A DNA stretch of 32,000 nucleotides from Spirillospora sp. CA-142024 (GTDB taxonomy: Bacteria > Actinomycetota > Actinomycetes > Streptosporangiales > Streptosporangiaceae), in the NCBI RefSeq assembly GCF_050942325.1, contig NZ_CP192077.1, positions 8,662,121 through 8,694,120 on the forward strand, given 5' to 3'. Positions 1-32,000 of the stretch are shown here, one piece after another. Within the stretch, counting starts at the first letter, position 1. The number at the start of each line of letters is the position of its first letter. The notes under the pieces are model-generated. The model ran no database searches. It worked only from the letters and a program-made list of their open reading frames with translations, and was not told the DNA's origin. A program made the translations under genes and the position numbers.

Positions 1-146
1 CGGCGATGGGCGGGCTGCTGTCGATGCTCGCCTACGCACTGTTGGACGACGACCCGGAGTCAGGTCGCTCCGACGACGAGGTGATCGACACCCTCACCCG
101 GCTCCTGCTGCACGGCCTCGCGGGTCCGGGCTCCGCACCGGCATGA
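1..146 (+). CDS. 3' end of a CDS that begins upstream of the window (product not assignable; a TetR-like C-terminus is only a guess)
   Basis: Frame 3 is open from the window edge to TGA at 144-146 (AMGGLLSMLAYALLDDDPESGRSDDEVIDTLTRLLLHGLAGPGSAPA*). Third codon positions are GC-rich. It is absent from the ORF track because it has no start codon in the window. Confidence 0.35.
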   Translation, partial: AMGGLLSMLAYALLDDDPESGRSDDEVIDTLTRLLLHGLAGPGSAPA

Positions 147-346
147 CCGCAAGACGGCACGGCGTCGAGCAGGGAGTGTCCCTGCCTTGACGCACCGGCC
201 GGGATCGACGCGCACCACAACGCGCAGGTCGGGTGGCGGCGGTCGCCGCCAGGCCGCCAGGCACTGGTGGAATCAGCGCAGTATGTAATACCTGCCCGGC
301 TTTTGACCAAGAAGGGGAAACACCGGCGAGCAGGAGGTGGAGAGCA

Positions 347-946
347 TTGTCGGATGCCCCCTCACAAGGTCCCTCACAAGACGGGGATCTCCGGCGGGTC
401 ATGCGGGACCCGGCGGCCTTCGAGGACTTCTACCGGAAACACGCGGCGACGGTCAGCCGGTTCGTGGCACGGCGGATGAGCGATCCGCACACCGTGGACG
501 ACCTGACCACCGACGTGTTCCTCGCCGCCATCGACGGCGCCGGGAGCTACCGGCCCGAGCGAGGCAGCCAGGTGGCCTGGCTGTTCGGGATAGCCCGCAA
601 CGTGGTGGCGGCCGAGCAGCGCAGAGCGGCCCGGGAGGCGCACAAGAGCGGCCGCGCGGCGGGCCGCCGCGACCTGGACGCCGACGACATCGCCCGTCTG
701 GAAGAACGCATCGACGCCGAGCGGGACGCCCGACACGTGCAATCGGCCATCGCCGCTCTGCCCGCGAAGCTGCGGGCGGTCGCCGAACTGGTGGACGTCG
801 ACGGGCTCCCGGTCGTCGAGGCCGCGGCCGCGCTTCGCATCCGCCTCGGCACCGCACGGGTCCGGCTGCATCGTGCCCACCGCCTGTTAAGAGACGCGCC
901 TGAAACCCGTACCGAAGCCGTCACCAGCACGGGAGGAACGCCCTGA
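347..946 (+). CDS. ECF-type RNA polymerase sigma-70 family factor
   Basis: Sigma region 2-like segment FEDFYRKHAATVSRFVARRMSDPHTVDDLTTDVFLAA...WLFGIARNVVA. Region 4 HTH-like segment LPAKLRAVAELVDVDGLPVVEAAAALRIRLGTARVRLHRAHRLL. The tracked ORF opens at 233, but AGGAGG at 333-338 precedes an in-frame TTG at 347; ATG at 401 is an alternative start. Confidence 0.8.
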   Translation: MSDAPSQGPSQDGDLRRVMRDPAAFEDFYRKHAATVSRFVARRMSDPHTVDDLTTDVFLAAIDGAGSYRPERGSQVAWLFGIARNVVAAEQRRAAREAHKSGRAAGRRDLDADDIARLEERIDAERDARHVQSAIAALPAKLRAVAELVDVDGLPVVEAAAALRIRLGTARVRLHRAHRLLRDAPETRTEAVTSTGGTP

Positions 947-1515
947 TGACCAGCACCGAACCCTTGGCCGGCTTCGAGGAGCGGCGCCTCGCCGAGCTCA
1001 AGGAGCACATCGCCGCCCGCGCCGGAGCCAAGCGGGCCCACCGGGCCTGGACGCCGCGTCGCCGTCTCGCTATGGCCGCCGCCGCGACCGCGGGCGCCTG
1101 CGCCGCAACGGTGGTGATCTTCCAGGGCGGCGCCGAGCCCGCCTACGCCGTCGACAAGGACTCCCGAGGGGTCGTTTCCATCAGCGTCTCCGACTTCCGC
1201 GACGCCCCCGCCGTGAGCAAGCGGCTGCGCGAACTCGGTGTGCCGGCCATCGTCGACTACGTCCCTTTCAACACGGAGTGCAAAGATCCCCGCGGCGCTT
1301 ATGTCGACGACGTCCCGGAGGGTCTTTACACCTATCTCCCCAAGGAGGGCCCTGGCTGGCGGATGCGCATCGACACCCGCCTGTTCAAACCCGGCCAGAC
1401 CTTCGTCTGGACCATGACGGTACTCCCCGATGGAGGCAATGCCACCCAGACCCTTCTCATGCAAGGCCCCGTGGCCCCCTGCGTCCTCATCCCGAGCCCA
1501 TGGCCGACCTGGTGA
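946..1515 (+). CDS. Single-pass membrane protein co-transcribed with the ECF sigma factor (candidate anti-sigma factor)
   Basis: Its ATG overlaps the sigma gene stop (TGATG at 944-948). One hydrophobic segment, RRLAMAAAATAGACAATVVIF, follows a short charged N-terminus. The position is typical for anti-sigma partners; no diagnostic motif was recognised. Confidence 0.5.
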   Translation: MTSTEPLAGFEERRLAELKEHIAARAGAKRAHRAWTPRRRLAMAAAATAGACAATVVIFQGGAEPAYAVDKDSRGVVSISVSDFRDAPAVSKRLRELGVPAIVDYVPFNTECKDPRGAYVDDVPEGLYTYLPKEGPGWRMRIDTRLFKPGQTFVWTMTVLPDGGNATQTLLMQGPVAPCVLIPSPWPTW

Positions 1516-1587
1516 CGAGTCAGGCGGGCTCGTAGGGCGGCAGGACGTTGCCGAACCTGCGGCTCTCCGTGGGCCGCAGGTTGATTA

Positions 1588-1836
1588 TCAGGCCGGGCCA
1601 TCGTCAGCGCTGGGACCGTAGTGGGCGTCGTGTTGTTGGCGGGGGGAGCAGACTGAGGCGGAGGGGCAGGAGCAGCGGCGGGAGCCCACCTTCACCGTCA
1701 CCCTGTCGGCGGGGACGTTGTAGCCGATCACCTGCCCGTCCCCTTCCGGCGTACTGACCCGCGACCCCAACCGCGGCGCCTTCTCCTTGAACTCCATGTA
1801 GAGCGGGTGCTCGTTGTACCTCTGAAGTGCATACTG
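1588..1836 (-). pseudogene. Truncated, diverged duplicate of the 3' end of the PSP1-domain gene (att-associated remnant)
   Basis: The translation ALQRYNEHPLYMEFKEKAPRLGSRVSTPEGDGQVIGYNVPADRVTVKVGSRRCSCPSASVCSPRQQHDAHYGPSADDGPA* aligns with the C-terminus of the intact gene at 21838-22680 (CCLKYEHPLYVKAHDSMPKLGSRVDTPNGPGQVVGRNVPADKVTVRLNSGGRCSCPSASVCSPRQQHEATYNRASDETAT*). There is no N-terminal 200 aa. Confidence 0.8.
1628..1679. repeat. Left copy of the 52-bp direct repeat (candidate attL core)
   Basis: tcgtgttgttggcggggggagcagactgaggcGgaggggcaggagcagcggc at 1628-1679 matches 21878-21929 except at one base (1660 g vs 21910 t). Confidence 0.75.
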
Positions 1837-3479
1837 AATCTATGGCTTCGGAGGCGGACATGGCCAAGTCCCGCTGGTGGATCGCGCCGGACCTTGCGGA
1901 GGCGCTTGAACGCGGCGAGACCTTCGCAGACTGGCTTGCAGGACGCATCCCAGTGGCATCGTACGCACGCATCTCAGCGGACATCACGCGCGACGAGCAC
2001 GGGGTAGAGGACCAGCACGCATCGAACGGACGTCACGCAGGCAACCTCGGACTCGCGATCGTCAAGTACTACGAGGACAACGACAAGACGGCAGCCAAGG
2101 ACGAGGTGATCCGGGACGCCTTCGATCTCCTCGTCAAGGAGATCAACCGCCGCCGGACGAGCGAAGGCTTCCGCGTCCTCGGCGTCCTGTGCACCGAACG
2201 GGAACGGCTCTACCGCCGTCCGGGCGACTACGAGCGGATCATCAACGCCCTGACGGTCGACGATGACGGCCTCCTCGTCGAAGACGGGAAGCACTTCGAC
2301 CTCTACGGGGACGGCGCAGAGATGATCGGCCTCGTCGGCGTCGCCCAGTCCATGAAAGAGATCCGCAAGATTCGCCAGCGGACGAAGCGCTCTCATGTCT
2401 CCCGCGCCCAACGCGGCAAGTTCACGGGTGGCCCGCGTAGGTTCGGCTGGCTGGGCGCAGACAAGAAGACCGAGCGTCCCGCGAACATGGAGAAGAACCC
2501 CGAAGAGTGGCCGATCCTGAAGCAGATGATCCGGGACGGGGTAGCCGGCAAGTCCTGGATGACCATTGCCAACGGCCTCAACAAGCGCGGCATCCTCACC
2601 TCGAAGGGCGGGAAGTGGAGTCAAACAAGCGTCCGCGCTCTGCTCACGAATCCGTTCATCTGCGGCTACCGCAAACTGAACGGTGACCTCGTTCGCGACG
2701 ACGAGGGCAACATCAAGGTGGGAGAGTGGGACGCCCCAGCCACCCCAGCACAGTGGCGCGCCATGTGCGAACGCTCTCGCCAGTCGGGAGCCCAGAAAGG
2801 TCTAGCTGTGGATAGCCTGGACCACTCCCCCGGTGGGCCTTCGGACCGCAGCCGTGTTTACCTCTTCTCGGGCTTCCTTCGCTGCGGCAACACTCTCGAA
2901 GACGGCACCATGTGCAACGGGCGCATGGGCGGCACCCGCCGCAAGAACCGCGATGGAACCTACGGCTACCACTATCGCTGTGTCGCCGACGGCAAGGGCG
3001 CATGCGGCCGAATCTCCCGCAACGGCGCAGAGGTCGATCGCTACCTCAAAGAACTGGTTCTTCAGAAGCTTGAGAAGGAACTCAAGAACCGCACCCGACG
3101 GCAGTCGAGGCCATGGGACGGGGAAGCCGAACTAGAACGACTGGAGAAGAAAGTAGCCAACCTACGTCAGCAGTGGCGAGACGACGTCGTGACAGACGAT
3201 TTCTTCTACGCCGAACTACCTCCGCTCGAAGGAAAGCTTCGAAAGTTGCGGACAGAACAGGAACGCCACACCCTCGCTGAGCAACAGAGCCAGTCGCTAA
3301 CCGCGGACATCCGCGAGGAGTGGGAAGGCATGGACCTAGCACAGAAGCGCGCAGCCATCGGCCGCGTACTCCGAGCGGTCATCGTCTCCCCGCTAGAAGA
3401 GGGCGCATGGCGACGAGGCCCCTTCGACCCCACCAAACTCCGCCCCATCTGGCGCGAAAGAAGCGGCAATGTTCCGTAG
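1827..3479 (+). CDS. Large serine recombinase (integrase of the element)
   Basis: Resolvase-type N-terminal domain with a catalytic-Ser context (VASYARISAD...GVEDQ). A recombinase domain is followed by a Cys-rich zinc ribbon (FLRCGN...CNGRMGG...YHYRCVADGKGACGRISRNG) and a long coiled-coil tail (LERLEKKVANLRQQW...). The start may be a downstream Met at 1842 or 1860, because 1827-1836 overlaps the gene remnant. Confidence 0.9.
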   Translation: MHTESMASEADMAKSRWWIAPDLAEALERGETFADWLAGRIPVASYARISADITRDEHGVEDQHASNGRHAGNLGLAIVKYYEDNDKTAAKDEVIRDAFDLLVKEINRRRTSEGFRVLGVLCTERERLYRRPGDYERIINALTVDDDGLLVEDGKHFDLYGDGAEMIGLVGVAQSMKEIRKIRQRTKRSHVSRAQRGKFTGGPRRFGWLGADKKTERPANMEKNPEEWPILKQMIRDGVAGKSWMTIANGLNKRGILTSKGGKWSQTSVRALLTNPFICGYRKLNGDLVRDDEGNIKVGEWDAPATPAQWRAMCERSRQSGAQKGLAVDSLDHSPGGPSDRSRVYLFSGFLRCGNTLEDGTMCNGRMGGTRRKNRDGTYGYHYRCVADGKGACGRISRNGAEVDRYLKELVLQKLEKELKNRTRRQSRPWDGEAELERLEKKVANLRQQWRDDVVTDDFFYAELPPLEGKLRKLRTEQERHTLAEQQSQSLTADIREEWEGMDLAQKRAAIGRVLRAVIVSPLEEGAWRRGPFDPTKLRPIWRERSGNVP

Positions 3480-3567
3480 CGGTTCACTCCATGTTAGTAG
3501 CGGAAGGACCGGAAGATTGTGACGACGAGCTTACGAACATCGAGATCCATCGCTACGTTAGGGCTTC

Positions 3568-3597
3568 CCTTCTCGTTCTGCTGAGCGGACGAGAAGG
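3568..3597. terminator. Hairpin between convergent genes (candidate bidirectional terminator)
   Basis: A 9-bp perfect stem, ccttctcgt (3568-3576) / acgagaagg (3589-3597), with a 12-nt loop. It lies between the recombinase stop (3479) and the stop of the minus-strand ORF at 3608. Confidence 0.35.
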
Positions 3598-3607
3598 CCA
3601 AACTTCG

Positions 3608-3931
3608 TTAGGTAATGCGCTGTACGATACCTTCAGCAGATTTCTTTATCTTCGCGTACTCTTCTGATTTTGATTCATAATCGAGTTGTTGAGTAATCGA
3701 TGAGAGCATTCCTTTTAGCAAGACCTCGATCGTCGCATGCTCCATCTCGTCGACGGTAAATGCGATTGTGTCTTGCTCGTGAATAATGCGTTGTATATTT
3801 GCCGCCTGAATTCTGGCCAGCAACGTTTTTATGACTTCCCCCCCGACGGGTAGCGCGGCTGAATGTGCCATGTTTAGAGCCGTTTCCATTACTAAGATTT
3901 CGTATTCATCTAGCGTGATTGCTTCAGTCAT
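3608..3931 (-). CDS. Hypothetical protein in AT-rich cargo (107 aa)
   Basis: The ORF is open to 3967, but GGGGGATAGG immediately precedes the ATG at 3931 (MTEAITLDEYEILVMETALNMAH...). The protein is acidic and predicted helical, with no recognisable motif. Composition is clearly AT-richer than the flanks. Confidence 0.5.
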   Translation of the reverse strand: MTEAITLDEYEILVMETALNMAHSAALPVGGEVIKTLLARIQAANIQRIIHEQDTIAFTVDEMEHATIEVLLKGMLSSITQQLDYESKSEEYAKIKKSAEGIVQRIT

Positions 3932-4302
3932 CCTATCCCCCACGGGAGATCTATCGACACCAGCCAACCCATAAAGCCTTTTCCTGAGATAGCATCGCAG
4001 GCGTCAGATTAATCTAAAAGATTGCACGCCACCGCGCTCGCCTACCAGCAGCGATCTCGCAGAGTCGATCACGGGAAAGATTCCTCGGCGCGCAAATAGT
4101 GGCCATTTTTGAGTTAAACTTCCATGGCTTCCCCGTCTTGCCATAGTTGTTTATGCTGGTGAAATTCAGTATACGCCACCCGCATGTCTCGTCAAGCGAC
4201 GCTTGTCGACCTTCCTCGGGGTGGTGGGCGTTTCACGGCCGCCCTTTTTTCAACGATCTAATGTACCGTCAAAACTTGGTTATTATTCGGTACGCTGATG
4301 GG

Positions 4303-4521
4303 ATGCCGAACCCCCCTCTTTTGATCCGGTGGTGTTGTCCCGTGAGGAAATGCCGGTTCTGATCGGGCGGGCACACCGGCCGGAGGGCCCCTCGCGGACG
4401 TTGGCCTTCGGCCTTCAGCCGCACACCGTGCAGACCTCGAAGCTGTCCGCTGACCCGTACTTCGCCTTCAAGGTCCGTGACGTGGTCGGCCTGTACCTGA
4501 GCCCGCCCGAGAACGCCCCTA
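4303..4521 (+). pseudogene. Degraded N-terminal remnant of an IS630-family transposase
   Basis: MPNPPLL, then a frameshift, then [18 protein letters not shown]...[36 protein letters not shown] followed by a stop. This resembles the conserved IS630 N-terminal region (..KLS.DP.F..KVRDIVGLYL.PPE.A). The DDE catalytic part is absent. Confidence 0.55.
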
Positions 4522-4523
4522 GG

Positions 4524-4712
4524 TCAAGTGATCGCGTCGTCGAATCCGAGGATGCGGAGGATGTCTCGTGTCTGGCGTTCGCTGAGTTCCGGAGACTTGG
4601 CTACCTCGGCGGCGGCCCACTCCTCTGGGGTGGGTGGCGGACTACGCCTCTTCCCACAGCTTCGAGGTCGCCCACGGCCTGACGCCTTCTTGGAGATGCG
4701 CATCACCCCCAT
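4524..4712 (-). CDS. Small basic hypothetical protein downstream of the FtsK-like gene (very uncertain)
   Basis: 62-aa ORF on the same strand as the transfer operon. Basic N-terminus [11 protein letters not shown], then [29 protein letters not shown]. No clear RBS was seen. Confidence 0.25.
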
Positions 4713-4820
4713 CCATCACGTTGGGTAATCGTCTACGTCCGCGTCCATGGATGTCCATGCGCCCTTACGTGCAGACGCGCACGTGTGGACGTGGACGATT
4801 ACGGCTTGTTACGGAAGGGG

Positions 4821-6638
4821 CTACGAGGTGGCGCGCCAGCGGCCACGGGTGGTCTGGGTGGCGCGGCCAGTCTTCGAGAGATCTTGAAGGCGGTAGTAGA
4901 TCCATGAGCGGCCCATGCCAGTCCCGTTCATGAGGTGGACGATGGGTGTTCCCTCGTCGGGCGCTTGGCTCAGCATCTGCCAAAGGACGACCTCAGGGCC
5001 GTCCTGAGGCCCTGTTGCGTCGGCTCTCGGAGTCGTTGCGGTCCCCTTCCCCTGCGGGGGCGCGTCGCGTGGCTCTGGGTCGCTCAGAATGGTCGCCTCG
5101 TCGATTGCTCGTCGGGAGACCTCGTCGAGGGGCGGACGGGAGCCGGTGTGCTTTTCGGCGGTCGCCCTCACAGTCTCGTCCGTCAGCAGGTACGCGCGAG
5201 CGCGACGAGGCGTGTCATGCTCGGGTGCCGAGACAAGAAACTTGCCGGGTGCGTTGAGGGTCTGGGCGTGCCAGCCGGCGTTGAGCATTCCCTGCCCAAG
5301 GATGAGATCCACGTCCTTACGCTCGCGGACGCGGAAACCTAGGCGGACGTCCATTTGCGATCGGACGGCGCCCTTTCCCATTGCTTTCTGAGTTGGGCGC
5401 TGAGTGGCCGCGATGAGTTGCACCGCGACGGCACGTCCGCGACGAGCGATGGAATCGCTGTACGACGTCGCGTCTGCGGCTTCCTCTGCCAGTTCGGCGT
5501 ACTCGTCGATGATGATCACGAGTGCAGGGTTGTCGCGTGTCGGCTCCCATACTCGTTTCCCAGTCTCGGCGAGAGTGGCGGCACGCGCCTCCAGGACGAC
5601 CACAGCGTCACGGAGAAGGCGGCGTGCTTCTTCCGGAGTAGTCGCGAGTCGATCGATGCACTCTGCCCACGGCTGGAGTTCCATGCCGCGCTTGAGGTCG
5701 ATGGCCCAGATGACTACGTCTCCGCAGGCGGACAGGTTGCCCATGAGGACGTTGATGCCGCCGCTCTTGCCCGATCCCGCGATGCCTCCGATGAGGGCAT
5801 GCCGACGCAGGAGGAGGACACGTGCGGGTGCGGCATCCTCGAATGGGCCGAGGTCGATCGGTTCCGTGATTGTCGTGACGGATGGTCCAGGCCACGCAAT
5901 GGCGTTGGCGTGCGGGTCGATGTTGAGTACCCGCAACTCGAAGCGGTTCGCCCTGTCGTCACGGGTCGGGTAGACGCGGACGGCACCTCTGAACGTCCCG
6001 AGTGCGGATTCGAGCGCCGGAATCTTGCCGATCGCGTCTTGGATCGTCTGGCCGCGTGCCAGGCCGAAGCGGGCGCGCCATCCCCATACGTCCACCACGG
6101 CGGACATGACGCGGGAGCCTGCCAGCCCGACCGATTGGGAGATCTCGGGCCACGCGGCAAGCGTGCGCTCGACGCGGACTCGGGCGCGCCGGCGTCGGTG
6201 TACCCACCAGGGCACGGACAGGATGGGCGTACCGACGAGGATGATTTGCGGTAGCGGCCGGTAGGCCACGCCGAGTGCTGTTGCTGCGGCAAGCCATCCT
6301 CCGGCGCTCAGCGCGACGGTTGCCGCGTACAGACGCTCGATCCGGAGTGACAGGCCGATGCGGTCACCGACGAGGCCCAGAGCCGACGCGGACACGATGG
6401 CCGTGCCGAGGATGCCGATCCACCATCCGGGATGCGACAGGTGGAGGGTCAGCGATGCGGCGACGAGGACGAGGGCCAGTGCGATCGGCCCGATTTCGGA
6501 GCGGTAGCGCCAGAGTCCTCGGGCGATGATGACGGCTGCGAGATCGGGAACCGGTCCGTTGGAGTCGATGACGACCATGGGCTGTAGCCCGTTGCGGCGC
6601 ATGCGGCGGGCGTGGCGCTTCATCTGCTGGTTCTTCAT
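4821..6638 (-). CDS. FtsK/SpoIIIE-family DNA translocase (TraB/TraSA-like conjugative transfer protein)
   Basis: N-terminal hydrophobic helices. Walker A GGIAGSGKSGGINVLMGNL, Walker B ALVIIIDEYAEL, then ATQRPTQKAMG...RSQMDVRLGFRV. A C-terminal winged-helix-like tail is present. The start overlaps the upstream stop as ATGA. Confidence 0.9.
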   Translation of the reverse strand: MKNQQMKRHARRMRRNGLQPMVVIDSNGPVPDLAAVIIARGLWRYRSEIGPIALALVLVAASLTLHLSHPGWWIGILGTAIVSASALGLVGDRIGLSLRIERLYAATVALSAGGWLAAATALGVAYRPLPQIILVGTPILSVPWWVHRRRRARVRVERTLAAWPEISQSVGLAGSRVMSAVVDVWGWRARFGLARGQTIQDAIGKIPALESALGTFRGAVRVYPTRDDRANRFELRVLNIDPHANAIAWPGPSVTTITEPIDLGPFEDAAPARVLLLRRHALIGGIAGSGKSGGINVLMGNLSACGDVVIWAIDLKRGMELQPWAECIDRLATTPEEARRLLRDAVVVLEARAATLAETGKRVWEPTRDNPALVIIIDEYAELAEEAADATSYSDSIARRGRAVAVQLIAATQRPTQKAMGKGAVRSQMDVRLGFRVRERKDVDLILGQGMLNAGWHAQTLNAPGKFLVSAPEHDTPRRARAYLLTDETVRATAEKHTGSRPPLDEVSRRAIDEATILSDPEPRDAPPQGKGTATTPRADATGPQDGPEVVLWQMLSQAPDEGTPIVHLMNGTGMGRSWIYYRLQDLSKTGRATQTTRGRWRATS

Positions 6639-6970
6639 GCGCGCCCCTCAGTGTCGTATCCCTGGGCGTGTAGCTCGTCGCGCAGGTACCAGTGGGGGTC
6701 GCGTTCCCCGTCGCTGTGCGCGTTGAGGGTGGCGCGTGCGGCGGCTGCGAGGTTGGCGCGGTGTATGCGGTTGTCGCGCAATTCGGTGCTGAGACGCGCG
6801 ATCTCTGCGGCCAGTGCGGGGATGGTGTCGAGGGCGTTGTCGAGGTTCCTGCGGAGGATGGTGGGGAGCGATGCGTCGGGCCATGTGTTGGCGATGATGC
6901 GGCGTGCTGTGCGGCTGCGGTTGATGGCCTCCTGAAGGTCAATCCTCGGGTGGTACGGGGAGTTGGTCAC
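6635..6970 (-). CDS. Hypothetical transfer-operon protein (111 aa)
   Basis: The tracked ORF runs to 7099, but GAAGGAGGGG precedes an in-frame GTG at 6970 (VTNSPYHPRIDLQEAINR...). The stop overlaps the FtsK-like start (ATGA). Confidence 0.55.
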   Translation of the reverse strand: MTNSPYHPRIDLQEAINRSRTARRIIANTWPDASLPTILRRNLDNALDTIPALAAEIARLSTELRDNRIHRANLAAAARATLNAHSDGERDPHWYLRDELHAQGYDTEGRA

Positions 6971-7019
6971 TAGGCATCCCCTCCTTCGGTTGGGGGCGTT
7001 GAGACGTTTGGGAGGGTCG

Positions 7020-7214
7020 TCAGTGCTGGTCGGTGCTGAGCCACTCGACGATCGCGGCCACCAGGTGGCGGATTTCCGGCGCGGCGCTGGTGGCGGCAAG
7101 GAAGAACCCGAACAACAGGCAGATGACCGCGTGCCAGACGCGCAAGCCCATGTAGCGCCACGCGACGTACGCGACCGCGCCGAGGATGGCGACGAGCGGG
7201 ATCGAAACGTTCAT
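7020..7214 (-). CDS. Small 2-TM membrane protein (Spd-like spread protein candidate)
   Basis: 64 aa with two hydrophobic helices (IPLVAILGAVAYVAW, HAVICLLFGFFLAATSAA). GGGAGGTG lies upstream of the ATG. Confidence 0.6.
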   Translation of the reverse strand: MNVSIPLVAILGAVAYVAWRYMGLRVWHAVICLLFGFFLAATSAAPEIRHLVAAIVEWLSTDQH

Positions 7215-7266
7215 ACGTGCATCACCTCCCTTCCTTGCTCGCGAGCGGGGATCTCAGGTCACGCCG

Positions 7267-7989
7267 TTACGAGGGGTCGGTGTCTTCGGACTCGTCCGGG
7301 TCGTTGAGTTGCCGGCGTAGTTCGGTCGCCTTGGGGGTGCTGATCCTCAGCGACGTCCGGAGCGCGTCACGGGTGATGGGACGACCGTGCATCTGTCGGT
7401 ACTGGGCATCGGCGAACCGGGCCGCATCCATCAGTTCCTCGTCGGTACGGCGAGGCGGACGCCGTACCCGTCGCTTCGGATGAGGGGAGGAGGCGTCGTC
7501 CCTGCCGCTCTTCGGTTCGTCCTCAGCAAGCGGCGGCGCGTCGATCCGGCTGCGGAGGGCGTGAAGGTGTGCGGTGAGTCCGAGGACGGCAGCGGGTACG
7601 GCACCGACGAGGACGACGATCGGCCATGAGAGGTCGAGCAGTCCGGCCCCTATCGCGTGGTACGCGGCGTTGCCGGTGATGCTCATCGCGATCGCGCCGA
7701 GAGCGTTCGTCCGGGCGAATCGGCGCGCGGCGGCCGAACGGGTTGTGCTGGCCAGCCACACGCGCGCCGAGGTCATGGCGTGCGCGTCGATGGTGATCGG
7801 CAAGAGCCACGCCAGCCGTACGGGCCAGCCGGCAACGGTGGCCAGCCCGTACAGACCGGTGAAGCTGGCGACCGCAGCCGAGACGGCCGCGATCGTCATA
7901 CCGATCATCACCCACCAGTCCCGTACCGGATCGTCCTCGTCGGGGACGGATTCCGGTACGAGGGTCGGGTGCGCATCGGTCGCGGACAT
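7267..7989 (-). CDS. DUF2637-like integral membrane protein with a C-terminal HTH-like tail (AICE spread/transfer protein)
   Basis: Helices with WWVMIGMTIAAVSAAVASFTGLYGLA...LAWLLPITIDAHAMTSARVWL resemble DUF2637 proteins of actinomycete conjugative elements. The C-terminus reads RPITRDALRTSLRISTPKATELRRQL. Confidence 0.7.
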   Translation of the reverse strand: MSATDAHPTLVPESVPDEDDPVRDWWVMIGMTIAAVSAAVASFTGLYGLATVAGWPVRLAWLLPITIDAHAMTSARVWLASTTRSAAARRFARTNALGAIAMSITGNAAYHAIGAGLLDLSWPIVVLVGAVPAAVLGLTAHLHALRSRIDAPPLAEDEPKSGRDDASSPHPKRRVRRPPRRTDEELMDAARFADAQYRQMHGRPITRDALRTSLRISTPKATELRRQLNDPDESEDTDPS

Positions 7990-8001
7990 GGGACCGTCCT
8001 T

Positions 8002-8139
8002 TCAGATTCCGTCGTGGCGGGACTTGCGGCGACGCCAGCGGGAGCGGGACCGGCACTTGAGGCACCGCCGGTTGCCGATCTCGGTACGGGCACCGCAGGG
8101 GCAGGAACGTCCGGGGACGTTGGGGGTTCGCACATTCAC
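8002..8139 (-). CDS. Tiny Cys4 zinc-ribbon, Arg-rich protein
   Basis: Sequence: (V)NVRTPNVPGRSCPCGARTEIGNRRCLKCRSRSRWRRRKSRHDGI. The GTG start overlaps the upstream stop (GTGA). It is the only sensible part of the otherwise Arg/Pro-rich 252-aa tracked ORF 8002-8760. Confidence 0.4.
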   Translation of the reverse strand: MNVRTPNVPGRSCPCGARTEIGNRRCLKCRSRSRWRRRKSRHDGI

Positions 8140-8360
8140 CTCTTGAGGCCGGTGGTCTGACGGGTCGTCTGGGAGGTCTGGCATCGGACCGTGACGCCGA
8201 GGAACCGGCGCGTTGAGGCCGTCGTCCGGGAGTTGGCCGTGCCGGTGAGGCTCATGTGGCGCTCTTCGGTGTGGATGCCGACGAGCAGGAACAGGAAGAC
8301 GCCGAGAGCACCACCGGTCAGGAACACGGCGAGCAGAAGCATGAAGATCGCGGAGGTCAT
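8136..8360 (-). CDS. Small membrane protein (74 aa, one N-terminal TM helix)
   Basis: MTSAIFMLLLAVFLTGGALGVFLFLLVGI. GAGGAG lies 9 nt upstream of the ATG, directly after the stop of the 8364-8711 gene. Confidence 0.5.
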   Translation of the reverse strand: MTSAIFMLLLAVFLTGGALGVFLFLLVGIHTEERHMSLTGTANSRTTASTRRFLGVTVRCQTSQTTRQTTGLKR

Positions 8361-8363
8361 CGG

Positions 8364-8711
8364 TCACATCTCCTCGGGGGCGTCCGCGATGACGGCGCCG
8401 TCGTAGGTCATCAGGGCGTTGTGGCGGGCGTGTACGGCGTTGGGGATCGCGATCGCGCTGTAGGTCACGGGACCGAAGTCCCGCATGGCGCGGTAGTGGC
8501 GGCTGTACGGGTCCGGGGTGAAGACCTCCGCCCCGACGAGGGCCGCGATGCGGTGGATCTCGGTTTGCTGGGCCCGGTCGCTGCCCTGGGCGAAGACCAT
8601 GAGTTCCGTGCTGTGGGGCGCCGGCACCTCGGGATGCGCTTCGAGGAAGGCGGCAAGGGCGCGAAGACCGGCGATGAGTCGCGGTCGCTGGTTCATGTCC
8701 GCGTACGGCAT
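8364..8711 (-). CDS. Hypothetical protein, first gene of the transfer operon (115 aa)
   Basis: GAGAGGGG precedes the ATG at 8711 (MPYADMNQRPRLIAGLRALAAFLEAHPEVP...). The longer tracked ORF to 8834 would run through the operator-like region. Confidence 0.55.
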   Translation of the reverse strand: MPYADMNQRPRLIAGLRALAAFLEAHPEVPAPHSTELMVFAQGSDRAQQTEIHRIAALVGAEVFTPDPYSRHYRAMRDFGPVTYSAIAIPNAVHARHNALMTYDGAVIADAPEEM

Positions 8712-8764
8712 GTGGATCACCCCTCTCGTCCTGTCGCGCTCTTGGGAAGCGCGAGCACATTCAT

Positions 8765-8880
8765 ACTGTGCGCGCACAGTCGTGCGCGTCAAGACGTTAG
8801 CGCACACTTTCGCGTCAACAGCTTCGCGCGTCATGATGTGCGCGGACAGTTGGACGCATACAGGCGTGCGCGCTAGAGTG
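8765..8880. promoter_or_regulatory. Divergent promoter/operator region with a perfect 16-bp palindrome and iterated GTGCGCG heptamers
   Basis: actgtgcgcgcacagt (8765-8780) is a perfect palindrome. GTGCGCG recurs on the + strand at 8768, 8782, 8838 and 8866. The region lies between the minus-strand transfer operon and the plus-strand GntR gene. Confidence 0.45.
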
Positions 8881-8924
8881 ACGGGGGACCAAGCATCGAC
8901 GCAGGTGAGAGGAACCGATCGATC

Positions 8925-9746
8925 ATGGCTGGCACGACATCGCTACCAGCGGGCGCGCGTGCAGGGGGTTCCAAGCCGAATCTGTACGAGGTGATTCGGG
9001 ACCAACTGATAGGCGAGATCGAGTCGGGCCGATACCCGTCCGGCGCTCTGCTCCCGTCGGTCCGGGAGCTCACGGCGAAGATGGCCATCAGCACCACCAC
9101 GGCCCGTAAGGCGCTCGCTGAGGTGGTCGCGGCCGGCTACGCGCGCCCAGAGGGGACGCGTGGGCACGTCTCGACCGGTTCCCGTGCCCAGCACACCGCC
9201 GAGGACGCTCGCCAGCCGACCGAAGATGCGGCGGGGGACCGTCCCGCAGGCTTGATCATCCGGCCATCCGTGACCATCGCGTCAGACGGATTCGCAGGAT
9301 CCGAGACGGACCGGACAACGATCGACGTGCGCTCCGAACCGGCACCTGCCGAGGTCGCCATTGCGCTGGACCTCAACGACGCGACCTCGCCCGTAGTGGT
9401 CCGTAGGCGCCTCACGACTGACGAGCACGGGACACCGGTAGAGCTTCGAGCCAGCTACCTGGATCACGACTTCGCCCAGGGCACCGCGCTTGCCGAACCC
9501 GAACCCATTACTGGCTCATGGGTAGATGCCCTTGCCTCCGCAGACGGCAAGTCGTTGGGAGCGGCACAGCGCCACGTCTCAGCACGTCACCCAACCGACA
9601 CGGAATCGGCCATGCTCGGACTCCGCCCCACGGCCTGTGTGCTCGTCCGTACAGAGACCACGCAGGACCAGAGCGGACGCCCGATCGACCACACAGTCAC
9701 GGTATGGCCCGCCGAAAGCACACGCCTCAACCTGGGGAGCGAGTGA
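8925..9746 (+). CDS. GntR-family (HutC/UTRA-type) transcriptional regulator, Kor-like
   Basis: N-terminal winged HTH YEVIRDQLIGEIESGRYPSGALLPSVRELTAKMAISTTTARKALAEVVAAGYA. The C-terminal UTRA-like part ends ...GRPIDHTVTVWPAESTRL. Confidence 0.85.
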   Translation: MAGTTSLPAGARAGGSKPNLYEVIRDQLIGEIESGRYPSGALLPSVRELTAKMAISTTTARKALAEVVAAGYARPEGTRGHVSTGSRAQHTAEDARQPTEDAAGDRPAGLIIRPSVTIASDGFAGSETDRTTIDVRSEPAPAEVAIALDLNDATSPVVVRRRLTTDEHGTPVELRASYLDHDFAQGTALAEPEPITGSWVDALASADGKSLGAAQRHVSARHPTDTESAMLGLRPTACVLVRTETTQDQSGRPIDHTVTVWPAESTRLNLGSE

Positions 9747-9925
9747 TGACCGCAGGGGACACCAACGCTCAGCCATGTCCGCATTGCAGCTCAAGTGACA
9801 TCGAGGTCAAGACGAAAATCGACCTCGCGTTTGGTGAGGAAGTTCTATATCGAGCCTGCCGGAACTGTGGCAACGAGTACGACCACGGACTTCCGTCGGC
9901 TGATCAGAAGCGCGACGATTCCTAG
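9746..9925 (+). CDS. Small zinc-ribbon protein (59 aa)
   Basis: The ATG overlaps the GntR stop (TGATG at 9744-9748). MTAGDTNAQPCPHCSS...CRNCGN gives two CxxC pairs. Confidence 0.5.
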   Translation: MTAGDTNAQPCPHCSSSDIEVKTKIDLAFGEEVLYRACRNCGNEYDHGLPSADQKRDDS

Positions 9926-10681
9926 TCGATCGTCGTCCGGTATTGGAATTCGTACCGATCAGCACGGTAAATGATCTTCGCGACCTCGACCGGTGTGTCT
10001 CCCGCCCAGAACGTTTGCCATATCTGGATCACGGGGACACCCGCCGGAATGTCGAGCTGCGCCTCTTCGTGTGGTTCGGGCATGCGGACTTGCAGAACCT
10101 CTTCTTCCACATCTACCGAAGTAGCCGATCGCGTCGAATCGCGGGACAATTCCCTGTCCGCCGTACGGCCCTTCGTGGGGCGACTCGATCTCAGTGCCAG
10201 CCGTGATCGCGAGAGGCTCCCATGCCACGCTGAAAGAGACAGGGCTCCCGCCCATGCTGATTGCATACGAGGTCTCGGTAACAGGGTCGCCCTCGTCGAT
10301 GCCGAGACGTTCCGCAACGCCGGCGGGAGCCTCTGCGCGCTCCGTGGAATGCTCCATGTGGAGTTCCATACCCGCGCGGTCCGACTCCTGTCGATACGCG
10401 GGCTTGGCATGCGGACGCTGGAACCGGTCCCAATGGGTTCTGACGAGGGGCGGGCTCTTCGCAACAAAGGCGCCCTGACCTGCCAGGAAGTAGATTGCGC
10501 CAACGTTCCTCAGTGCGATGAGCGCTCGACGCGCCGCGCTCAACTCACAATCCCACCGCTGGGCCAGCTCCTGAGCGCTTGGCAACGGCGAATCAGGAGT
10601 CAAGTCTCCGCTCTTGATCTGCGACTGAAGGTCGTCGGCGATGGCCTGATACGGGGAGCTTTGCTGATCACGGTCGACCAT
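9922..10681 (-). pseudogene. Second GntR/HutC-family regulator, interrupted by a frameshift near 10111-10130
   Basis: The N-terminal HTH (YQAIADDLQSQIKSGDLTPDSPLPSAQELAQRWDCELSAARRALIALRNVGAIY) and part of the UTRA domain are in the frame of ORF 9959-10681. The conserved UTRA end (VDVEEEVLQVRMPEPHEEAQLDIPAGVPVIQIWQTFWAGDTPVEVAKIIYRADRYEF) is in the frame of ORF 9922-10503. Confidence 0.7.
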
Positions 10682-10764
10682 GGACGGATTCTCTCATAGA
10701 CGGAGTGCGGTACGGGGCGCCGCACTGTGGCCGGTTCCAACCTGTTCGTGCACGCAATGCCAGG

Positions 10765-10977
10765 TCAGATCAAGTCGTGCTCACGATCCTTGACGCGACG
10801 CACGAACGCTCGCCATTCGGTCGCCGCGAAGATCAATATTGGTCCGTCCGGGTCCTTCGAGTCACGCACACCGACCGCAGGTGCCGCGCTCGCCACCTCA
10901 ACGCATGCTCCTCCGTGGTGGTCGCTACGGCTCGCCTTACGCCACCGGAGACCCGTGGGGTTCGGCAAGTTCATCAT
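10765..10977 (-). CDS. DUF397 domain protein (BldB-like)
   Basis: WRKASRSDHHGGACVEVA...VGVRDSKDPDGPILIF...EWRAFV is the canonical DUF397 pattern. The start overlaps the upstream XRE stop (ATGA). Confidence 0.85.
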   Translation of the reverse strand: MMNLPNPTGLRWRKASRSDHHGGACVEVASAAPAVGVRDSKDPDGPILIFAATEWRAFVRRVKDREHDLI

Positions 10978-11816
10978 CCGAGTTCCTCCATCAAACTTTC
11001 GATCAGGCGACGGGACTCATCAATTCGGAGCGCGTCACCTCGAAGCAAGTTGTACAACACCGCACACTCTGCAACGGATTTCTTCTCCTGGAGAAGCATC
11101 CCTTGCCCACCAGCTTCGATGTAGGCGACATCGGTCGAGTCCGCAAAACTGAGCATGATGAAGCTCCCACCCAACCCGGGGTAGTACCCGGCATCCTGCG
11201 GGACGACATCGATCCACACGTTGGGCAACTCGCTAATGGAGAGCAGATGCTGAAGTTGCTCACGTACCACCGTAGGGCCACCGATCACACGCCGCAAAGC
11301 GAACTCGTCGATCGTGAACCATGCTTGAGGTGCGTCCTCAGCAGTGAACAACTCTTGCCGCTTCAAACGGTCCTTCACGAGTTGATCCACCATATCCGGT
11401 CTCTGATTACGTCCAAGCACGGTTCGAATGTAGCTCTCCGTCTGCAACAGCCCATTGACCATGGCAACGTCGAACGCCCGAATGGTAGCCGCTTCCGCTT
11501 CCATTTCGAGGTACTGGTCGAACCCGGGAGGCCGGATCGTCCGGTGACGTGTGTCGATGATGCGCTTCCAAAGGCGCGAGAATAGACCGTTCGTCCTGAA
11601 AAAGGTGTCGAGGTCCTGGGCGAACTTCTCTGAAGGAATGTTCTTGCCGGCTTCGATCTGGCCGAGCCATTGCGGCGTGTATCCGAGCTTCTCGGCCAAG
11701 TCTTGCTTGCTCAGCTGCGCTTCCGAGCGCCACGCCGTGACCTCTGCCGCAAATGTCTGGATAGCCGGATCTTCGTACGCTTCACGCCGTGATCCCATTG
11801 CCGACTCCTCTACCAA
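10974..11816 (-). CDS. XRE-family HTH regulator with a DUF5753-like C-terminal domain (WhiJ-like)
   Basis: HTH LSKQDLAEKLGYTPQWLGQIEAGKNIPS, followed by a long C-terminal domain typical of actinobacterial WhiJ-type paralogues. The start may be Met7 (11798). Confidence 0.85.
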   Translation of the reverse strand: MVEESAMGSRREAYEDPAIQTFAAEVTAWRSEAQLSKQDLAEKLGYTPQWLGQIEAGKNIPSEKFAQDLDTFFRTNGLFSRLWKRIIDTRHRTIRPPGFDQYLEMEAEAATIRAFDVAMVNGLLQTESYIRTVLGRNQRPDMVDQLVKDRLKRQELFTAEDAPQAWFTIDEFALRRVIGGPTVVREQLQHLLSISELPNVWIDVVPQDAGYYPGLGGSFIMLSFADSTDVAYIEAGGQGMLLQEKKSVAECAVLYNLLRGDALRIDESRRLIESLMEELG

Positions 11817-12026
11817 ACCCCGGTGGGAGGTTTCGTGGTCCGGGGCGGAGGTTTACCGGACCCGTTTCGGGGTTCGTAGCCGAGAGTAACTCACGCTTGC
11901 GACTCTGGTCACGGCATTTCAACAGGAAACCGGAGGCGACAGTTCCCCATGGCGAACACCCGCCCACCGCCCGGTGATCATCACCGGTTCCATCCGACAT
12001 CCGGAGACACTCCAAAGGTCGTATCG

Positions 12027-12422
12027 ATGCACGCAACCCTTCTCGCCCCCGAAACCCCGCCCCTCGTCCTCGATCCCACCGTGAACGCGCCGGCCCTGGC
12101 GCGCCGCTTTCTCGCCGAACGCTTCCGCGAGTGGGGCATCGAGGACGACTCCGACGGCCGTCTGGTCGTCTCGGAGCTGGTCACGAACGCCCTTCTCCAC
12201 GGCGCCGGACAGATCGTCGTCCGCGTCTACCGAGACGAGAGCGACGGCATCCCCGTAATCGAGGTGTGGGACCAGGGCGACGGCGCGCCGGTAGTCCGTC
12301 CGGAAAGCGACACCCAGCTCAACGGCCGAGGACTCCTGACCGTCGAGGGCATCGCGCTCAAGTGGGGCACGCGACCGATCACCGAAGGAGGCAAGATCGT
12401 TTGGGCGCGCGTCGCTTCTTAG
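12027..12422 (+). CDS. ATP-binding protein of the anti-sigma-factor kinase (HATPase_c-like, AbaA orfD-like) type
   Basis: ARRFLAERFREWGIEDDSDGRLVVSELVTNALLHGAGQIVVRVY...IEVWDQGDG...GRGLLTVEGIALKWG. It is divergent from the XRE/DUF397 pair. The ATG at 12027 is chosen over the upstream 11949. Confidence 0.8.
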   Translation: MHATLLAPETPPLVLDPTVNAPALARRFLAERFREWGIEDDSDGRLVVSELVTNALLHGAGQIVVRVYRDESDGIPVIEVWDQGDGAPVVRPESDTQLNGRGLLTVEGIALKWGTRPITEGGKIVWARVAS

Positions 12423-12505
12423 GGCGGGAGCTGGTCACCCGCGCGCGTGCCCTCGTCGAGCGCCACACCCTTCGATGCCGTACCCGCATCAGCCACAACA
12501 CCGCG

Positions 12506-12799
12506 TTGCGGTACCTGGATGGGCTCGCCGTAGTGCTCGAAGCGTCCGGCTGGCGATGCGTCCGCCTCTACCGCCCCGATGGGTTCCCGATCTCGCTGCC
12601 AGTCCTGCGGGTGTACGCCCCTGGTGCGGAAGACGTCGAGGTCTGGGTTCACGTCCGAGCAGAACCCGACGGCCGATGGAGCTACTACGAAGCTCGACAA
12701 GGACACGGAACCGGCGGCCACATCTACCTCTGCGGAGACGCGAAGGGAGCCGCCGAAAACGTCGAGCACAGACTCAGAGCCCGAATGTACCTCTGCTGA
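12506..12799 (+). CDS. Hypothetical protein (start uncertain: CTG 12431, TTG 12506 or GTG 12533)
   Basis: The frame of tracked ORF 12131-12799 has strongly GC-biased third positions after 12422 and a protein-like sequence (LRYLDGLAVVLEASGWRCVRLYRPDGFPISLPVLRVYAPGAEDVEVWVHVRAEPDGRWSYYEARQGHG...). The upstream part overlaps the ATP-binding gene out of frame. Confidence 0.3.
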   Translation: MRYLDGLAVVLEASGWRCVRLYRPDGFPISLPVLRVYAPGAEDVEVWVHVRAEPDGRWSYYEARQGHGTGGHIYLCGDAKGAAENVEHRLRARMYLC

Positions 12800-13172
12800 A
12801 ACCCCGAGACGAACCCCCGACTTCCGCCAAGAAGGCGCGCAGAGTCGGGGGTTCCGGATTACCGGAGTAATCGAATGCCTCGCGTCCGCTACGCCCTGCT
12901 GTGCCCCCTCCGCCCCCTACTGCGCTTCTATCTGACCCAACAGAGCGAGATGCACATGGAATCCTCATTCCGCTGCATCCTGCTCCGGGAAAATCACGAG
13001 GCACAAGTTCACTGGGACAAAGCCGAAACCTTCAGGATGGCTGCCGAGACCCTGTCGACTGATCAGCCGGCCCCTACCCCTCCCACCCAGCTTTCCGCAG
13101 TACGAGTGTTCATCGAGGAGACGCCGGACAGCTCAGATCCGACTTCGTGAGCCGTCCGGCATCCCAGAGCCG

Positions 13173-14132
13173 CTATCCCAACACCGACGCTTCGAGGGCC
13201 ATGCTGAACTCCGGATCGATCTGAGTCGTGAGATCGACCCCCACAGACTTGTTGGCCCAACTCTCAGCGTTCTTGACGTGGAACTCCGCACCCTGCCGAG
13301 AGAACTTCTCCCAGTCCTTCGGCTGCGCGTCCACCTCGGCCTGAAGGCGTCGCAGCACCTCCCGCCCAGGACCGTCGAGCGCGCTGAGGTCGAAGGGACG
13401 ACCTTGCTCCATGGCCCGAACGGCCGGTTGGTGCCCCATGCACGTCAGCAGGTCATCCCCCACCTGCGAGCGTAGGAACGCCTCGTCGTCGCTGGTCTGG
13501 ACCTTGTTGCCCACGACCGCGATCTTCACCCCGAAGTCCCGCGCGTGGTCGGTGTACTGCTGGTAGACGGCTACGCCCTTCCTCGTCGGCTCGACGACGA
13601 GGAACATCACGTCGAACCGCGTGAACAGCCCAGAGGCGAACGTGTCCGCCCCCGCCGTCATGTCCACGACGACGTACTCTCCGGGACCGTCAACGAGGTG
13701 GTTGAGGTACATCTCAACCGCTCCCGTCTTCCCGTGATAGCAGGACACCCCAAGGTCCTTGTCGTCGAACTGGCCGGCCGCCATGAAGGTCACGCCACCG
13801 AACCGACGAGACATGGCATGGATCGGGTCGTCACCCCCGATCCGCAGGAGCTTCGAGCCGCGCCCTGGTGGCGTCGTCTTCACCATTTGAGCCGCGGACG
13901 CGATACGAGGGTTATCGCCCCTGAGGTACTCCTTGATGACGTCGAGGTGCGCTCCCAGCGCCGGCACGCTGGCGACCTCCTCATCACTGAGCCCCAAGGC
14001 CGCGCCGAGGTGCTGATTGATGTCCGCGTCGATCGAGACAACCGGCACCCCCTCCGCATCCAGATGACGGATGAACAGCGACGACGTAGTGGTCTTCCCG
14101 CTACCGCCCTTACCCACGAACGCAACCTTCAC
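13173..14132 (-). CDS. MinD/ParA-superfamily P-loop ATPase, CooC-like
   Basis: VKVAFVGKGGSGKTTTSSLFIRHLDAEGVPVVSIDADINQHL is a deviant Walker A of the Mrp/MinD/CooC type; YVVVDMTAGADTF is a Walker B-like segment. GGGAGGG precedes the GTG at 14132. The tracked ORF extends to 14261. Confidence 0.8.
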   Translation of the reverse strand: MKVAFVGKGGSGKTTTSSLFIRHLDAEGVPVVSIDADINQHLGAALGLSDEEVASVPALGAHLDVIKEYLRGDNPRIASAAQMVKTTPPGRGSKLLRIGGDDPIHAMSRRFGGVTFMAAGQFDDKDLGVSCYHGKTGAVEMYLNHLVDGPGEYVVVDMTAGADTFASGLFTRFDVMFLVVEPTRKGVAVYQQYTDHARDFGVKIAVVGNKVQTSDDEAFLRSQVGDDLLTCMGHQPAVRAMEQGRPFDLSALDGPGREVLRRLQAEVDAQPKDWEKFSRQGAEFHVKNAESWANKSVGVDLTTQIDPEFSMALEASVLG

Positions 14133-14462
14133 GAACCCTCCCAAAGAGACGATGAAAACCGTTGTCGTTGCTCCAAGTGTCCTCGGAAGCAAAGCACGTC
14201 GCAAGCGGTTCATCACTGTCCGTGTCGACAGAGCCTCCCACCGCAGGCAATTTGTAAGCATTTGCGCAAAAGCGATAGGCGAGAAGACGCTTTAGCTGAC
14301 GAATAGCCCTCAAAGTGATGGAGATTCGAGCATCAAACCAGAAAAGGGGTTTTTGCTCAGCCATGCAGATGGAAACTTCTACTACCCGAGGCGATTCACT
14401 GACCGCCACAGACGAGCGGCCGATCTGATCGACAGAGGGCAAATTCAGTACTAGATCAAAAT

Positions 14463-14900
14463 TCAGTCTAGATGATCTCTTAGACGGGCTGCAATTGCAT
14501 CAGTATCAGCGATCGACGACTCCTCTACATGCTCCCACTCCGTCCCACCATCGGGCAACGTCCCGGCAACATGGAAATGAACGTGAGGAATCGTTTGATG
14601 TGCAGGGATACCATTGTTCTGCCAAACAGCTACGCCTCGGACTTTATAGGCATTGCTGACTGCTTTGGCGGCCGAGATAATAGCAGGCATGATAGCCGTA
14701 GCTTCATCTTTTGTCAGATCGATTAGGGTAGGCCTATGTCTTATTGGCATTACCAGTAGATGTCCTACACCGCGCTGCTCTCGCGTCACCAAAGTAGCTA
14801 CGGCCTCAGTTCTTGTGAGAATGGTAAACGGTCGAACCCCTGCCAAGTATTCACAAAATGGGCAAGGCCATATCTTGGGGACGTCCAGCGATGCATTCAT
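14463..14900 (-). CDS. HIT (histidine triad) family nucleotide hydrolase/transferase
   Basis: CPFCEYLAG near the N-terminus, GHLLVMPIRH, and the histidine triad QTIPHVHFHVAG. The ATG overlaps the stop of the upstream Macro-like gene (ATGA at 14897-14900). AT-rich composition. Confidence 0.85.
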   Translation of the reverse strand: MNASLDVPKIWPCPFCEYLAGVRPFTILTRTEAVATLVTREQRGVGHLLVMPIRHRPTLIDLTKDEATAIMPAIISAAKAVSNAYKVRGVAVWQNNGIPAHQTIPHVHFHVAGTLPDGGTEWEHVEESSIADTDAIAARLRDHLD

Positions 14901-15763
14901 GACGGCTTAAGCGACCTTAAGAAGGCTTGCAATTCCAGCATATCGAGATTGTCGACATCCGAACTCCTGACCACAATATTTAGCCGATCGGCGACCTTCT
15001 CTTTGCGGGAGGCAAAAATATATGACAAAGCAATGAAGCGAATAGAGTCCTGAGCAGGGAAATATTGAGAGATGCGAGCTTGCCCGCCCCCGATTACTGC
15101 GACCGAGATAGGGTCCCCATTACCCTTCGCCCGAACCTCATCCCACAGATTATTCAGGCTACGCCAGACACGGTCGACGCTCCCGCGTACCTCATTTCGT
15201 TTATTCATCTCCGTGTAAGCTACACAGAAGTACAGGCGGCGAATCGAGGGCGAAATCGCAACGACTGTCCCGACAGGATAGGCCACCTGCTTGCCTGGCT
15301 TAGCATCTTGAGGCGTGAACCGATGGCTTTCGTTGTAAGGGGCGAGCCCCTGCTCTAAAGCCCTATCAAGCGCACGAATATCATTGCGGTAGACTCGCGT
15401 CAGAAGCTGCGCCTGCACACCTTTTTCATCGATGATATGTGGGATCTCGGTGTCAAAGGTGTCCGTCATACCGATGACTATGTTTCCTTCCTGTTCAAAT
15501 AGATCTCCTTCGACAATATGAATTTCGGTGTTGGGAGACTTATACTGTTGCCGCACAGGTCTAGGCCAAGATCTATAAAGACCATATGTAGGTGATATCA
15601 GGAGGACTGTGCCTACAAAAAACACTCCCATTGGAGGAAGCGCTTTTGGGAACAGTGCAGAAACTATGCCCGCAACCACGGCAAAGAAGCCGACGCAGGA
15701 CAAAGTCTGAGTCGAAAACCTTGCCCAGAAGCGCTTTTTTGTCAGGTCCCTTACAATAGCCAC
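14897..15763 (-). CDS. 2-TM membrane protein with a C-terminal Macro-like domain (type II Thoeris ThsA-like effector candidate)
   Basis: Two N-terminal hydrophobic helices (LSCVGFFAVVAGIVSALF, MGVFFVGTVLLISPTYGLY). Then IHIVEGDLFEQEGNIVIGMTDTFDTEIPHIIDEKGVQAQL...VAVIGGGQARI, which resembles the ThsA-type Macro domain. The GTG start sits directly after the TAATAA stop of the TIR gene. Confidence 0.6.
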   Translation of the reverse strand: MAIVRDLTKKRFWARFSTQTLSCVGFFAVVAGIVSALFPKALPPMGVFFVGTVLLISPTYGLYRSWPRPVRQQYKSPNTEIHIVEGDLFEQEGNIVIGMTDTFDTEIPHIIDEKGVQAQLLTRVYRNDIRALDRALEQGLAPYNESHRFTPQDAKPGKQVAYPVGTVVAISPSIRRLYFCVAYTEMNKRNEVRGSVDRVWRSLNNLWDEVRAKGNGDPISVAVIGGGQARISQYFPAQDSIRFIALSYIFASRKEKVADRLNIVVRSSDVDNLDMLELQAFLRSLKPS

Positions 15764-15766
15764 TTA

Positions 15767-16276
15767 TTAGAGACCAATCTTTCGATATGTTTCAGCCTTA
15801 TAGTAGTGAGCCCCCTTCTTATTGGATACAGCATACGCAGGAGCGTAATTGTCTAGAGCGTATCGAATTATCCTAGGCTGGAACGAAACTGATAGCGTGT
15901 AGTAGTCGTCATCAATAAACCGTTGAGGAATGAAGTTTTCATCAATGAAACGATCCCCATCCAGGTTGGCAATAATTACTGGCAGGTCGAGCTTCGAAAT
16001 AACCTCGACCTCATAATAGAGAAACGACTTTCCGTCTCCCGCCTTCTTCTTCCCCTTCGCACTGCCCAGTATGATGGCTTGTTTCGTGTTAGCCAGCCGC
16101 AGACGAAGGCTTCGCCGGATGGTCTCTGGCAGACTAGTATCCCTTGCCTGTGCAAGATCGTGTGCGTCTAGGAAGTTGAAATCGATGTGCTCGTTATCGC
16201 GCCAGGCTGTCATGAGTCTGTAGTAGTTAATGTCTTCACTGGCGAAGGCTACGTAGGTCTTATTGCGATAACTCAT
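15767..16276 (-). CDS. TIR-like domain protein (DUF1863/ThsB-like)
   Basis: KTYVAFASEDINYYRLMTAWRDNEHIDFNFLDAHDL...TKQAIILGSAKG...YYEVEVISKLDLPVIIANL fits the ThsB/MTH538 TIR-like pattern: beta1 with an acidic loop, a second strand, then a conserved Glu. GGAGGA lies upstream of the ATG. Confidence 0.7.
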   Translation of the reverse strand: MSYRNKTYVAFASEDINYYRLMTAWRDNEHIDFNFLDAHDLAQARDTSLPETIRRSLRLRLANTKQAIILGSAKGKKKAGDGKSFLYYEVEVISKLDLPVIIANLDGDRFIDENFIPQRFIDDDYYTLSVSFQPRIIRYALDNYAPAYAVSNKKGAHYYKAETYRKIGL

Positions 16277-16679
16277 ATCGTCCTCCAGTACTTAAAGACG
16301 CGATGTGCGAAAGTAGTCGCATCGGGATGCCAGCCCCTACATCAGGGTCTGCCCGTTCTCAAGTGTAGGTACGCGTTGCCGCTACGGGCGGGTCACAACG
16401 CCGTGTGACCATATGTGGCCCATCGACCGCCTACTTGCACTGGCAAGCCGCATTGAAGCTAAGCGCGGGTGCCAGCGGGTACTCCTTCGAGGCCGGCGCC
16501 CACCACCGACAATAGGTGTTGATCCACAATCCAACGGACTTCGTTCTTGACTCCGGCTCAATCGCCCAGGATATGGCCACGGCTGTCGGGGCGAAGGCCA
16601 CAAACGCTCTTCTAGCGCTGCGTGAACTAGCTCTTTTAGTTCTTCGGCGGAGGCTCCCGCCCGATATCAGAAGGAACGC

Positions 16680-17636
16680 CTAATCTCTTAGCCAGCGTTC
16701 AATGGCTACAGGAACAGTGGCTTCAATATCGGTGAGATCGAATGTCTCCCGCAGGGTGCCCAATATATCTGCCCGGAGATTACTAAATGCGTTATCGGCT
16801 AGTAGGAGAGCTGGCTTGTTGAGCGCTCGCATGAATCCGTATTCAAGAGCAACGTTTGGATTAAATTCGTTAGCCGCCCTGTCTTCCAGGATGGCAACTC
16901 CACGGCTACAGCAGAGCATGTATACGCAGACATTATTCCAGAGATTTCGATCTGGCATGTAAACCTTATCGTCCGCCCTGACCGGATTATAACCGTGTTC
17001 GCGCAAAGCTTTTCGAATTTCTTGATCTAGCGTGACAAGGAACTTGCTCCCAGCATCAAAGCGTGTCATTAGGAAGACGTTGCGCTCGTATCTCGGGTGA
17101 TCCTTAAAGAAACGTTCGCACTCTTTCGCAAGGAAGTCGTAGCCTGGAGGGAGAGAGAAGTTTCCCATTGTATCGAACCCTCTAACGTAATGCGATTGCC
17201 ATCTAATGGCATAATCGACCTGCAAGCGCAATATAGCTTGCACCTGAGAGGGCAGCAATCCCCAATCCTCTTCGATATTTCGACCTTCAACCTCAGGAAG
17301 GAAGAAGAGGCAGTCCTGCTGCCTCAATTCAAAGTCTCGATACAATGAATCGAGAAGATTGAGGATGGCGTCTGATTCGAGAGAGACCTCGTCAATCGGT
17401 TGAACGTTTTCTGGCAACGATAGCAAGTTGACCCCATTGACCGACGAAATTACGTCAGCCGATCCCTTGTCGCGCAATACGAACAGCCGCACGGAGTCAG
17501 AGGCGCGATAAACTTTGCCGTCGAAACTCTGGATGGGCCAGCGATACAGATCCGCCCTGCGGTCTTCTTCGACTATTCGACGCATCCAATCCCTGAATCC
17601 AAAACACCAATCTATGTTGAAGTGCTCACGAACCAT
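16680..17636 (-). CDS. Hypothetical protein with a C-terminal nucleoside 2-deoxyribosyltransferase/TIR-like Rossmannoid domain
   Basis: The C-terminal 130 aa read VFLMTRFDAGS...LDQEIRKALREHGYNPVRADD...NLWNNVCVYMLCCSRGVAILED...FNPNVALEYGFMRALNKPALLLAD. This reproduces the strand-helix-strand layout and the x-N-V-x-x-E-x-G motif of NDT/TIR-like clades. The N-terminal 185 aa were not recognised. Confidence 0.55.
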   Translation of the reverse strand: MVREHFNIDWCFGFRDWMRRIVEEDRRADLYRWPIQSFDGKVYRASDSVRLFVLRDKGSADVISSVNGVNLLSLPENVQPIDEVSLESDAILNLLDSLYRDFELRQQDCLFFLPEVEGRNIEEDWGLLPSQVQAILRLQVDYAIRWQSHYVRGFDTMGNFSLPPGYDFLAKECERFFKDHPRYERNVFLMTRFDAGSKFLVTLDQEIRKALREHGYNPVRADDKVYMPDRNLWNNVCVYMLCCSRGVAILEDRAANEFNPNVALEYGFMRALNKPALLLADNAFSNLRADILGTLRETFDLTDIEATVPVAIERWLRD

Positions 17637-17717
17637 TATGGTCTCCCGCTCGTTACTGGGGTGGTCCCTGCCACGACATCACTCATGTTAACCAGTAAAC
17701 CCTCGAAGAAACATTAG

Positions 17718-20700
17718 TCAGCAACTGAGCCCTCTCACATATGTAATGGCCTCAACAAGCGCGTCAGGAGAGGCGATGCCAACTGCTGTGAGGAGGTCCG
17801 TAGCCGTCGCGTATACCATTGCCGATGAGATCAGCTGCCGAGCGCGGGCCGCATCAGTTGTTCTGGCGATGGCTTCGAGGGCATATGCAGCCGCCGGAGG
17901 GTTGACAATGGATCCAACGATGGCTTCAGCGCGCTCAACTTGTCCAGCTTCCACCAAGGCGTCGACCACGCTGCTCAACGCGGAAGCCTGACTCTGGGGG
18001 CTGGTGATAGTACGGGCGACGGCTTCAGCCCGTACTAGACTCCCAATTCTCGCCAGCGCGTCGACCACGCTGCTCAACGCATAGGCCCGATTCTGGGGGT
18101 CAGTGATAGCGCGGGCAACATTCTCGGCTTCGGTAGCCAACTCAGCAGCCTGCTCAACCTGACCCGCCTTCACCAACGCGTGGACCACAGTGCTCAGCGC
18201 GTTTGCCTGGTTCTGGAGGTCGGTGATGGTCCGGGCGACAGCTTCAGCCCGTCCAAGACTCCCCATGCTCACCAGCGCCCAAACAACGTTACTCAGCGCG
18301 GACCCCTTACTTCGGGGGTCGGCGATAGCGCGGGCAAGGGTCTCGGCTTCGTTGGCTAACTCGGCAGCCTGCTCAACCTCACCTACCTCCGCCAGGGTGC
18401 CGGCCACTCTGCTCATCGCATACACCTGGTTCAGCAGGTCGGTTATGGCGCGGGCAACGGTCTCGGCTTCGTTGGCCAACTCAGCAGCCCGCTCACCCCC
18501 ACCTACCTCCACCAGCGCTTCGACCACACTGCTCAGCGCGTTTGCCTGGTTCTGGGGATCGGTGATGGTCCGGGCAACGGCTTCAGCCCGTTCTAGGCTC
18601 CCCATGCTCGCCACTGTGTCAACCACTCTGCTCAGCGCGTAGGCCCGGTTCTGGGGGTCGGTGATGGTGCGGGCAACGTTTTCCGCTTCGATAGCCAACT
18701 CAGCGGCTGGCTCGGCCCGACCCGCCTTCACCAACGCGTCGACCAGATTGCTCAGCGCATAGGCCTGACTATGGGGGTCGGTGATGGTGCGGGCAACGTT
18801 CTCCGCTTCGGTAGCCAACTCAGCAGCCCGCTCAACCCCACCCACGTCCACCAACGCGCGGGCTACCCTGCTCAGCGCGTAAGCCTGGTTCTGGGGGTCG
18901 GTGATGGTCCGGGCGACAGCTTCAGCCCGTACCAGGCTCCCCATGCTCACGAGCGCGTCGACCACACTGCTCCACGCATAAGCCTGGCCCAAAAGATCGG
19001 GAACGGAATTGGCGACGTTCTCGGCTTCCGTGGCCAACTCAGCAGCCCGCTCAACCCCACCCACGTCCACCAACGCATCGACCACACTGCTCAGCGCGTC
19101 TGCCTGGTTCTGGGGGTCGGTGATGGTCCGGGCGACGGCTTCAGCCCGTTCTAGACTCCCCAAGCTCACCAGCGCCCAAACAATGTGCTTCAGCGCGAAC
19201 GCTTGGTTTCGGGGGTCGGTGATGATCCGGGCAAGGGTCTCGGCTTCGGTAGCCAACTCAGCAGCCCGCTCAACCCCACCCACGTCCACCAACGCGTCGA
19301 CCACACTGCTCAGCGCATACACCTGGTTTCGAGGGTCGGTGATAGTCCGGGCGACGTTCTCCGCTTCGGTAGCCAACTCAGCAGCCCGCTCAACCCCACC
19401 CGCCTTCACCAACGCGCGGGCTATCCTGCTCAGCGCGTAAACCCGACTCTGAGAGTCGGTGATAGTGCGGGCAAGGGTCTCGGCTTCGGTGGCCAACTCA
19501 GCGGCTGGCTCGGTCCGCCCCACCTTCACCAACGCATCGGCCACGCTGCTCAGCGCGTCTGCCTGGTTTCGAGGGTCGGTGATGGTGCGGGCGACGGCTT
19601 CAGCCCGTTCTAGACTCCCGATGGTCACCAGCGCGTCGACCACGATGCTCAGCGCATAGGCCTGACTCAAGAGATTTGGAACGGAATTGGCGATGTTCTC
19701 CGCTTCCGTCGCCAACTCAGCAGCCCGCTCAACCCCACCCGCGTCCACCAACGCGTCGACCACTTTGCCCAGCGCCACTACCTGGTCCGGAGGATCGCTG
19801 AGAGAATGGGCCAATGCGAGGGCACGATTAAGATTTCCTAGACGTGCCCAGGCAGCCGGAAGTCCTACGGGGATGTTGCTGTTGCGTTGGATAAGGCGTT
19901 GCCGGGTCAAAGCAACGTGGAGAGCCGAGACTAAGTCAGGGCTAGGTTGGTCACGAATGTGCTCCAGAACGGTGATAATGTCAGCTATTGCCGCACCGTC
20001 TCCTTTGCTTACATCCAGCATGCGGTCTAAGCGTTCTTGATCTGCAACCAGTGCCCGCATGCGCGACAAGTCACCGATTTTGTGAAGCTGTTGAAGGTAT
20101 CCGCGGAGCAAATATTCCGGTGTACCTTTGGGCCAGCCAGAACCTCGATAGCGCTCTGCCCAGGCATGGATCCGCTCCCACCATGCTTGGGTCTCCACTT
20201 GGCGGAGGGATCGCAAAACACTCTGCACGAGTTCCTCATGAGCCAGCACGAGGAGTTCATCGCCATTGTCGGCCCACCGTGGGGCACGGCAAGTAAATGA
20301 TCGGCCCGTGACGGCATGAAGGATCCGTTCCACCTCCCCCACCGGCTCACCTGTCAACTCCGCCAAGTCCCGGCCTGATAGGCCACCTCCCGCCGTTACC
20401 AGCAGGCCAAGCAGGTCACGCCCTACCCCGCCGCCATCCAAGAGGTCTGACAACTCGCGCTCGGCTGCGGCTCGGAACGCCACCGCCCAATCAGAAGGCC
20501 GCAATGCACGGACGATTCCCTGCTTCTGGAGCGGATGCCAGTCCGGCACGTCCCCCGGTACAGGCGGGTTCGGACGGCCTGACACCACGACGCGCACCCC
20601 TTCAGGGGGCCGACCGGGCAACAAAGCGGCGATGCTGTGAGCATCCCTGCTACGTCGCACGCCCCGGTCCTCGTCCAATCCATCGACCACGAGCACCAGC

Positions 20701-21212
20701 CGGTATCCGTCCGCCGCGCACTTGCCCGCAGCCTCCTCCAGCAGTTGCAAGAACCACTGCTGGCGATTCGACTCAGTCAACACATCCGGCAGCGCTTGAC
20801 CTGTTAGTTCCGCCAATTGCTCCAACACCGCTGCCAAAAATGCGGACCGGTCGCTCTGGCCCGCAAGCCGCGCAGTGATAAAAAAGGACACCACACGGAC
20901 CCTTGCCGGCGGATTCTGCACAAAAGACGCCATCAACGCCGACTTGCCAGCCCATGCCGGAGCTTGCCACCACACATAATCCGGACCTTCCGGGCATGTG
21001 CAGAACTCTGCCAACTCTTCAAGCTCCGCCCGGCGATCCTTCAGCTCACCGGAGAAAATCTGCTCAACCTGCCGCGCATACGCCGAGCGGAAAGGACCTG
21101 TCGCTCGCATTCCGTAATAATTGTTCTGAATGCCAGTATTAACATTCGCGCCATCACCACCCGACGCGCGCCCCGACCGGCGAACCCAACCCCACCAAGG
21201 TCGACTCGTCAA
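17718..21212 (-). CDS. NACHT-type STAND NTPase (bacterial NLR-like) with a C-terminal array of about 18 alpha-helical repeats
   Basis: Walker A WWQAPAWAGKSALMASF. NACHT-like Walker B RLVLVVDGLDED. A helical/winged-helix region is followed by repeats of the form ERAAELATEAENVARTITDPxNQxYALSxVVDALVxxGxx. The start overlaps the stop of the upstream small gene. Confidence 0.85.
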   Translation of the reverse strand: MTSRPWWGWVRRSGRASGGDGANVNTGIQNNYYGMRATGPFRSAYARQVEQIFSGELKDRRAELEELAEFCTCPEGPDYVWWQAPAWAGKSALMASFVQNPPARVRVVSFFITARLAGQSDRSAFLAAVLEQLAELTGQALPDVLTESNRQQWFLQLLEEAAGKCAADGYRLVLVVDGLDEDRGVRRSRDAHSIAALLPGRPPEGVRVVVSGRPNPPVPGDVPDWHPLQKQGIVRALRPSDWAVAFRAAAERELSDLLDGGGVGRDLLGLLVTAGGGLSGRDLAELTGEPVGEVERILHAVTGRSFTCRAPRWADNGDELLVLAHEELVQSVLRSLRQVETQAWWERIHAWAERYRGSGWPKGTPEYLLRGYLQQLHKIGDLSRMRALVADQERLDRMLDVSKGDGAAIADIITVLEHIRDQPSPDLVSALHVALTRQRLIQRNSNIPVGLPAAWARLGNLNRALALAHSLSDPPDQVVALGKVVDALVDAGGVERAAELATEAENIANSVPNLLSQAYALSIVVDALVTIGSLERAEAVARTITDPRNQADALSSVADALVKVGRTEPAAELATEAETLARTITDSQSRVYALSRIARALVKAGGVERAAELATEAENVARTITDPRNQVYALSSVVDALVDVGGVERAAELATEAETLARIITDPRNQAFALKHIVWALVSLGSLERAEAVARTITDPQNQADALSSVVDALVDVGGVERAAELATEAENVANSVPDLLGQAYAWSSVVDALVSMGSLVRAEAVARTITDPQNQAYALSRVARALVDVGGVERAAELATEAENVARTITDPHSQAYALSNLVDALVKAGRAEPAAELAIEAENVARTITDPQNRAYALSRVVDTVASMGSLERAEAVARTITDPQNQANALSSVVEALVEVGGGERAAELANEAETVARAITDLLNQVYAMSRVAGTLAEVGEVEQAAELANEAETLARAIADPRSKGSALSNVVWALVSMGSLGRAEAVARTITDLQNQANALSTVVHALVKAGQVEQAAELATEAENVARAITDPQNRAYALSSVVDALARIGSLVRAEAVARTITSPQSQASALSSVVDALVEAGQVERAEAIVGSIVNPPAAAYALEAIARTTDAARARQLISSAMVYATATDLLTAVGIASPDALVEAITYVRGLSC
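17940..19835 (-). repeat. In-frame tandem coding repeats (alternating 99-nt and 120-nt units) inside the STAND gene
   Basis: The 44-nt string gccaactcagcagcccgctcaaccccacccacgtccaccaacgc occurs identically at 18814-18857, 19033-19076 and 19252-19295. Many further near-identical units are visible. They translate to 33- and 40-aa repeats. Confidence 0.85.
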
Positions 21213-21553
21213 CGCGACTCCACCCCGCTATTGGCATCCCCGCCCTCAGCATCGCCCGTGCGATCCACCCGGACGCCATCGGGCACCGAACCACCCACCG
21301 AGAGCCCTGTGTTCGCCCTCCCCCCAGGCCCCGCCGTCGCCTTCCCCGTCCGAGACACACGCACACTTGAGAGGCCTCCCGCGACCACCGGCCAGGCCGC
21401 CCACACCGCCACCCCCACCGCAGCAACCCCCGCCAAGGCCGAGGCACTAGTCGCAATCTTGTTGGCGTCGTCCCATTTCAACACCAGGAACAACACCACC
21501 AACACCGCTACCACGACACCCGACACAACCAGCGCGACCCGCCCACCATGCAT
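21209..21553 (-). CDS. Small 2-TM protein with a Gly/Asn-rich C-terminal tail (candidate membrane effector partner of the STAND NTPase)
   Basis: GAGGGAAG lies 8 nt upstream of the ATG at 21553. Hydrophobic helices VALVVSGVVVAVLVVLFLVL and ALAGVAAVGVAVWAAWPVVAGG. The tail is VSRTGKATAGPGGRANTGLSVGGSVPDGVRVDRTGDAEGGDANSGVESR. The stop overlaps the NTPase start. Confidence 0.65.
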   Translation of the reverse strand: MHGGRVALVVSGVVVAVLVVLFLVLKWDDANKIATSASALAGVAAVGVAVWAAWPVVAGGLSSVRVSRTGKATAGPGGRANTGLSVGGSVPDGVRVDRTGDAEGGDANSGVESR

Positions 21554-21837
21554 TCCGACATCTTCCCTCAAGATCACCAATATTGCCGAGGGCTGGAACA
21601 TAAGACCGAACTAGGTCAACGGTCTCAGCAGTGACAAGAAGCGATCTCCGACGGACGGTCGGCGCCTGGATCCTCCCATGAGATCTGTCCAGGTTGCTCG
21701 GCAGTTGGGCCTGCGATCGCCGTTGCCTGACTGAAGTCAGCTCAGGTATTGGGGCGATCGGTGACACGGAGTTCACCGTGCGCAGCCCGATCATCGTCGC
21801 GCTGTCCACTGGTCCCTGTCGACGATTAGCAGAAAGG

Positions 21838-22680
21838 TCAGGTAGCGGTCTCGTCGGAGGCACGGTTGTACGTAGCTTCGTGTTGTTGGCGGGGGGAGCA
21901 GACTGAGGCTGAGGGGCAGGAGCAGCGGCCGCCGCTGTTGAGGCGGACTGTGACCTTGTCCGCGGGGACGTTGCGTCCTACCACCTGGCCTGGGCCGTTC
22001 GGGGTGTCCACGCGGGATCCCAGCTTCGGCATGCTGTCGTGCGCCTTGACATACAACGGGTGCTCGTACTTGAGGCAGCACATCAGGCGGCCGCAGGCGC
22101 CTGCTATGCGGAGGGGGTTGACTGGGAGGTCCTGTTCCTTCGCCATGCGGACGGAGACGGGCTCGAAGTCCTTCAGGAAGGTGGCGCAGCACAGGTCCCG
22201 GCCGCAGGGGCCTATGCCGCCCTGGAGGCGGGCCTCGTCGCGGGGGCCGACCTGGCGGAGTTCGACGCGGGCCTTGATGCCGCGGGCCAGGTCGCGGACG
22301 AGGGCGCGGAAGTCGACCCGGTGCGGGGCGGTGAAGTAGATCTTGAAGACGTTGTCGGCGTCGAGGTAGTCGACGCCGATGACCTTCATCGGGAGCTCGT
22401 GCTTGCGGATCAGGCGCTTGGCGATGGAGCGGCCCTCGGCGCGGCGGCGGCGGTTGGCCTCGTCGCGGGCGAGGTGCTCGTCGGTGGCGGGGCCGGCGCA
22501 TTCGGGGAGGCCGCCGATGTCGTCGGAGACCCACTGCGGCGCCCACACGCACTCGGCGACCTCGGGCCCGGAGTCGGTCGGGACGAGGACCCTGTCGCCG
22601 ACCTTGGGGCTGTGCGGGCCGGGGTCGAGGTAATAGAGCCGACCGTAACGGGTGAAGCTGACGGCCATCACCATGCCCAC
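21838..22680 (-). CDS. PSP1 C-terminal domain protein (YaaT/RicT-like)
   Basis: MAVSFTRYGRLYYLDPGPHSPKVGDRVLVPTDSGPEVAECVWAPQWV... and ...GACGRLMCCLKYEHPLY are typical of PSP1/stage 0 sporulation YaaT homologues. The start is GTG 22680 or ATG 22674/22668, after GGAG. The last 13 codons lie beyond the repeat on the element side. Confidence 0.85.
   Translation of the reverse strand: MGMVMAVSFTRYGRLYYLDPGPHSPKVGDRVLVPTDSGPEVAECVWAPQWVSDDIGGLPECAGPATDEHLARDEANRRRRAEGRSIAKRLIRKHELPMKVIGVDYLDADNVFKIYFTAPHRVDFRALVRDLARGIKARVELRQVGPRDEARLQGGIGPCGRDLCCATFLKDFEPVSVRMAKEQDLPVNPLRIAGACGRLMCCLKYEHPLYVKAHDSMPKLGSRVDTPNGPGQVVGRNVPADKVTVRLNSGGRCSCPSASVCSPRQQHEATYNRASDETAT
21878..21929. repeat. Right copy of the 52-bp direct repeat (candidate attR core)
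   Basis: Matches 1628-1679 at 51 of 52 positions. It lies inside the codons for RCSCPSASVCSPRQQH of the PSP1-domain gene. Confidence 0.75.
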
Positions 22681-22724
22681 AGTTTCGCTCCATTCGCCCG
22701 ATTCCGTGGGACCCACTCTAGGTC

Positions 22725-23723
22725 TCACCAGGCGGCGTCGGCGAGATCCTCTCCTGGGACGGCCGGGACGCCCTGCGCGTACAGGTCGCCTGCGGTCGCG
22801 ATGACGCCGCCGGTGTGGCCCACGTCGAGGCCGGTGAGCTCACCCTTGACCTTCTGGGCCCACAGGGCCTTGATGGGTTTTCCCTGCAGTGTGTAGGTCT
22901 GGAGCGTCAGTTCGGATTTCTTCGCTGCGGCCACGATGAGGGAGTTGCCGTCCCGGCTTAGGACGGCGTTGGAGCTGCCCCTTGGCAGGAGCATGACGGC
23001 CTTGCTGACCCTGAGGTCGCCGGCGGCGCCGTTGGTGTCGAGTGCGCGGACCTGGTGTCTGGCCGAGCCGGCCGAACTCCAGACGAAAGAGAGTGTGGAG
23101 CCGGACCAGGAGAGGCTTCCAACGCGAGCGCGCAGCTTCGTCGTCCACACCTTGTGGGTGCCGGTCTTGGGTGAGACCACGTCCACGCGGCTGCGTACGC
23201 CTCTGTAGGTGACGTAGGCGATGTGGTCGCCGTCCGGGCTTAGGGCGAGGTCCGACCAGGCTGTGGAGACGCCAGGGACGGTGGCGTTCGGGATGTCCTT
23301 GAGGTCCTTGGGACGTCCACGGCCGTCCAGGCGGAGGCGTTGGAAGGTGACCTTCTGGGCGCCGTAGGAGGCGACGACGTAGGAGCCGTCCTTGGCCGCG
23401 GCGACACGGTGGAAGCGACGGCCTTCTGGCGCGGCCACGGGCAGACCTACGTTCGCGCCCGTGTGGACGTCCCGGACCACCAACGCCGTACCCGGCTTGG
23501 TGATGCCGACAACGAACACCGGTTCCGTCTTCTCTGCCTTCGCGGCGGGCTTGGCGTCGTGCTCATCATCGGCGGCACGCTGGTGACGGTGCACCACGTC
23601 CACGCCGCCACCGATGAACAGCGCGGCCGCGGCGGCCACCCCGAGAGGGACGAGACCCTTCCACGAGCCGAGGCGGGTTCCCGGATCCTCGCGCCTGCCT
23701 TCGTCCATGGGTGTTCCTCGCAC
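22725..23723 (-). CDS. Membrane-anchored hypothetical protein, probably a beta-propeller-like extracytoplasmic domain
   Basis: An N-terminal TM helix (LVPLGVAAAAALFIGGG) is followed by repeated beta-strand-rich segments (SPDGDHIAYVTY, SRDGNSLIVAA). Third positions are GC-biased. No specific family was recognised. Confidence 0.6.
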   Translation of the reverse strand: MRGTPMDEGRREDPGTRLGSWKGLVPLGVAAAAALFIGGGVDVVHRHQRAADDEHDAKPAAKAEKTEPVFVVGITKPGTALVVRDVHTGANVGLPVAAPEGRRFHRVAAAKDGSYVVASYGAQKVTFQRLRLDGRGRPKDLKDIPNATVPGVSTAWSDLALSPDGDHIAYVTYRGVRSRVDVVSPKTGTHKVWTTKLRARVGSLSWSGSTLSFVWSSAGSARHQVRALDTNGAAGDLRVSKAVMLLPRGSSNAVLSRDGNSLIVAAAKKSELTLQTYTLQGKPIKALWAQKVKGELTGLDVGHTGGVIATAGDLYAQGVPAVPGEDLADAAW

Positions 23724-23825
23724 CTGCCTCTCTTGCCGGATCGCCCGTCGTTTCTATCTCATGTACATCGCGACAAACACCCATGAAGGTGGAGTTACCA
23801 CATCGAAGCGAAGTCGCAAGCCGCG

Positions 23826-24662
23826 TCAGCCTAGCGACGCACGGGCCGCGTCGACCAGGGAGGCCCGGTACGACCCGCCGAACAGCGCCACATGGACGAG
23901 CAGCGGGTGCAGTTGGTGCAACGGGATGCGGGAGCGCCATCCGTCCGCAGGCGGCGCGGCCTCATCGTAGGCGGCAAAGACGCGTTCGAGGTGCGATGTC
24001 CCGAAAAGCGCCATCATGGCCAGGTCGGTCTCACGGTGGCCGCCGTGCGCGGCCGGGTCGATGAGCAGCGCCCGCTCGTCCGTCCAGAGGATGTTCCCCG
24101 ACCACAGGTCGCCGTGGATGCGGGACGGCGGCTCCGGCGGCCCGGCGAGCGTCTCGACGTCCGCCATCACCCGCTCGACAAGACGGACGTCACCGGACGA
24201 GAGGTGCCGCGCGCCGAGCCGGAGGAACGGTTCGAGGCGGCGTTCGGCGTACCAGCGGGGCCAGGCGCGGTCGTCGGGCGTGTTGTCGAGCGGTAGGTCG
24301 GCGATGTAGCCGTCCCAGGGCGCGCCGTAGGCGGCCGGGCGGTTGCCGGTGTGCAGGGCGGCGAGTTCCCGCCCCAGCCGTTCGGCGGCCGCCGGGGACG
24401 GCGACGACGACGGGAGCCACGGCAGGACGAGCATGTGGTCGTCCGCCGCGACGACCTCGGGGACGGGCGTCCCGGGGCCCGCCTCCGCCAGCCAGCGCAG
24501 TCCGGCCGCCTCGGCCGCGAACACGCCGGCCCCACCGGAGGCCGCCTTCACGAACACCTCGCGGCCGTCGGCCAGGGAGGCCTTGTGCAACGTCCAGGAA
24601 TGACTGGAACCGAGGTCGTGTACATCATCGACCCCGGTTCCCAGCAGGCGTTCGAGCCGCAC
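23826..24662 (-). CDS. Fructosamine/ketosamine kinase family protein
   Basis: ...VFVKAASGGAGVFAAEAAGLRWL... and the catalytic-loop-like IHGDLWSGNILW...LIDPAAHGGHRETDLAMM are typical of the fructosamine kinase family. GTG at 24662 follows the PTP stop. The longer tracked ORF to 25088 overlaps the PTP gene out of frame. Confidence 0.8.
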   Translation of the reverse strand: MRLERLLGTGVDDVHDLGSSHSWTLHKASLADGREVFVKAASGGAGVFAAEAAGLRWLAEAGPGTPVPEVVAADDHMLVLPWLPSSSPSPAAAERLGRELAALHTGNRPAAYGAPWDGYIADLPLDNTPDDRAWPRWYAERRLEPFLRLGARHLSSGDVRLVERVMADVETLAGPPEPPSRIHGDLWSGNILWTDERALLIDPAAHGGHRETDLAMMALFGTSHLERVFAAYDEAAPPADGWRSRIPLHQLHPLLVHVALFGGSYRASLVDAARASLG

Positions 24663-24667
24663 TCTTC

Positions 24668-25147
24668 TCAGCTCTCCTTGAGCGCTGTGCGGATCTCCTC
24701 CAGGAGGCCCGGCATCGCCGCCTCGACCTGCTCCAAGACCATGTCGAAGTCGGCGCGGCCTCCGTAGTACGGGTCGGGGACGTCCAGGTCCCCGCCCGCG
24801 TCCGGGTCGAACTCGCGCAGCAGCCGGACCTTGCCGCGCGCCTCCGCGTCCGGCGCCATCGACTGCAGCGCCCGCAGATGCCCCTTGTCCAGCGCCAGGA
24901 TCAGGTCGTAGCGGCCGAACCAGCCGGGTTCGAACTGCCGCGCCATGTGCGCCGACCGGTACCCGGCCCGCTCCAGCGCCGCGATCGTCCGGTCGTCGGC
25001 CTCGTCGCCCACGTGCCAGTTGCCGGTGCCCGAGCTGTCGACGTCGACGTCCAGCCGCTCCTCCTCGACGTGGTGGCGCAGCACCCATTCGGCCATCGGG
25101 GAGCGGCAGATGTTGCCCGTGCAGACGAAGGTGACTCGGTACGGCAT
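24668..25147 (-). CDS. Low-molecular-weight protein-tyrosine phosphatase
   Basis: The signature VTFVCTGNICRSPMAE (C-X5-R-S) sits at the N-terminus and DPYYG near the C-terminus. Length is 159 aa. Confidence 0.9.
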   Translation of the reverse strand: MPYRVTFVCTGNICRSPMAEWVLRHHVEEERLDVDVDSSGTGNWHVGDEADDRTIAALERAGYRSAHMARQFEPGWFGRYDLILALDKGHLRALQSMAPDAEARGKVRLLREFDPDAGGDLDVPDPYYGGRADFDMVLEQVEAAMPGLLEEIRTALKES

Positions 25148-25154
25148 CCCTCCA

Positions 25155-25667
25155 TCATGCCCGAGGGCGAAGCGGCTGGATCACGACGTCCTCCACGCCC
25201 GCGGCGCCGGCCAACGCCGCCTTGACAGCCTCGGCGCCCGCGGTGTCGGCGACGCGCAGCCGCAGCGAATCGGGGACGTCGCCGGGACTCAGTGCGTCGA
25301 GCAGGTCCTTGCGGTCCTTGAAGAGCTTCTTGGCCCTCTCGTACGCCTGCTGCTGCGACTCGTACACCACGCTGCGCACCTTGGGCATGGCCTTGACGCG
25401 CTGGGTGACCGTCTGCCGCATCAGATCCGTCGCCTCCCTACCCCGGCAACTGGGAGCGGTCGACGAGCGGATGCAGAAGTACACCGACACCTGACGCTCG
25501 CCGGGCTGAGAAGCGTCGCTCTCGTCGTGCATCGCGTAGAAGCTCGCGGCGAGCGCGCCTCCCGTCAGCAGGACGGCCACCACCGCCGCGCCGACGATCA
25601 TCCACGTTCGGGGCCGCCGGGCCGGGGGCTCGCCGGTGTCCTCGGGCCGCTCCTCCGGCTCGGTCAT
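25155..25667 (-). CDS. Membrane-anchored protein with an FtsX-extracellular-domain-like fold
   Basis: GAAGGAG precedes the ATG at 25667. One TM helix (WMIVGAAVVAVLLTGGALAA). Then VSVYFC...ATDLMRQTVTQRVKAMPKVRSVVYESQQQAYERAKKLF...DSLRLRV, which resembles FtsX ECD proteins. Confidence 0.55.
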   Translation of the reverse strand: MTEPEERPEDTGEPPARRPRTWMIVGAAVVAVLLTGGALAASFYAMHDESDASQPGERQVSVYFCIRSSTAPSCRGREATDLMRQTVTQRVKAMPKVRSVVYESQQQAYERAKKLFKDRKDLLDALSPGDVPDSLRLRVADTAGAEAVKAALAGAAGVEDVVIQPLRPRA

Positions 25668-25808
25668 CGTCGCTCCTTCGCCCGCCACGTCCGAGACACG
25701 GTCGGTGTTCACCTTGCCACAGGGCGCACCGGATCGTCCCTCGGTGAAAAGAACACGGCCCCCGGCAGAGTCGCCGGGGGCCGTGTCCTGGGGTGGCCTG
25801 ATACAGGG

Positions 25809-27521
25809 TCAGCTTGAGACGGCGTTCAGCGCGTCCACGATGCCGTTGCCGAAGAAGCCGTTCTGCCCCTTCGAGCCCTCACATGTCTGCGTCGAGGTGT
25901 GCTTCACCCACTCGTCGCCCGACGTCGTGTACCAGACGTACTCGGTCGTGCGGGGGCTCGGGCATGCCTTGGCGGTCGCGGTGCCGCGCAGGATCTTCTC
26001 GACGAAGCCCGGGTCCAGGGTGAGGCCGCCCTGGCCGTCCCGGTGCCCGTACTTGCTGACGATGAGCGCGGCGACGCCCACGGCGTGCGGCGAGGCCATC
26101 GACGTGCCCTGCAGCGACTGGTAGTAGGCGCACTTGTCGCCCTTGCAGCTGCGGATGATGTACGGCACGTTCGGCGTCCCGTCGGCGTTCAGCTCGCCGC
26201 GCGCCTTCGCGAGCCGCTCGGGGTAGGCCGCCCAGATGCCGCCCTTGTCGTCCGGACGCTGGTCCGCGTTGTCGACCTTGTCGCCGCCGGGCGCGGCCAC
26301 CGCGACGTAGCCGTTGCCGAAGCTGCTGTAGTACGACTTGCGGCCGCTCGGGCCGGTCGCCGAGATCGGGATGACGTGCTCGCCCTCGGACGGCATCGAC
26401 ACGCAGCTCGCCGGGACCGTCCGGTCGTGCGGCTCCTCACCCGGCACCGACGGGAAGTCCGGGCTGGTCGCGTCGTCGTTCGTCTTCGTGTAGTCGACGA
26501 AGTCGTTGCCGGCGGCGGAGATCAGCGTGACGCCCCGCCTGTGCGCGAAGTCGAGGGCCCGCTGGGCGGCCTTGATGATCGTCCGCTGCTCCAGCTGGTC
26601 CTCGGGGCTGTCGGCGGGGTTGTTGCCGCAGTTCCACAGCCACGGGTCGATGTAGTACGACATGTTGACGACGTCGATGCCGTTCTTGGCCGCGTAGGTC
26701 AGGCCGTCGACGGTCGGCTGGAGGAAGAAGTAGCCGGAGTCCTGGCCGACCCGCAGGTTGACGATCGACACGTCCGGCGCGACGCCCGCCATGCCGAGGC
26801 CGTTGCGGGGCGAGGCGATCGTGGACGCGACGTGCGTGCCGTGGTCGTTGTCGTCCCAGTTGTTGGGGTCGACGCACGACTTGAACTCGCAGGGACCGTC
26901 GACCTCGTTGCCGTTGGCGTCGGTCGGGATGTCGTGCGTGAAGTTCCGGCTGAGCTTCCGGTTGAAGTTCGGCGCGATGTCCGGGTGGTCACCGTCGACA
27001 CCGGTGTCGAGGACGCCGACCAGCACGCGCTTGTCTCCCGGCTCCTTCTTGTACGAGCCGTCCGCCGTCGCGTGCATCTGCTTCATGTCCCACTGCAGAT
27101 CCGCGAGCGGCTCGGTGTCCTTGGACGGCTTGCCGGTCAGGGCGACCTTGTTCTTCACGCCCTTGACGCCGACCAGCCGCTCGACCTTGGCGGCCTTCTT
27201 CTTCGTCTTCGGCGCCTCGCCGATGACCCGGTTGTGCGCGACGCCCTCCAGCGCCCGCTGGTTCATCACGGCGTGGATGAACTCCGGGTTGTCCGAACGG
27301 ACGGTCGCGACGCCCACGTCACGGTTCTCGTGGACGACCTTGCCACCGGCGGCCTTGACGGCCTGGTGGGCCCAACCGAGAGAAACGCCCTCCTTGTAGA
27401 GGACGACGTACTCCGACTCCGCACCCTTCGCCTGCGTCGGGTTCGGAGCCGCTGACGCTGGGAACGCGAGGGCCGCCATGGTGGTGACGGCGCACGCGGC
27501 GGAAATCAAGGCTCGCCGCAA
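25809..27521 (-). CDS. Secreted S8 (subtilisin-family) serine peptidase
   Basis: Signal peptide MRRALISAACAVTTMAALAFPASA. Catalytic triad contexts VGVLDTGVDGDHPDI, HGTHVASTIAS and GTSMASPHAVGVAAL. Confidence 0.9.
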   Translation of the reverse strand: MRRALISAACAVTTMAALAFPASAAPNPTQAKGAESEYVVLYKEGVSLGWAHQAVKAAGGKVVHENRDVGVATVRSDNPEFIHAVMNQRALEGVAHNRVIGEAPKTKKKAAKVERLVGVKGVKNKVALTGKPSKDTEPLADLQWDMKQMHATADGSYKKEPGDKRVLVGVLDTGVDGDHPDIAPNFNRKLSRNFTHDIPTDANGNEVDGPCEFKSCVDPNNWDDNDHGTHVASTIASPRNGLGMAGVAPDVSIVNLRVGQDSGYFFLQPTVDGLTYAAKNGIDVVNMSYYIDPWLWNCGNNPADSPEDQLEQRTIIKAAQRALDFAHRRGVTLISAAGNDFVDYTKTNDDATSPDFPSVPGEEPHDRTVPASCVSMPSEGEHVIPISATGPSGRKSYYSSFGNGYVAVAAPGGDKVDNADQRPDDKGGIWAAYPERLAKARGELNADGTPNVPYIIRSCKGDKCAYYQSLQGTSMASPHAVGVAALIVSKYGHRDGQGGLTLDPGFVEKILRGTATAKACPSPRTTEYVWYTTSGDEWVKHTSTQTCEGSKGQNGFFGNGIVDALNAVSS

Positions 27522-27671
27522 AGCAGACCTCCTGGCCGTGGGGTGACTAGCCCGCTTTTCTGTTGATCAGCCAGCAGACGCTACTTGTGCGCTTGTTGAG
27601 AGACGCGTACGGAAATGTAACGAATAGGGACATCTCTTGTAAGCCGTACGCAAGTGTCACGCGATGCGATG

Positions 27672-28808
27672 TCAGCCGGTACGCAGGGCGAGGGCGAGCG
27701 CCTCGAACGCCAGCTGCGGGTTGACGTTCGCCGCCAGCCTCTCCCTGCAGTCCATGATCGCATCGAGGCGGCGGAGGGTGTCCTCCGGGCGTCCCGTCCC
27801 CGCCGCCGTGCGCAGTTCGGGGCCGAGTTCGATGTTGACCAGCTCGCTGCCCGCCCCCAGCTGCAGCGTCAGCACGTCGCGGTAGTAGGACGCGAGATCG
27901 AGCAGCGTCCGGTCCAGCGCGTCGCGCAGCACGCGCGTCGCCCGCGACTTCTGCCGGCCTTCGAGCTCCTTGAGCGCGCCCGCGGTGCCGCGCGGCATCC
28001 GCCCCTTCTCGCTCTCGCCGAGCGCCTTGCGCAGGGCGGACGTCTCCGTCTCGTTCAGCTCACCCGTCTGCGAGTCCCGCTCCGCCTCGGCCGCCTTCAC
28101 GAGGATCTCCGCCGCCGCCACCGCCGGGCTCACCCCGGTCAGCCGGCGCGGGATCGCCACCACGTCGTCGCGCACCCGGCGCATCCGGGGGTCCGAGGCC
28201 AGCCGACGTGCCCGGCTGATGTGCCCCTGCGCGGCCCGCGCCACCACCTCGGCGGTCTCCCGCTCGACGCCGTCCCGCTGGACGAGGAAGTCGGCGATGG
28301 CCCCGATCGGCGGGGTCTGCAGCGTCACCAGCCGGCAGCGCGACCTGATCGTGACGAGCAGGTCCTCCGGCGACGGCGTGCACAGCAGCCAGATCGTCCG
28401 CGCCGGCGGCTCCTCGATCGACTTCAGCAGCGCGTTCGCGGCGCCCTCGGTGGCCCGGTCGGCGTCCTCGAACAGCACGATCTGCCAGCCGTGCCCGCTC
28501 GGCGAGGACGAGGCCCGCAGCACCAGCGCGCGGGCGTCCTTGATGCCGAACGACAGCCCCTGCGGGCGGACGACCTCCACGTCCGCGTGCGTGCCCTGGA
28601 GGACCTGGTGGCAGGACGCGCAGTGCCCGCATCCCCGCGGCGTCTCCGTGCACTGCAGCGCCGCCGCGAACGCCCGCGCCGCGGCGACGCGTCCGGAGCC
28701 GGGAGGCCCGGTGAACAGCCACGCGTGCGCCGGGCCCGTTCCCCCGGCGGCCGATGACAGCTGCGCGATGACGGGTTCCTGCCCGACCAGGTCGTCCCAC
28801 ACGCTCAT
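27672..28808 (-). CDS. holB: DNA polymerase III subunit delta prime
   Basis: VWDDLVGQEPVIAQL...HAWLFTGPPGSGR...ALQC...CGHCASCHQVLQGTHADV, then FEDADR and a SRC-like motif (IRSRCRLV). It is adjacent to tmk, as in many bacteria. Confidence 0.85.
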   Translation of the reverse strand: MSVWDDLVGQEPVIAQLSSAAGGTGPAHAWLFTGPPGSGRVAAARAFAAALQCTETPRGCGHCASCHQVLQGTHADVEVVRPQGLSFGIKDARALVLRASSSPSGHGWQIVLFEDADRATEGAANALLKSIEEPPARTIWLLCTPSPEDLLVTIRSRCRLVTLQTPPIGAIADFLVQRDGVERETAEVVARAAQGHISRARRLASDPRMRRVRDDVVAIPRRLTGVSPAVAAAEILVKAAEAERDSQTGELNETETSALRKALGESEKGRMPRGTAGALKELEGRQKSRATRVLRDALDRTLLDLASYYRDVLTLQLGAGSELVNIELGPELRTAAGTGRPEDTLRRLDAIMDCRERLAANVNPQLAFEALALALRTG

Positions 28809-28827
28809 GGGAAAGAGGCTAGCCGGA

Positions 28828-30897
28828 TCAGTAGTCCGTGATGACCGGGAACGTGCTCGTGACGTCCTCGGTGCCGGCCGGGACGGGGTCGGGCAGGATC
28901 TCGCGGATGCGGTACTGGATCTCGCGGCTCAGTTCGCCCTGCGGTCGGCTCGCGTCCAGGATCAGGTACCGGTCAGGGTCGGCCTCGGCGAGGGCGTGGA
29001 AGCCCGCGCGGACGCGCTCGTGGAAGTCCGCCGACTCCGACTCGATGCGGTCGGCGGGCGCGGACAGCCGGTTCAGTCCCGCCTGCGGGGGGATCTCCAG
29101 CAGGACGGTCAGGTCCGGGACGAGCCCGCCGGTCGCCCACGCGTTGACCCGCGCGATGTCCTCGACGGGCTGCTGCCGTCCGAAGCCCTGGTAGGCGAGG
29201 GACGAGTCGACGTAGCGGTCGCTGACCACGATCGCGCCCCGGTCCATCGCCGGCCTGATCACGTTGGCGACGTGGTCGGCCCGGTCGGCGGCGTACAGCA
29301 GCGTCTCCGCGCGGACGGACAGGCCGGTCGTGTCGCGGTCGAGGAGCATCGCGCGCAGCCGCATGCCGATCTTGGTGGCGCCCGGCTCGTGCGTCGTGAC
29401 GACGTCGTAGCCGTGGTCGCGGAGCCAGATCGCGGCGAGCCGCGCCTGGGTGGTCTTGCCCGCGCCCTCGCCGCCCTCGAACGCGACGAACACGCCGCGG
29501 TTGCGGCGGACGGGCTGCTGGGGCGCGGCGACGGCCTGCTCCGGCGGCGTGTAGATCTCGCCGCGCAGGGCCGCGCGCAGATCGGCGACGAGCGGGATGC
29601 CGCGCCGGTCGTCCAGCCTCCGGTACGCGAGGAGCCCGGACAGCAGGGCGACGACGGCGGCGATCAGCAGCGCGGCGTTCGCCCCGTGGAAGTCGTAGCC
29701 GCCGCCGATGTCGATCCGGTGGGAGCCGAGCGCCCCGGCGATCAGCGGGACGGCGGCGAACGCGACCAGCACGGTGACGAGCGCGACCGACCGCAGATAG
29801 GCGGACGGGCGGCTGTCCTCGGACGCGTCGGGGTCGTTCACCGCGGCGTCGGCGTTCGACCAGGCGGCCCCGGCGAACACACCCAGGAACGCCGTCATGA
29901 ACACGACGACGACAAGGTTCTGGACGAGGGCGAGCACGACCAGCGCCAGCGCGGCGGCGATCACGGCGAGGCCGAGGAGCCTGCGGCGGCTGAACGGGAC
30001 GAGGGCGCGCGGCCCGAGGAACAACCCGAAACCGAACCCCACGGTGAGCCCGGTCAGGACGGTGCCGTACCCGGCGTCGCCGCCGCCCAGCTCACCGGTG
30101 TGGACGCGAGCCACGGCCACGACCGCGGCCGCCGTGACGGACGCGCCGGCGATCGCGAGGCCGAGACCGCGCGCGGCGGCCGTCCCCGGCCCCTGGAAGA
30201 TCAGCTTCAGCGGCGAGGGGACCGCGGCGTGCTCGGTCACCGGGATCTCGCGGATCGTGGCGACGGCGGCGGTCGCGACGAGGAAGAGGCCCGCCGTCAC
30301 GTAGAGCGCGAGGTCGGCGCGGGAGCCCTCGCCGAGCGTCCCGCCCGCGATGAGGGCGAGGACGGCGAACAGCAGCGCGGCGGCCGGGGCCGGGCCGTGC
30401 AGCACGCGGGTCGCGGTGCGGCGGGCGGCGGGACGCAGCTCCTCGTCCGGGGCCAGGGCGGGCAGGGCCGCGCGCGCCGCCGGAACCCACAGCAGGCTCA
30501 GGCAGGAGACGAGGAACGCCGCCGCGAGCGTCCACGGCAGCATGTCCACGAGCGGCACCGTCAGGACGACCACCAGCCGCAGCACGTCGGCGATCATCAG
30601 CATCAGCCGGCGGTCGACGCGGGCGGCGAGCATGCCCCCGAGCGGTGCGAGCACCACCGCCGGCAGCAGCATCAGCGCGAGCGTGCCACCGACCGCCTGC
30701 GCGGTGGTGGCGGGGTCGTCGTCGCGGGTCAGCGTCGCGGCCATCGCGGTCAGCGCGGGGACGCTGAGCCACTGGGCGACGCTGGACAACGACAACACGA
30801 TCCGTAGCCGCTGGAACGGCACGGCCGAGGTAAGCGACGAAACGCCCGGCGGCGGTGAAGCTGCGGGGTGCGGCCGAGGTGCGCCCGTTCTGGTCAT
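28828..30897 (-). CDS. tmk: Thymidylate kinase fused to a large N-terminal polytopic (MFS-like) membrane domain
   Basis: The C-terminal 210 aa read GVFVAFEGGEGAGKTTQARLAAIWLRDHGYDVVTTHEPGAT...DRYVDSSLAYQG (dTMP kinase P-loop and DRY/lid motifs). About 480 aa of hydrophobic helices precede them. ATG at 30897 is chosen because the upstream part of the ORF overlaps topA. Confidence 0.8.
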   Translation of the reverse strand: MTRTGAPRPHPAASPPPGVSSLTSAVPFQRLRIVLSLSSVAQWLSVPALTAMAATLTRDDDPATTAQAVGGTLALMLLPAVVLAPLGGMLAARVDRRLMLMIADVLRLVVVLTVPLVDMLPWTLAAAFLVSCLSLLWVPAARAALPALAPDEELRPAARRTATRVLHGPAPAAALLFAVLALIAGGTLGEGSRADLALYVTAGLFLVATAAVATIREIPVTEHAAVPSPLKLIFQGPGTAAARGLGLAIAGASVTAAAVVAVARVHTGELGGGDAGYGTVLTGLTVGFGFGLFLGPRALVPFSRRRLLGLAVIAAALALVVLALVQNLVVVVFMTAFLGVFAGAAWSNADAAVNDPDASEDSRPSAYLRSVALVTVLVAFAAVPLIAGALGSHRIDIGGGYDFHGANAALLIAAVVALLSGLLAYRRLDDRRGIPLVADLRAALRGEIYTPPEQAVAAPQQPVRRNRGVFVAFEGGEGAGKTTQARLAAIWLRDHGYDVVTTHEPGATKIGMRLRAMLLDRDTTGLSVRAETLLYAADRADHVANVIRPAMDRGAIVVSDRYVDSSLAYQGFGRQQPVEDIARVNAWATGGLVPDLTVLLEIPPQAGLNRLSAPADRIESESADFHERVRAGFHALAEADPDRYLILDASRPQGELSREIQYRIREILPDPVPAGTEDVTSTFPVITDY

Positions 30898-30925
30898 GTC
30901 GGTCAGGGTATCGGCGTAGATGTCC

Positions 30926-32000
30926 CTAGGAGCCGGACTTTGCGGAGGTTCGGCGCCGGGTTGCCGTCTTCTTCTTCCCGCCGCCCGCGGCCACCTTCTC
31001 CCGGCGCTCCGCGAGCAGCTCGGCGGCGCGCTGGATCGTGATCGACTCGACCTCGTCGCCCTTGCGCAGGGACGCGTTCGTCTCACCGTCGGTGACATAG
31101 GGGCCGAAGCGCCCCTCCTTCACCACGACCGGCTCCCCGCTCGCCGGGTCCTTGCCCAGCTCACGCAGCGGAGCGGCGGCCGCGGCCCGGCGGCCGCGCT
31201 GCTTGGGCTGCGCCAGCAGCTCCTTCGCCTGCTCCAGCGTGACGGTGAACAGCTCCTCCTCCGAGCCGAGCGAACGGCTGTCGGTGCCCCGCTTGATGTA
31301 GGGACCGAAACGGCCGTTCTGCGCGGTCACCGGCTCGCCGTCCAGCTCACCGAGCGTGCGCGGCAGCGACAGCAGCTTCAGCGCGTCGTCGAGCGTGATC
31401 GAGTCGAGCGACATCGACTTGAAGAGGGAACCGGTGCGCGGCTTGGGGGTGTCGGCCTTCTTCGTCCGCTTCTTCCCGTCGGCGGGCGGCGCCGGCTCGG
31501 GCAGGATCTCGGTGACATAGGGGCCGAACCGCCCCGACTTGGCGACGATCGTGTGGCCCGTCTCCGGGTCGGTGCCGAGCTCCCGGTCGCCGGACGGCTG
31601 CGCCATCAGCTCCTCGGCCTTCTCGGCGGTCAGCTCGTCCGGCGCGATGTCGTCGGGGATGTTGACCCGCTCGCCGTCGCGGTCGAGGTAGGACCCGTAC
31701 CGGCCGACCCGGACCACGATGTCGGTGTCCTTGATCGGGAACGAGCTGATCCCCTTGGCGTCGATGTCGCCGATGTCGCCGACCAGCTCCTTCAGCCCCT
31801 CCTCACCGCTGTCGCCGAAGTAGAACCGGGTCAGCCAGCGGACGCGCTCGGCCTCGCCGCGCGCGATCTCGTCGAGACCGTCCTCCATGTTCGCGGTGAA
31901 GTCGTAGTCGACCAGGTTGCCGAAGTGCTGCTCCAGCAGGTTGACCACGGCGAACGCCAGGAACGACGGGACGAGCGCCGTGCCCTTCTTGAACACGTAC
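30926..32000 (-). CDS. topA: DNA topoisomerase I, C-terminal portion (gene continues beyond the window)
   Basis: Repeated GRFGPY(V/I) C-terminal DNA-binding repeats and a Lys/Arg-rich tail (GGGKKKTATRRRTSAKSGS) are typical of actinobacterial TopA. The frame is open to the window edge. Confidence 0.85.
   Translation of the reverse strand, partial: YVFKKGTALVPSFLAFAVVNLLEQHFGNLVDYDFTANMEDGLDEIARGEAERVRWLTRFYFGDSGEEGLKELVGDIGDIDAKGISSFPIKDTDIVVRVGRYGSYLDRDGERVNIPDDIAPDELTAEKAEELMAQPSGDRELGTDPETGHTIVAKSGRFGPYVTEILPEPAPPADGKKRTKKADTPKPRTGSLFKSMSLDSITLDDALKLLSLPRTLGELDGEPVTAQNGRFGPYIKRGTDSRSLGSEEELFTVTLEQAKELLAQPKQRGRRAAAAAPLRELGKDPASGEPVVVKEGRFGPYVTDGETNASLRKGDEVESITIQRAAELLAERREKVAAGGGKKKTATRRRTSAKSGS

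Follow-up and report, generated by a model that had tools for sequence, protein, structure and literature searches.

The three genes considered here lie on the minus strand of a 32,000-nt stretch of the genome of Spirillospora sp. CA-142024 (GCF_050942325.1, NZ_CP192077.1 positions 8,662,121-8,694,120), which is referred to below as the window. In order of transcription they encode a TIR protein, an effector with two transmembrane (TM) segments and a Macro domain, and a histidine-triad (HIT) protein. A minus-strand trio of this kind, nearly without spacing, was the core of the original prediction, and all of its elements were found. The features are as follows, with positions counted from the first nucleotide of the window:

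16680-17636, minus strand: upstream open reading frame (ORF) of 318 aa, low in GC like the operon
16282..16286, minus strand: GGAGG ribosome-binding site, 5 nt 5' of the thsB ATG, from direct sequence reading
15767..16276, minus strand: thsB (TIR), 169 aa, ATG start
15761..15769, minus strand: thsB/thsA junction TAA TAA GTG, from direct sequence reading
14897..15763, minus strand: thsA (2-TM + Macro effector; PADLOC ThsA2), 288 aa, GTG start
15584..15712, minus strand: two predicted TM segments of ThsA (~residues 18-38 and 44-60), from Kyte-Doolittle hydropathy
14966..15523, minus strand: Macro domain of ThsA (residues 81-266), from the Pfam envelope
14897..14900, minus strand: thsA/HIT junction ATGA, in which the thsA stop TGA overlaps the HIT ATG (4-nt overlap)
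14463..14900, minus strand: thsC (in the PADLOC sense; HIT), 145 aa, ATG start
14568..14585, minus strand: histidine-triad motif HVHFHV (residues 106-111), from direct sequence reading

Between the thsB stop codon TAA and the GTG of thsA lies one more TAA, leaving a gap of 3 nt. This junction and the ATGA overlap between thsA and the HIT gene both read exactly as had been described. The three genes have a GC content of 47-51%; their flanking genes are at 62-63%, and elsewhere in the window the figure is 65-75%. (It should be noted that their earlier description as AT-rich holds relative to the genome, but not in absolute terms.) The operon is part of an island of ~50% GC within a Spirillospora genome of ~65-70% GC, and the cassette is low-GC cargo beside an integrative-element backbone; neither a tRNA nor flanking direct repeats were found delimiting the low-GC island. 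A scan of positions 14000-17800 for promoters and terminators gave matches no more frequently than in shuffled sequence, with zero matches in the gap upstream of thsB.

The thsB product matches the PADLOC ThsB2 model (PDLC00440) over its full length (E=2.1e-83; residues 1-169 of 169, model positions 1-169 of 169). It also exceeds the Pfam ThsB_TIR cut-off (34.3 bits against 21.2; E=3e-8) and aligns at full length with the structure of EcThsB2 (PDB 8v6t; E=6e-67). By these similarities it is assigned to the TIR-like proteins of the EcThsB2/BaThsB class, which is subfamily 9 in the scheme of Shi et al. (2024; PMC11204291). In that work the TIR subfamily of EcThsB2, which occurs only with TM-Macro effectors, is grouped with BaThsB, a producer of His-ADPR. 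Residues Y8, E89, Y159, and Y164 are invariant in the ThsB alignment; judged by position, Y8 and E89 would be the Tyr/Glu pair of an NDT-type active site, and Y159 and Y164 are the counterparts of residues in the C-terminal tail of EcThsB2.

The thsA product aligns end to end with the PADLOC ThsA2 model (PDLC00439; E=7.9e-115; residues 1-288, model positions 1-282 of 282). Its residues 81-266 match Pfam ThsA_Macro (175 bits, E=1.7e-51), and ThsA Macro domains in the PDB are recovered as well (8v6q, 2e-10; 8r66, 8e-7). The 19-residue Kyte-Doolittle means reach 2.17 in the first TM segment and ~1.5-1.6 in the second. Pairwise HMMER alignments to BaThsA and EcThsA, at ~22-25% identity, place D87, Q117, Q119, T184, R230, and R266 at positions equivalent to ligand contacts. 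Compared with the BaThsA pocket in these alignments, D100 and R240 are kept (as D87 and R230), S194 is conservatively replaced by T184, and N133 and Y277 are changed to Q117 and R266. D87, equivalent to the residue that contacts adenine N6, is present in 79 of 87 HIT-linked ThsA sequences, and the R230 position, which corresponds to the BaThsA residue that binds the histidine carboxylate, is occupied by R or K in 79 of the 87. Since these HIT-linked effectors appear to retain what is needed to contact His-ADPR at either end, the pocket argues that ThsA would read an intact His-ADPR-like molecule rather than a product of HIT cleavage. The changes to Q117 and R266, read from alignments of only ~22-25% identity, suggest that this ligand could differ in detail from His-ADPR.

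The third product matches the PADLOC model for ThsC2 (ThsC, HIT family; PDLC00441; E=4.4e-67; residues 2-144, model positions 3-145 of 148) and Pfam HIT (PF01230; 53 bits against a cut-off of 21.5; E=6e-14). With all three Pfam families (ThsB_TIR, ThsA_Macro, and HIT) above cut-off and the matches well outside what chance would give, the domain assignments proposed earlier stand: a ThsB-like TIR protein in the first gene, two TM helices with a ThsA-type Macro domain in the second, and a HIT protein with the HVHFHV signature in the third. The nearest solved structures to the HIT protein are of the Hint type (3ksv at 6e-12, with 3l7x, 1y23, and 6iq1; E values of 6e-12 to 3e-9), as compared with 2e-6 for Fhit and 3e-4 for Ap4A phosphorylase. 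These scores place it in the Hint-like branch of the HIT superfamily; in sequence it is less close to the Fhit, GalT, aprataxin, and DcpS branches. Across 115 relatives, residues C13, C16, H47, H55, H106, H108, and H110 are all but invariant; they include the Cys and His residues expected for a zinc site and the intact catalytic His triad. The Hint-branch proteins B. subtilis Hit (1y23), an adenosine 5'-monophosphoramidase (6iq1), and the uncharacterised 3ksv have in common with it the HxHxHxx triad, the upstream His, the CxxC, and the NNG...Q, but are only ~30-35% identical to it. Unlike them, HIT proteins of the ThsC family have their own conserved C-terminal extension (GTLPxGGTEW), and some members of this family are tied firmly to an effector of Thoeris.

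Within NCBIfam there is no specific family for any protein of the operon, and the HIT protein scores under the cut-offs for every named HIT equivalog. HIT proteins ~60% identical to ThsC stand alone among metabolic genes, and the sole alignment column that separates the Thoeris-linked from the stand-alone proteins is I104 versus V. With so little to tell the two groups apart, the sequence of ThsC gives no clear sign of being specialised for a signal of Thoeris. When the neighbours of the stand-alone genes were clustered, no family occurred in more than three loci except HIT itself and antisense shadow ORFs, with ORF calling being crude at this high GC. The HIT protein had one match in phage genomes, at 32% identity, and no close relative there.

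Taken together, the profile matches and gene positions leave little doubt that the operon is a three-gene Thoeris anti-phage cassette of PADLOC Thoeris type II (ThsA2 + ThsB2 + ThsC2). Membership was judged by matches to PADLOC-DB profiles and by position: the three models are matched end to end, by neighbouring genes that share one strand. There is no structural difference from that type, of which the Spirillospora operon is another instance, and protection against phage by the cassette is predicted. The original prediction had summarised two-gene type II Thoeris as a TIR protein that makes His-ADPR and a TM effector whose Macro domain binds it, in agreement with the literature. It had also held that HIT enzymes are not a described Thoeris component, which is contradicted both by the ThsC model of PADLOC-DB v2 and by Payne et al. 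(2021, NAR 49:10868, PMC8565338), who found an extra HIT gene in 167 Thoeris systems (2.4%), named it ThsC, and called the arrangement "Thoeris type II". These authors proposed that ThsC forms or degrades the second messenger and could be an off-switch akin to ring nucleases, so that neither the implied novelty of a three-component variant nor the main functional ideas attached to it survive as new. That description was computational only, and the signal was then assumed to be v-cADPR. The Spirillospora operon is therefore a further example of an already known system; its value as a discovery is small, and annotation tools built on PADLOC-DB should detect it automatically. No biochemical or genetic data on any ThsC/HIT protein, and no published test of any HIT-containing Thoeris system, were found in the searchable literature.

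Insight into the HIT gene comes from its distribution. Among Thoeris-linked HIT loci in genomes, 46 of 51 have both partners, and the remaining five are interrupted by a contig end; with 46 metagenome loci in which the cassette is likewise kept, the proposed adjacency of HIT is conserved in homologous loci. The metagenome survey was anchored on the TIR gene alone, and HIT was scored where the sequence was sufficient. HIT is present in 46/46 TIR-anchored loci that have a ThsA of the type in the window, and in 0/13 that have an E. coli/Bacillus-type (Ec/Ba-type) ThsA. The median TIR identity is about equal in the two groups (63% and 60%), and HIT presence thus tracks the ThsA effector clade and not the TIR protein. 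Three plasmid loci with ThsA relatives of 29-33% identity are without HIT. Such surveys sharpen the question of HIT function, since they tie the gene to one TM-Macro clade, in every adequately covered locus examined.

The junctions are conserved along with the gene content. In 41 colinear loci the spacing between the thsA stop and the HIT start is -4 in 30, -1 in nine, +1 in one, and +3 in one; between thsB and thsA it is -4 in 25 and lies between -11 and +5 in 39. HIT stays beside thsA also in the loci whose thsB has switched sides (L005, L006, L019, and L020). The view that the three genes form one translationally coupled unit, put forward from the Spirillospora junctions, is upheld by these and by the conservation of the cassette in genomes and metagenomes, and thsC is predicted to be made by translational coupling with thsA. 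The cassette is also present in metagenome-assembled genomes labelled Pseudomonas, Burkholderiales, and Methylotenera, and this spread across phyla points to transfer as a unit. Blastn of the operon against E. coli genomes gave zero matches, because its similarity is at the protein level only.

The 318-aa ORF upstream, whose C-terminal half has an NDT/TIR-like fold, was considered as a fourth conserved component and rejected. Relatives that match it over the full length occur in Cyclobacterium, Micromonospora, Spirillospora, Amycolatopsis, and Streptomyces, with no genes of Thoeris in their vicinity, and even partial relatives occur in only two of ~92 Thoeris-HIT loci (L008 and L135). A HIT gene adjoins a relative of this ORF in Amycolatopsis (L089), and it is not of the ThsC family.

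The closest experimental relatives are the two-gene TM-Macro systems (the Sorek-lab "type II"), namely BaThs of Bacillus amyloliquefaciens Y2 and EcThs of E. coli (Sabonis et al. preprint 10.1101/2024.01.03.573942; Shi et al. 2024, PMC11204291). The Spirillospora cassette has in common with them the TIR subfamily, the effector plan of two TM segments plus a ThsA-type Macro domain, and, by alignment, the putative contacts to adenine and to the histidine carboxylate. It differs in its coupled third gene, in an effector whose Macro domain belongs to a separate clade (21-24% identical to the Ec/Ba-type effectors), and in its B-A-HIT gene order, the thsA of Ec/Ba-type loci being either upstream of thsB or encoded on the opposite strand. 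The ring nucleases of type III CRISPR-Cas, the analogy drawn in PMC8565338, exemplify accessory enzymes that degrade the signal in other signalling defence systems. They are likewise small hydrolases within a nucleotide-signalling defence operon and are proposed to limit or reset an effector; the fold and chemistry of ThsC are unrelated to theirs, and its action on the signal is hypothetical.

The reading that we prefer, tentatively and with slightly less than even confidence, is that HIT is a hydrolase of the signal or of ADPR that acts as a brake; the joint reading, a PADLOC-type-II Thoeris cassette together with such a brake, we hold to have about an even chance of being correct. The signal chemistry and effector mechanism in this model are taken from the literature on relatives, and the gene identities, architecture, cassette conservation, and link between HIT and effector clade come from the present analysis. 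Upon phage infection, ThsB would turn NAD+ into His-ADPR, or a close imidazole-ADPR conjugate, by base exchange. The Macro domain of ThsA would bind this ligand, and the effector would then oligomerise and damage the membrane, aborting the infection. Through the stop/start overlap HIT would be made in a fixed ratio with the effector. Its histidine nucleophile would attack the signal, and probably free ADPR too, at the AMP alpha-phosphate, splitting the pyrophosphate into AMP and (histidinyl-)ribose-5-phosphate. In this way HIT could keep this clade of ThsA silent in uninfected cells, set the threshold of activation, and reset the system. If HIT does hydrolyse His-ADPR or ADPR, Thoeris would contain a host-encoded signal-clearing enzyme, which might also be a reagent for manipulating such signals.

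Several observations bear on the brake. HIT enzymes remove AMP from AMP-X, pyrophosphate-linked substrates included, as Fhit does with Ap3A and aprataxin with AMP-5'-phosphate DNA. The invariance of the catalytic residues and the nearness of ThsC to Hint-type AMP hydrolases would suit such an activity, and the complete lack of HIT loss among the loci examined is consistent with a gene that restrains a toxic effector and so is unsafe to lose. Against this, the bonds preferred in the Hint branch are P-N (phosphoramidate) or acyl-adenylate ones. A pyrophosphate such as ADPR is typically a substrate for the branches of Fhit, aprataxin, and GalT, and ThsC is less similar to those. That a single column sets ThsC apart from the stand-alone enzymes also speaks against a dedicated brake, as do the two changed pocket residues (Q117 and R266) against a signal that is precisely His-ADPR, and any TM-Macro Thoeris would benefit from one, yet the Ec/Ba-type systems manage without it.

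One alternative to the hydrolase brake is that HIT matures the signal, the TIR product being converted by hydrolysis or nucleotidyl transfer into the true ligand of the divergent ThsA2 Macro domain. Messenger "formation" is also listed by Payne et al. (PMC8565338). The exact partition of HIT by effector clade, with TIR proteins equally similar on both sides, is what would be expected if ThsA2 needs a HIT-dependent ligand, and an essential step would fit the absence of loss just as well; the low identity of the Macro domain to the Ec/Ba type and its substitutions at N133 and Y277 also favour a different ligand. However, pyrophosphate cleavage would part the two ends of the molecule that D87 and R230 still appear equipped to hold, no new specificity is apparent in a HIT protein nearly indistinguishable from its relatives in metabolic contexts, and Hint-type HIT proteins are hydrolases, not synthases. 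We consider maturation rather unlikely, and unlikely too its strict form, in which HIT is an obligatory step that converts His-ADPR to a different molecule read only by this Macro domain; were that form true, Thoeris would include a two-enzyme messenger pathway.

It is less probable still that HIT works alongside ThsA as another effector or as a modulator of metabolism, for instance by hydrolysing Ap3A/Ap4A, aminoacyl-adenylates, or further adenylylated molecules during infection, with no dependence on the TIR signal. Its catalytic residues are all intact, and close relatives act alone in ordinary contexts and would therefore have a Thoeris-independent substrate; on the other side, a small, constitutive Hint-like hydrolase is without a sensor domain or an evident infection switch, and the exact co-occurrence with one ThsA clade, together with the overlap with thsA, suggests a role tied to the effector. 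Quite improbable, in our view, is a shield against phage counter-defence, in which HIT would destroy a decoy or inhibitor nucleotide or remove an adenylyl modification from ThsA or ThsB. HIT enzymes such as aprataxin can strip AMP from modified macromolecules, and phage anti-Thoeris measures do act on the signal, as with the Tad2-family protein that sequesters His-ADPR; but the known inhibitors are sponges, beyond the reach of a hydrolase, and accessory genes of this kind are usually patchy, unlike a gene found in 46/46 loci. Finally, HIT differs very little from the ordinary HIT enzymes that stand alone, and both this likeness and the metabolic surroundings of those enzymes could mark it as a passenger, a housekeeping-type gene that travels with the cassette and has no role in defence. 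We find this barely credible, given that HIT is retained in every TIR-anchored locus with the matching effector, that its spacing from thsA stays within -4 to +3 nt in 41/41 loci, with the 4-nt stop/start overlap itself in 30 of them, that it keeps its place beside thsA where thsB has switched sides, and that the cassette has spread across phyla.

The three genes described in the original prediction are present as consecutive, tightly packed ORF calls:

15767..16276, minus strand, thsB (TIR), 169 aa
14897..15763, minus strand, thsA (TM-Macro effector), 288 aa, GTG start
14463..14900, minus strand, HIT gene, 145 aa

Read directly from the sequence, thsB ends in TAA and a second TAA, followed by the thsA GTG, and the thsA TGA overlaps the ATG of the HIT gene as ATGA. 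Among the three genes, a GGAGG ribosome-binding site is found upstream of thsB only, which fits coupled translation of thsA and the HIT gene. Their GC content (47-51%) makes them AT-rich relative to the host, since flanking genes have 62-63% and much of the window 65-75%, but not in absolute terms.

Profile searches bear out all three family assignments. The thsB product scores 34 bits against Pfam ThsB_TIR (cut-off 21), matches PADLOC ThsB2 end to end (2e-83), and aligns with the crystal structure of E. coli EcThsB2 (8v6t, 6e-67), with 60% identity in the TIR protein alignment A3. Shi et al. (2024, PMC11204291) describe the EcThsB2 subfamily as the main class of TIR that occurs exclusively alongside TM-Macro effectors; a tyrosine sits beside the catalytic glutamate in its active site, an arrangement shared with nucleoside 2-deoxyribosyltransferases (NDTs), its C-terminal tail includes Y159 and Y164, and they place it with BaThsB, a producer of His-ADPR. 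Residues Y8, E89, Y159 and Y164 of the thsB product are invariant in the TIR alignment. The thsA product matches Pfam ThsA_Macro (1.7e-51, residues 81-266) and PADLOC ThsA2 (8e-115), and is hydrophobic in two stretches, about residues 18-38 and 44-60. The third product scores 53 bits against Pfam HIT (cut-off 21.5), with the motif HVHFHV at residues 106-111; its closest solved structures are Hint-type HITs, with Fhit weaker. It also gives a full-length match (4e-67) to PADLOC-DB PDLC00441 ("ThsC2|ThsC, HIT family"), and the operon is almost certainly a PADLOC-type-II Thoeris system.

The implied novelty of HIT as a Thoeris component does not stand, because it is already in PDLC00441 and in the work of Payne et al. 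(2021, PMC8565338), who found an additional HIT-domain gene in 2.4% of Thoeris systems (167 systems), named it ThsC, and called the arrangement Thoeris type II. Their hypothesis for ThsC, messenger formation or degradation as an off-switch, already covers the main ideas of the original prediction. Thus, the three-component TIR/Macro/HIT system is known rather than a new variant. This earlier description can escape a reader through two clashes of naming: "Thoeris type II" denotes ThsA+ThsB+HIT (ThsC) in PADLOC, but "type II Thoeris" denotes any TM-Macro system in the usage of the Sorek laboratory, and a preprint of December 2025 gives the name "ThsC" to the TM-Macro effector itself. No experimental test of a Thoeris HIT protein was found in the searchable literature, and neither experimental paper on TM-Macro Thoeris mentions one. 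The remaining interest of the operon is the role of this enzyme.

Recurrence of the HIT gene beside TM-Macro/TIR pairs was confirmed in two surveys. Their counts are based on tblastn segments, and some of the metagenome contigs counted may be duplicates or close relatives of one another. In the HIT-anchored survey (one genome per species, 80 loci), HIT lies next to relatives of both thsB and thsA in 46 loci and alone in 29, the other 5 being cut by a contig end. Hosts are for the most part Actinomycetota, with a few loci in MAGs labelled Pseudomonas, Burkholderiales, Methylotenera, Ideonella and Hyphomicrobiales. The commonest order is thsB-thsA-HIT; in 4 loci thsB is flipped to the far side, with the thsA-HIT pairing still intact. 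Across 41 colinear loci the spacing from thsA stop to HIT start is -4 in 30, -1 in 9, +1 in 1 and +3 in 1. The TIR-anchored survey was blind to HIT and covered 80 metagenome loci with a TIR 57-76% identical to that of the window; these divide cleanly according to effector type.

Metagenome loci of the TIR-anchored survey by effector (identity is to the ThsA of the window)
Window-type ThsA (38-75%), sufficient downstream sequence: 46 loci, HIT in 46/46
Window-type ThsA, contig ending too early to score HIT: 12 loci
E. coli/Bacillus-type ThsA (21-24%): 13 loci, HIT in 0/13
ThsA not found, contigs mostly short: 9 loci, HIT in 0/9

HIT is also absent from 3 plasmid loci whose ThsA relatives are 29-33% identical. 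The HIT-positive and E. coli/Bacillus-type groups have nearly equal median TIR identity to the window (63% and 60%), so HIT follows a single clade of effector rather than the TIR that produces the signal. No statement of this link was found in the Thoeris literature searched, and it sharpens the experimental question of what HIT does. The operon is a genuine functional unit and is strongly conserved, and a role for HIT as a mere passenger is scarcely credible.

The BaThsB product, His-ADPR, has a histidine side chain linked to C1'' of ADP-ribose, and is contacted by D100, N133, S194, R240 and Y277 of the BaThsA Macro domain (Sabonis et al., 10.1101/2024.01.03.573942). For the Ec and Pc Macro domains, both ADPR and, about 30-fold better, imidazole-ADPR serve as ligands, and binding leads to oligomerisation (Shi et al. 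2024, PMC11204291). Low-identity alignments allow these contacts to be mapped onto 87 HIT-linked ThsA sequences: the adenine contact (D87) is retained in 79, the histidine-carboxylate position (R230) holds R or K in 79, Q117 stands in place of N133 in 77, and the Y277 equivalent (R266 in the window) is variable. Since both ends of the ligand are apparently still read, we infer that the window-type effector would sense an intact His-ADPR-like molecule. This makes a degrading role for HIT likelier than maturation of the signal, an unlikely role.

Fhit attacks Ap3A, and aprataxin attacks AMP-DNA, each releasing AMP. By a similar step, the HIT nucleophile could free AMP from His-ADPR or ADPR through attack on the alpha-phosphate of its AMP part. 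The enzyme is tentatively predicted to be a hydrolase of the signal or of ADPR, at somewhat less than an even chance. Translational coupling to thsA and the presence of HIT in every adequately covered locus of this effector clade would fit a brake that the clade cannot dispense with. Against hydrolysis, Hint-branch enzymes act on P-N and acyl-adenylate bonds in preference to pyrophosphates, residues specific to Thoeris are lacking in HIT, and the pocket mapping depends on low-identity alignments. Action as an independent effector seems improbable, and as an anti-counter-defence factor more improbable still.

In the protein collection, the HIT family numbers about 900 proteins at E <= 1e-5. Identity to the HIT of the window is 55-62% for the 29 stand-alone HITs; no recurrent neighbour is common to their loci and, where gene calls exist, the neighbours are ordinary metabolic genes (e.g. 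acyl-CoA dehydrogenase, thiolase, MerR, Nudix). The stand-alone HITs occur in Acidimicrobiales, Actinopolymorpha and other Actinomycetota (loci L007, L009, L012, L016, L017, L021 and 23 more; also L084-L087). In neighbour-joining trees they form one clade of 22 and a few small groups nested among Thoeris-linked sequences; rooting, by midpoint or two Hint fragments, is weak, and either state may be the ancestral one. A single alignment column splits the classes (I104 when Thoeris-linked, V when stand-alone), and essentially no variation occurs across the 115 sequences at the catalytic histidines or at the Cys/His positions of the expected zinc site, so no active-site specialisation of the Thoeris HIT is visible.

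The left part of the window has hallmarks of an actinomycete integrative/conjugative element (ICE), with a backbone spanning 1827-10681, followed by a divergent pair (10974-12422) that separates it from the defence genes:

1827-3479, large serine recombinase
4821-6638, TraB-like FtsK/SpoIIIE protein
7267-7989, DUF2637 protein
8925-9746 and 9959-10681, two GntR/UTRA regulators
10974-11816, minus strand, HTH_31/DUF5753 regulator
11949-12422, plus strand, small HATPase_c_2 protein, anti-sigma-factor-kinase-like

A second low-GC patch without a long ORF lies at about 3000-4500. Around the Thoeris genes are a ParA-like ATPase and two further genes:

16680-17636, minus strand, ORF318, 318 aa, 49% GC
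17718-21212, minus strand, STAND NTPase, 1164 aa, with a long TPR-like repeat array

With the ICE hallmarks, these neighbours give the cluster the look of mobile defence cargo, and it may be cargo of the element. A search of the window found no tRNA or flanking repeats that would mark the boundaries of the low-GC island.

ORF318 shares its strand and its island with thsB and is located 400 nt upstream of that gene. Its family (about 320 aa, 270 matches) is widespread in Actinomycetota, Bacteroidota, Clostridia and Chloroflexota and has no Pfam domain; the AlphaFold2 model (pLDDT 88.5) gives the C-terminal half an NDT/DNPH1/TIR-like fold. Full-length relatives have mobile-element or defence-island surroundings without Thoeris, and ORF318 is possibly a single-gene defence candidate of a kind not yet characterised. 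Two genes resembling only its NDT/TIR-like half, at 38-44% identity, lie directly downstream of HIT, on the opposite strand, in Thoeris-HIT loci:

7097-7561, minus strand, Pseudonocardia kongjuensis (L008)
3463-3753, minus strand, metagenome contig (L135)

Their recurrence may be coincidental, come from cargo that the islands share, or point to an additional TIR-like sensor. The STAND NTPase matches PADLOC STAND_TPR (5e-118), whose description links it to cas1-less type I-E systems of Streptomyces, as well as Pfam NPHP3_N, and is probably a further defence gene of the island. Its DNA holds about 10 copies of a repeat unit at alternating 120- and 219-nt spacing, roughly from 17930 to 19800.

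What the first reader, a model, noticed from the sequence alone, without database searches (positions are those of the whole stretch)
17718..21212. NACHT STAND NTPase with about 18 near-identical 33/40-aa repeats whose variation is confined to a few positions
Seen directly: a P-loop (AWAGKS) and DGLDE Walker B are followed by roughly 1.9 kb of in-frame tandem repeats that alternate 99-nt and 120-nt units. A 44-nt string is repeated identically at 18814, 19033 and 19252.

Aligning the units by eye, the scaffold residues (ERAAELATEAE-VAR-ITDP, ALS, ALV, G) are almost invariant. Substitutions cluster at the positions in TDP-[RQH]-[NS]-[QR]-[AV]-[YDFNS]-ALS-[SRNHT]-[VIL]-[VA]-[DRWEHG].

Established knowledge: high internal repeat conservation with hypervariable surface positions is the hallmark of fungal NLR repeat domains that diversify by unequal recombination. 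It has also been noted for STAND/NLR-like conflict systems in multicellular bacteria.

Inference: this looks like a rapidly diversifying ligand-sensing domain of an NLR-type immune sensor. The repeat does not look like canonical TPR, WD40 or ANK.
Basis: partly seen in the sequence, partly recalled or inferred. Interest (0 to 1): 0.75.

Follow-up and report, generated by a model that had tools for sequence, protein, structure and literature searches.

The report
Bacterial NLR sensor with membrane partner
This is an NLR-type (NACHT plus TPR-like repeat) sensor gene of a filamentous actinomycete, and it is paired with a tiny membrane protein that carries two copies of the short strand-forming motif found at the sensor's start, which suggests a HET-s-like switch between sensor and membrane effector.

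Summary
A 1164-aa ORF on the minus strand (17718-21212) has a NACHT-type P-loop (AWAGKS, VVDGLDED). It is followed by 17 clear helix-turn-helix repeats of 40 or 33 aa, and the 44-nt triple is exact.

"Near-identical" and "alternating" are overstated. Units are on average 59% identical in protein and 69% in DNA, and the published high-internal-conservation threshold is just missed. Variation is concentrated (p = 4e-13) on one face of helix A and the A-B turn.

Three orthologues from different genera keep the same 17-unit order. Each array nevertheless has its own array-wide consensus, which indicates concerted evolution without change in repeat number. dN/dS is three times higher in the repeats than in the NTPase module but stays below 1, so diversifying selection is not shown.

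A 114-aa two-transmembrane protein (21209-21553) overlaps the sensor start by 4 bp. Its tail holds two charge-complementary pseudo-repeats of the sensor's N-terminal motif. The pair is conserved (315 clusters), occurs fused, and also joins NB-ARC NTPases.

This matches the layout of bacterial amyloid-signalling (BASS) NLR pairs, but with a non-Bell effector and an unclassified motif. Function is inferred.

The parts
17718..21212 (-). NLR-type sensor gene, 1164 aa: N-terminal short motif, NACHT-type NTPase, helical/winged-helix region, 17 TPR-like repeats, C-terminal cap
   Evidence: ORF listing. Pfam NPHP3_N and PADLOC STAND_TPR at E = 5e-118. AF2 model with mean pLDDT 86. TTG start with a GGTGGAG Shine-Dalgarno sequence 6 nt upstream. 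dN/dS of 0.10 over codons 1-45 against L001 supports translation from this start.
21111..21188 (-). Sensor N-terminal motif R0 (aa 9-34, WVRRSGRASGGDGANVNTGIQNNYYG), one copy of the motif shared with the partner
   Evidence: Local alignment to the partner tail gives z = 6.0, with 0 of 1000 shuffles reaching the score. The same holds in 9 of 11 pairs. AF2 gives low confidence here, with two short strands.
20574..21008 (-). NACHT-type P-loop NTPase core (aa 69-213), with Walker A at 20940-20957 and Walker B at 20667-20690
   Evidence: Pfam NPHP3_N E = 3.7e-9, above the gathering score. Motif coordinates. 16 of 58 relatives hit PF05729 NACHT.
19803..20573 (-). Helical and winged-helix part of the NOD module (aa 214-470), including the SGRPNPP sensor-like motif
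   Evidence: PADLOC STAND_TPR match covers aa 44-510. AF2 secondary structure. Many invariant columns in alignment A2.
17889..19802 (-). 17 TPR-like helix-turn-helix repeats (aa 471-1108): 11 units of 40 aa and 6 of 33 aa. The 33-aa units lack one heptad (AAELATE) of helix B
   Evidence: TRF. Segmentation and entropy. AF2 gives helix A of 17 aa and helix B of 16 or 9-10 aa. Profile hits to TPR structures.
17721..17888 (-). C-terminal helical cap (aa 1109-1164), starting with a degenerate unit
   Evidence: Translation. AF2 helices 1105-1162. 89% identical to L001.
21209..21553 (-). Partner gene: 114-aa protein with a two-helix hydrophobic hairpin and a tail with two pseudo-repeats. Its stop overlaps the sensor start by 4 bp (TTGA). 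The mechanical ORF extends to 21601
   Evidence: ORF and junction. 83 homologues, all unnamed and without Pfam hits. 315 representative clusters. Immediately upstream of the sensor in the window, L001 and L003-L008.
21377..21538 (-). Two hydrophobic helices (TM1 21479-21538, TM2 21377-21445) joined by the conserved KWDDANKIAT loop
   Evidence: Kyte-Doolittle 19-residue windows peak at 3.26 and 1.97. AF2 helices 3-24 and 30-58. Conservation in alignment A1.
21296..21364 (-). Pseudo-repeat R1 (VRVSRTGKATAGPGGRANTGLSV), the basic copy
   Evidence: Alignment A1. Best local match to sensor R0. AF2 strands 64-67, 72-73 and 79-86.
21212..21274 (-). Pseudo-repeat R2 (VRVDRTGDAEGGDANSGVESR), the acidic copy
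   Evidence: Alignment A1. In-register charge complementarity with R1 across 164 family members. AF2 strands 94-97, 102-103 and 106-113.

Best explanation
The locus is a two-gene NLR-type conflict system of a filamentous actinomycete.

**Shown**
- The large gene encodes a cytosolic NACHT-type STAND NTPase with a superhelix of 17 TPR-like repeats.
- The variable residues of those repeats line one face of helix A.
- The sensor begins with a roughly 25-residue G/N-rich motif.
- The translationally coupled upstream gene encodes a 114-aa protein with a two-helix hydrophobic hairpin and a tail.
- That tail carries two charge-complementary copies of the same motif.

**Inferred mechanism**
1. A ligand, most likely a phage or other non-self protein, binds the repeat surface and releases the NTPase.
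2. The NTPase oligomerises and brings several N-terminal motifs together.
3. The clustered motifs fold into a stacked beta arrangement.
4. This arrangement templates the two-rung tail of the membrane partner, as NWD2 does for HET-S in fungi.
5. Polymerising tails cluster the membrane hairpins in a holin-like way and damage the membrane.
6. The infected cell or hyphal compartment dies.

The repeat array is kept uniform by gene conversion, while its surface positions change faster than the rest of the protein.
For: **Architecture**
- establish NACHT-type NTPase plus TPR-like repeats. The Foldseek top hit is Avs3 (8dgc_A).

**Partner gene**
- It has a 4-bp overlap with the sensor and a Shine-Dalgarno sequence.
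- It is a conserved family of 83 homologues and 315 representative clusters.
- It is adjacent to the sensor in every one of 8 loci in which the partner gene was found. Four further partner and sensor proteins were paired because their listed longest contigs have the same length.

**Shared motif**
- Local alignment gives z = 4-10 against composition-preserving shuffles in 9 of 11 pairs.
- tblastn of the window partner hits sensor N-termini in L007 (81% over 21 aa) and L008.

**HET-s-like tail features**
- There are two pseudo-repeats separated by a 6-21 aa G/P-rich linker.
- Charges are opposite in register. R1 is basic in 52-55% of members and R2 acidic in 71-76% of 164 members.
- AF2 predicts two three-strand rungs, at pLDDT about 70-79.

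**Functional link**
- P0329 and P0344 fuse hairpin, R1, R2, R0, NACHT and repeats in one chain.
- P0222 fuses hairpin, R1 and R2 to an NB-ARC domain.

**Precedent**
- Bell/BASS-NLR pairs have the same layout, including 4-bp overlaps and pseudo-repeats (Dyrka et al. 2020).
- An unclassified Streptomyces populi pair has the same motif type.
- Bab/Agp shows that such a pair can act in phage defence.

**Repeat surface and evolution**
- Variable columns 5/6, 9, 13, 16 and 20 have helical spacing and recur in three orthologues, with rho 0.65-0.83.
- Concerted evolution is shown.

**Context**
- The pair sits in different neighbourhoods in different genomes.
- In the window it lies next to a mobile element that carries Thoeris.
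Against: - No experiment bears on this family. Amyloid or prion behaviour, membrane damage and a defence role are all inferred.
- The motif is G/A/T-rich and charged. It is poorer in Q/N than classical BASS motifs and matches none of the BASS classes I could compare (1, 2, 4, 5, 6, 7, 9, 10).
- Cognate pairs are only marginally more alike than non-cognate pairs: 52.5 against 47.1, permutation p = 0.02.
- Fusions that keep all three motif copies in one chain fit a permanent intramolecular beta stack as well as they fit a trans-templating switch.
- The partner was not shown to be a Bell/HeLo-type domain. No Bell model was available here, and it has no Pfam or PDB relative.
- One close relative of the sensor (L002) has the motif but no partner within 6 kb.
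- dN/dS stays below 1 at all site classes.
- No ligand is known.
Confidence: 0.55

Rival explanations
1. Permanent tether. The partner is a membrane anchor, and R0, R1 and R2 form one stable three-rung beta stack that holds the sensor at the membrane at all times. Activation then works through NTPase-driven rearrangement of pre-assembled complexes, or the sensor monitors events at the envelope. No prion-like templating is involved.
For: - The single-chain fusions P0329 and P0344 keep all three motif copies.
- The motif is family-wide with little pair-specific covariation.
- Charge complementarity would stabilise a fixed stack equally well.
- Translational coupling suggests the two proteins are made together.
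Against: - In the best-studied precedents, HET-S/NWD2 and Bab/Agp, the same gene layout works by induced templating.
- AF2 gives the sensor motif low confidence, as expected for a region that is unfolded at rest.
- A mere anchor would not need two pseudo-repeats.
Confidence: 0.25
2. The uniform repeats are a neutral by-product. Gene conversion homogenises the array, and surface positions are simply less constrained. The array is an ordinary TPR scaffold, not a rapidly diversifying recognition surface.
For: - dN/dS is below 1 everywhere, at 0.39-0.59.
- Repeat number and order are unchanged across three genera.
- The HIC threshold is not met.
- Relatives range from 30% to 75% internal identity without a change of architecture.
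Against: - The repeat region diverges much faster than the NOD at equal dS. Amino-acid identity is 78% against 92% for L001, and 49% against 83% for L006.
- The same helix-face columns are variable in three lineages.
- Pairwise counting methods are conservative, and gene conversion blurs the signal.
Confidence: 0.35
3. The protein is a housekeeping or regulatory STAND protein of the MalT/AfsR/NsdA kind that controls transcription or development. It is not an immune sensor.
For: There are weak NCBIfam and Pfam similarities of the repeat region to the AfsR, NsdA, MalT and HaaT TPR regions. All are far below their cut-offs.
Against: - There is no DNA-binding domain. The Xre-HTH part of the PADLOC model is not matched.
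- The partner is a small membrane protein with a shared motif.
- Relatives carry TIR and other death or defence N-terminal domains.
- The gene pair sits in different neighbourhoods in different genomes.
Confidence: 0.05

Closest known systems
Bell/BASS-NLR gene pairs of filamentous bacteria (Dyrka et al. 2020, bioRxiv 10.1101/2020.01.06.895854) and E. coli Bab/Agp (bioRxiv 10.1101/2024.11.07.622273)
   Same: - A small effector gene lies next to an NLR, often overlapping it by 4 bp.
- A motif of about 20-25 aa sits at the effector C-terminus and the NLR N-terminus.
- The effector sometimes carries two pseudo-repeats and the NLR one copy.
- The effector N-terminus is hydrophobic.
- The systems occur in filamentous actinomycetes.
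- One unclassified S. populi pair in their Table S2 carries the same motif type.
   Different: - The effector here is a hairpin of two hydrophobic helices about 58 aa long. It is not the roughly 100-aa Bell bundle, and it has no Pfam or PDB relative.
- The motif (V.R[ST]G.A.AG.GG.AN[ST]G) fits none of the BASS classes I could compare (1, 2, 4, 5, 6, 7, 9, 10).
- Amyloid behaviour is untested.
HET-S/NWD2 of Podospora anserina (fungal amyloid signalling)
   Same: - A NACHT NLR with one N-terminal motif copy.
- An adjacent effector with two pseudo-repeats separated by a flexible loop.
- A membrane-targeting effector (description).
- In-register opposite charges between the two repeats. That this holds for HET-s is from my own knowledge.
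   Different: - There is no sequence relationship.
- The effector is a short two-helix hairpin rather than a HeLo domain.
- The NLR repeats are TPR-like rather than WD40.
- The system is bacterial.
Bacterial NACHT proteins (bNACHT, Kibby et al.; bioRxiv 10.1101/2022.07.19.500537) and Avs STAND sensors
   Same: - NACHT or STAND NTPase with a C-terminal 'antigen-receptor-type' repeat domain such as TPR.
- The Foldseek best match is Avs3 bound to phage terminase, 8dgc_A, E = 1.2e-10.
   Different: - No PADLOC hit other than STAND_TPR and TPR models.
- There is no fused enzymatic effector. The effector is a separate membrane protein linked through a short motif.
- No defence phenotype has been tested.
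Fungal NLR repeats with high internal conservation (Dyrka et al. 2014, PMC4986451)
   Same: - Internal conservation is much higher than in ordinary TPR arrays.
- There are signs of concerted evolution.
- Variable positions lie on the helix that lines the binding groove.
   Different: - The 85%-over-100-aa criterion is missed, at 81%.
- No repeat-number polymorphism is seen among the three orthologues.
- Positive selection is not detected.
PADLOC PDLC01173 STAND_TPR (ATPase fused to Xre-HTH and TPR, linked to cas1-less type I-E in Streptomyces)
   Same: The NOD module is clearly homologous: E = 5.4e-118, aa 44-510 against model positions 91-521.
   Different: - The first 90 model positions, which hold the HTH, are not matched.
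- No family search of the ORFs I scanned named a cas gene.
- The N-terminus here is the short shared motif.

Membership tests
NACHT clade of STAND NTPases | Walker A GxxxxGK[ST] and a NACHT-type Walker B hhhhDGhDE | tested here: met
   APAWAGKS at aa 84-91 and LVLVVDGLDED at aa 172-182 are read directly. G89, K90, D177, G178, L179, D180 and E181 are invariant in 58 relatives.
NACHT clade of STAND NTPases | A match to a curated NACHT-type profile above its cut-off | tested here: met
   PF24883 NPHP3_N scores 37.4 bits against a cut-off of 24.8. PF05729 NACHT itself is not hit by this protein, but it is hit by 16 of 58 aligned relatives.
NACHT clade of STAND NTPases | Structural match of the NOD module to solved NACHT structures rather than to other STAND clades | tested here: inconclusive
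   The whole-model Foldseek search is dominated by the repeat region. The top hit is Avs3 8dgc_A with TM 0.15-0.22. Sequence and profile searches of the PDB found no NOD relative.
TPR repeats | A match to curated TPR profiles above the cut-off | tested here: not met
   TPR_12 scores 28.5 bits against a cut-off of 30.1. Many relatives do pass TPR models.
TPR repeats | Helix-turn-helix units forming a superhelix, with similarity to solved TPR proteins | tested here: met
   AF2 gives paired helices per unit at pLDDT 75-97. The profile hits TON_1535 at 6.3e-12, plus designed TPRs and LGN/Pins. Foldseek hits are TPR superhelices.
High-internal-conservation (HIC) NLR repeats (Dyrka et al. 2014) | At least 85% identity over at least 100 aa within the protein | tested here: not met
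   The best 100-aa self match is 81% in the window, 74% in L001 and 60% in L006. The criterion is quoted.
High-internal-conservation (HIC) NLR repeats (Dyrka et al. 2014) | Concerted evolution of the units | tested here: met
   Every window unit is closer to a paralogue (55-85%) than to its positional orthologue in L006 (35-60%). Array-wide lineage-specific residues include Q in 13 of 17 against R in 13 of 16 at column 7, and L in 10 of 11 against V in 9 of 11 at column 30.
High-internal-conservation (HIC) NLR repeats (Dyrka et al. 2014) | Repeat-number polymorphism and positive selection at surface codons | tested here: not met
   The same 17-unit order is found in three genera. dN/dS is 0.47-0.59 at variable columns. 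Within-species samples were not available.
Bacterial amyloid signalling (BASS) effector/NLR pair | Adjacent effector and NLR genes that share a short motif at the effector C-terminus and the NLR N-terminus | tested here: met
   4-bp overlap. Motif similarity gives z = 4-10 in 9 of 11 pairs. The pair is conserved in 8 loci.
Bacterial amyloid signalling (BASS) effector/NLR pair | The motif belongs to one of the described classes BASS1-11 | tested here: not met
   The motif was compared with Table S2 sequences of BASS1, 2, 4, 5, 6, 7, 9 and 10. It resembles only a 'class_not_assigned' S. populi pair. BASS3, 8 and 11 were not seen as sequences.
Bacterial amyloid signalling (BASS) effector/NLR pair | The effector is a Bell (HeLo-like) domain | tested here: inconclusive
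   There is no Pfam or PDB relative. AF2 shows only two long hydrophobic helices. No Bell profile or sequence was available for a direct comparison.
Bacterial amyloid signalling (BASS) effector/NLR pair | The motif forms amyloid fibrils and the NLR-side copy seeds the effector-side copy | not testable with these tools
   Only indirect support exists: AF2 predicts two three-strand rungs, and charges are complementary in register.
Avs / tested bNACHT defence systems | A match to the defence-system profiles and a fused effector domain | tested here: not met
   PADLOC returned only STAND_TPR and two TPR models. Only about 45 residues precede the NOD.

The most novel reading that the evidence does not exclude
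A widespread family (at least 315 sequence clusters) of actinomycete NLR pairs uses a HET-s-like switch. The switch has two charge-complementary rungs on a holin-like two-helix membrane protein and one rung on the sensor. It would be an independent bacterial counterpart of HET-S/NWD2. It has a new effector type and a new motif class, it attaches to both NACHT and NB-ARC sensors, and it also exists as a single-chain fusion. Its TPR-like sensor arrays are homogenised by gene conversion while keeping a fixed 17-unit plan.
Probability: 0.35. Interest if true: 0.7.

Novelty: new variant of a known kind. Interest (0 to 1): 0.5.

Why it matters
Bacterial NLR-like proteins with repeat sensors are known, and so are amyloid-signalling pairs in filamentous bacteria. 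In actinomycetes, however, the function of those pairs is still open, and the catalogued effectors are mainly Bell domains.

This locus points to a compact and easily testable pair. It consists of a 114-aa two-helix membrane protein and a NACHT sensor, and the motif has the two-rung, charge-paired design that made HET-s a structural model. If confirmed, it would have three consequences:
- It would widen the set of bacterial prion-like switches.
- It would give a minimal membrane effector for studying how polymerisation of a tail is converted into membrane damage.
- It would offer natural fusions and NB-ARC variants as controls.

The repeat array shows strong concerted evolution with a frozen repeat plan. 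That differs from the repeat-number turnover described for fungal NLRs. It is also relevant to how such sensors change specificity.

Tried and rejected
- **PDB sequence search with the NOD module.** Only spurious merlin hits at E about 0.2. The profile search found TPR proteins but no NOD relative.
- **PDB profile search with the partner family.** Nothing below E = 0.1.
- **Pfam on the partner.** Only sub-threshold noise.
- **Assignment of the motif to a known BASS class.** BASS1, 2, 4, 5, 7, 9 and 10 are clearly different. BASS6 is only loosely alike.
- **Pair-specific co-evolution of the motif.** The effect is weak (p = 0.02). I do not use it as evidence.
- **Positive selection.** Nei-Gojobori counts between units and between orthologues never give dN/dS above 1. 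This holds even for columns chosen from an independent lineage.
- **HIC criterion.** Not met.
- **Partner gene near the L002 sensor.** Not found.
- **Thoeris as part of the system.** Rejected. Collinearity with L001 ends exactly at the sensor stop codon, and the Thoeris genes lie on an inserted element with a serine recombinase and FtsK/SpoIIIE.
- **Regex extraction of L008 units.** This failed and was replaced by an HMM search.

Full report
**1. The observation**

The region holds one ORF on the minus strand, 17718-21212, of 1164 aa with a TTG start.

The P-loop AWAGKS lies at aa 86-91 and the Walker B VVDGLDED at aa 175-182. Tandem Repeats Finder reports overlapping arrays from 17933 to 19775 with periods 120, 219 and 339 and scores up to 1441.

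Segmenting the protein on the A-L-S anchor gives 17 clear units between aa 471 and 1108, which is window 17889-19802. Eleven units have 40 aa and six have 33 aa. The order is 40,33,40,40,40,33,40,33,40,40,33,40,40,33,40,33,40. A unit HMM finds the same 17 units plus a weak partial match just before the array, at aa 453-470. The short units lack exactly one heptad (AAELATE) of the second helix. The 44-nt string occurs exactly three times, at the stated coordinates.

So the features are real and far beyond chance. Two descriptions are too strong:
- The units do not strictly alternate.
- They are not near-identical. Mean pairwise identity is 59% in protein and 69% in DNA, with maxima of 85% and 89%.

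**2. Where the variation sits**

Per-column entropy separates three groups:
- Invariant or nearly invariant columns: A10, L11, V14, A17, L18, G22, A27, A34, E35, A38.
- Variable columns: 5, 6, 9, 13, 16, 20, 21, 23, 24, 36.
- A smaller group of mildly variable columns.

The spread is significantly uneven (chi2 138.8, df 39, p = 4e-13). The ten most variable columns hold 56% of non-consensus residues.

In the AlphaFold2 model (mean pLDDT 86, pTM 0.68), each unit is a 17-residue helix A, a turn, and a helix B of 16 residues in long units or 9-10 residues in short units. Columns 5/6, 9, 13, 16 and 20 are spaced 3-4 residues apart on helix A, so they form one face. Columns 21-24 are the A-B turn.

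In TPR proteins helix A lines the ligand groove.

The same columns are the variable ones in two orthologous arrays (Spearman rho 0.83 and 0.65).

**3. What kind of protein**

*NTPase module.*
- Pfam gives NPHP3_N, a NACHT-type P-loop, above its gathering score.
- Among 58 aligned relatives, 54 hit NPHP3_N, 16 hit PF05729 NACHT and 19 hit AAA_16.
- The Walker B has the NACHT form hhhhDGhDE.
- PADLOC matches the NOD module to STAND_TPR at E = 5.4e-118. The first 90 positions of that model, which hold an Xre-HTH, are not matched.

*Repeats.*
- They fall just short of Pfam TPR_12, at 28.5 against 30.1 bits.
- A family profile hits solved TPR proteins: TON_1535 at 6e-12, designed TPRs, and LGN/Pins.
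- Foldseek places the model next to Avs3 (8dgc_A, E = 1e-10), a Pyrococcus STAND-TPR protein (6mfv) and many TPR superhelices.

The repeats are a TPR-like variant rather than something separate.

Relatives of the NOD carry different N-terminal domains, including TIR, DUF4062, PF19955 and PF19965. This is the modular habit of NLR-type proteins.

**4. Orthologues and repeat evolution**

A scan of one genome per species found five related loci. A contig look-up found a sixth orthologue in Thermomonospora umbrina.

Spirillospora sp. CA-108201 (L001) and T. umbrina (L006) have the same 17-unit order as the window. These three independent assemblies argue against collapse. They also show no change in repeat number across three genera.

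The arrays have nevertheless diverged much faster than the NOD:

| Comparison | NOD aa identity | Repeat aa identity |
|---|---|---|
| Window vs L001 | 92% | 78% |
| Window vs L006 | 83% | 49% |

Every window unit is more similar to another window unit (55-85%) than to its positional orthologue in L006 (35-60%). Several columns carry a different residue across the whole array in each lineage:
- Column 7: Q in 13 of 17 units against R in 13 of 16.
- Column 30: L in 10 of 11 against V in 9 of 11.
- Column 32: T against A.
- Column 40: T against S.

Parallel substitution in nine or more units is implausible. This is concerted evolution, most simply by gene conversion, because the unit plan is unchanged.

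Internal identity differs widely among relatives, from 0.30 to 0.59. In a metagenomic relative it reaches 0.75 with yet another consensus.

The published criterion for high internal conservation is at least 85% over at least 100 aa. It is narrowly missed, at 81%.

**5. Selection**

Nei-Gojobori counts between units give dN/dS of 0.39 overall, with dS about 0.75. The units are therefore not recent copies.

Between the window and L001, dS is similar along the gene (0.20-0.28), but dN/dS differs by region:

| Region or site class | dN/dS |
|---|---|
| NOD | 0.14 |
| Repeats, all columns | 0.43 |
| Repeats, variable columns | 0.53-0.59 |
| Repeats, scaffold columns | 0.33-0.35 |

Nothing exceeds 1. 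The repeats evolve faster at the protein level, most of all on the helix-A face. Diversifying selection is neither shown nor excluded, because pairwise counting is conservative and gene conversion confounds it.

**6.

*Gene and protein.* Immediately upstream on the same strand lies a small ORF (21209-21601). Its likely start is the ATG at 21553, which gives 114 aa. Its stop overlaps the sensor's TTG start in the sequence TTGA, with a Shine-Dalgarno sequence in front.

The protein has two strongly hydrophobic helices joined by a conserved KWDDANKIAT loop. A tail follows with two similar segments:
- R1: VRVSRTGKATAGPGGRANTGLSV
- R2: VRVDRTGDAEGGDANSGVESR

The sensor begins with WVRRSGRASGGDGANVNTGIQNNYYG.

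*Motif sharing.* Local alignment of partner tail against sensor head beats composition-preserving shuffles in 9 of 11 pairs (z 4-10), always at the same relative place. The window partner also finds the sensor N-termini of other loci by tblastn.

*Conservation.*
- The partner is a conserved, unnamed family without Pfam or PDB relatives.
- It comprises 315 representative clusters, nearly all 100-130 aa.
- It lies directly upstream of the sensor in the window, L001 and L003-L008.

*Fusions.*
- Two long proteins, P0329 and P0344, fuse hairpin, R1, R2, a third motif copy, NACHT and repeats in one chain.
- P0222 fuses hairpin, R1 and R2 to an NB-ARC domain.

*Tail design.*
- Across 164 members with two copies, R1 is basic and R2 acidic at the same two in-register positions.
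- The linker between copies is 6-21 residues.
- AlphaFold2 predicts two helices followed by two three-strand rungs.

**7. Comparison with what is known**

Dyrka et al. (bioRxiv 10.1101/2020.01.06.895854) described this gene layout in filamentous bacteria. The features are a small effector with a hydrophobic N-terminus and a C-terminal motif, an adjacent NLR with the motif at its N-terminus, ORFs overlapping by 4 bp, and sometimes two or three pseudo-repeats on the effector side as in HET-s.

Their effector is the roughly 100-aa Bell domain, and their motifs fall into ten classes. The motif here matches none of the classes I could read. It does resemble one 'class_not_assigned' pair from Streptomyces populi.

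The 2024 preprint on Bab/Agp shows that such a pair can give abortive-infection phage defence in E. coli.

I therefore read the locus as working like an amyloid-signalling NLR pair. I do not file it in any named BASS class or as a Bell protein, because those membership features were not met or could not be tested.

**8. Mechanism and its status**

*Shown:*
- The domain architecture.
- The coupled gene pair.
- The shared motif.
- The two charge-paired pseudo-repeats.
- The fusions.
- Concerted evolution of the repeats.

*Inferred:*
- Ligand binding on the helix-A face.
- NTP-dependent oligomerisation.
- Beta-stack templating from sensor to partner.
- Clustering of membrane hairpins, membrane damage and cell death.
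- A role in phage defence or another conflict.

The main rival is a permanent tether, in which R0, R1 and R2 form one stable stack. The single-chain fusions fit that reading equally well.

**9. Surroundings**

The window is collinear with L001 at 88% nt identity from 27801 down to the sensor stop at 17718, and it differs after that point.

Downstream in the window lie:
- an unnamed 318-aa ORF,
- ThsB (TIR) and ThsA (Macro) of a Thoeris system,
- a ParA-like gene,
- two GntR regulators,
- DUF2637,
- FtsK/SpoIIIE,
- a large serine recombinase.

GC content falls to 49-54% over the Thoeris genes. This looks like an integrative conjugative element inserted next to the sensor pair, not part of it.

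In L001 the pair is followed by a 219-bp copy of the 3' end of the PSP1 gene that precedes it. This suggests an integration hotspot.

**10. Verdict**

- The sensor alone would be a new member of a known kind.
- With its partner, the locus is a new variant of the amyloid-signalling NLR pairs.
- Interest is moderate, and it rests on inference that simple experiments could settle.

Noticed in passing
window 14897-16276 (-): A complete Thoeris pair lies here. ThsA has a Macro domain (PADLOC ThsA2 E = 8e-115; Pfam ThsA_Macro 1.7e-51), and ThsB is a TIR protein (ThsB2 E = 2e-83). GC is 49-54% against about 70% in the flanks.
   Followed up: partly
window 16680-17636 (-): A 318-aa ORF lies between ThsB and the sensor. 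It has no PADLOC hit and only a sub-threshold Pfam hit to nucleoside 2-deoxyribosyltransferase (E = 0.048, aa 206-283). Its low GC resembles that of the Thoeris genes, so it may be a third Thoeris-linked component.
   Followed up: no
window ~1600-14300: This stretch carries genes typical of an actinomycete integrative conjugative element: a large serine recombinase (1827-3479), FtsK/SpoIIIE (4821-6638), DUF2637 (7267-7989), two GntR/UTRA regulators, and a ParA/CbiA-like gene (13173-14261). Together with Thoeris, this block is absent from the collinear Spirillospora locus.
   Followed up: partly
L001 9591-9806 and 11763-11974; window 21851-22069 and 1603-1813: In Spirillospora the partner and sensor pair is followed by a 92%-identical copy of the last 219 bp of the preceding PSP1 gene. 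A second, more diverged PSP1-like fragment lies next to the serine recombinase in the window. The 3' end of PSP1 may be an integration hotspot.
   Followed up: partly
P0329, P0344 (1385 and 1368 aa), P0222 (420 aa): These are natural fusions. Two have the two-helix hairpin, R1, R2 and a third motif copy joined to NACHT and repeats in one chain. One has the hairpin, R1 and R2 joined to an NB-ARC domain (Pfam E = 4e-26).
   Followed up: partly
L002 5986-9717 (Actinocorallia sp. API 0066): This close relative of the sensor (75% identity in the NOD) keeps the N-terminal motif. It has no partner gene within the 13-kb locus; a dapA-like gene ends 150 bp upstream. Its repeats are degenerate, with mean unit identity 0.40.
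   Followed up: partly
L008 8795-10300 (metagenome ERZ25039468): This relative has units that are 75% identical on average, with their own consensus (ITDPDGQAQALAAVAEALAGAGDLDQARQVAEHAE.VARS). The reading frame is broken several times inside the repeats. That may reflect assembly or sequencing error in a very uniform array.
   Followed up: partly
one search hit list: All 120 listed database relatives of the NOD module are shorter than 830 aa, and many are labelled partial. This may mean that short-read assemblies commonly break inside the repeat arrays of this family.
   Followed up: no
L007 11423-14339 (Saccharothrix): Downstream of the partner and sensor pair lie further STAND NTPase genes (nSTAND3, and a faint nSTAND1 hit), with a NUDIX gene just upstream of the pair. 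This is a cluster of conflict-type NTPases.
   Followed up: no

Follow-up and report, generated by a model that had tools for sequence, protein, structure and literature searches.

Two overlapping genes of Spirillospora sp. CA-142024, a member of the Thermomonosporaceae and not a Streptomyces, encode a small membrane protein and an NLR-type STAND NTPase, and probably constitute a BASS-type two-gene NLR/effector amyloid-signalling module in which the effector would be an integral membrane protein and the pair would travel as cargo of a defence island. We hold this reading with moderate confidence. The pair lies within a window of 32,000 nucleotides, the whole stretch of DNA that was analysed. 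Amyloid signalling from an NLR to a cell-death effector is established in fungi. More recently, one E. coli system has connected it with defence against phages (bioRxiv 10.1101/2024.11.07.622273). The family described here has a minimal effector of ~114 aa, made up of a membrane hairpin and two repeats, and it reveals that a motif class left out of the named families in 2020 as rare belongs to a large family whose members are mostly unannotated or labelled "hypothetical".

The gene pair and its shared motif

The effector open reading frame, as read from the sequence of the minus strand, begins with an ATG at 21553 and ends with a TGA stop at 21211-21209 (Table 1). Position 21553 was preferred to the upstream ATG at 21601 as the start, because homologues begin at the equivalent methionine (MNGGRVALV...). 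The initial annotation had described the small gene as ending inside the start of the STAND gene, and this is what the sequence contains: the two genes lie on the same strand and overlap by the four bases TTGA. In the NLR frame, the TTG at 21212-21210 is the one start codon that precedes the motif. GC3 of the effector is 0.76 in frame, and in comparison with Thermomonospora umbrina its pN/pS is 0.21, values in this comparison spanning 0.13-0.29. In the same comparison the effector tail (pN/pS 0.13) and the NLR N-terminus (codons 1-34; pN/pS 0.14, pS 0.77) are under purifying selection. The effector has no match in Pfam, NCBIfam, PADLOC or PHROG. Scanning for promoters and terminators added no information. 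Exact look-ups in the public protein collection for the Spirillospora genome returned the neighbouring ThsB, and neither the effector nor the NLR with any of five alternative starts.

Table 1. Features of the gene pair and of the element that carries it, in window coordinates.
Feature	Coordinates	Strand	Basis
Effector gene, 114 aa: two-TM hairpin, then two signalling-motif pseudorepeats	21209..21553	-	ORF, start codon, homologue family
Shine-Dalgarno-like GAGGGAAG, 8-10 nt upstream of effector ATG	21562..21569	-	Read from sequence; putative function
Predicted transmembrane helix 1, residues 3-25	21479..21547	-	Kyte-Doolittle 19-residue maximum 3.26; AF2 helix 3-25
Predicted transmembrane helix 2, residues 32-58	21380..21460	-	Kyte-Doolittle 19-residue maximum 1.97; AF2 helix 32-58
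Pseudorepeat R1 VRVSRTGKATAGPGGRANTGL, residues 64-84, net basic	21302..21364	-	AF2 strands 64-67, 79-86
Pseudorepeat R2 VRVDRTGDAEGGDANSGV, residues 94-111, net acidic	21221..21274	-	AF2 strands 94-97, 106-113
Single motif copy on the NLR side VRRSGRASGGDGANVNTGI, residues 10-28	21129..21185	-	Alignment; effector-tail HMM; pN/pS
TTGA overlap: NLR TTG start and effector TGA stop	21209..21212	-	Read from sequence; same 4-bp overlap called in T. umbrina and Actinocorallia aurea
Gene of the NLR-like STAND NTPase (1164 aa), with N-terminal motif, P-loop NTPase and long TPR/PPR-like array	17718..21212	-	Pfam, PADLOC
P-loop NTPase core, residues 69-213	20574..21008	-	Pfam NPHP3_N match (PF24883, E 3.7e-9)
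Putative sensor region with 33-aa and 40-aa tandem repeats	17933..19775	-	Repeats seen at DNA level; repeat-protein matches
Large serine recombinase	1827-3479		Gene content of the element
FtsK_SpoIIIE DNA translocase	4821-6638		Gene content of the element

The description of the small protein as a two-TM protein is borne out by two hydropathy maxima and by two AF2 helices. The AF2 monomer, a model of moderate confidence (mean pLDDT 73), consists of a helical hairpin and the repeats, and a Foldseek search of this model against the PDB returned nothing significant (best match FapC, E 2.9). Helix 2 is preceded by a conserved (K/R)W(D/E)xANK loop, and both loop and helix are kept in the family alignment. 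The N-terminus reads MHGGR, with no acidic residue at positions 2-3; in the family the consensus is MxxxRxxL, whose fifth position is basic.

Three copies of a motif of ~20 residues with the pattern h-R-V-x-R-[TS]-G-x-A-...-G-G-x-A-N-[TS]-G-h are present as first described, two in the effector tail (R1 and R2) and one in the N-terminus of the NTPase; R1 and R2 are joined by a Gly/Pro-containing linker of 9 residues, SVGGSVPDG. Local alignment with BLOSUM62 gives a score of 52 for the NLR N-terminus against the effector tail (shuffles 24.0 +/- 4.7) and of 46 for R1 against R2 (shuffles 20.1 +/- 4.1), and since none of 5000 shuffles reached the real score in either comparison, composition does not account for the similarity. 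Against an HMM built solely from effector tails, the NLR copy scores 14.4 bits. AF2 predicts an identical three-strand pattern in R1 and R2 and packs the two repeats against each other in the monomer. Among 153 family members the mean net charge is +2.4 for R1 and -2.2 for R2, and 115 of the 153 combine a basic R1 with an acidic R2; by analogy, such opposite charges are compatible with the stacked layers of a HET-s-like solenoid. The motif is rich in Gly, Ala and Thr, with a Pro in R1 and few large hydrophobic residues, and for this reason it is less obviously amyloidogenic than BASS1 or BASS3; analogy and modelling nevertheless suggest that it may form a cross-β assembly.

The larger protein had been called a NACHT NTPase, which holds in the broad sense: the NPHP3_N match in Pfam is accompanied by a TPR match, the Walker A motif includes G89-K90-S91, and PADLOC assigns residues 44-510 to STAND_TPR (E 5e-118). 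PF05729 itself is not matched in the Pfam search, and Pfam returned no other recognisable effector domain in the NLR. At the DNA level, the repeats of the presumed sensor region have periods of 120, 219 and 339 nt with 70-81% matches.

Family and co-variation of the partners

The effector has 67 close homologues, and 324 clusters at 50% identity, in genera that include Thermomonospora, Actinomadura, Nonomuraea, Saccharothrix, Amycolatopsis and Streptomyces. Total length is ~105-130 aa throughout the family, and the hairpin and both repeats are conserved. In 36 of the 36 loci at which both partners were readable, which come from at least 10 actinomycete genera and from soil metagenomes, the effector is directly followed by a STAND NTPase whose N-terminus bears one copy of the motif; the likeness noticed in this one pair is accordingly present on both partners of its homologous neighbour pairs. 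The effector-tail-only HMM recognises the NLR N-termini of the related loci at 9-31 bits.

The initial annotation had asked for co-variation of the motif within pairs, and this was detected in the 36 pairs. The Asn of A-N-[ST]-G switches to Val, Ile or Thr jointly in effector and NLR, the key candidate positions for stacking being N81 and N108 in the effector and N25 in the NLR. At this A-X-[ST]-G column, 17 loci have Asn in the NLR and in both effector repeats, 13 combine Val/Ile in the NLR with non-Asn effector residues, and none pairs a non-Asn NLR with an Asn,Asn effector (Fisher 5e-6), while in 13 anchored columns the score is 32.75 for cognate vs 28.83 for non-cognate pairs, a value reached in 0 of 20000 permutations and, with the key column removed, in 4 of 20000; both tests ignore phylogeny, and the 36 pairs include some near-duplicate loci. 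The four discordant loci at the key column (L002, L004, L028 and L039) form one clade with Asn in the NLR and Val/Ile in the effector. Triples without Asn occur in at least four clades of a tree of the TM domain. A first global test on 15 pairs, based on local alignment scores, gave 45.7 for cognate vs 43.6 for non-cognate pairs, a difference that was not significant (p about 0.15). As far as sequence can tell, the joint change from Asn to Val/Ile/Thr and the charge pattern are compatible with two-layer stacking.

The effector and its motif are coupled to three types of STAND NTPase, namely NPHP3_N-type, NACHT (PF05729) and NB-ARC+TPR, and the same double tail is found on an unrelated domain of ~190 aa (P0209). 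Pfam and PDB sequence searches gave no identification for this alternative N-terminal domain of P0209 and P0193; by eye it looks cyclase-like. Searching proteins with only the 53-aa tail gave one weak match, probably owing to the low complexity of this sequence, and a genome scan with the effector alignment, in which the pattern used was generic Ala/Val/Gly, gave 6 loci. Plasmid, phage and viral-contig collections yielded no homologue.

Relation to known signalling pairs

BASS motifs form prions and fibrils and support cross-seeding from NLR to effector, and BASS pairs are adjacent collinear genes, typically <=10 bp apart or overlapping (Dyrka et al. 2020, bioRxiv 10.1101/2020.01.06.895854); at least 5 non-redundant pairs per motif pairing were asked for in that work. 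The genes described here are likewise overlapping and collinear, share a motif, recur as 36 pairs, include a STAND NTPase with repeats, and come from a filamentous host. The initial annotation could not place the motif in a named BASS family, and for BASS1-10 we agree: our own effector-tail HMM gives <=3 bits on 31 BASS1-10 representatives (Table S2 of Dyrka et al. 2020), and membership of BASS1-10 was rejected on these scores. The closest known relatives, compared by motif, are two pairs listed there as "class_not_assigned", EYU71351.1/EYU71350.1 from Streptomyces sp. PCS3-D2 and PKT67323.1/PKT67324.1 from S. populi. With the effector-tail HMM, scores of 15-26 bits are obtained for the published TGKATATDGGHAVTGV / SGNAVADNGGIAVSGI and for the S. 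populi sequences. The motif class had therefore already been seen, in two unassigned pairs; with its 324 clusters, the family is no rare singleton but a large one. The duplicated motif does not in itself make a new variant, as had been proposed, because BASS1 and BASS6 were already known to have pseudorepeats (Dyrka et al. 2020). On the sequence comparisons made here, the motif family is an unnamed one and the two-helix membrane effector appears to be new, though of a known signalling kind.

With the Bell/NLR BASS pairs the Spirillospora pair shares overlapping genes in the order effector to NLR, a motif of ~20 aa that is C-terminal in the effector and N-terminal in the NLR, and a filamentous actinomycete as host; like some BASS1 and BASS6 pairs, it has two effector pseudorepeats and one NLR copy. 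The N-terminal domains are different, however. Bell is a helical bundle of ~100 aa with five predicted helices and a hydrophobic N-terminal helix in which position 2 or 3 is acidic, whereas the present effector has a hydrophobic two-helix hairpin of ~58 aa and lacks the acidic residue. A Bell domain was rejected on these grounds, AF2 giving two helices only and the repeats starting at residue 64; hhalign of the effector alignment against a 4-sequence Bell alignment (EGX59652.1 homologues, one Bell subfamily) gave a probability of 0.2%. The BASS11 pair Bab/Agp, which defends E. coli against phages by abortive infection (bioRxiv 10.1101/2024.11.07.622273), resembles the present pair in its effector of ~110 aa with a C-terminal motif, its adjacent large sensor with an N-terminal motif, and its location in the defence island of a mobile element. 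Unlike the pair described here, it has a single motif copy, and its effector domain, of solved structure, is a helical bundle related to Bell.

The layout also recalls HET-S/NWD2 of Podospora anserina, with one repeat in the NLR (R0) and two C-terminal effector pseudorepeats with a flexible loop containing Gly/Pro between them, a conserved Asn/Gly pattern, opposite repeat charges that would fit inter-layer salt bridges, and, as proposed here, membrane targeting as the outcome. Two effector repeats, a Gly/Pro loop within 6-15 aa and a single NLR repeat make up an HRAM-like layout, and all three are found. No sequence relationship to HET-S/NWD2 was detected, and our pair is bacterial, not fungal. 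In HET-S, the HeLo domain is globular and soluble until templating, after which it refolds and inserts one helix; the present effector is, in contrast, predicted to be membrane-integral before templating. A further comparison is with the 2TM/4TM effectors of CBASS and Pycsar and with holin-like proteins, short proteins with two TM helices that presumably kill when a cytoplasmic signal makes them oligomerise within the membrane. They are activated by ligand binding to a cytoplasmic domain, whereas the trigger proposed here is templated polymerisation of the tail; no sequence similarity of the effector to small-TM effectors or holin-like proteins was found in PADLOC or PHROGs.

Proposed mechanism and alternative readings

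In the mechanism that we propose, the effector would be a permanently membrane-embedded two-helix hairpin of N-in/C-in topology with its R1-R2 tail in the cytoplasm, co-translated with a STAND NTPase whose long repeat array is evolving rapidly. Recognition of a ligand by this array would lead to NTP-dependent oligomerisation of the NLR, and the oligomer would gather the N-terminal motifs into a cross-β or β-solenoid nucleus. This nucleus would in turn template the effector tails, equivalent residues stacking as an Asn or a Val/Ile ladder and salt bridges between R1(+) and R2(-) fixing the register. Polymerisation of the tails would finally cluster the hairpins and breach the membrane, with abortive infection or regulated cell death as the result. 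The idea of a cell-suicide signalling module like the NLR amyloid pairs, put forward in the initial annotation, gains support from motif sharing, co-variation, layout, the AF2 strand pattern, modularity and island context, all of its computational predictions that were examined having held; the amyloid templating, the membrane damage and the role in defence are steps that we infer.

A more specific and more tentative version, to which we give somewhat less than even chances, treats the family as a distinct and widespread candidate "BASS12" in which NLR-templated tail polymerisation would directly assemble pre-inserted hairpins into a lethal lesion, the fibre serving as scaffold for the membrane-disrupting assembly and not as a switch for the refolding of a soluble bundle, and in which the switches from Asn to Val/Ile/Thr would represent insulated specificities of paralogous modules. 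If tail polymerisation suffices to make the hairpin lethal, the activation logic would be unlike the refolding of HeLo and Bell, and amyloid signalling would be linked to the small-TM effectors that are common in abortive-infection systems. The natural N-type and V/I/T-type variants provide material for questions of specificity and cross-seeding.

Other readings of the pair were weighed. One of them, that the small ORF is spurious and its motif a chance likeness of Gly/Ala/Asn-rich sequence, has very little to recommend it. High-GC DNA yields many spurious ORFs, several of which overlap this region, and the exact effector protein is missing from the public collection, but a spurious ORF was ruled out by the 324 homologue clusters with their conserved length and sequence, by pN/pS and GC3, by the shuffles and by conserved synteny with a motif-bearing NLR. 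Some partner is needed by the NLR in any case, whether the motif is amyloid or not, because the NLR lacks another recognisable effector domain. We consider it rather unlikely that the motif is a non-amyloid homotypic adaptor, for which the effector-associated domains of Aravind-type conflict systems offer a precedent. The three copies would then form a finite, stoichiometric β-sheet complex that tethers the NLR to the hairpin or gates the hairpin and does not propagate itself by templating, and the role of the small protein might be that of an anchor or co-sensor, not of a killer. Conservation and co-variation speak for interaction or co-constraint of the three copies and not for amyloid as such, the motif is Gly/Ala-rich with a Pro, and since the AF2 monomer already packs R1 on R2, one can imagine R1, R2 and the NLR copy in a closed, heterotrimer-like stack. 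Against this, the two-plus-one repeats and their placement at the NLR N-terminus and effector C-terminus are those of the prion-forming HET-S/NWD2 and BASS pairs, the motif is portable among NTPase classes as well as effector domains, a property of BASS motifs too, and a hairpin of 58 aa has no evident activity unless it gains one by oligomerisation.

The amyloid module could also operate as proposed and serve another purpose, such as developmental or regulated death, recognition of hyphal kin or non-self, or retention or exclusion of the element; to this we assign a lower likelihood than to the adaptor. The function of actinomycete Bell/NLR pairs is not established (bioRxiv 10.1101/2024.11.07.622273), the pairs live in filamentous, multicellular actinomycetes, the present one belongs to an integrative element that has transfer genes of the FtsK/SpoIIIE type, and that of T. 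umbrina lies outside any obvious defence island. A role in defence is favoured, however, by the sole functionally tested BASS pair, which acts by abortive infection (bioRxiv 10.1101/2024.11.07.622273), by the nearest PADLOC model of the NLR, the defence-associated STAND_TPR, by further loci of the family that are situated among STAND NTPases and transposases, and by the type II Thoeris genes ThsA/ThsB directly downstream of the pair in the low-GC island.

The pair is located at the edge of this low-GC integrative element, where GC is 49-68% vs 68-75% in the flanks. Its description as cargo on a conjugative-type element is in agreement with the serine recombinase, the FtsK/SpoIIIE translocase, the regulators and the atypical GC. 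The element also carries a DUF2637 gene, two GntR regulators and an Xre-DUF5753 gene.

Two genes sharing three copies of one motif

The effector gene and the gene of the STAND NTPase (hereafter NLR) are both encoded on the minus strand, and because the NLR starts at TTG 21212, the sole start codon upstream of its motif in that frame, the two ORFs share a TTGA, in agreement with the overlap described in the initial annotation. The effector is ordered MHGGR, helix 1, KWDDANK, helix 2, pseudorepeat R1 (VRVSRTGKATAGPGGRANTGL), the linker SVGGSVPDG and pseudorepeat R2 (VRVDRTGDAEGGDANSGV), and the NLR begins MTSRPWWGW-VRRSGRASGGDGANVNTGI-QNNYYG. The claim of two motif copies in the effector tail and a third at the NTPase N-terminus holds up against shuffled sequences: the effector tail and the NLR N-terminus score 52 (shuffles 24.0 ± 4.7, 0/5000 as high), R1 and R2 score 46 (shuffles 20.1 ± 4.1, none as high), and composition does not explain the likeness. 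The first ~120 nt of the NLR gene (21100-21212, encoding motif and QNNYYG) have a GC3 of 0.50 vs 0.67 in the remainder, and use AAT/ATT/TAT codons that are unusual in this genome.

Two TM segments, as proposed earlier, are indicated both by hydropathy (19-residue means 3.26 and 1.97) and by an AF2 model (42 homologues, mean pLDDT 73; helices 3-25 and 32-58). Positive charges at the N-terminus and following helix 2 are in keeping with a hairpin whose two ends lie inside (N-in/C-in) and whose tail is cytoplasmic; the predicted strand pattern of the tail is alike for R1 (64-67, 72-73, 79-86) and R2 (94-97, 102-103, 106-113). All 67 close effector homologues (~108-118 aa) are labeled 'hypothetical' and lack a Pfam domain; searching 1.84 billion representatives with a profile returned 324 clusters at E <= 1e-3, 183 of them at E <= 1e-10, and the hairpin, including an RWDxANK loop, is conserved together with both repeats. 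Relative to the Thermomonospora umbrina orthologue, the effector gene has a pN/pS of 0.21, its tail one of 0.13 and NLR codons 1-34 one of 0.14; in these NLR codons synonymous sites are near saturation (pS 0.77). Judged by homologues, conservation and pN/pS, both genes are real and their motifs translated. The exact sequences of the effector and of the NLR (six start variants) are absent from a collection of 15 billion proteins in which the adjacent ThsB is present; in the public record the two genes may be unannotated, differently called or marked as pseudogenes.

Pairing and co-variation across related loci

Genome contigs, contigs encoding named homologues and soil metagenomes yielded 36 usable pairs, in which the motif likeness between neighbors recurs. 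In every locus with readable downstream sequence, the next same-strand gene encodes a STAND NTPase with one N-terminal motif copy, and the two genes overlap or are separated by no more than ~100 bp. NLR-side motifs include VRRSGDAAGGDGAIVNTGI (T. umbrina), SRTGDATAGPGGYANTGV (Saccharothrix) and GSGAASADHGGVAISGV (Actinomadura), and cognate NLR N-termini score 9-31 bits on an HMM built from effector tails alone. Flanking genes on both sides vary between genomes, which identifies the pair as the conserved unit. In Actinosynnema sp. CA-299493 (locus L013, 6340-6500), motif and NTPase lie in different frames, reflecting a frameshift or sequencing error; its surroundings hold transposases of the IS110 and DDE types and a further NACHT gene.

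Whole local alignment scores for 15 pairs gave no cognate excess (p about 0.15). A second test used all 36 pairs, with the invariant ends, [ST]-G-x-A and A-X-[ST]-G-h, as anchors for the columns. At the key position X, Asn in the NLR accompanies Asn in both effector repeats at 17 loci, and Val/Ile in the NLR accompanies two non-Asn repeats (Val/Ile/Thr) at 13; a non-Asn NLR with two Asn repeats occurs at 0 loci, and an Asn NLR with Val/Ile in both repeats at 4. Partner motifs thus co-vary as anticipated, by Fisher's exact test at X (5e-6), by the sum over 13 anchored columns (cognate 32.75 vs non-cognate 28.83, 0/20000 permutations) and by that test without the key column (4/20000), all optimistic values, since the tests ignore phylogeny and contain a few near-duplicate loci. 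A tree of the TM domain by itself places the all-non-Asn state in at least 4 separate clades, and independent drift on a shared tree would not give the cognate excess. The four discordant loci (L002, L004, L028 and L039) form one clade with Ile/Val in the effector repeats and Asn in the NLR (GGYANTGVHIGDINLLTG), and may be transitional or in another register.

An in-register cross-beta or solenoid ladder would predict such a residue, one kept identical across three stacked copies. Two further anchored columns carry basic residues in R1 and acidic ones in R2, and the mean net charge over 153 family members is +2.4 for R1 and -2.2 for R2. The HET-s solenoid has inter-layer salt bridges, which this charge pattern may recall.

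The motif also seems, from sequence comparison, to be a portable signalling adaptor, joined to several NTPase types, a second effector domain and fusions. Most loci have a partner of the NPHP3_N type; Streptomyces sp. Act143 has a canonical NACHT (PF05729) instead, and S. glaucus an NB-ARC+TPR protein. In two proteins (P0209, P0193) the two-repeat tail is borne by an unrelated globular domain of ~190 aa. Two rare gene calls are fusions: P0197 (1385 aa) combines effector, both repeats, NLR motif and NTPase in a single ORF, and P0078 unites an NB-ARC domain with the hairpin and degenerate repeats. In Saccharothrix variisporea (locus L015), a second STAND NTPase gene (1561-5238), ~0.8 kb upstream of the effector, carries a slightly degenerate N-terminal copy (RTEAAWASAGGYANTGVHVGDINL), and one effector may be common to two sensors.

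Relation to known systems and proposed mechanism

Bell/NLR pairs and ten BASS motif families were defined by Dyrka et al. 2020 (bioRxiv 10.1101/2020.01.06.895854), who reported prion behavior, fibrils and seeding from NLR to effector for BASS1 and BASS3. The same study records two or three effector pseudorepeats in some BASS1 and BASS6 pairs, so the duplication in itself is not new. Two 'class_not_assigned' pairs in their Table S2, from Streptomyces sp. PCS3-D2 (TGKATATDGGHAVTGV / SGNAVADNGGIAVSGI) and S. populi (two-repeat), clearly belong to the present motif on sequence grounds; they score 15-26 bits on the tail HMM, and 31 BASS1-10 representatives score 3 bits or less. The motif therefore belongs to a class that had been seen before without a name, in line with the earlier failure to place it in a named family, and this class is found here to be large. 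Bell is a five-helix bundle of ~100 aa, whereas the present effector domain has two helices in 58 residues, a basic residue 5 and no acidic residue at position 2-3; profile comparison with one small Bell alignment gave no similarity (probability 0.2%), and a Bell identity was rejected. No paper in the literature searched reports a two-TM hairpin bearing a BASS motif.

We consider it probable, by no means certain, that amyloid-type templating by the NLR operates an abortive-infection or cell-death device. An NLR trigger would set off the templating switch and polymerize the cytoplasmic tails of hairpins already inserted in the membrane; hairpin clustering would follow, and then a membrane breach leading to abortive infection or cell death. 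The initial annotation is borne out and its signalling-pair reading gains support, with three amendments: a duplication already on record, a motif class seen before but left unassigned, and Spirillospora as the host. The paired motifs and their co-variation would equally serve the main rival, in which the same interaction builds a finite, non-amyloid adaptor complex; we judge this rival unlikely, if worth keeping in view. A role other than phage defense is less probable still: a complete Thoeris system is nearby, and E. coli Bab/Agp (BASS11; bioRxiv 10.1101/2024.11.07.622273) illustrates that such pairs can be defense-island abortive-infection phage defense. An artefact is highly improbable, being excluded by homologues, pN/pS, shuffle tests and family-wide pairing.

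Genomic setting and NLR architecture

The host is a filamentous actinomycete of the Thermomonosporaceae, Spirillospora sp. CA-142024, a protein of which is identical to the neighboring ThsB; it is not a Streptomyces. The pair occupies the right margin of a ~20-kb lower-GC block (about 1700-21800; GC 49-68% vs 68-75% in the flanks), in which no tRNA gene was found and which resembles an integrative conjugative-type (AICE-like) element. At 1.4 kb downstream of the NLR there is a complete type II Thoeris system (GC 49-54% vs ~70% for the genome); the ORF in between has no match in Pfam or PADLOC. Searches of sequenced plasmids, phages and viral contigs gave no homologue. Near the pair of Actinocorallia aurea is a RepSA replication gene. 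The suggestion that the module is cargo of a conjugative-type element or defense island, here a putative one, gains support from the block's serine recombinase, FtsK/SpoIIIE gene and low GC, from Thoeris and from the A. aurea RepSA.

Features of the effector/NLR locus and its surroundings
Feature	Position	Strand	Remarks
Large serine recombinase	1827-3479		lower-GC block
FtsK/SpoIIIE translocase	4821-6638		lower-GC block
DUF2637	7267-7989		lower-GC block
Two GntR/UTRA regulators	8925-9746, 9959-10681		lower-GC block
Xre-DUF5753 regulator	10974-11816		lower-GC block
ParA-like ATPase	13173-14261		lower-GC block
thsA (Macro domain)	14897-15763	minus	ThsA-Macro E 8e-115
thsB (TIR)	15767-16276	minus	ThsB-TIR E 2e-83
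318-aa ORF between Thoeris and NLR	16680-17636	minus	weak match to function-unknown PHROG
Tandem repeat (DNA level) in NLR array	17933-19775	minus	periods 120, 219, 339 nt; 70-81% matches
NLR ORF, 1164 codons	TTG start 21212	minus	read from sequence
Effector ORF, 114 codons	ATG 21553 to TGA 21211-21209	minus	read from sequence
GAGGGAAG ahead of effector ATG	21562-21569	minus	read from sequence

The P-loop STAND NTPase of the NLR matches Pfam NPHP3_N (residues 69-213, E 3.7e-9) and PADLOC STAND_TPR (residues 44-510, E 5e-118), and the place of its motif is held by an Xre-HTH in the closest PADLOC model. C-terminal to the NTPase is a TPR/PPR-like array of alternating 33-aa and 40-aa units, and the repeat at the DNA level suggests recent expansion or recombination of this presumed sensor domain.
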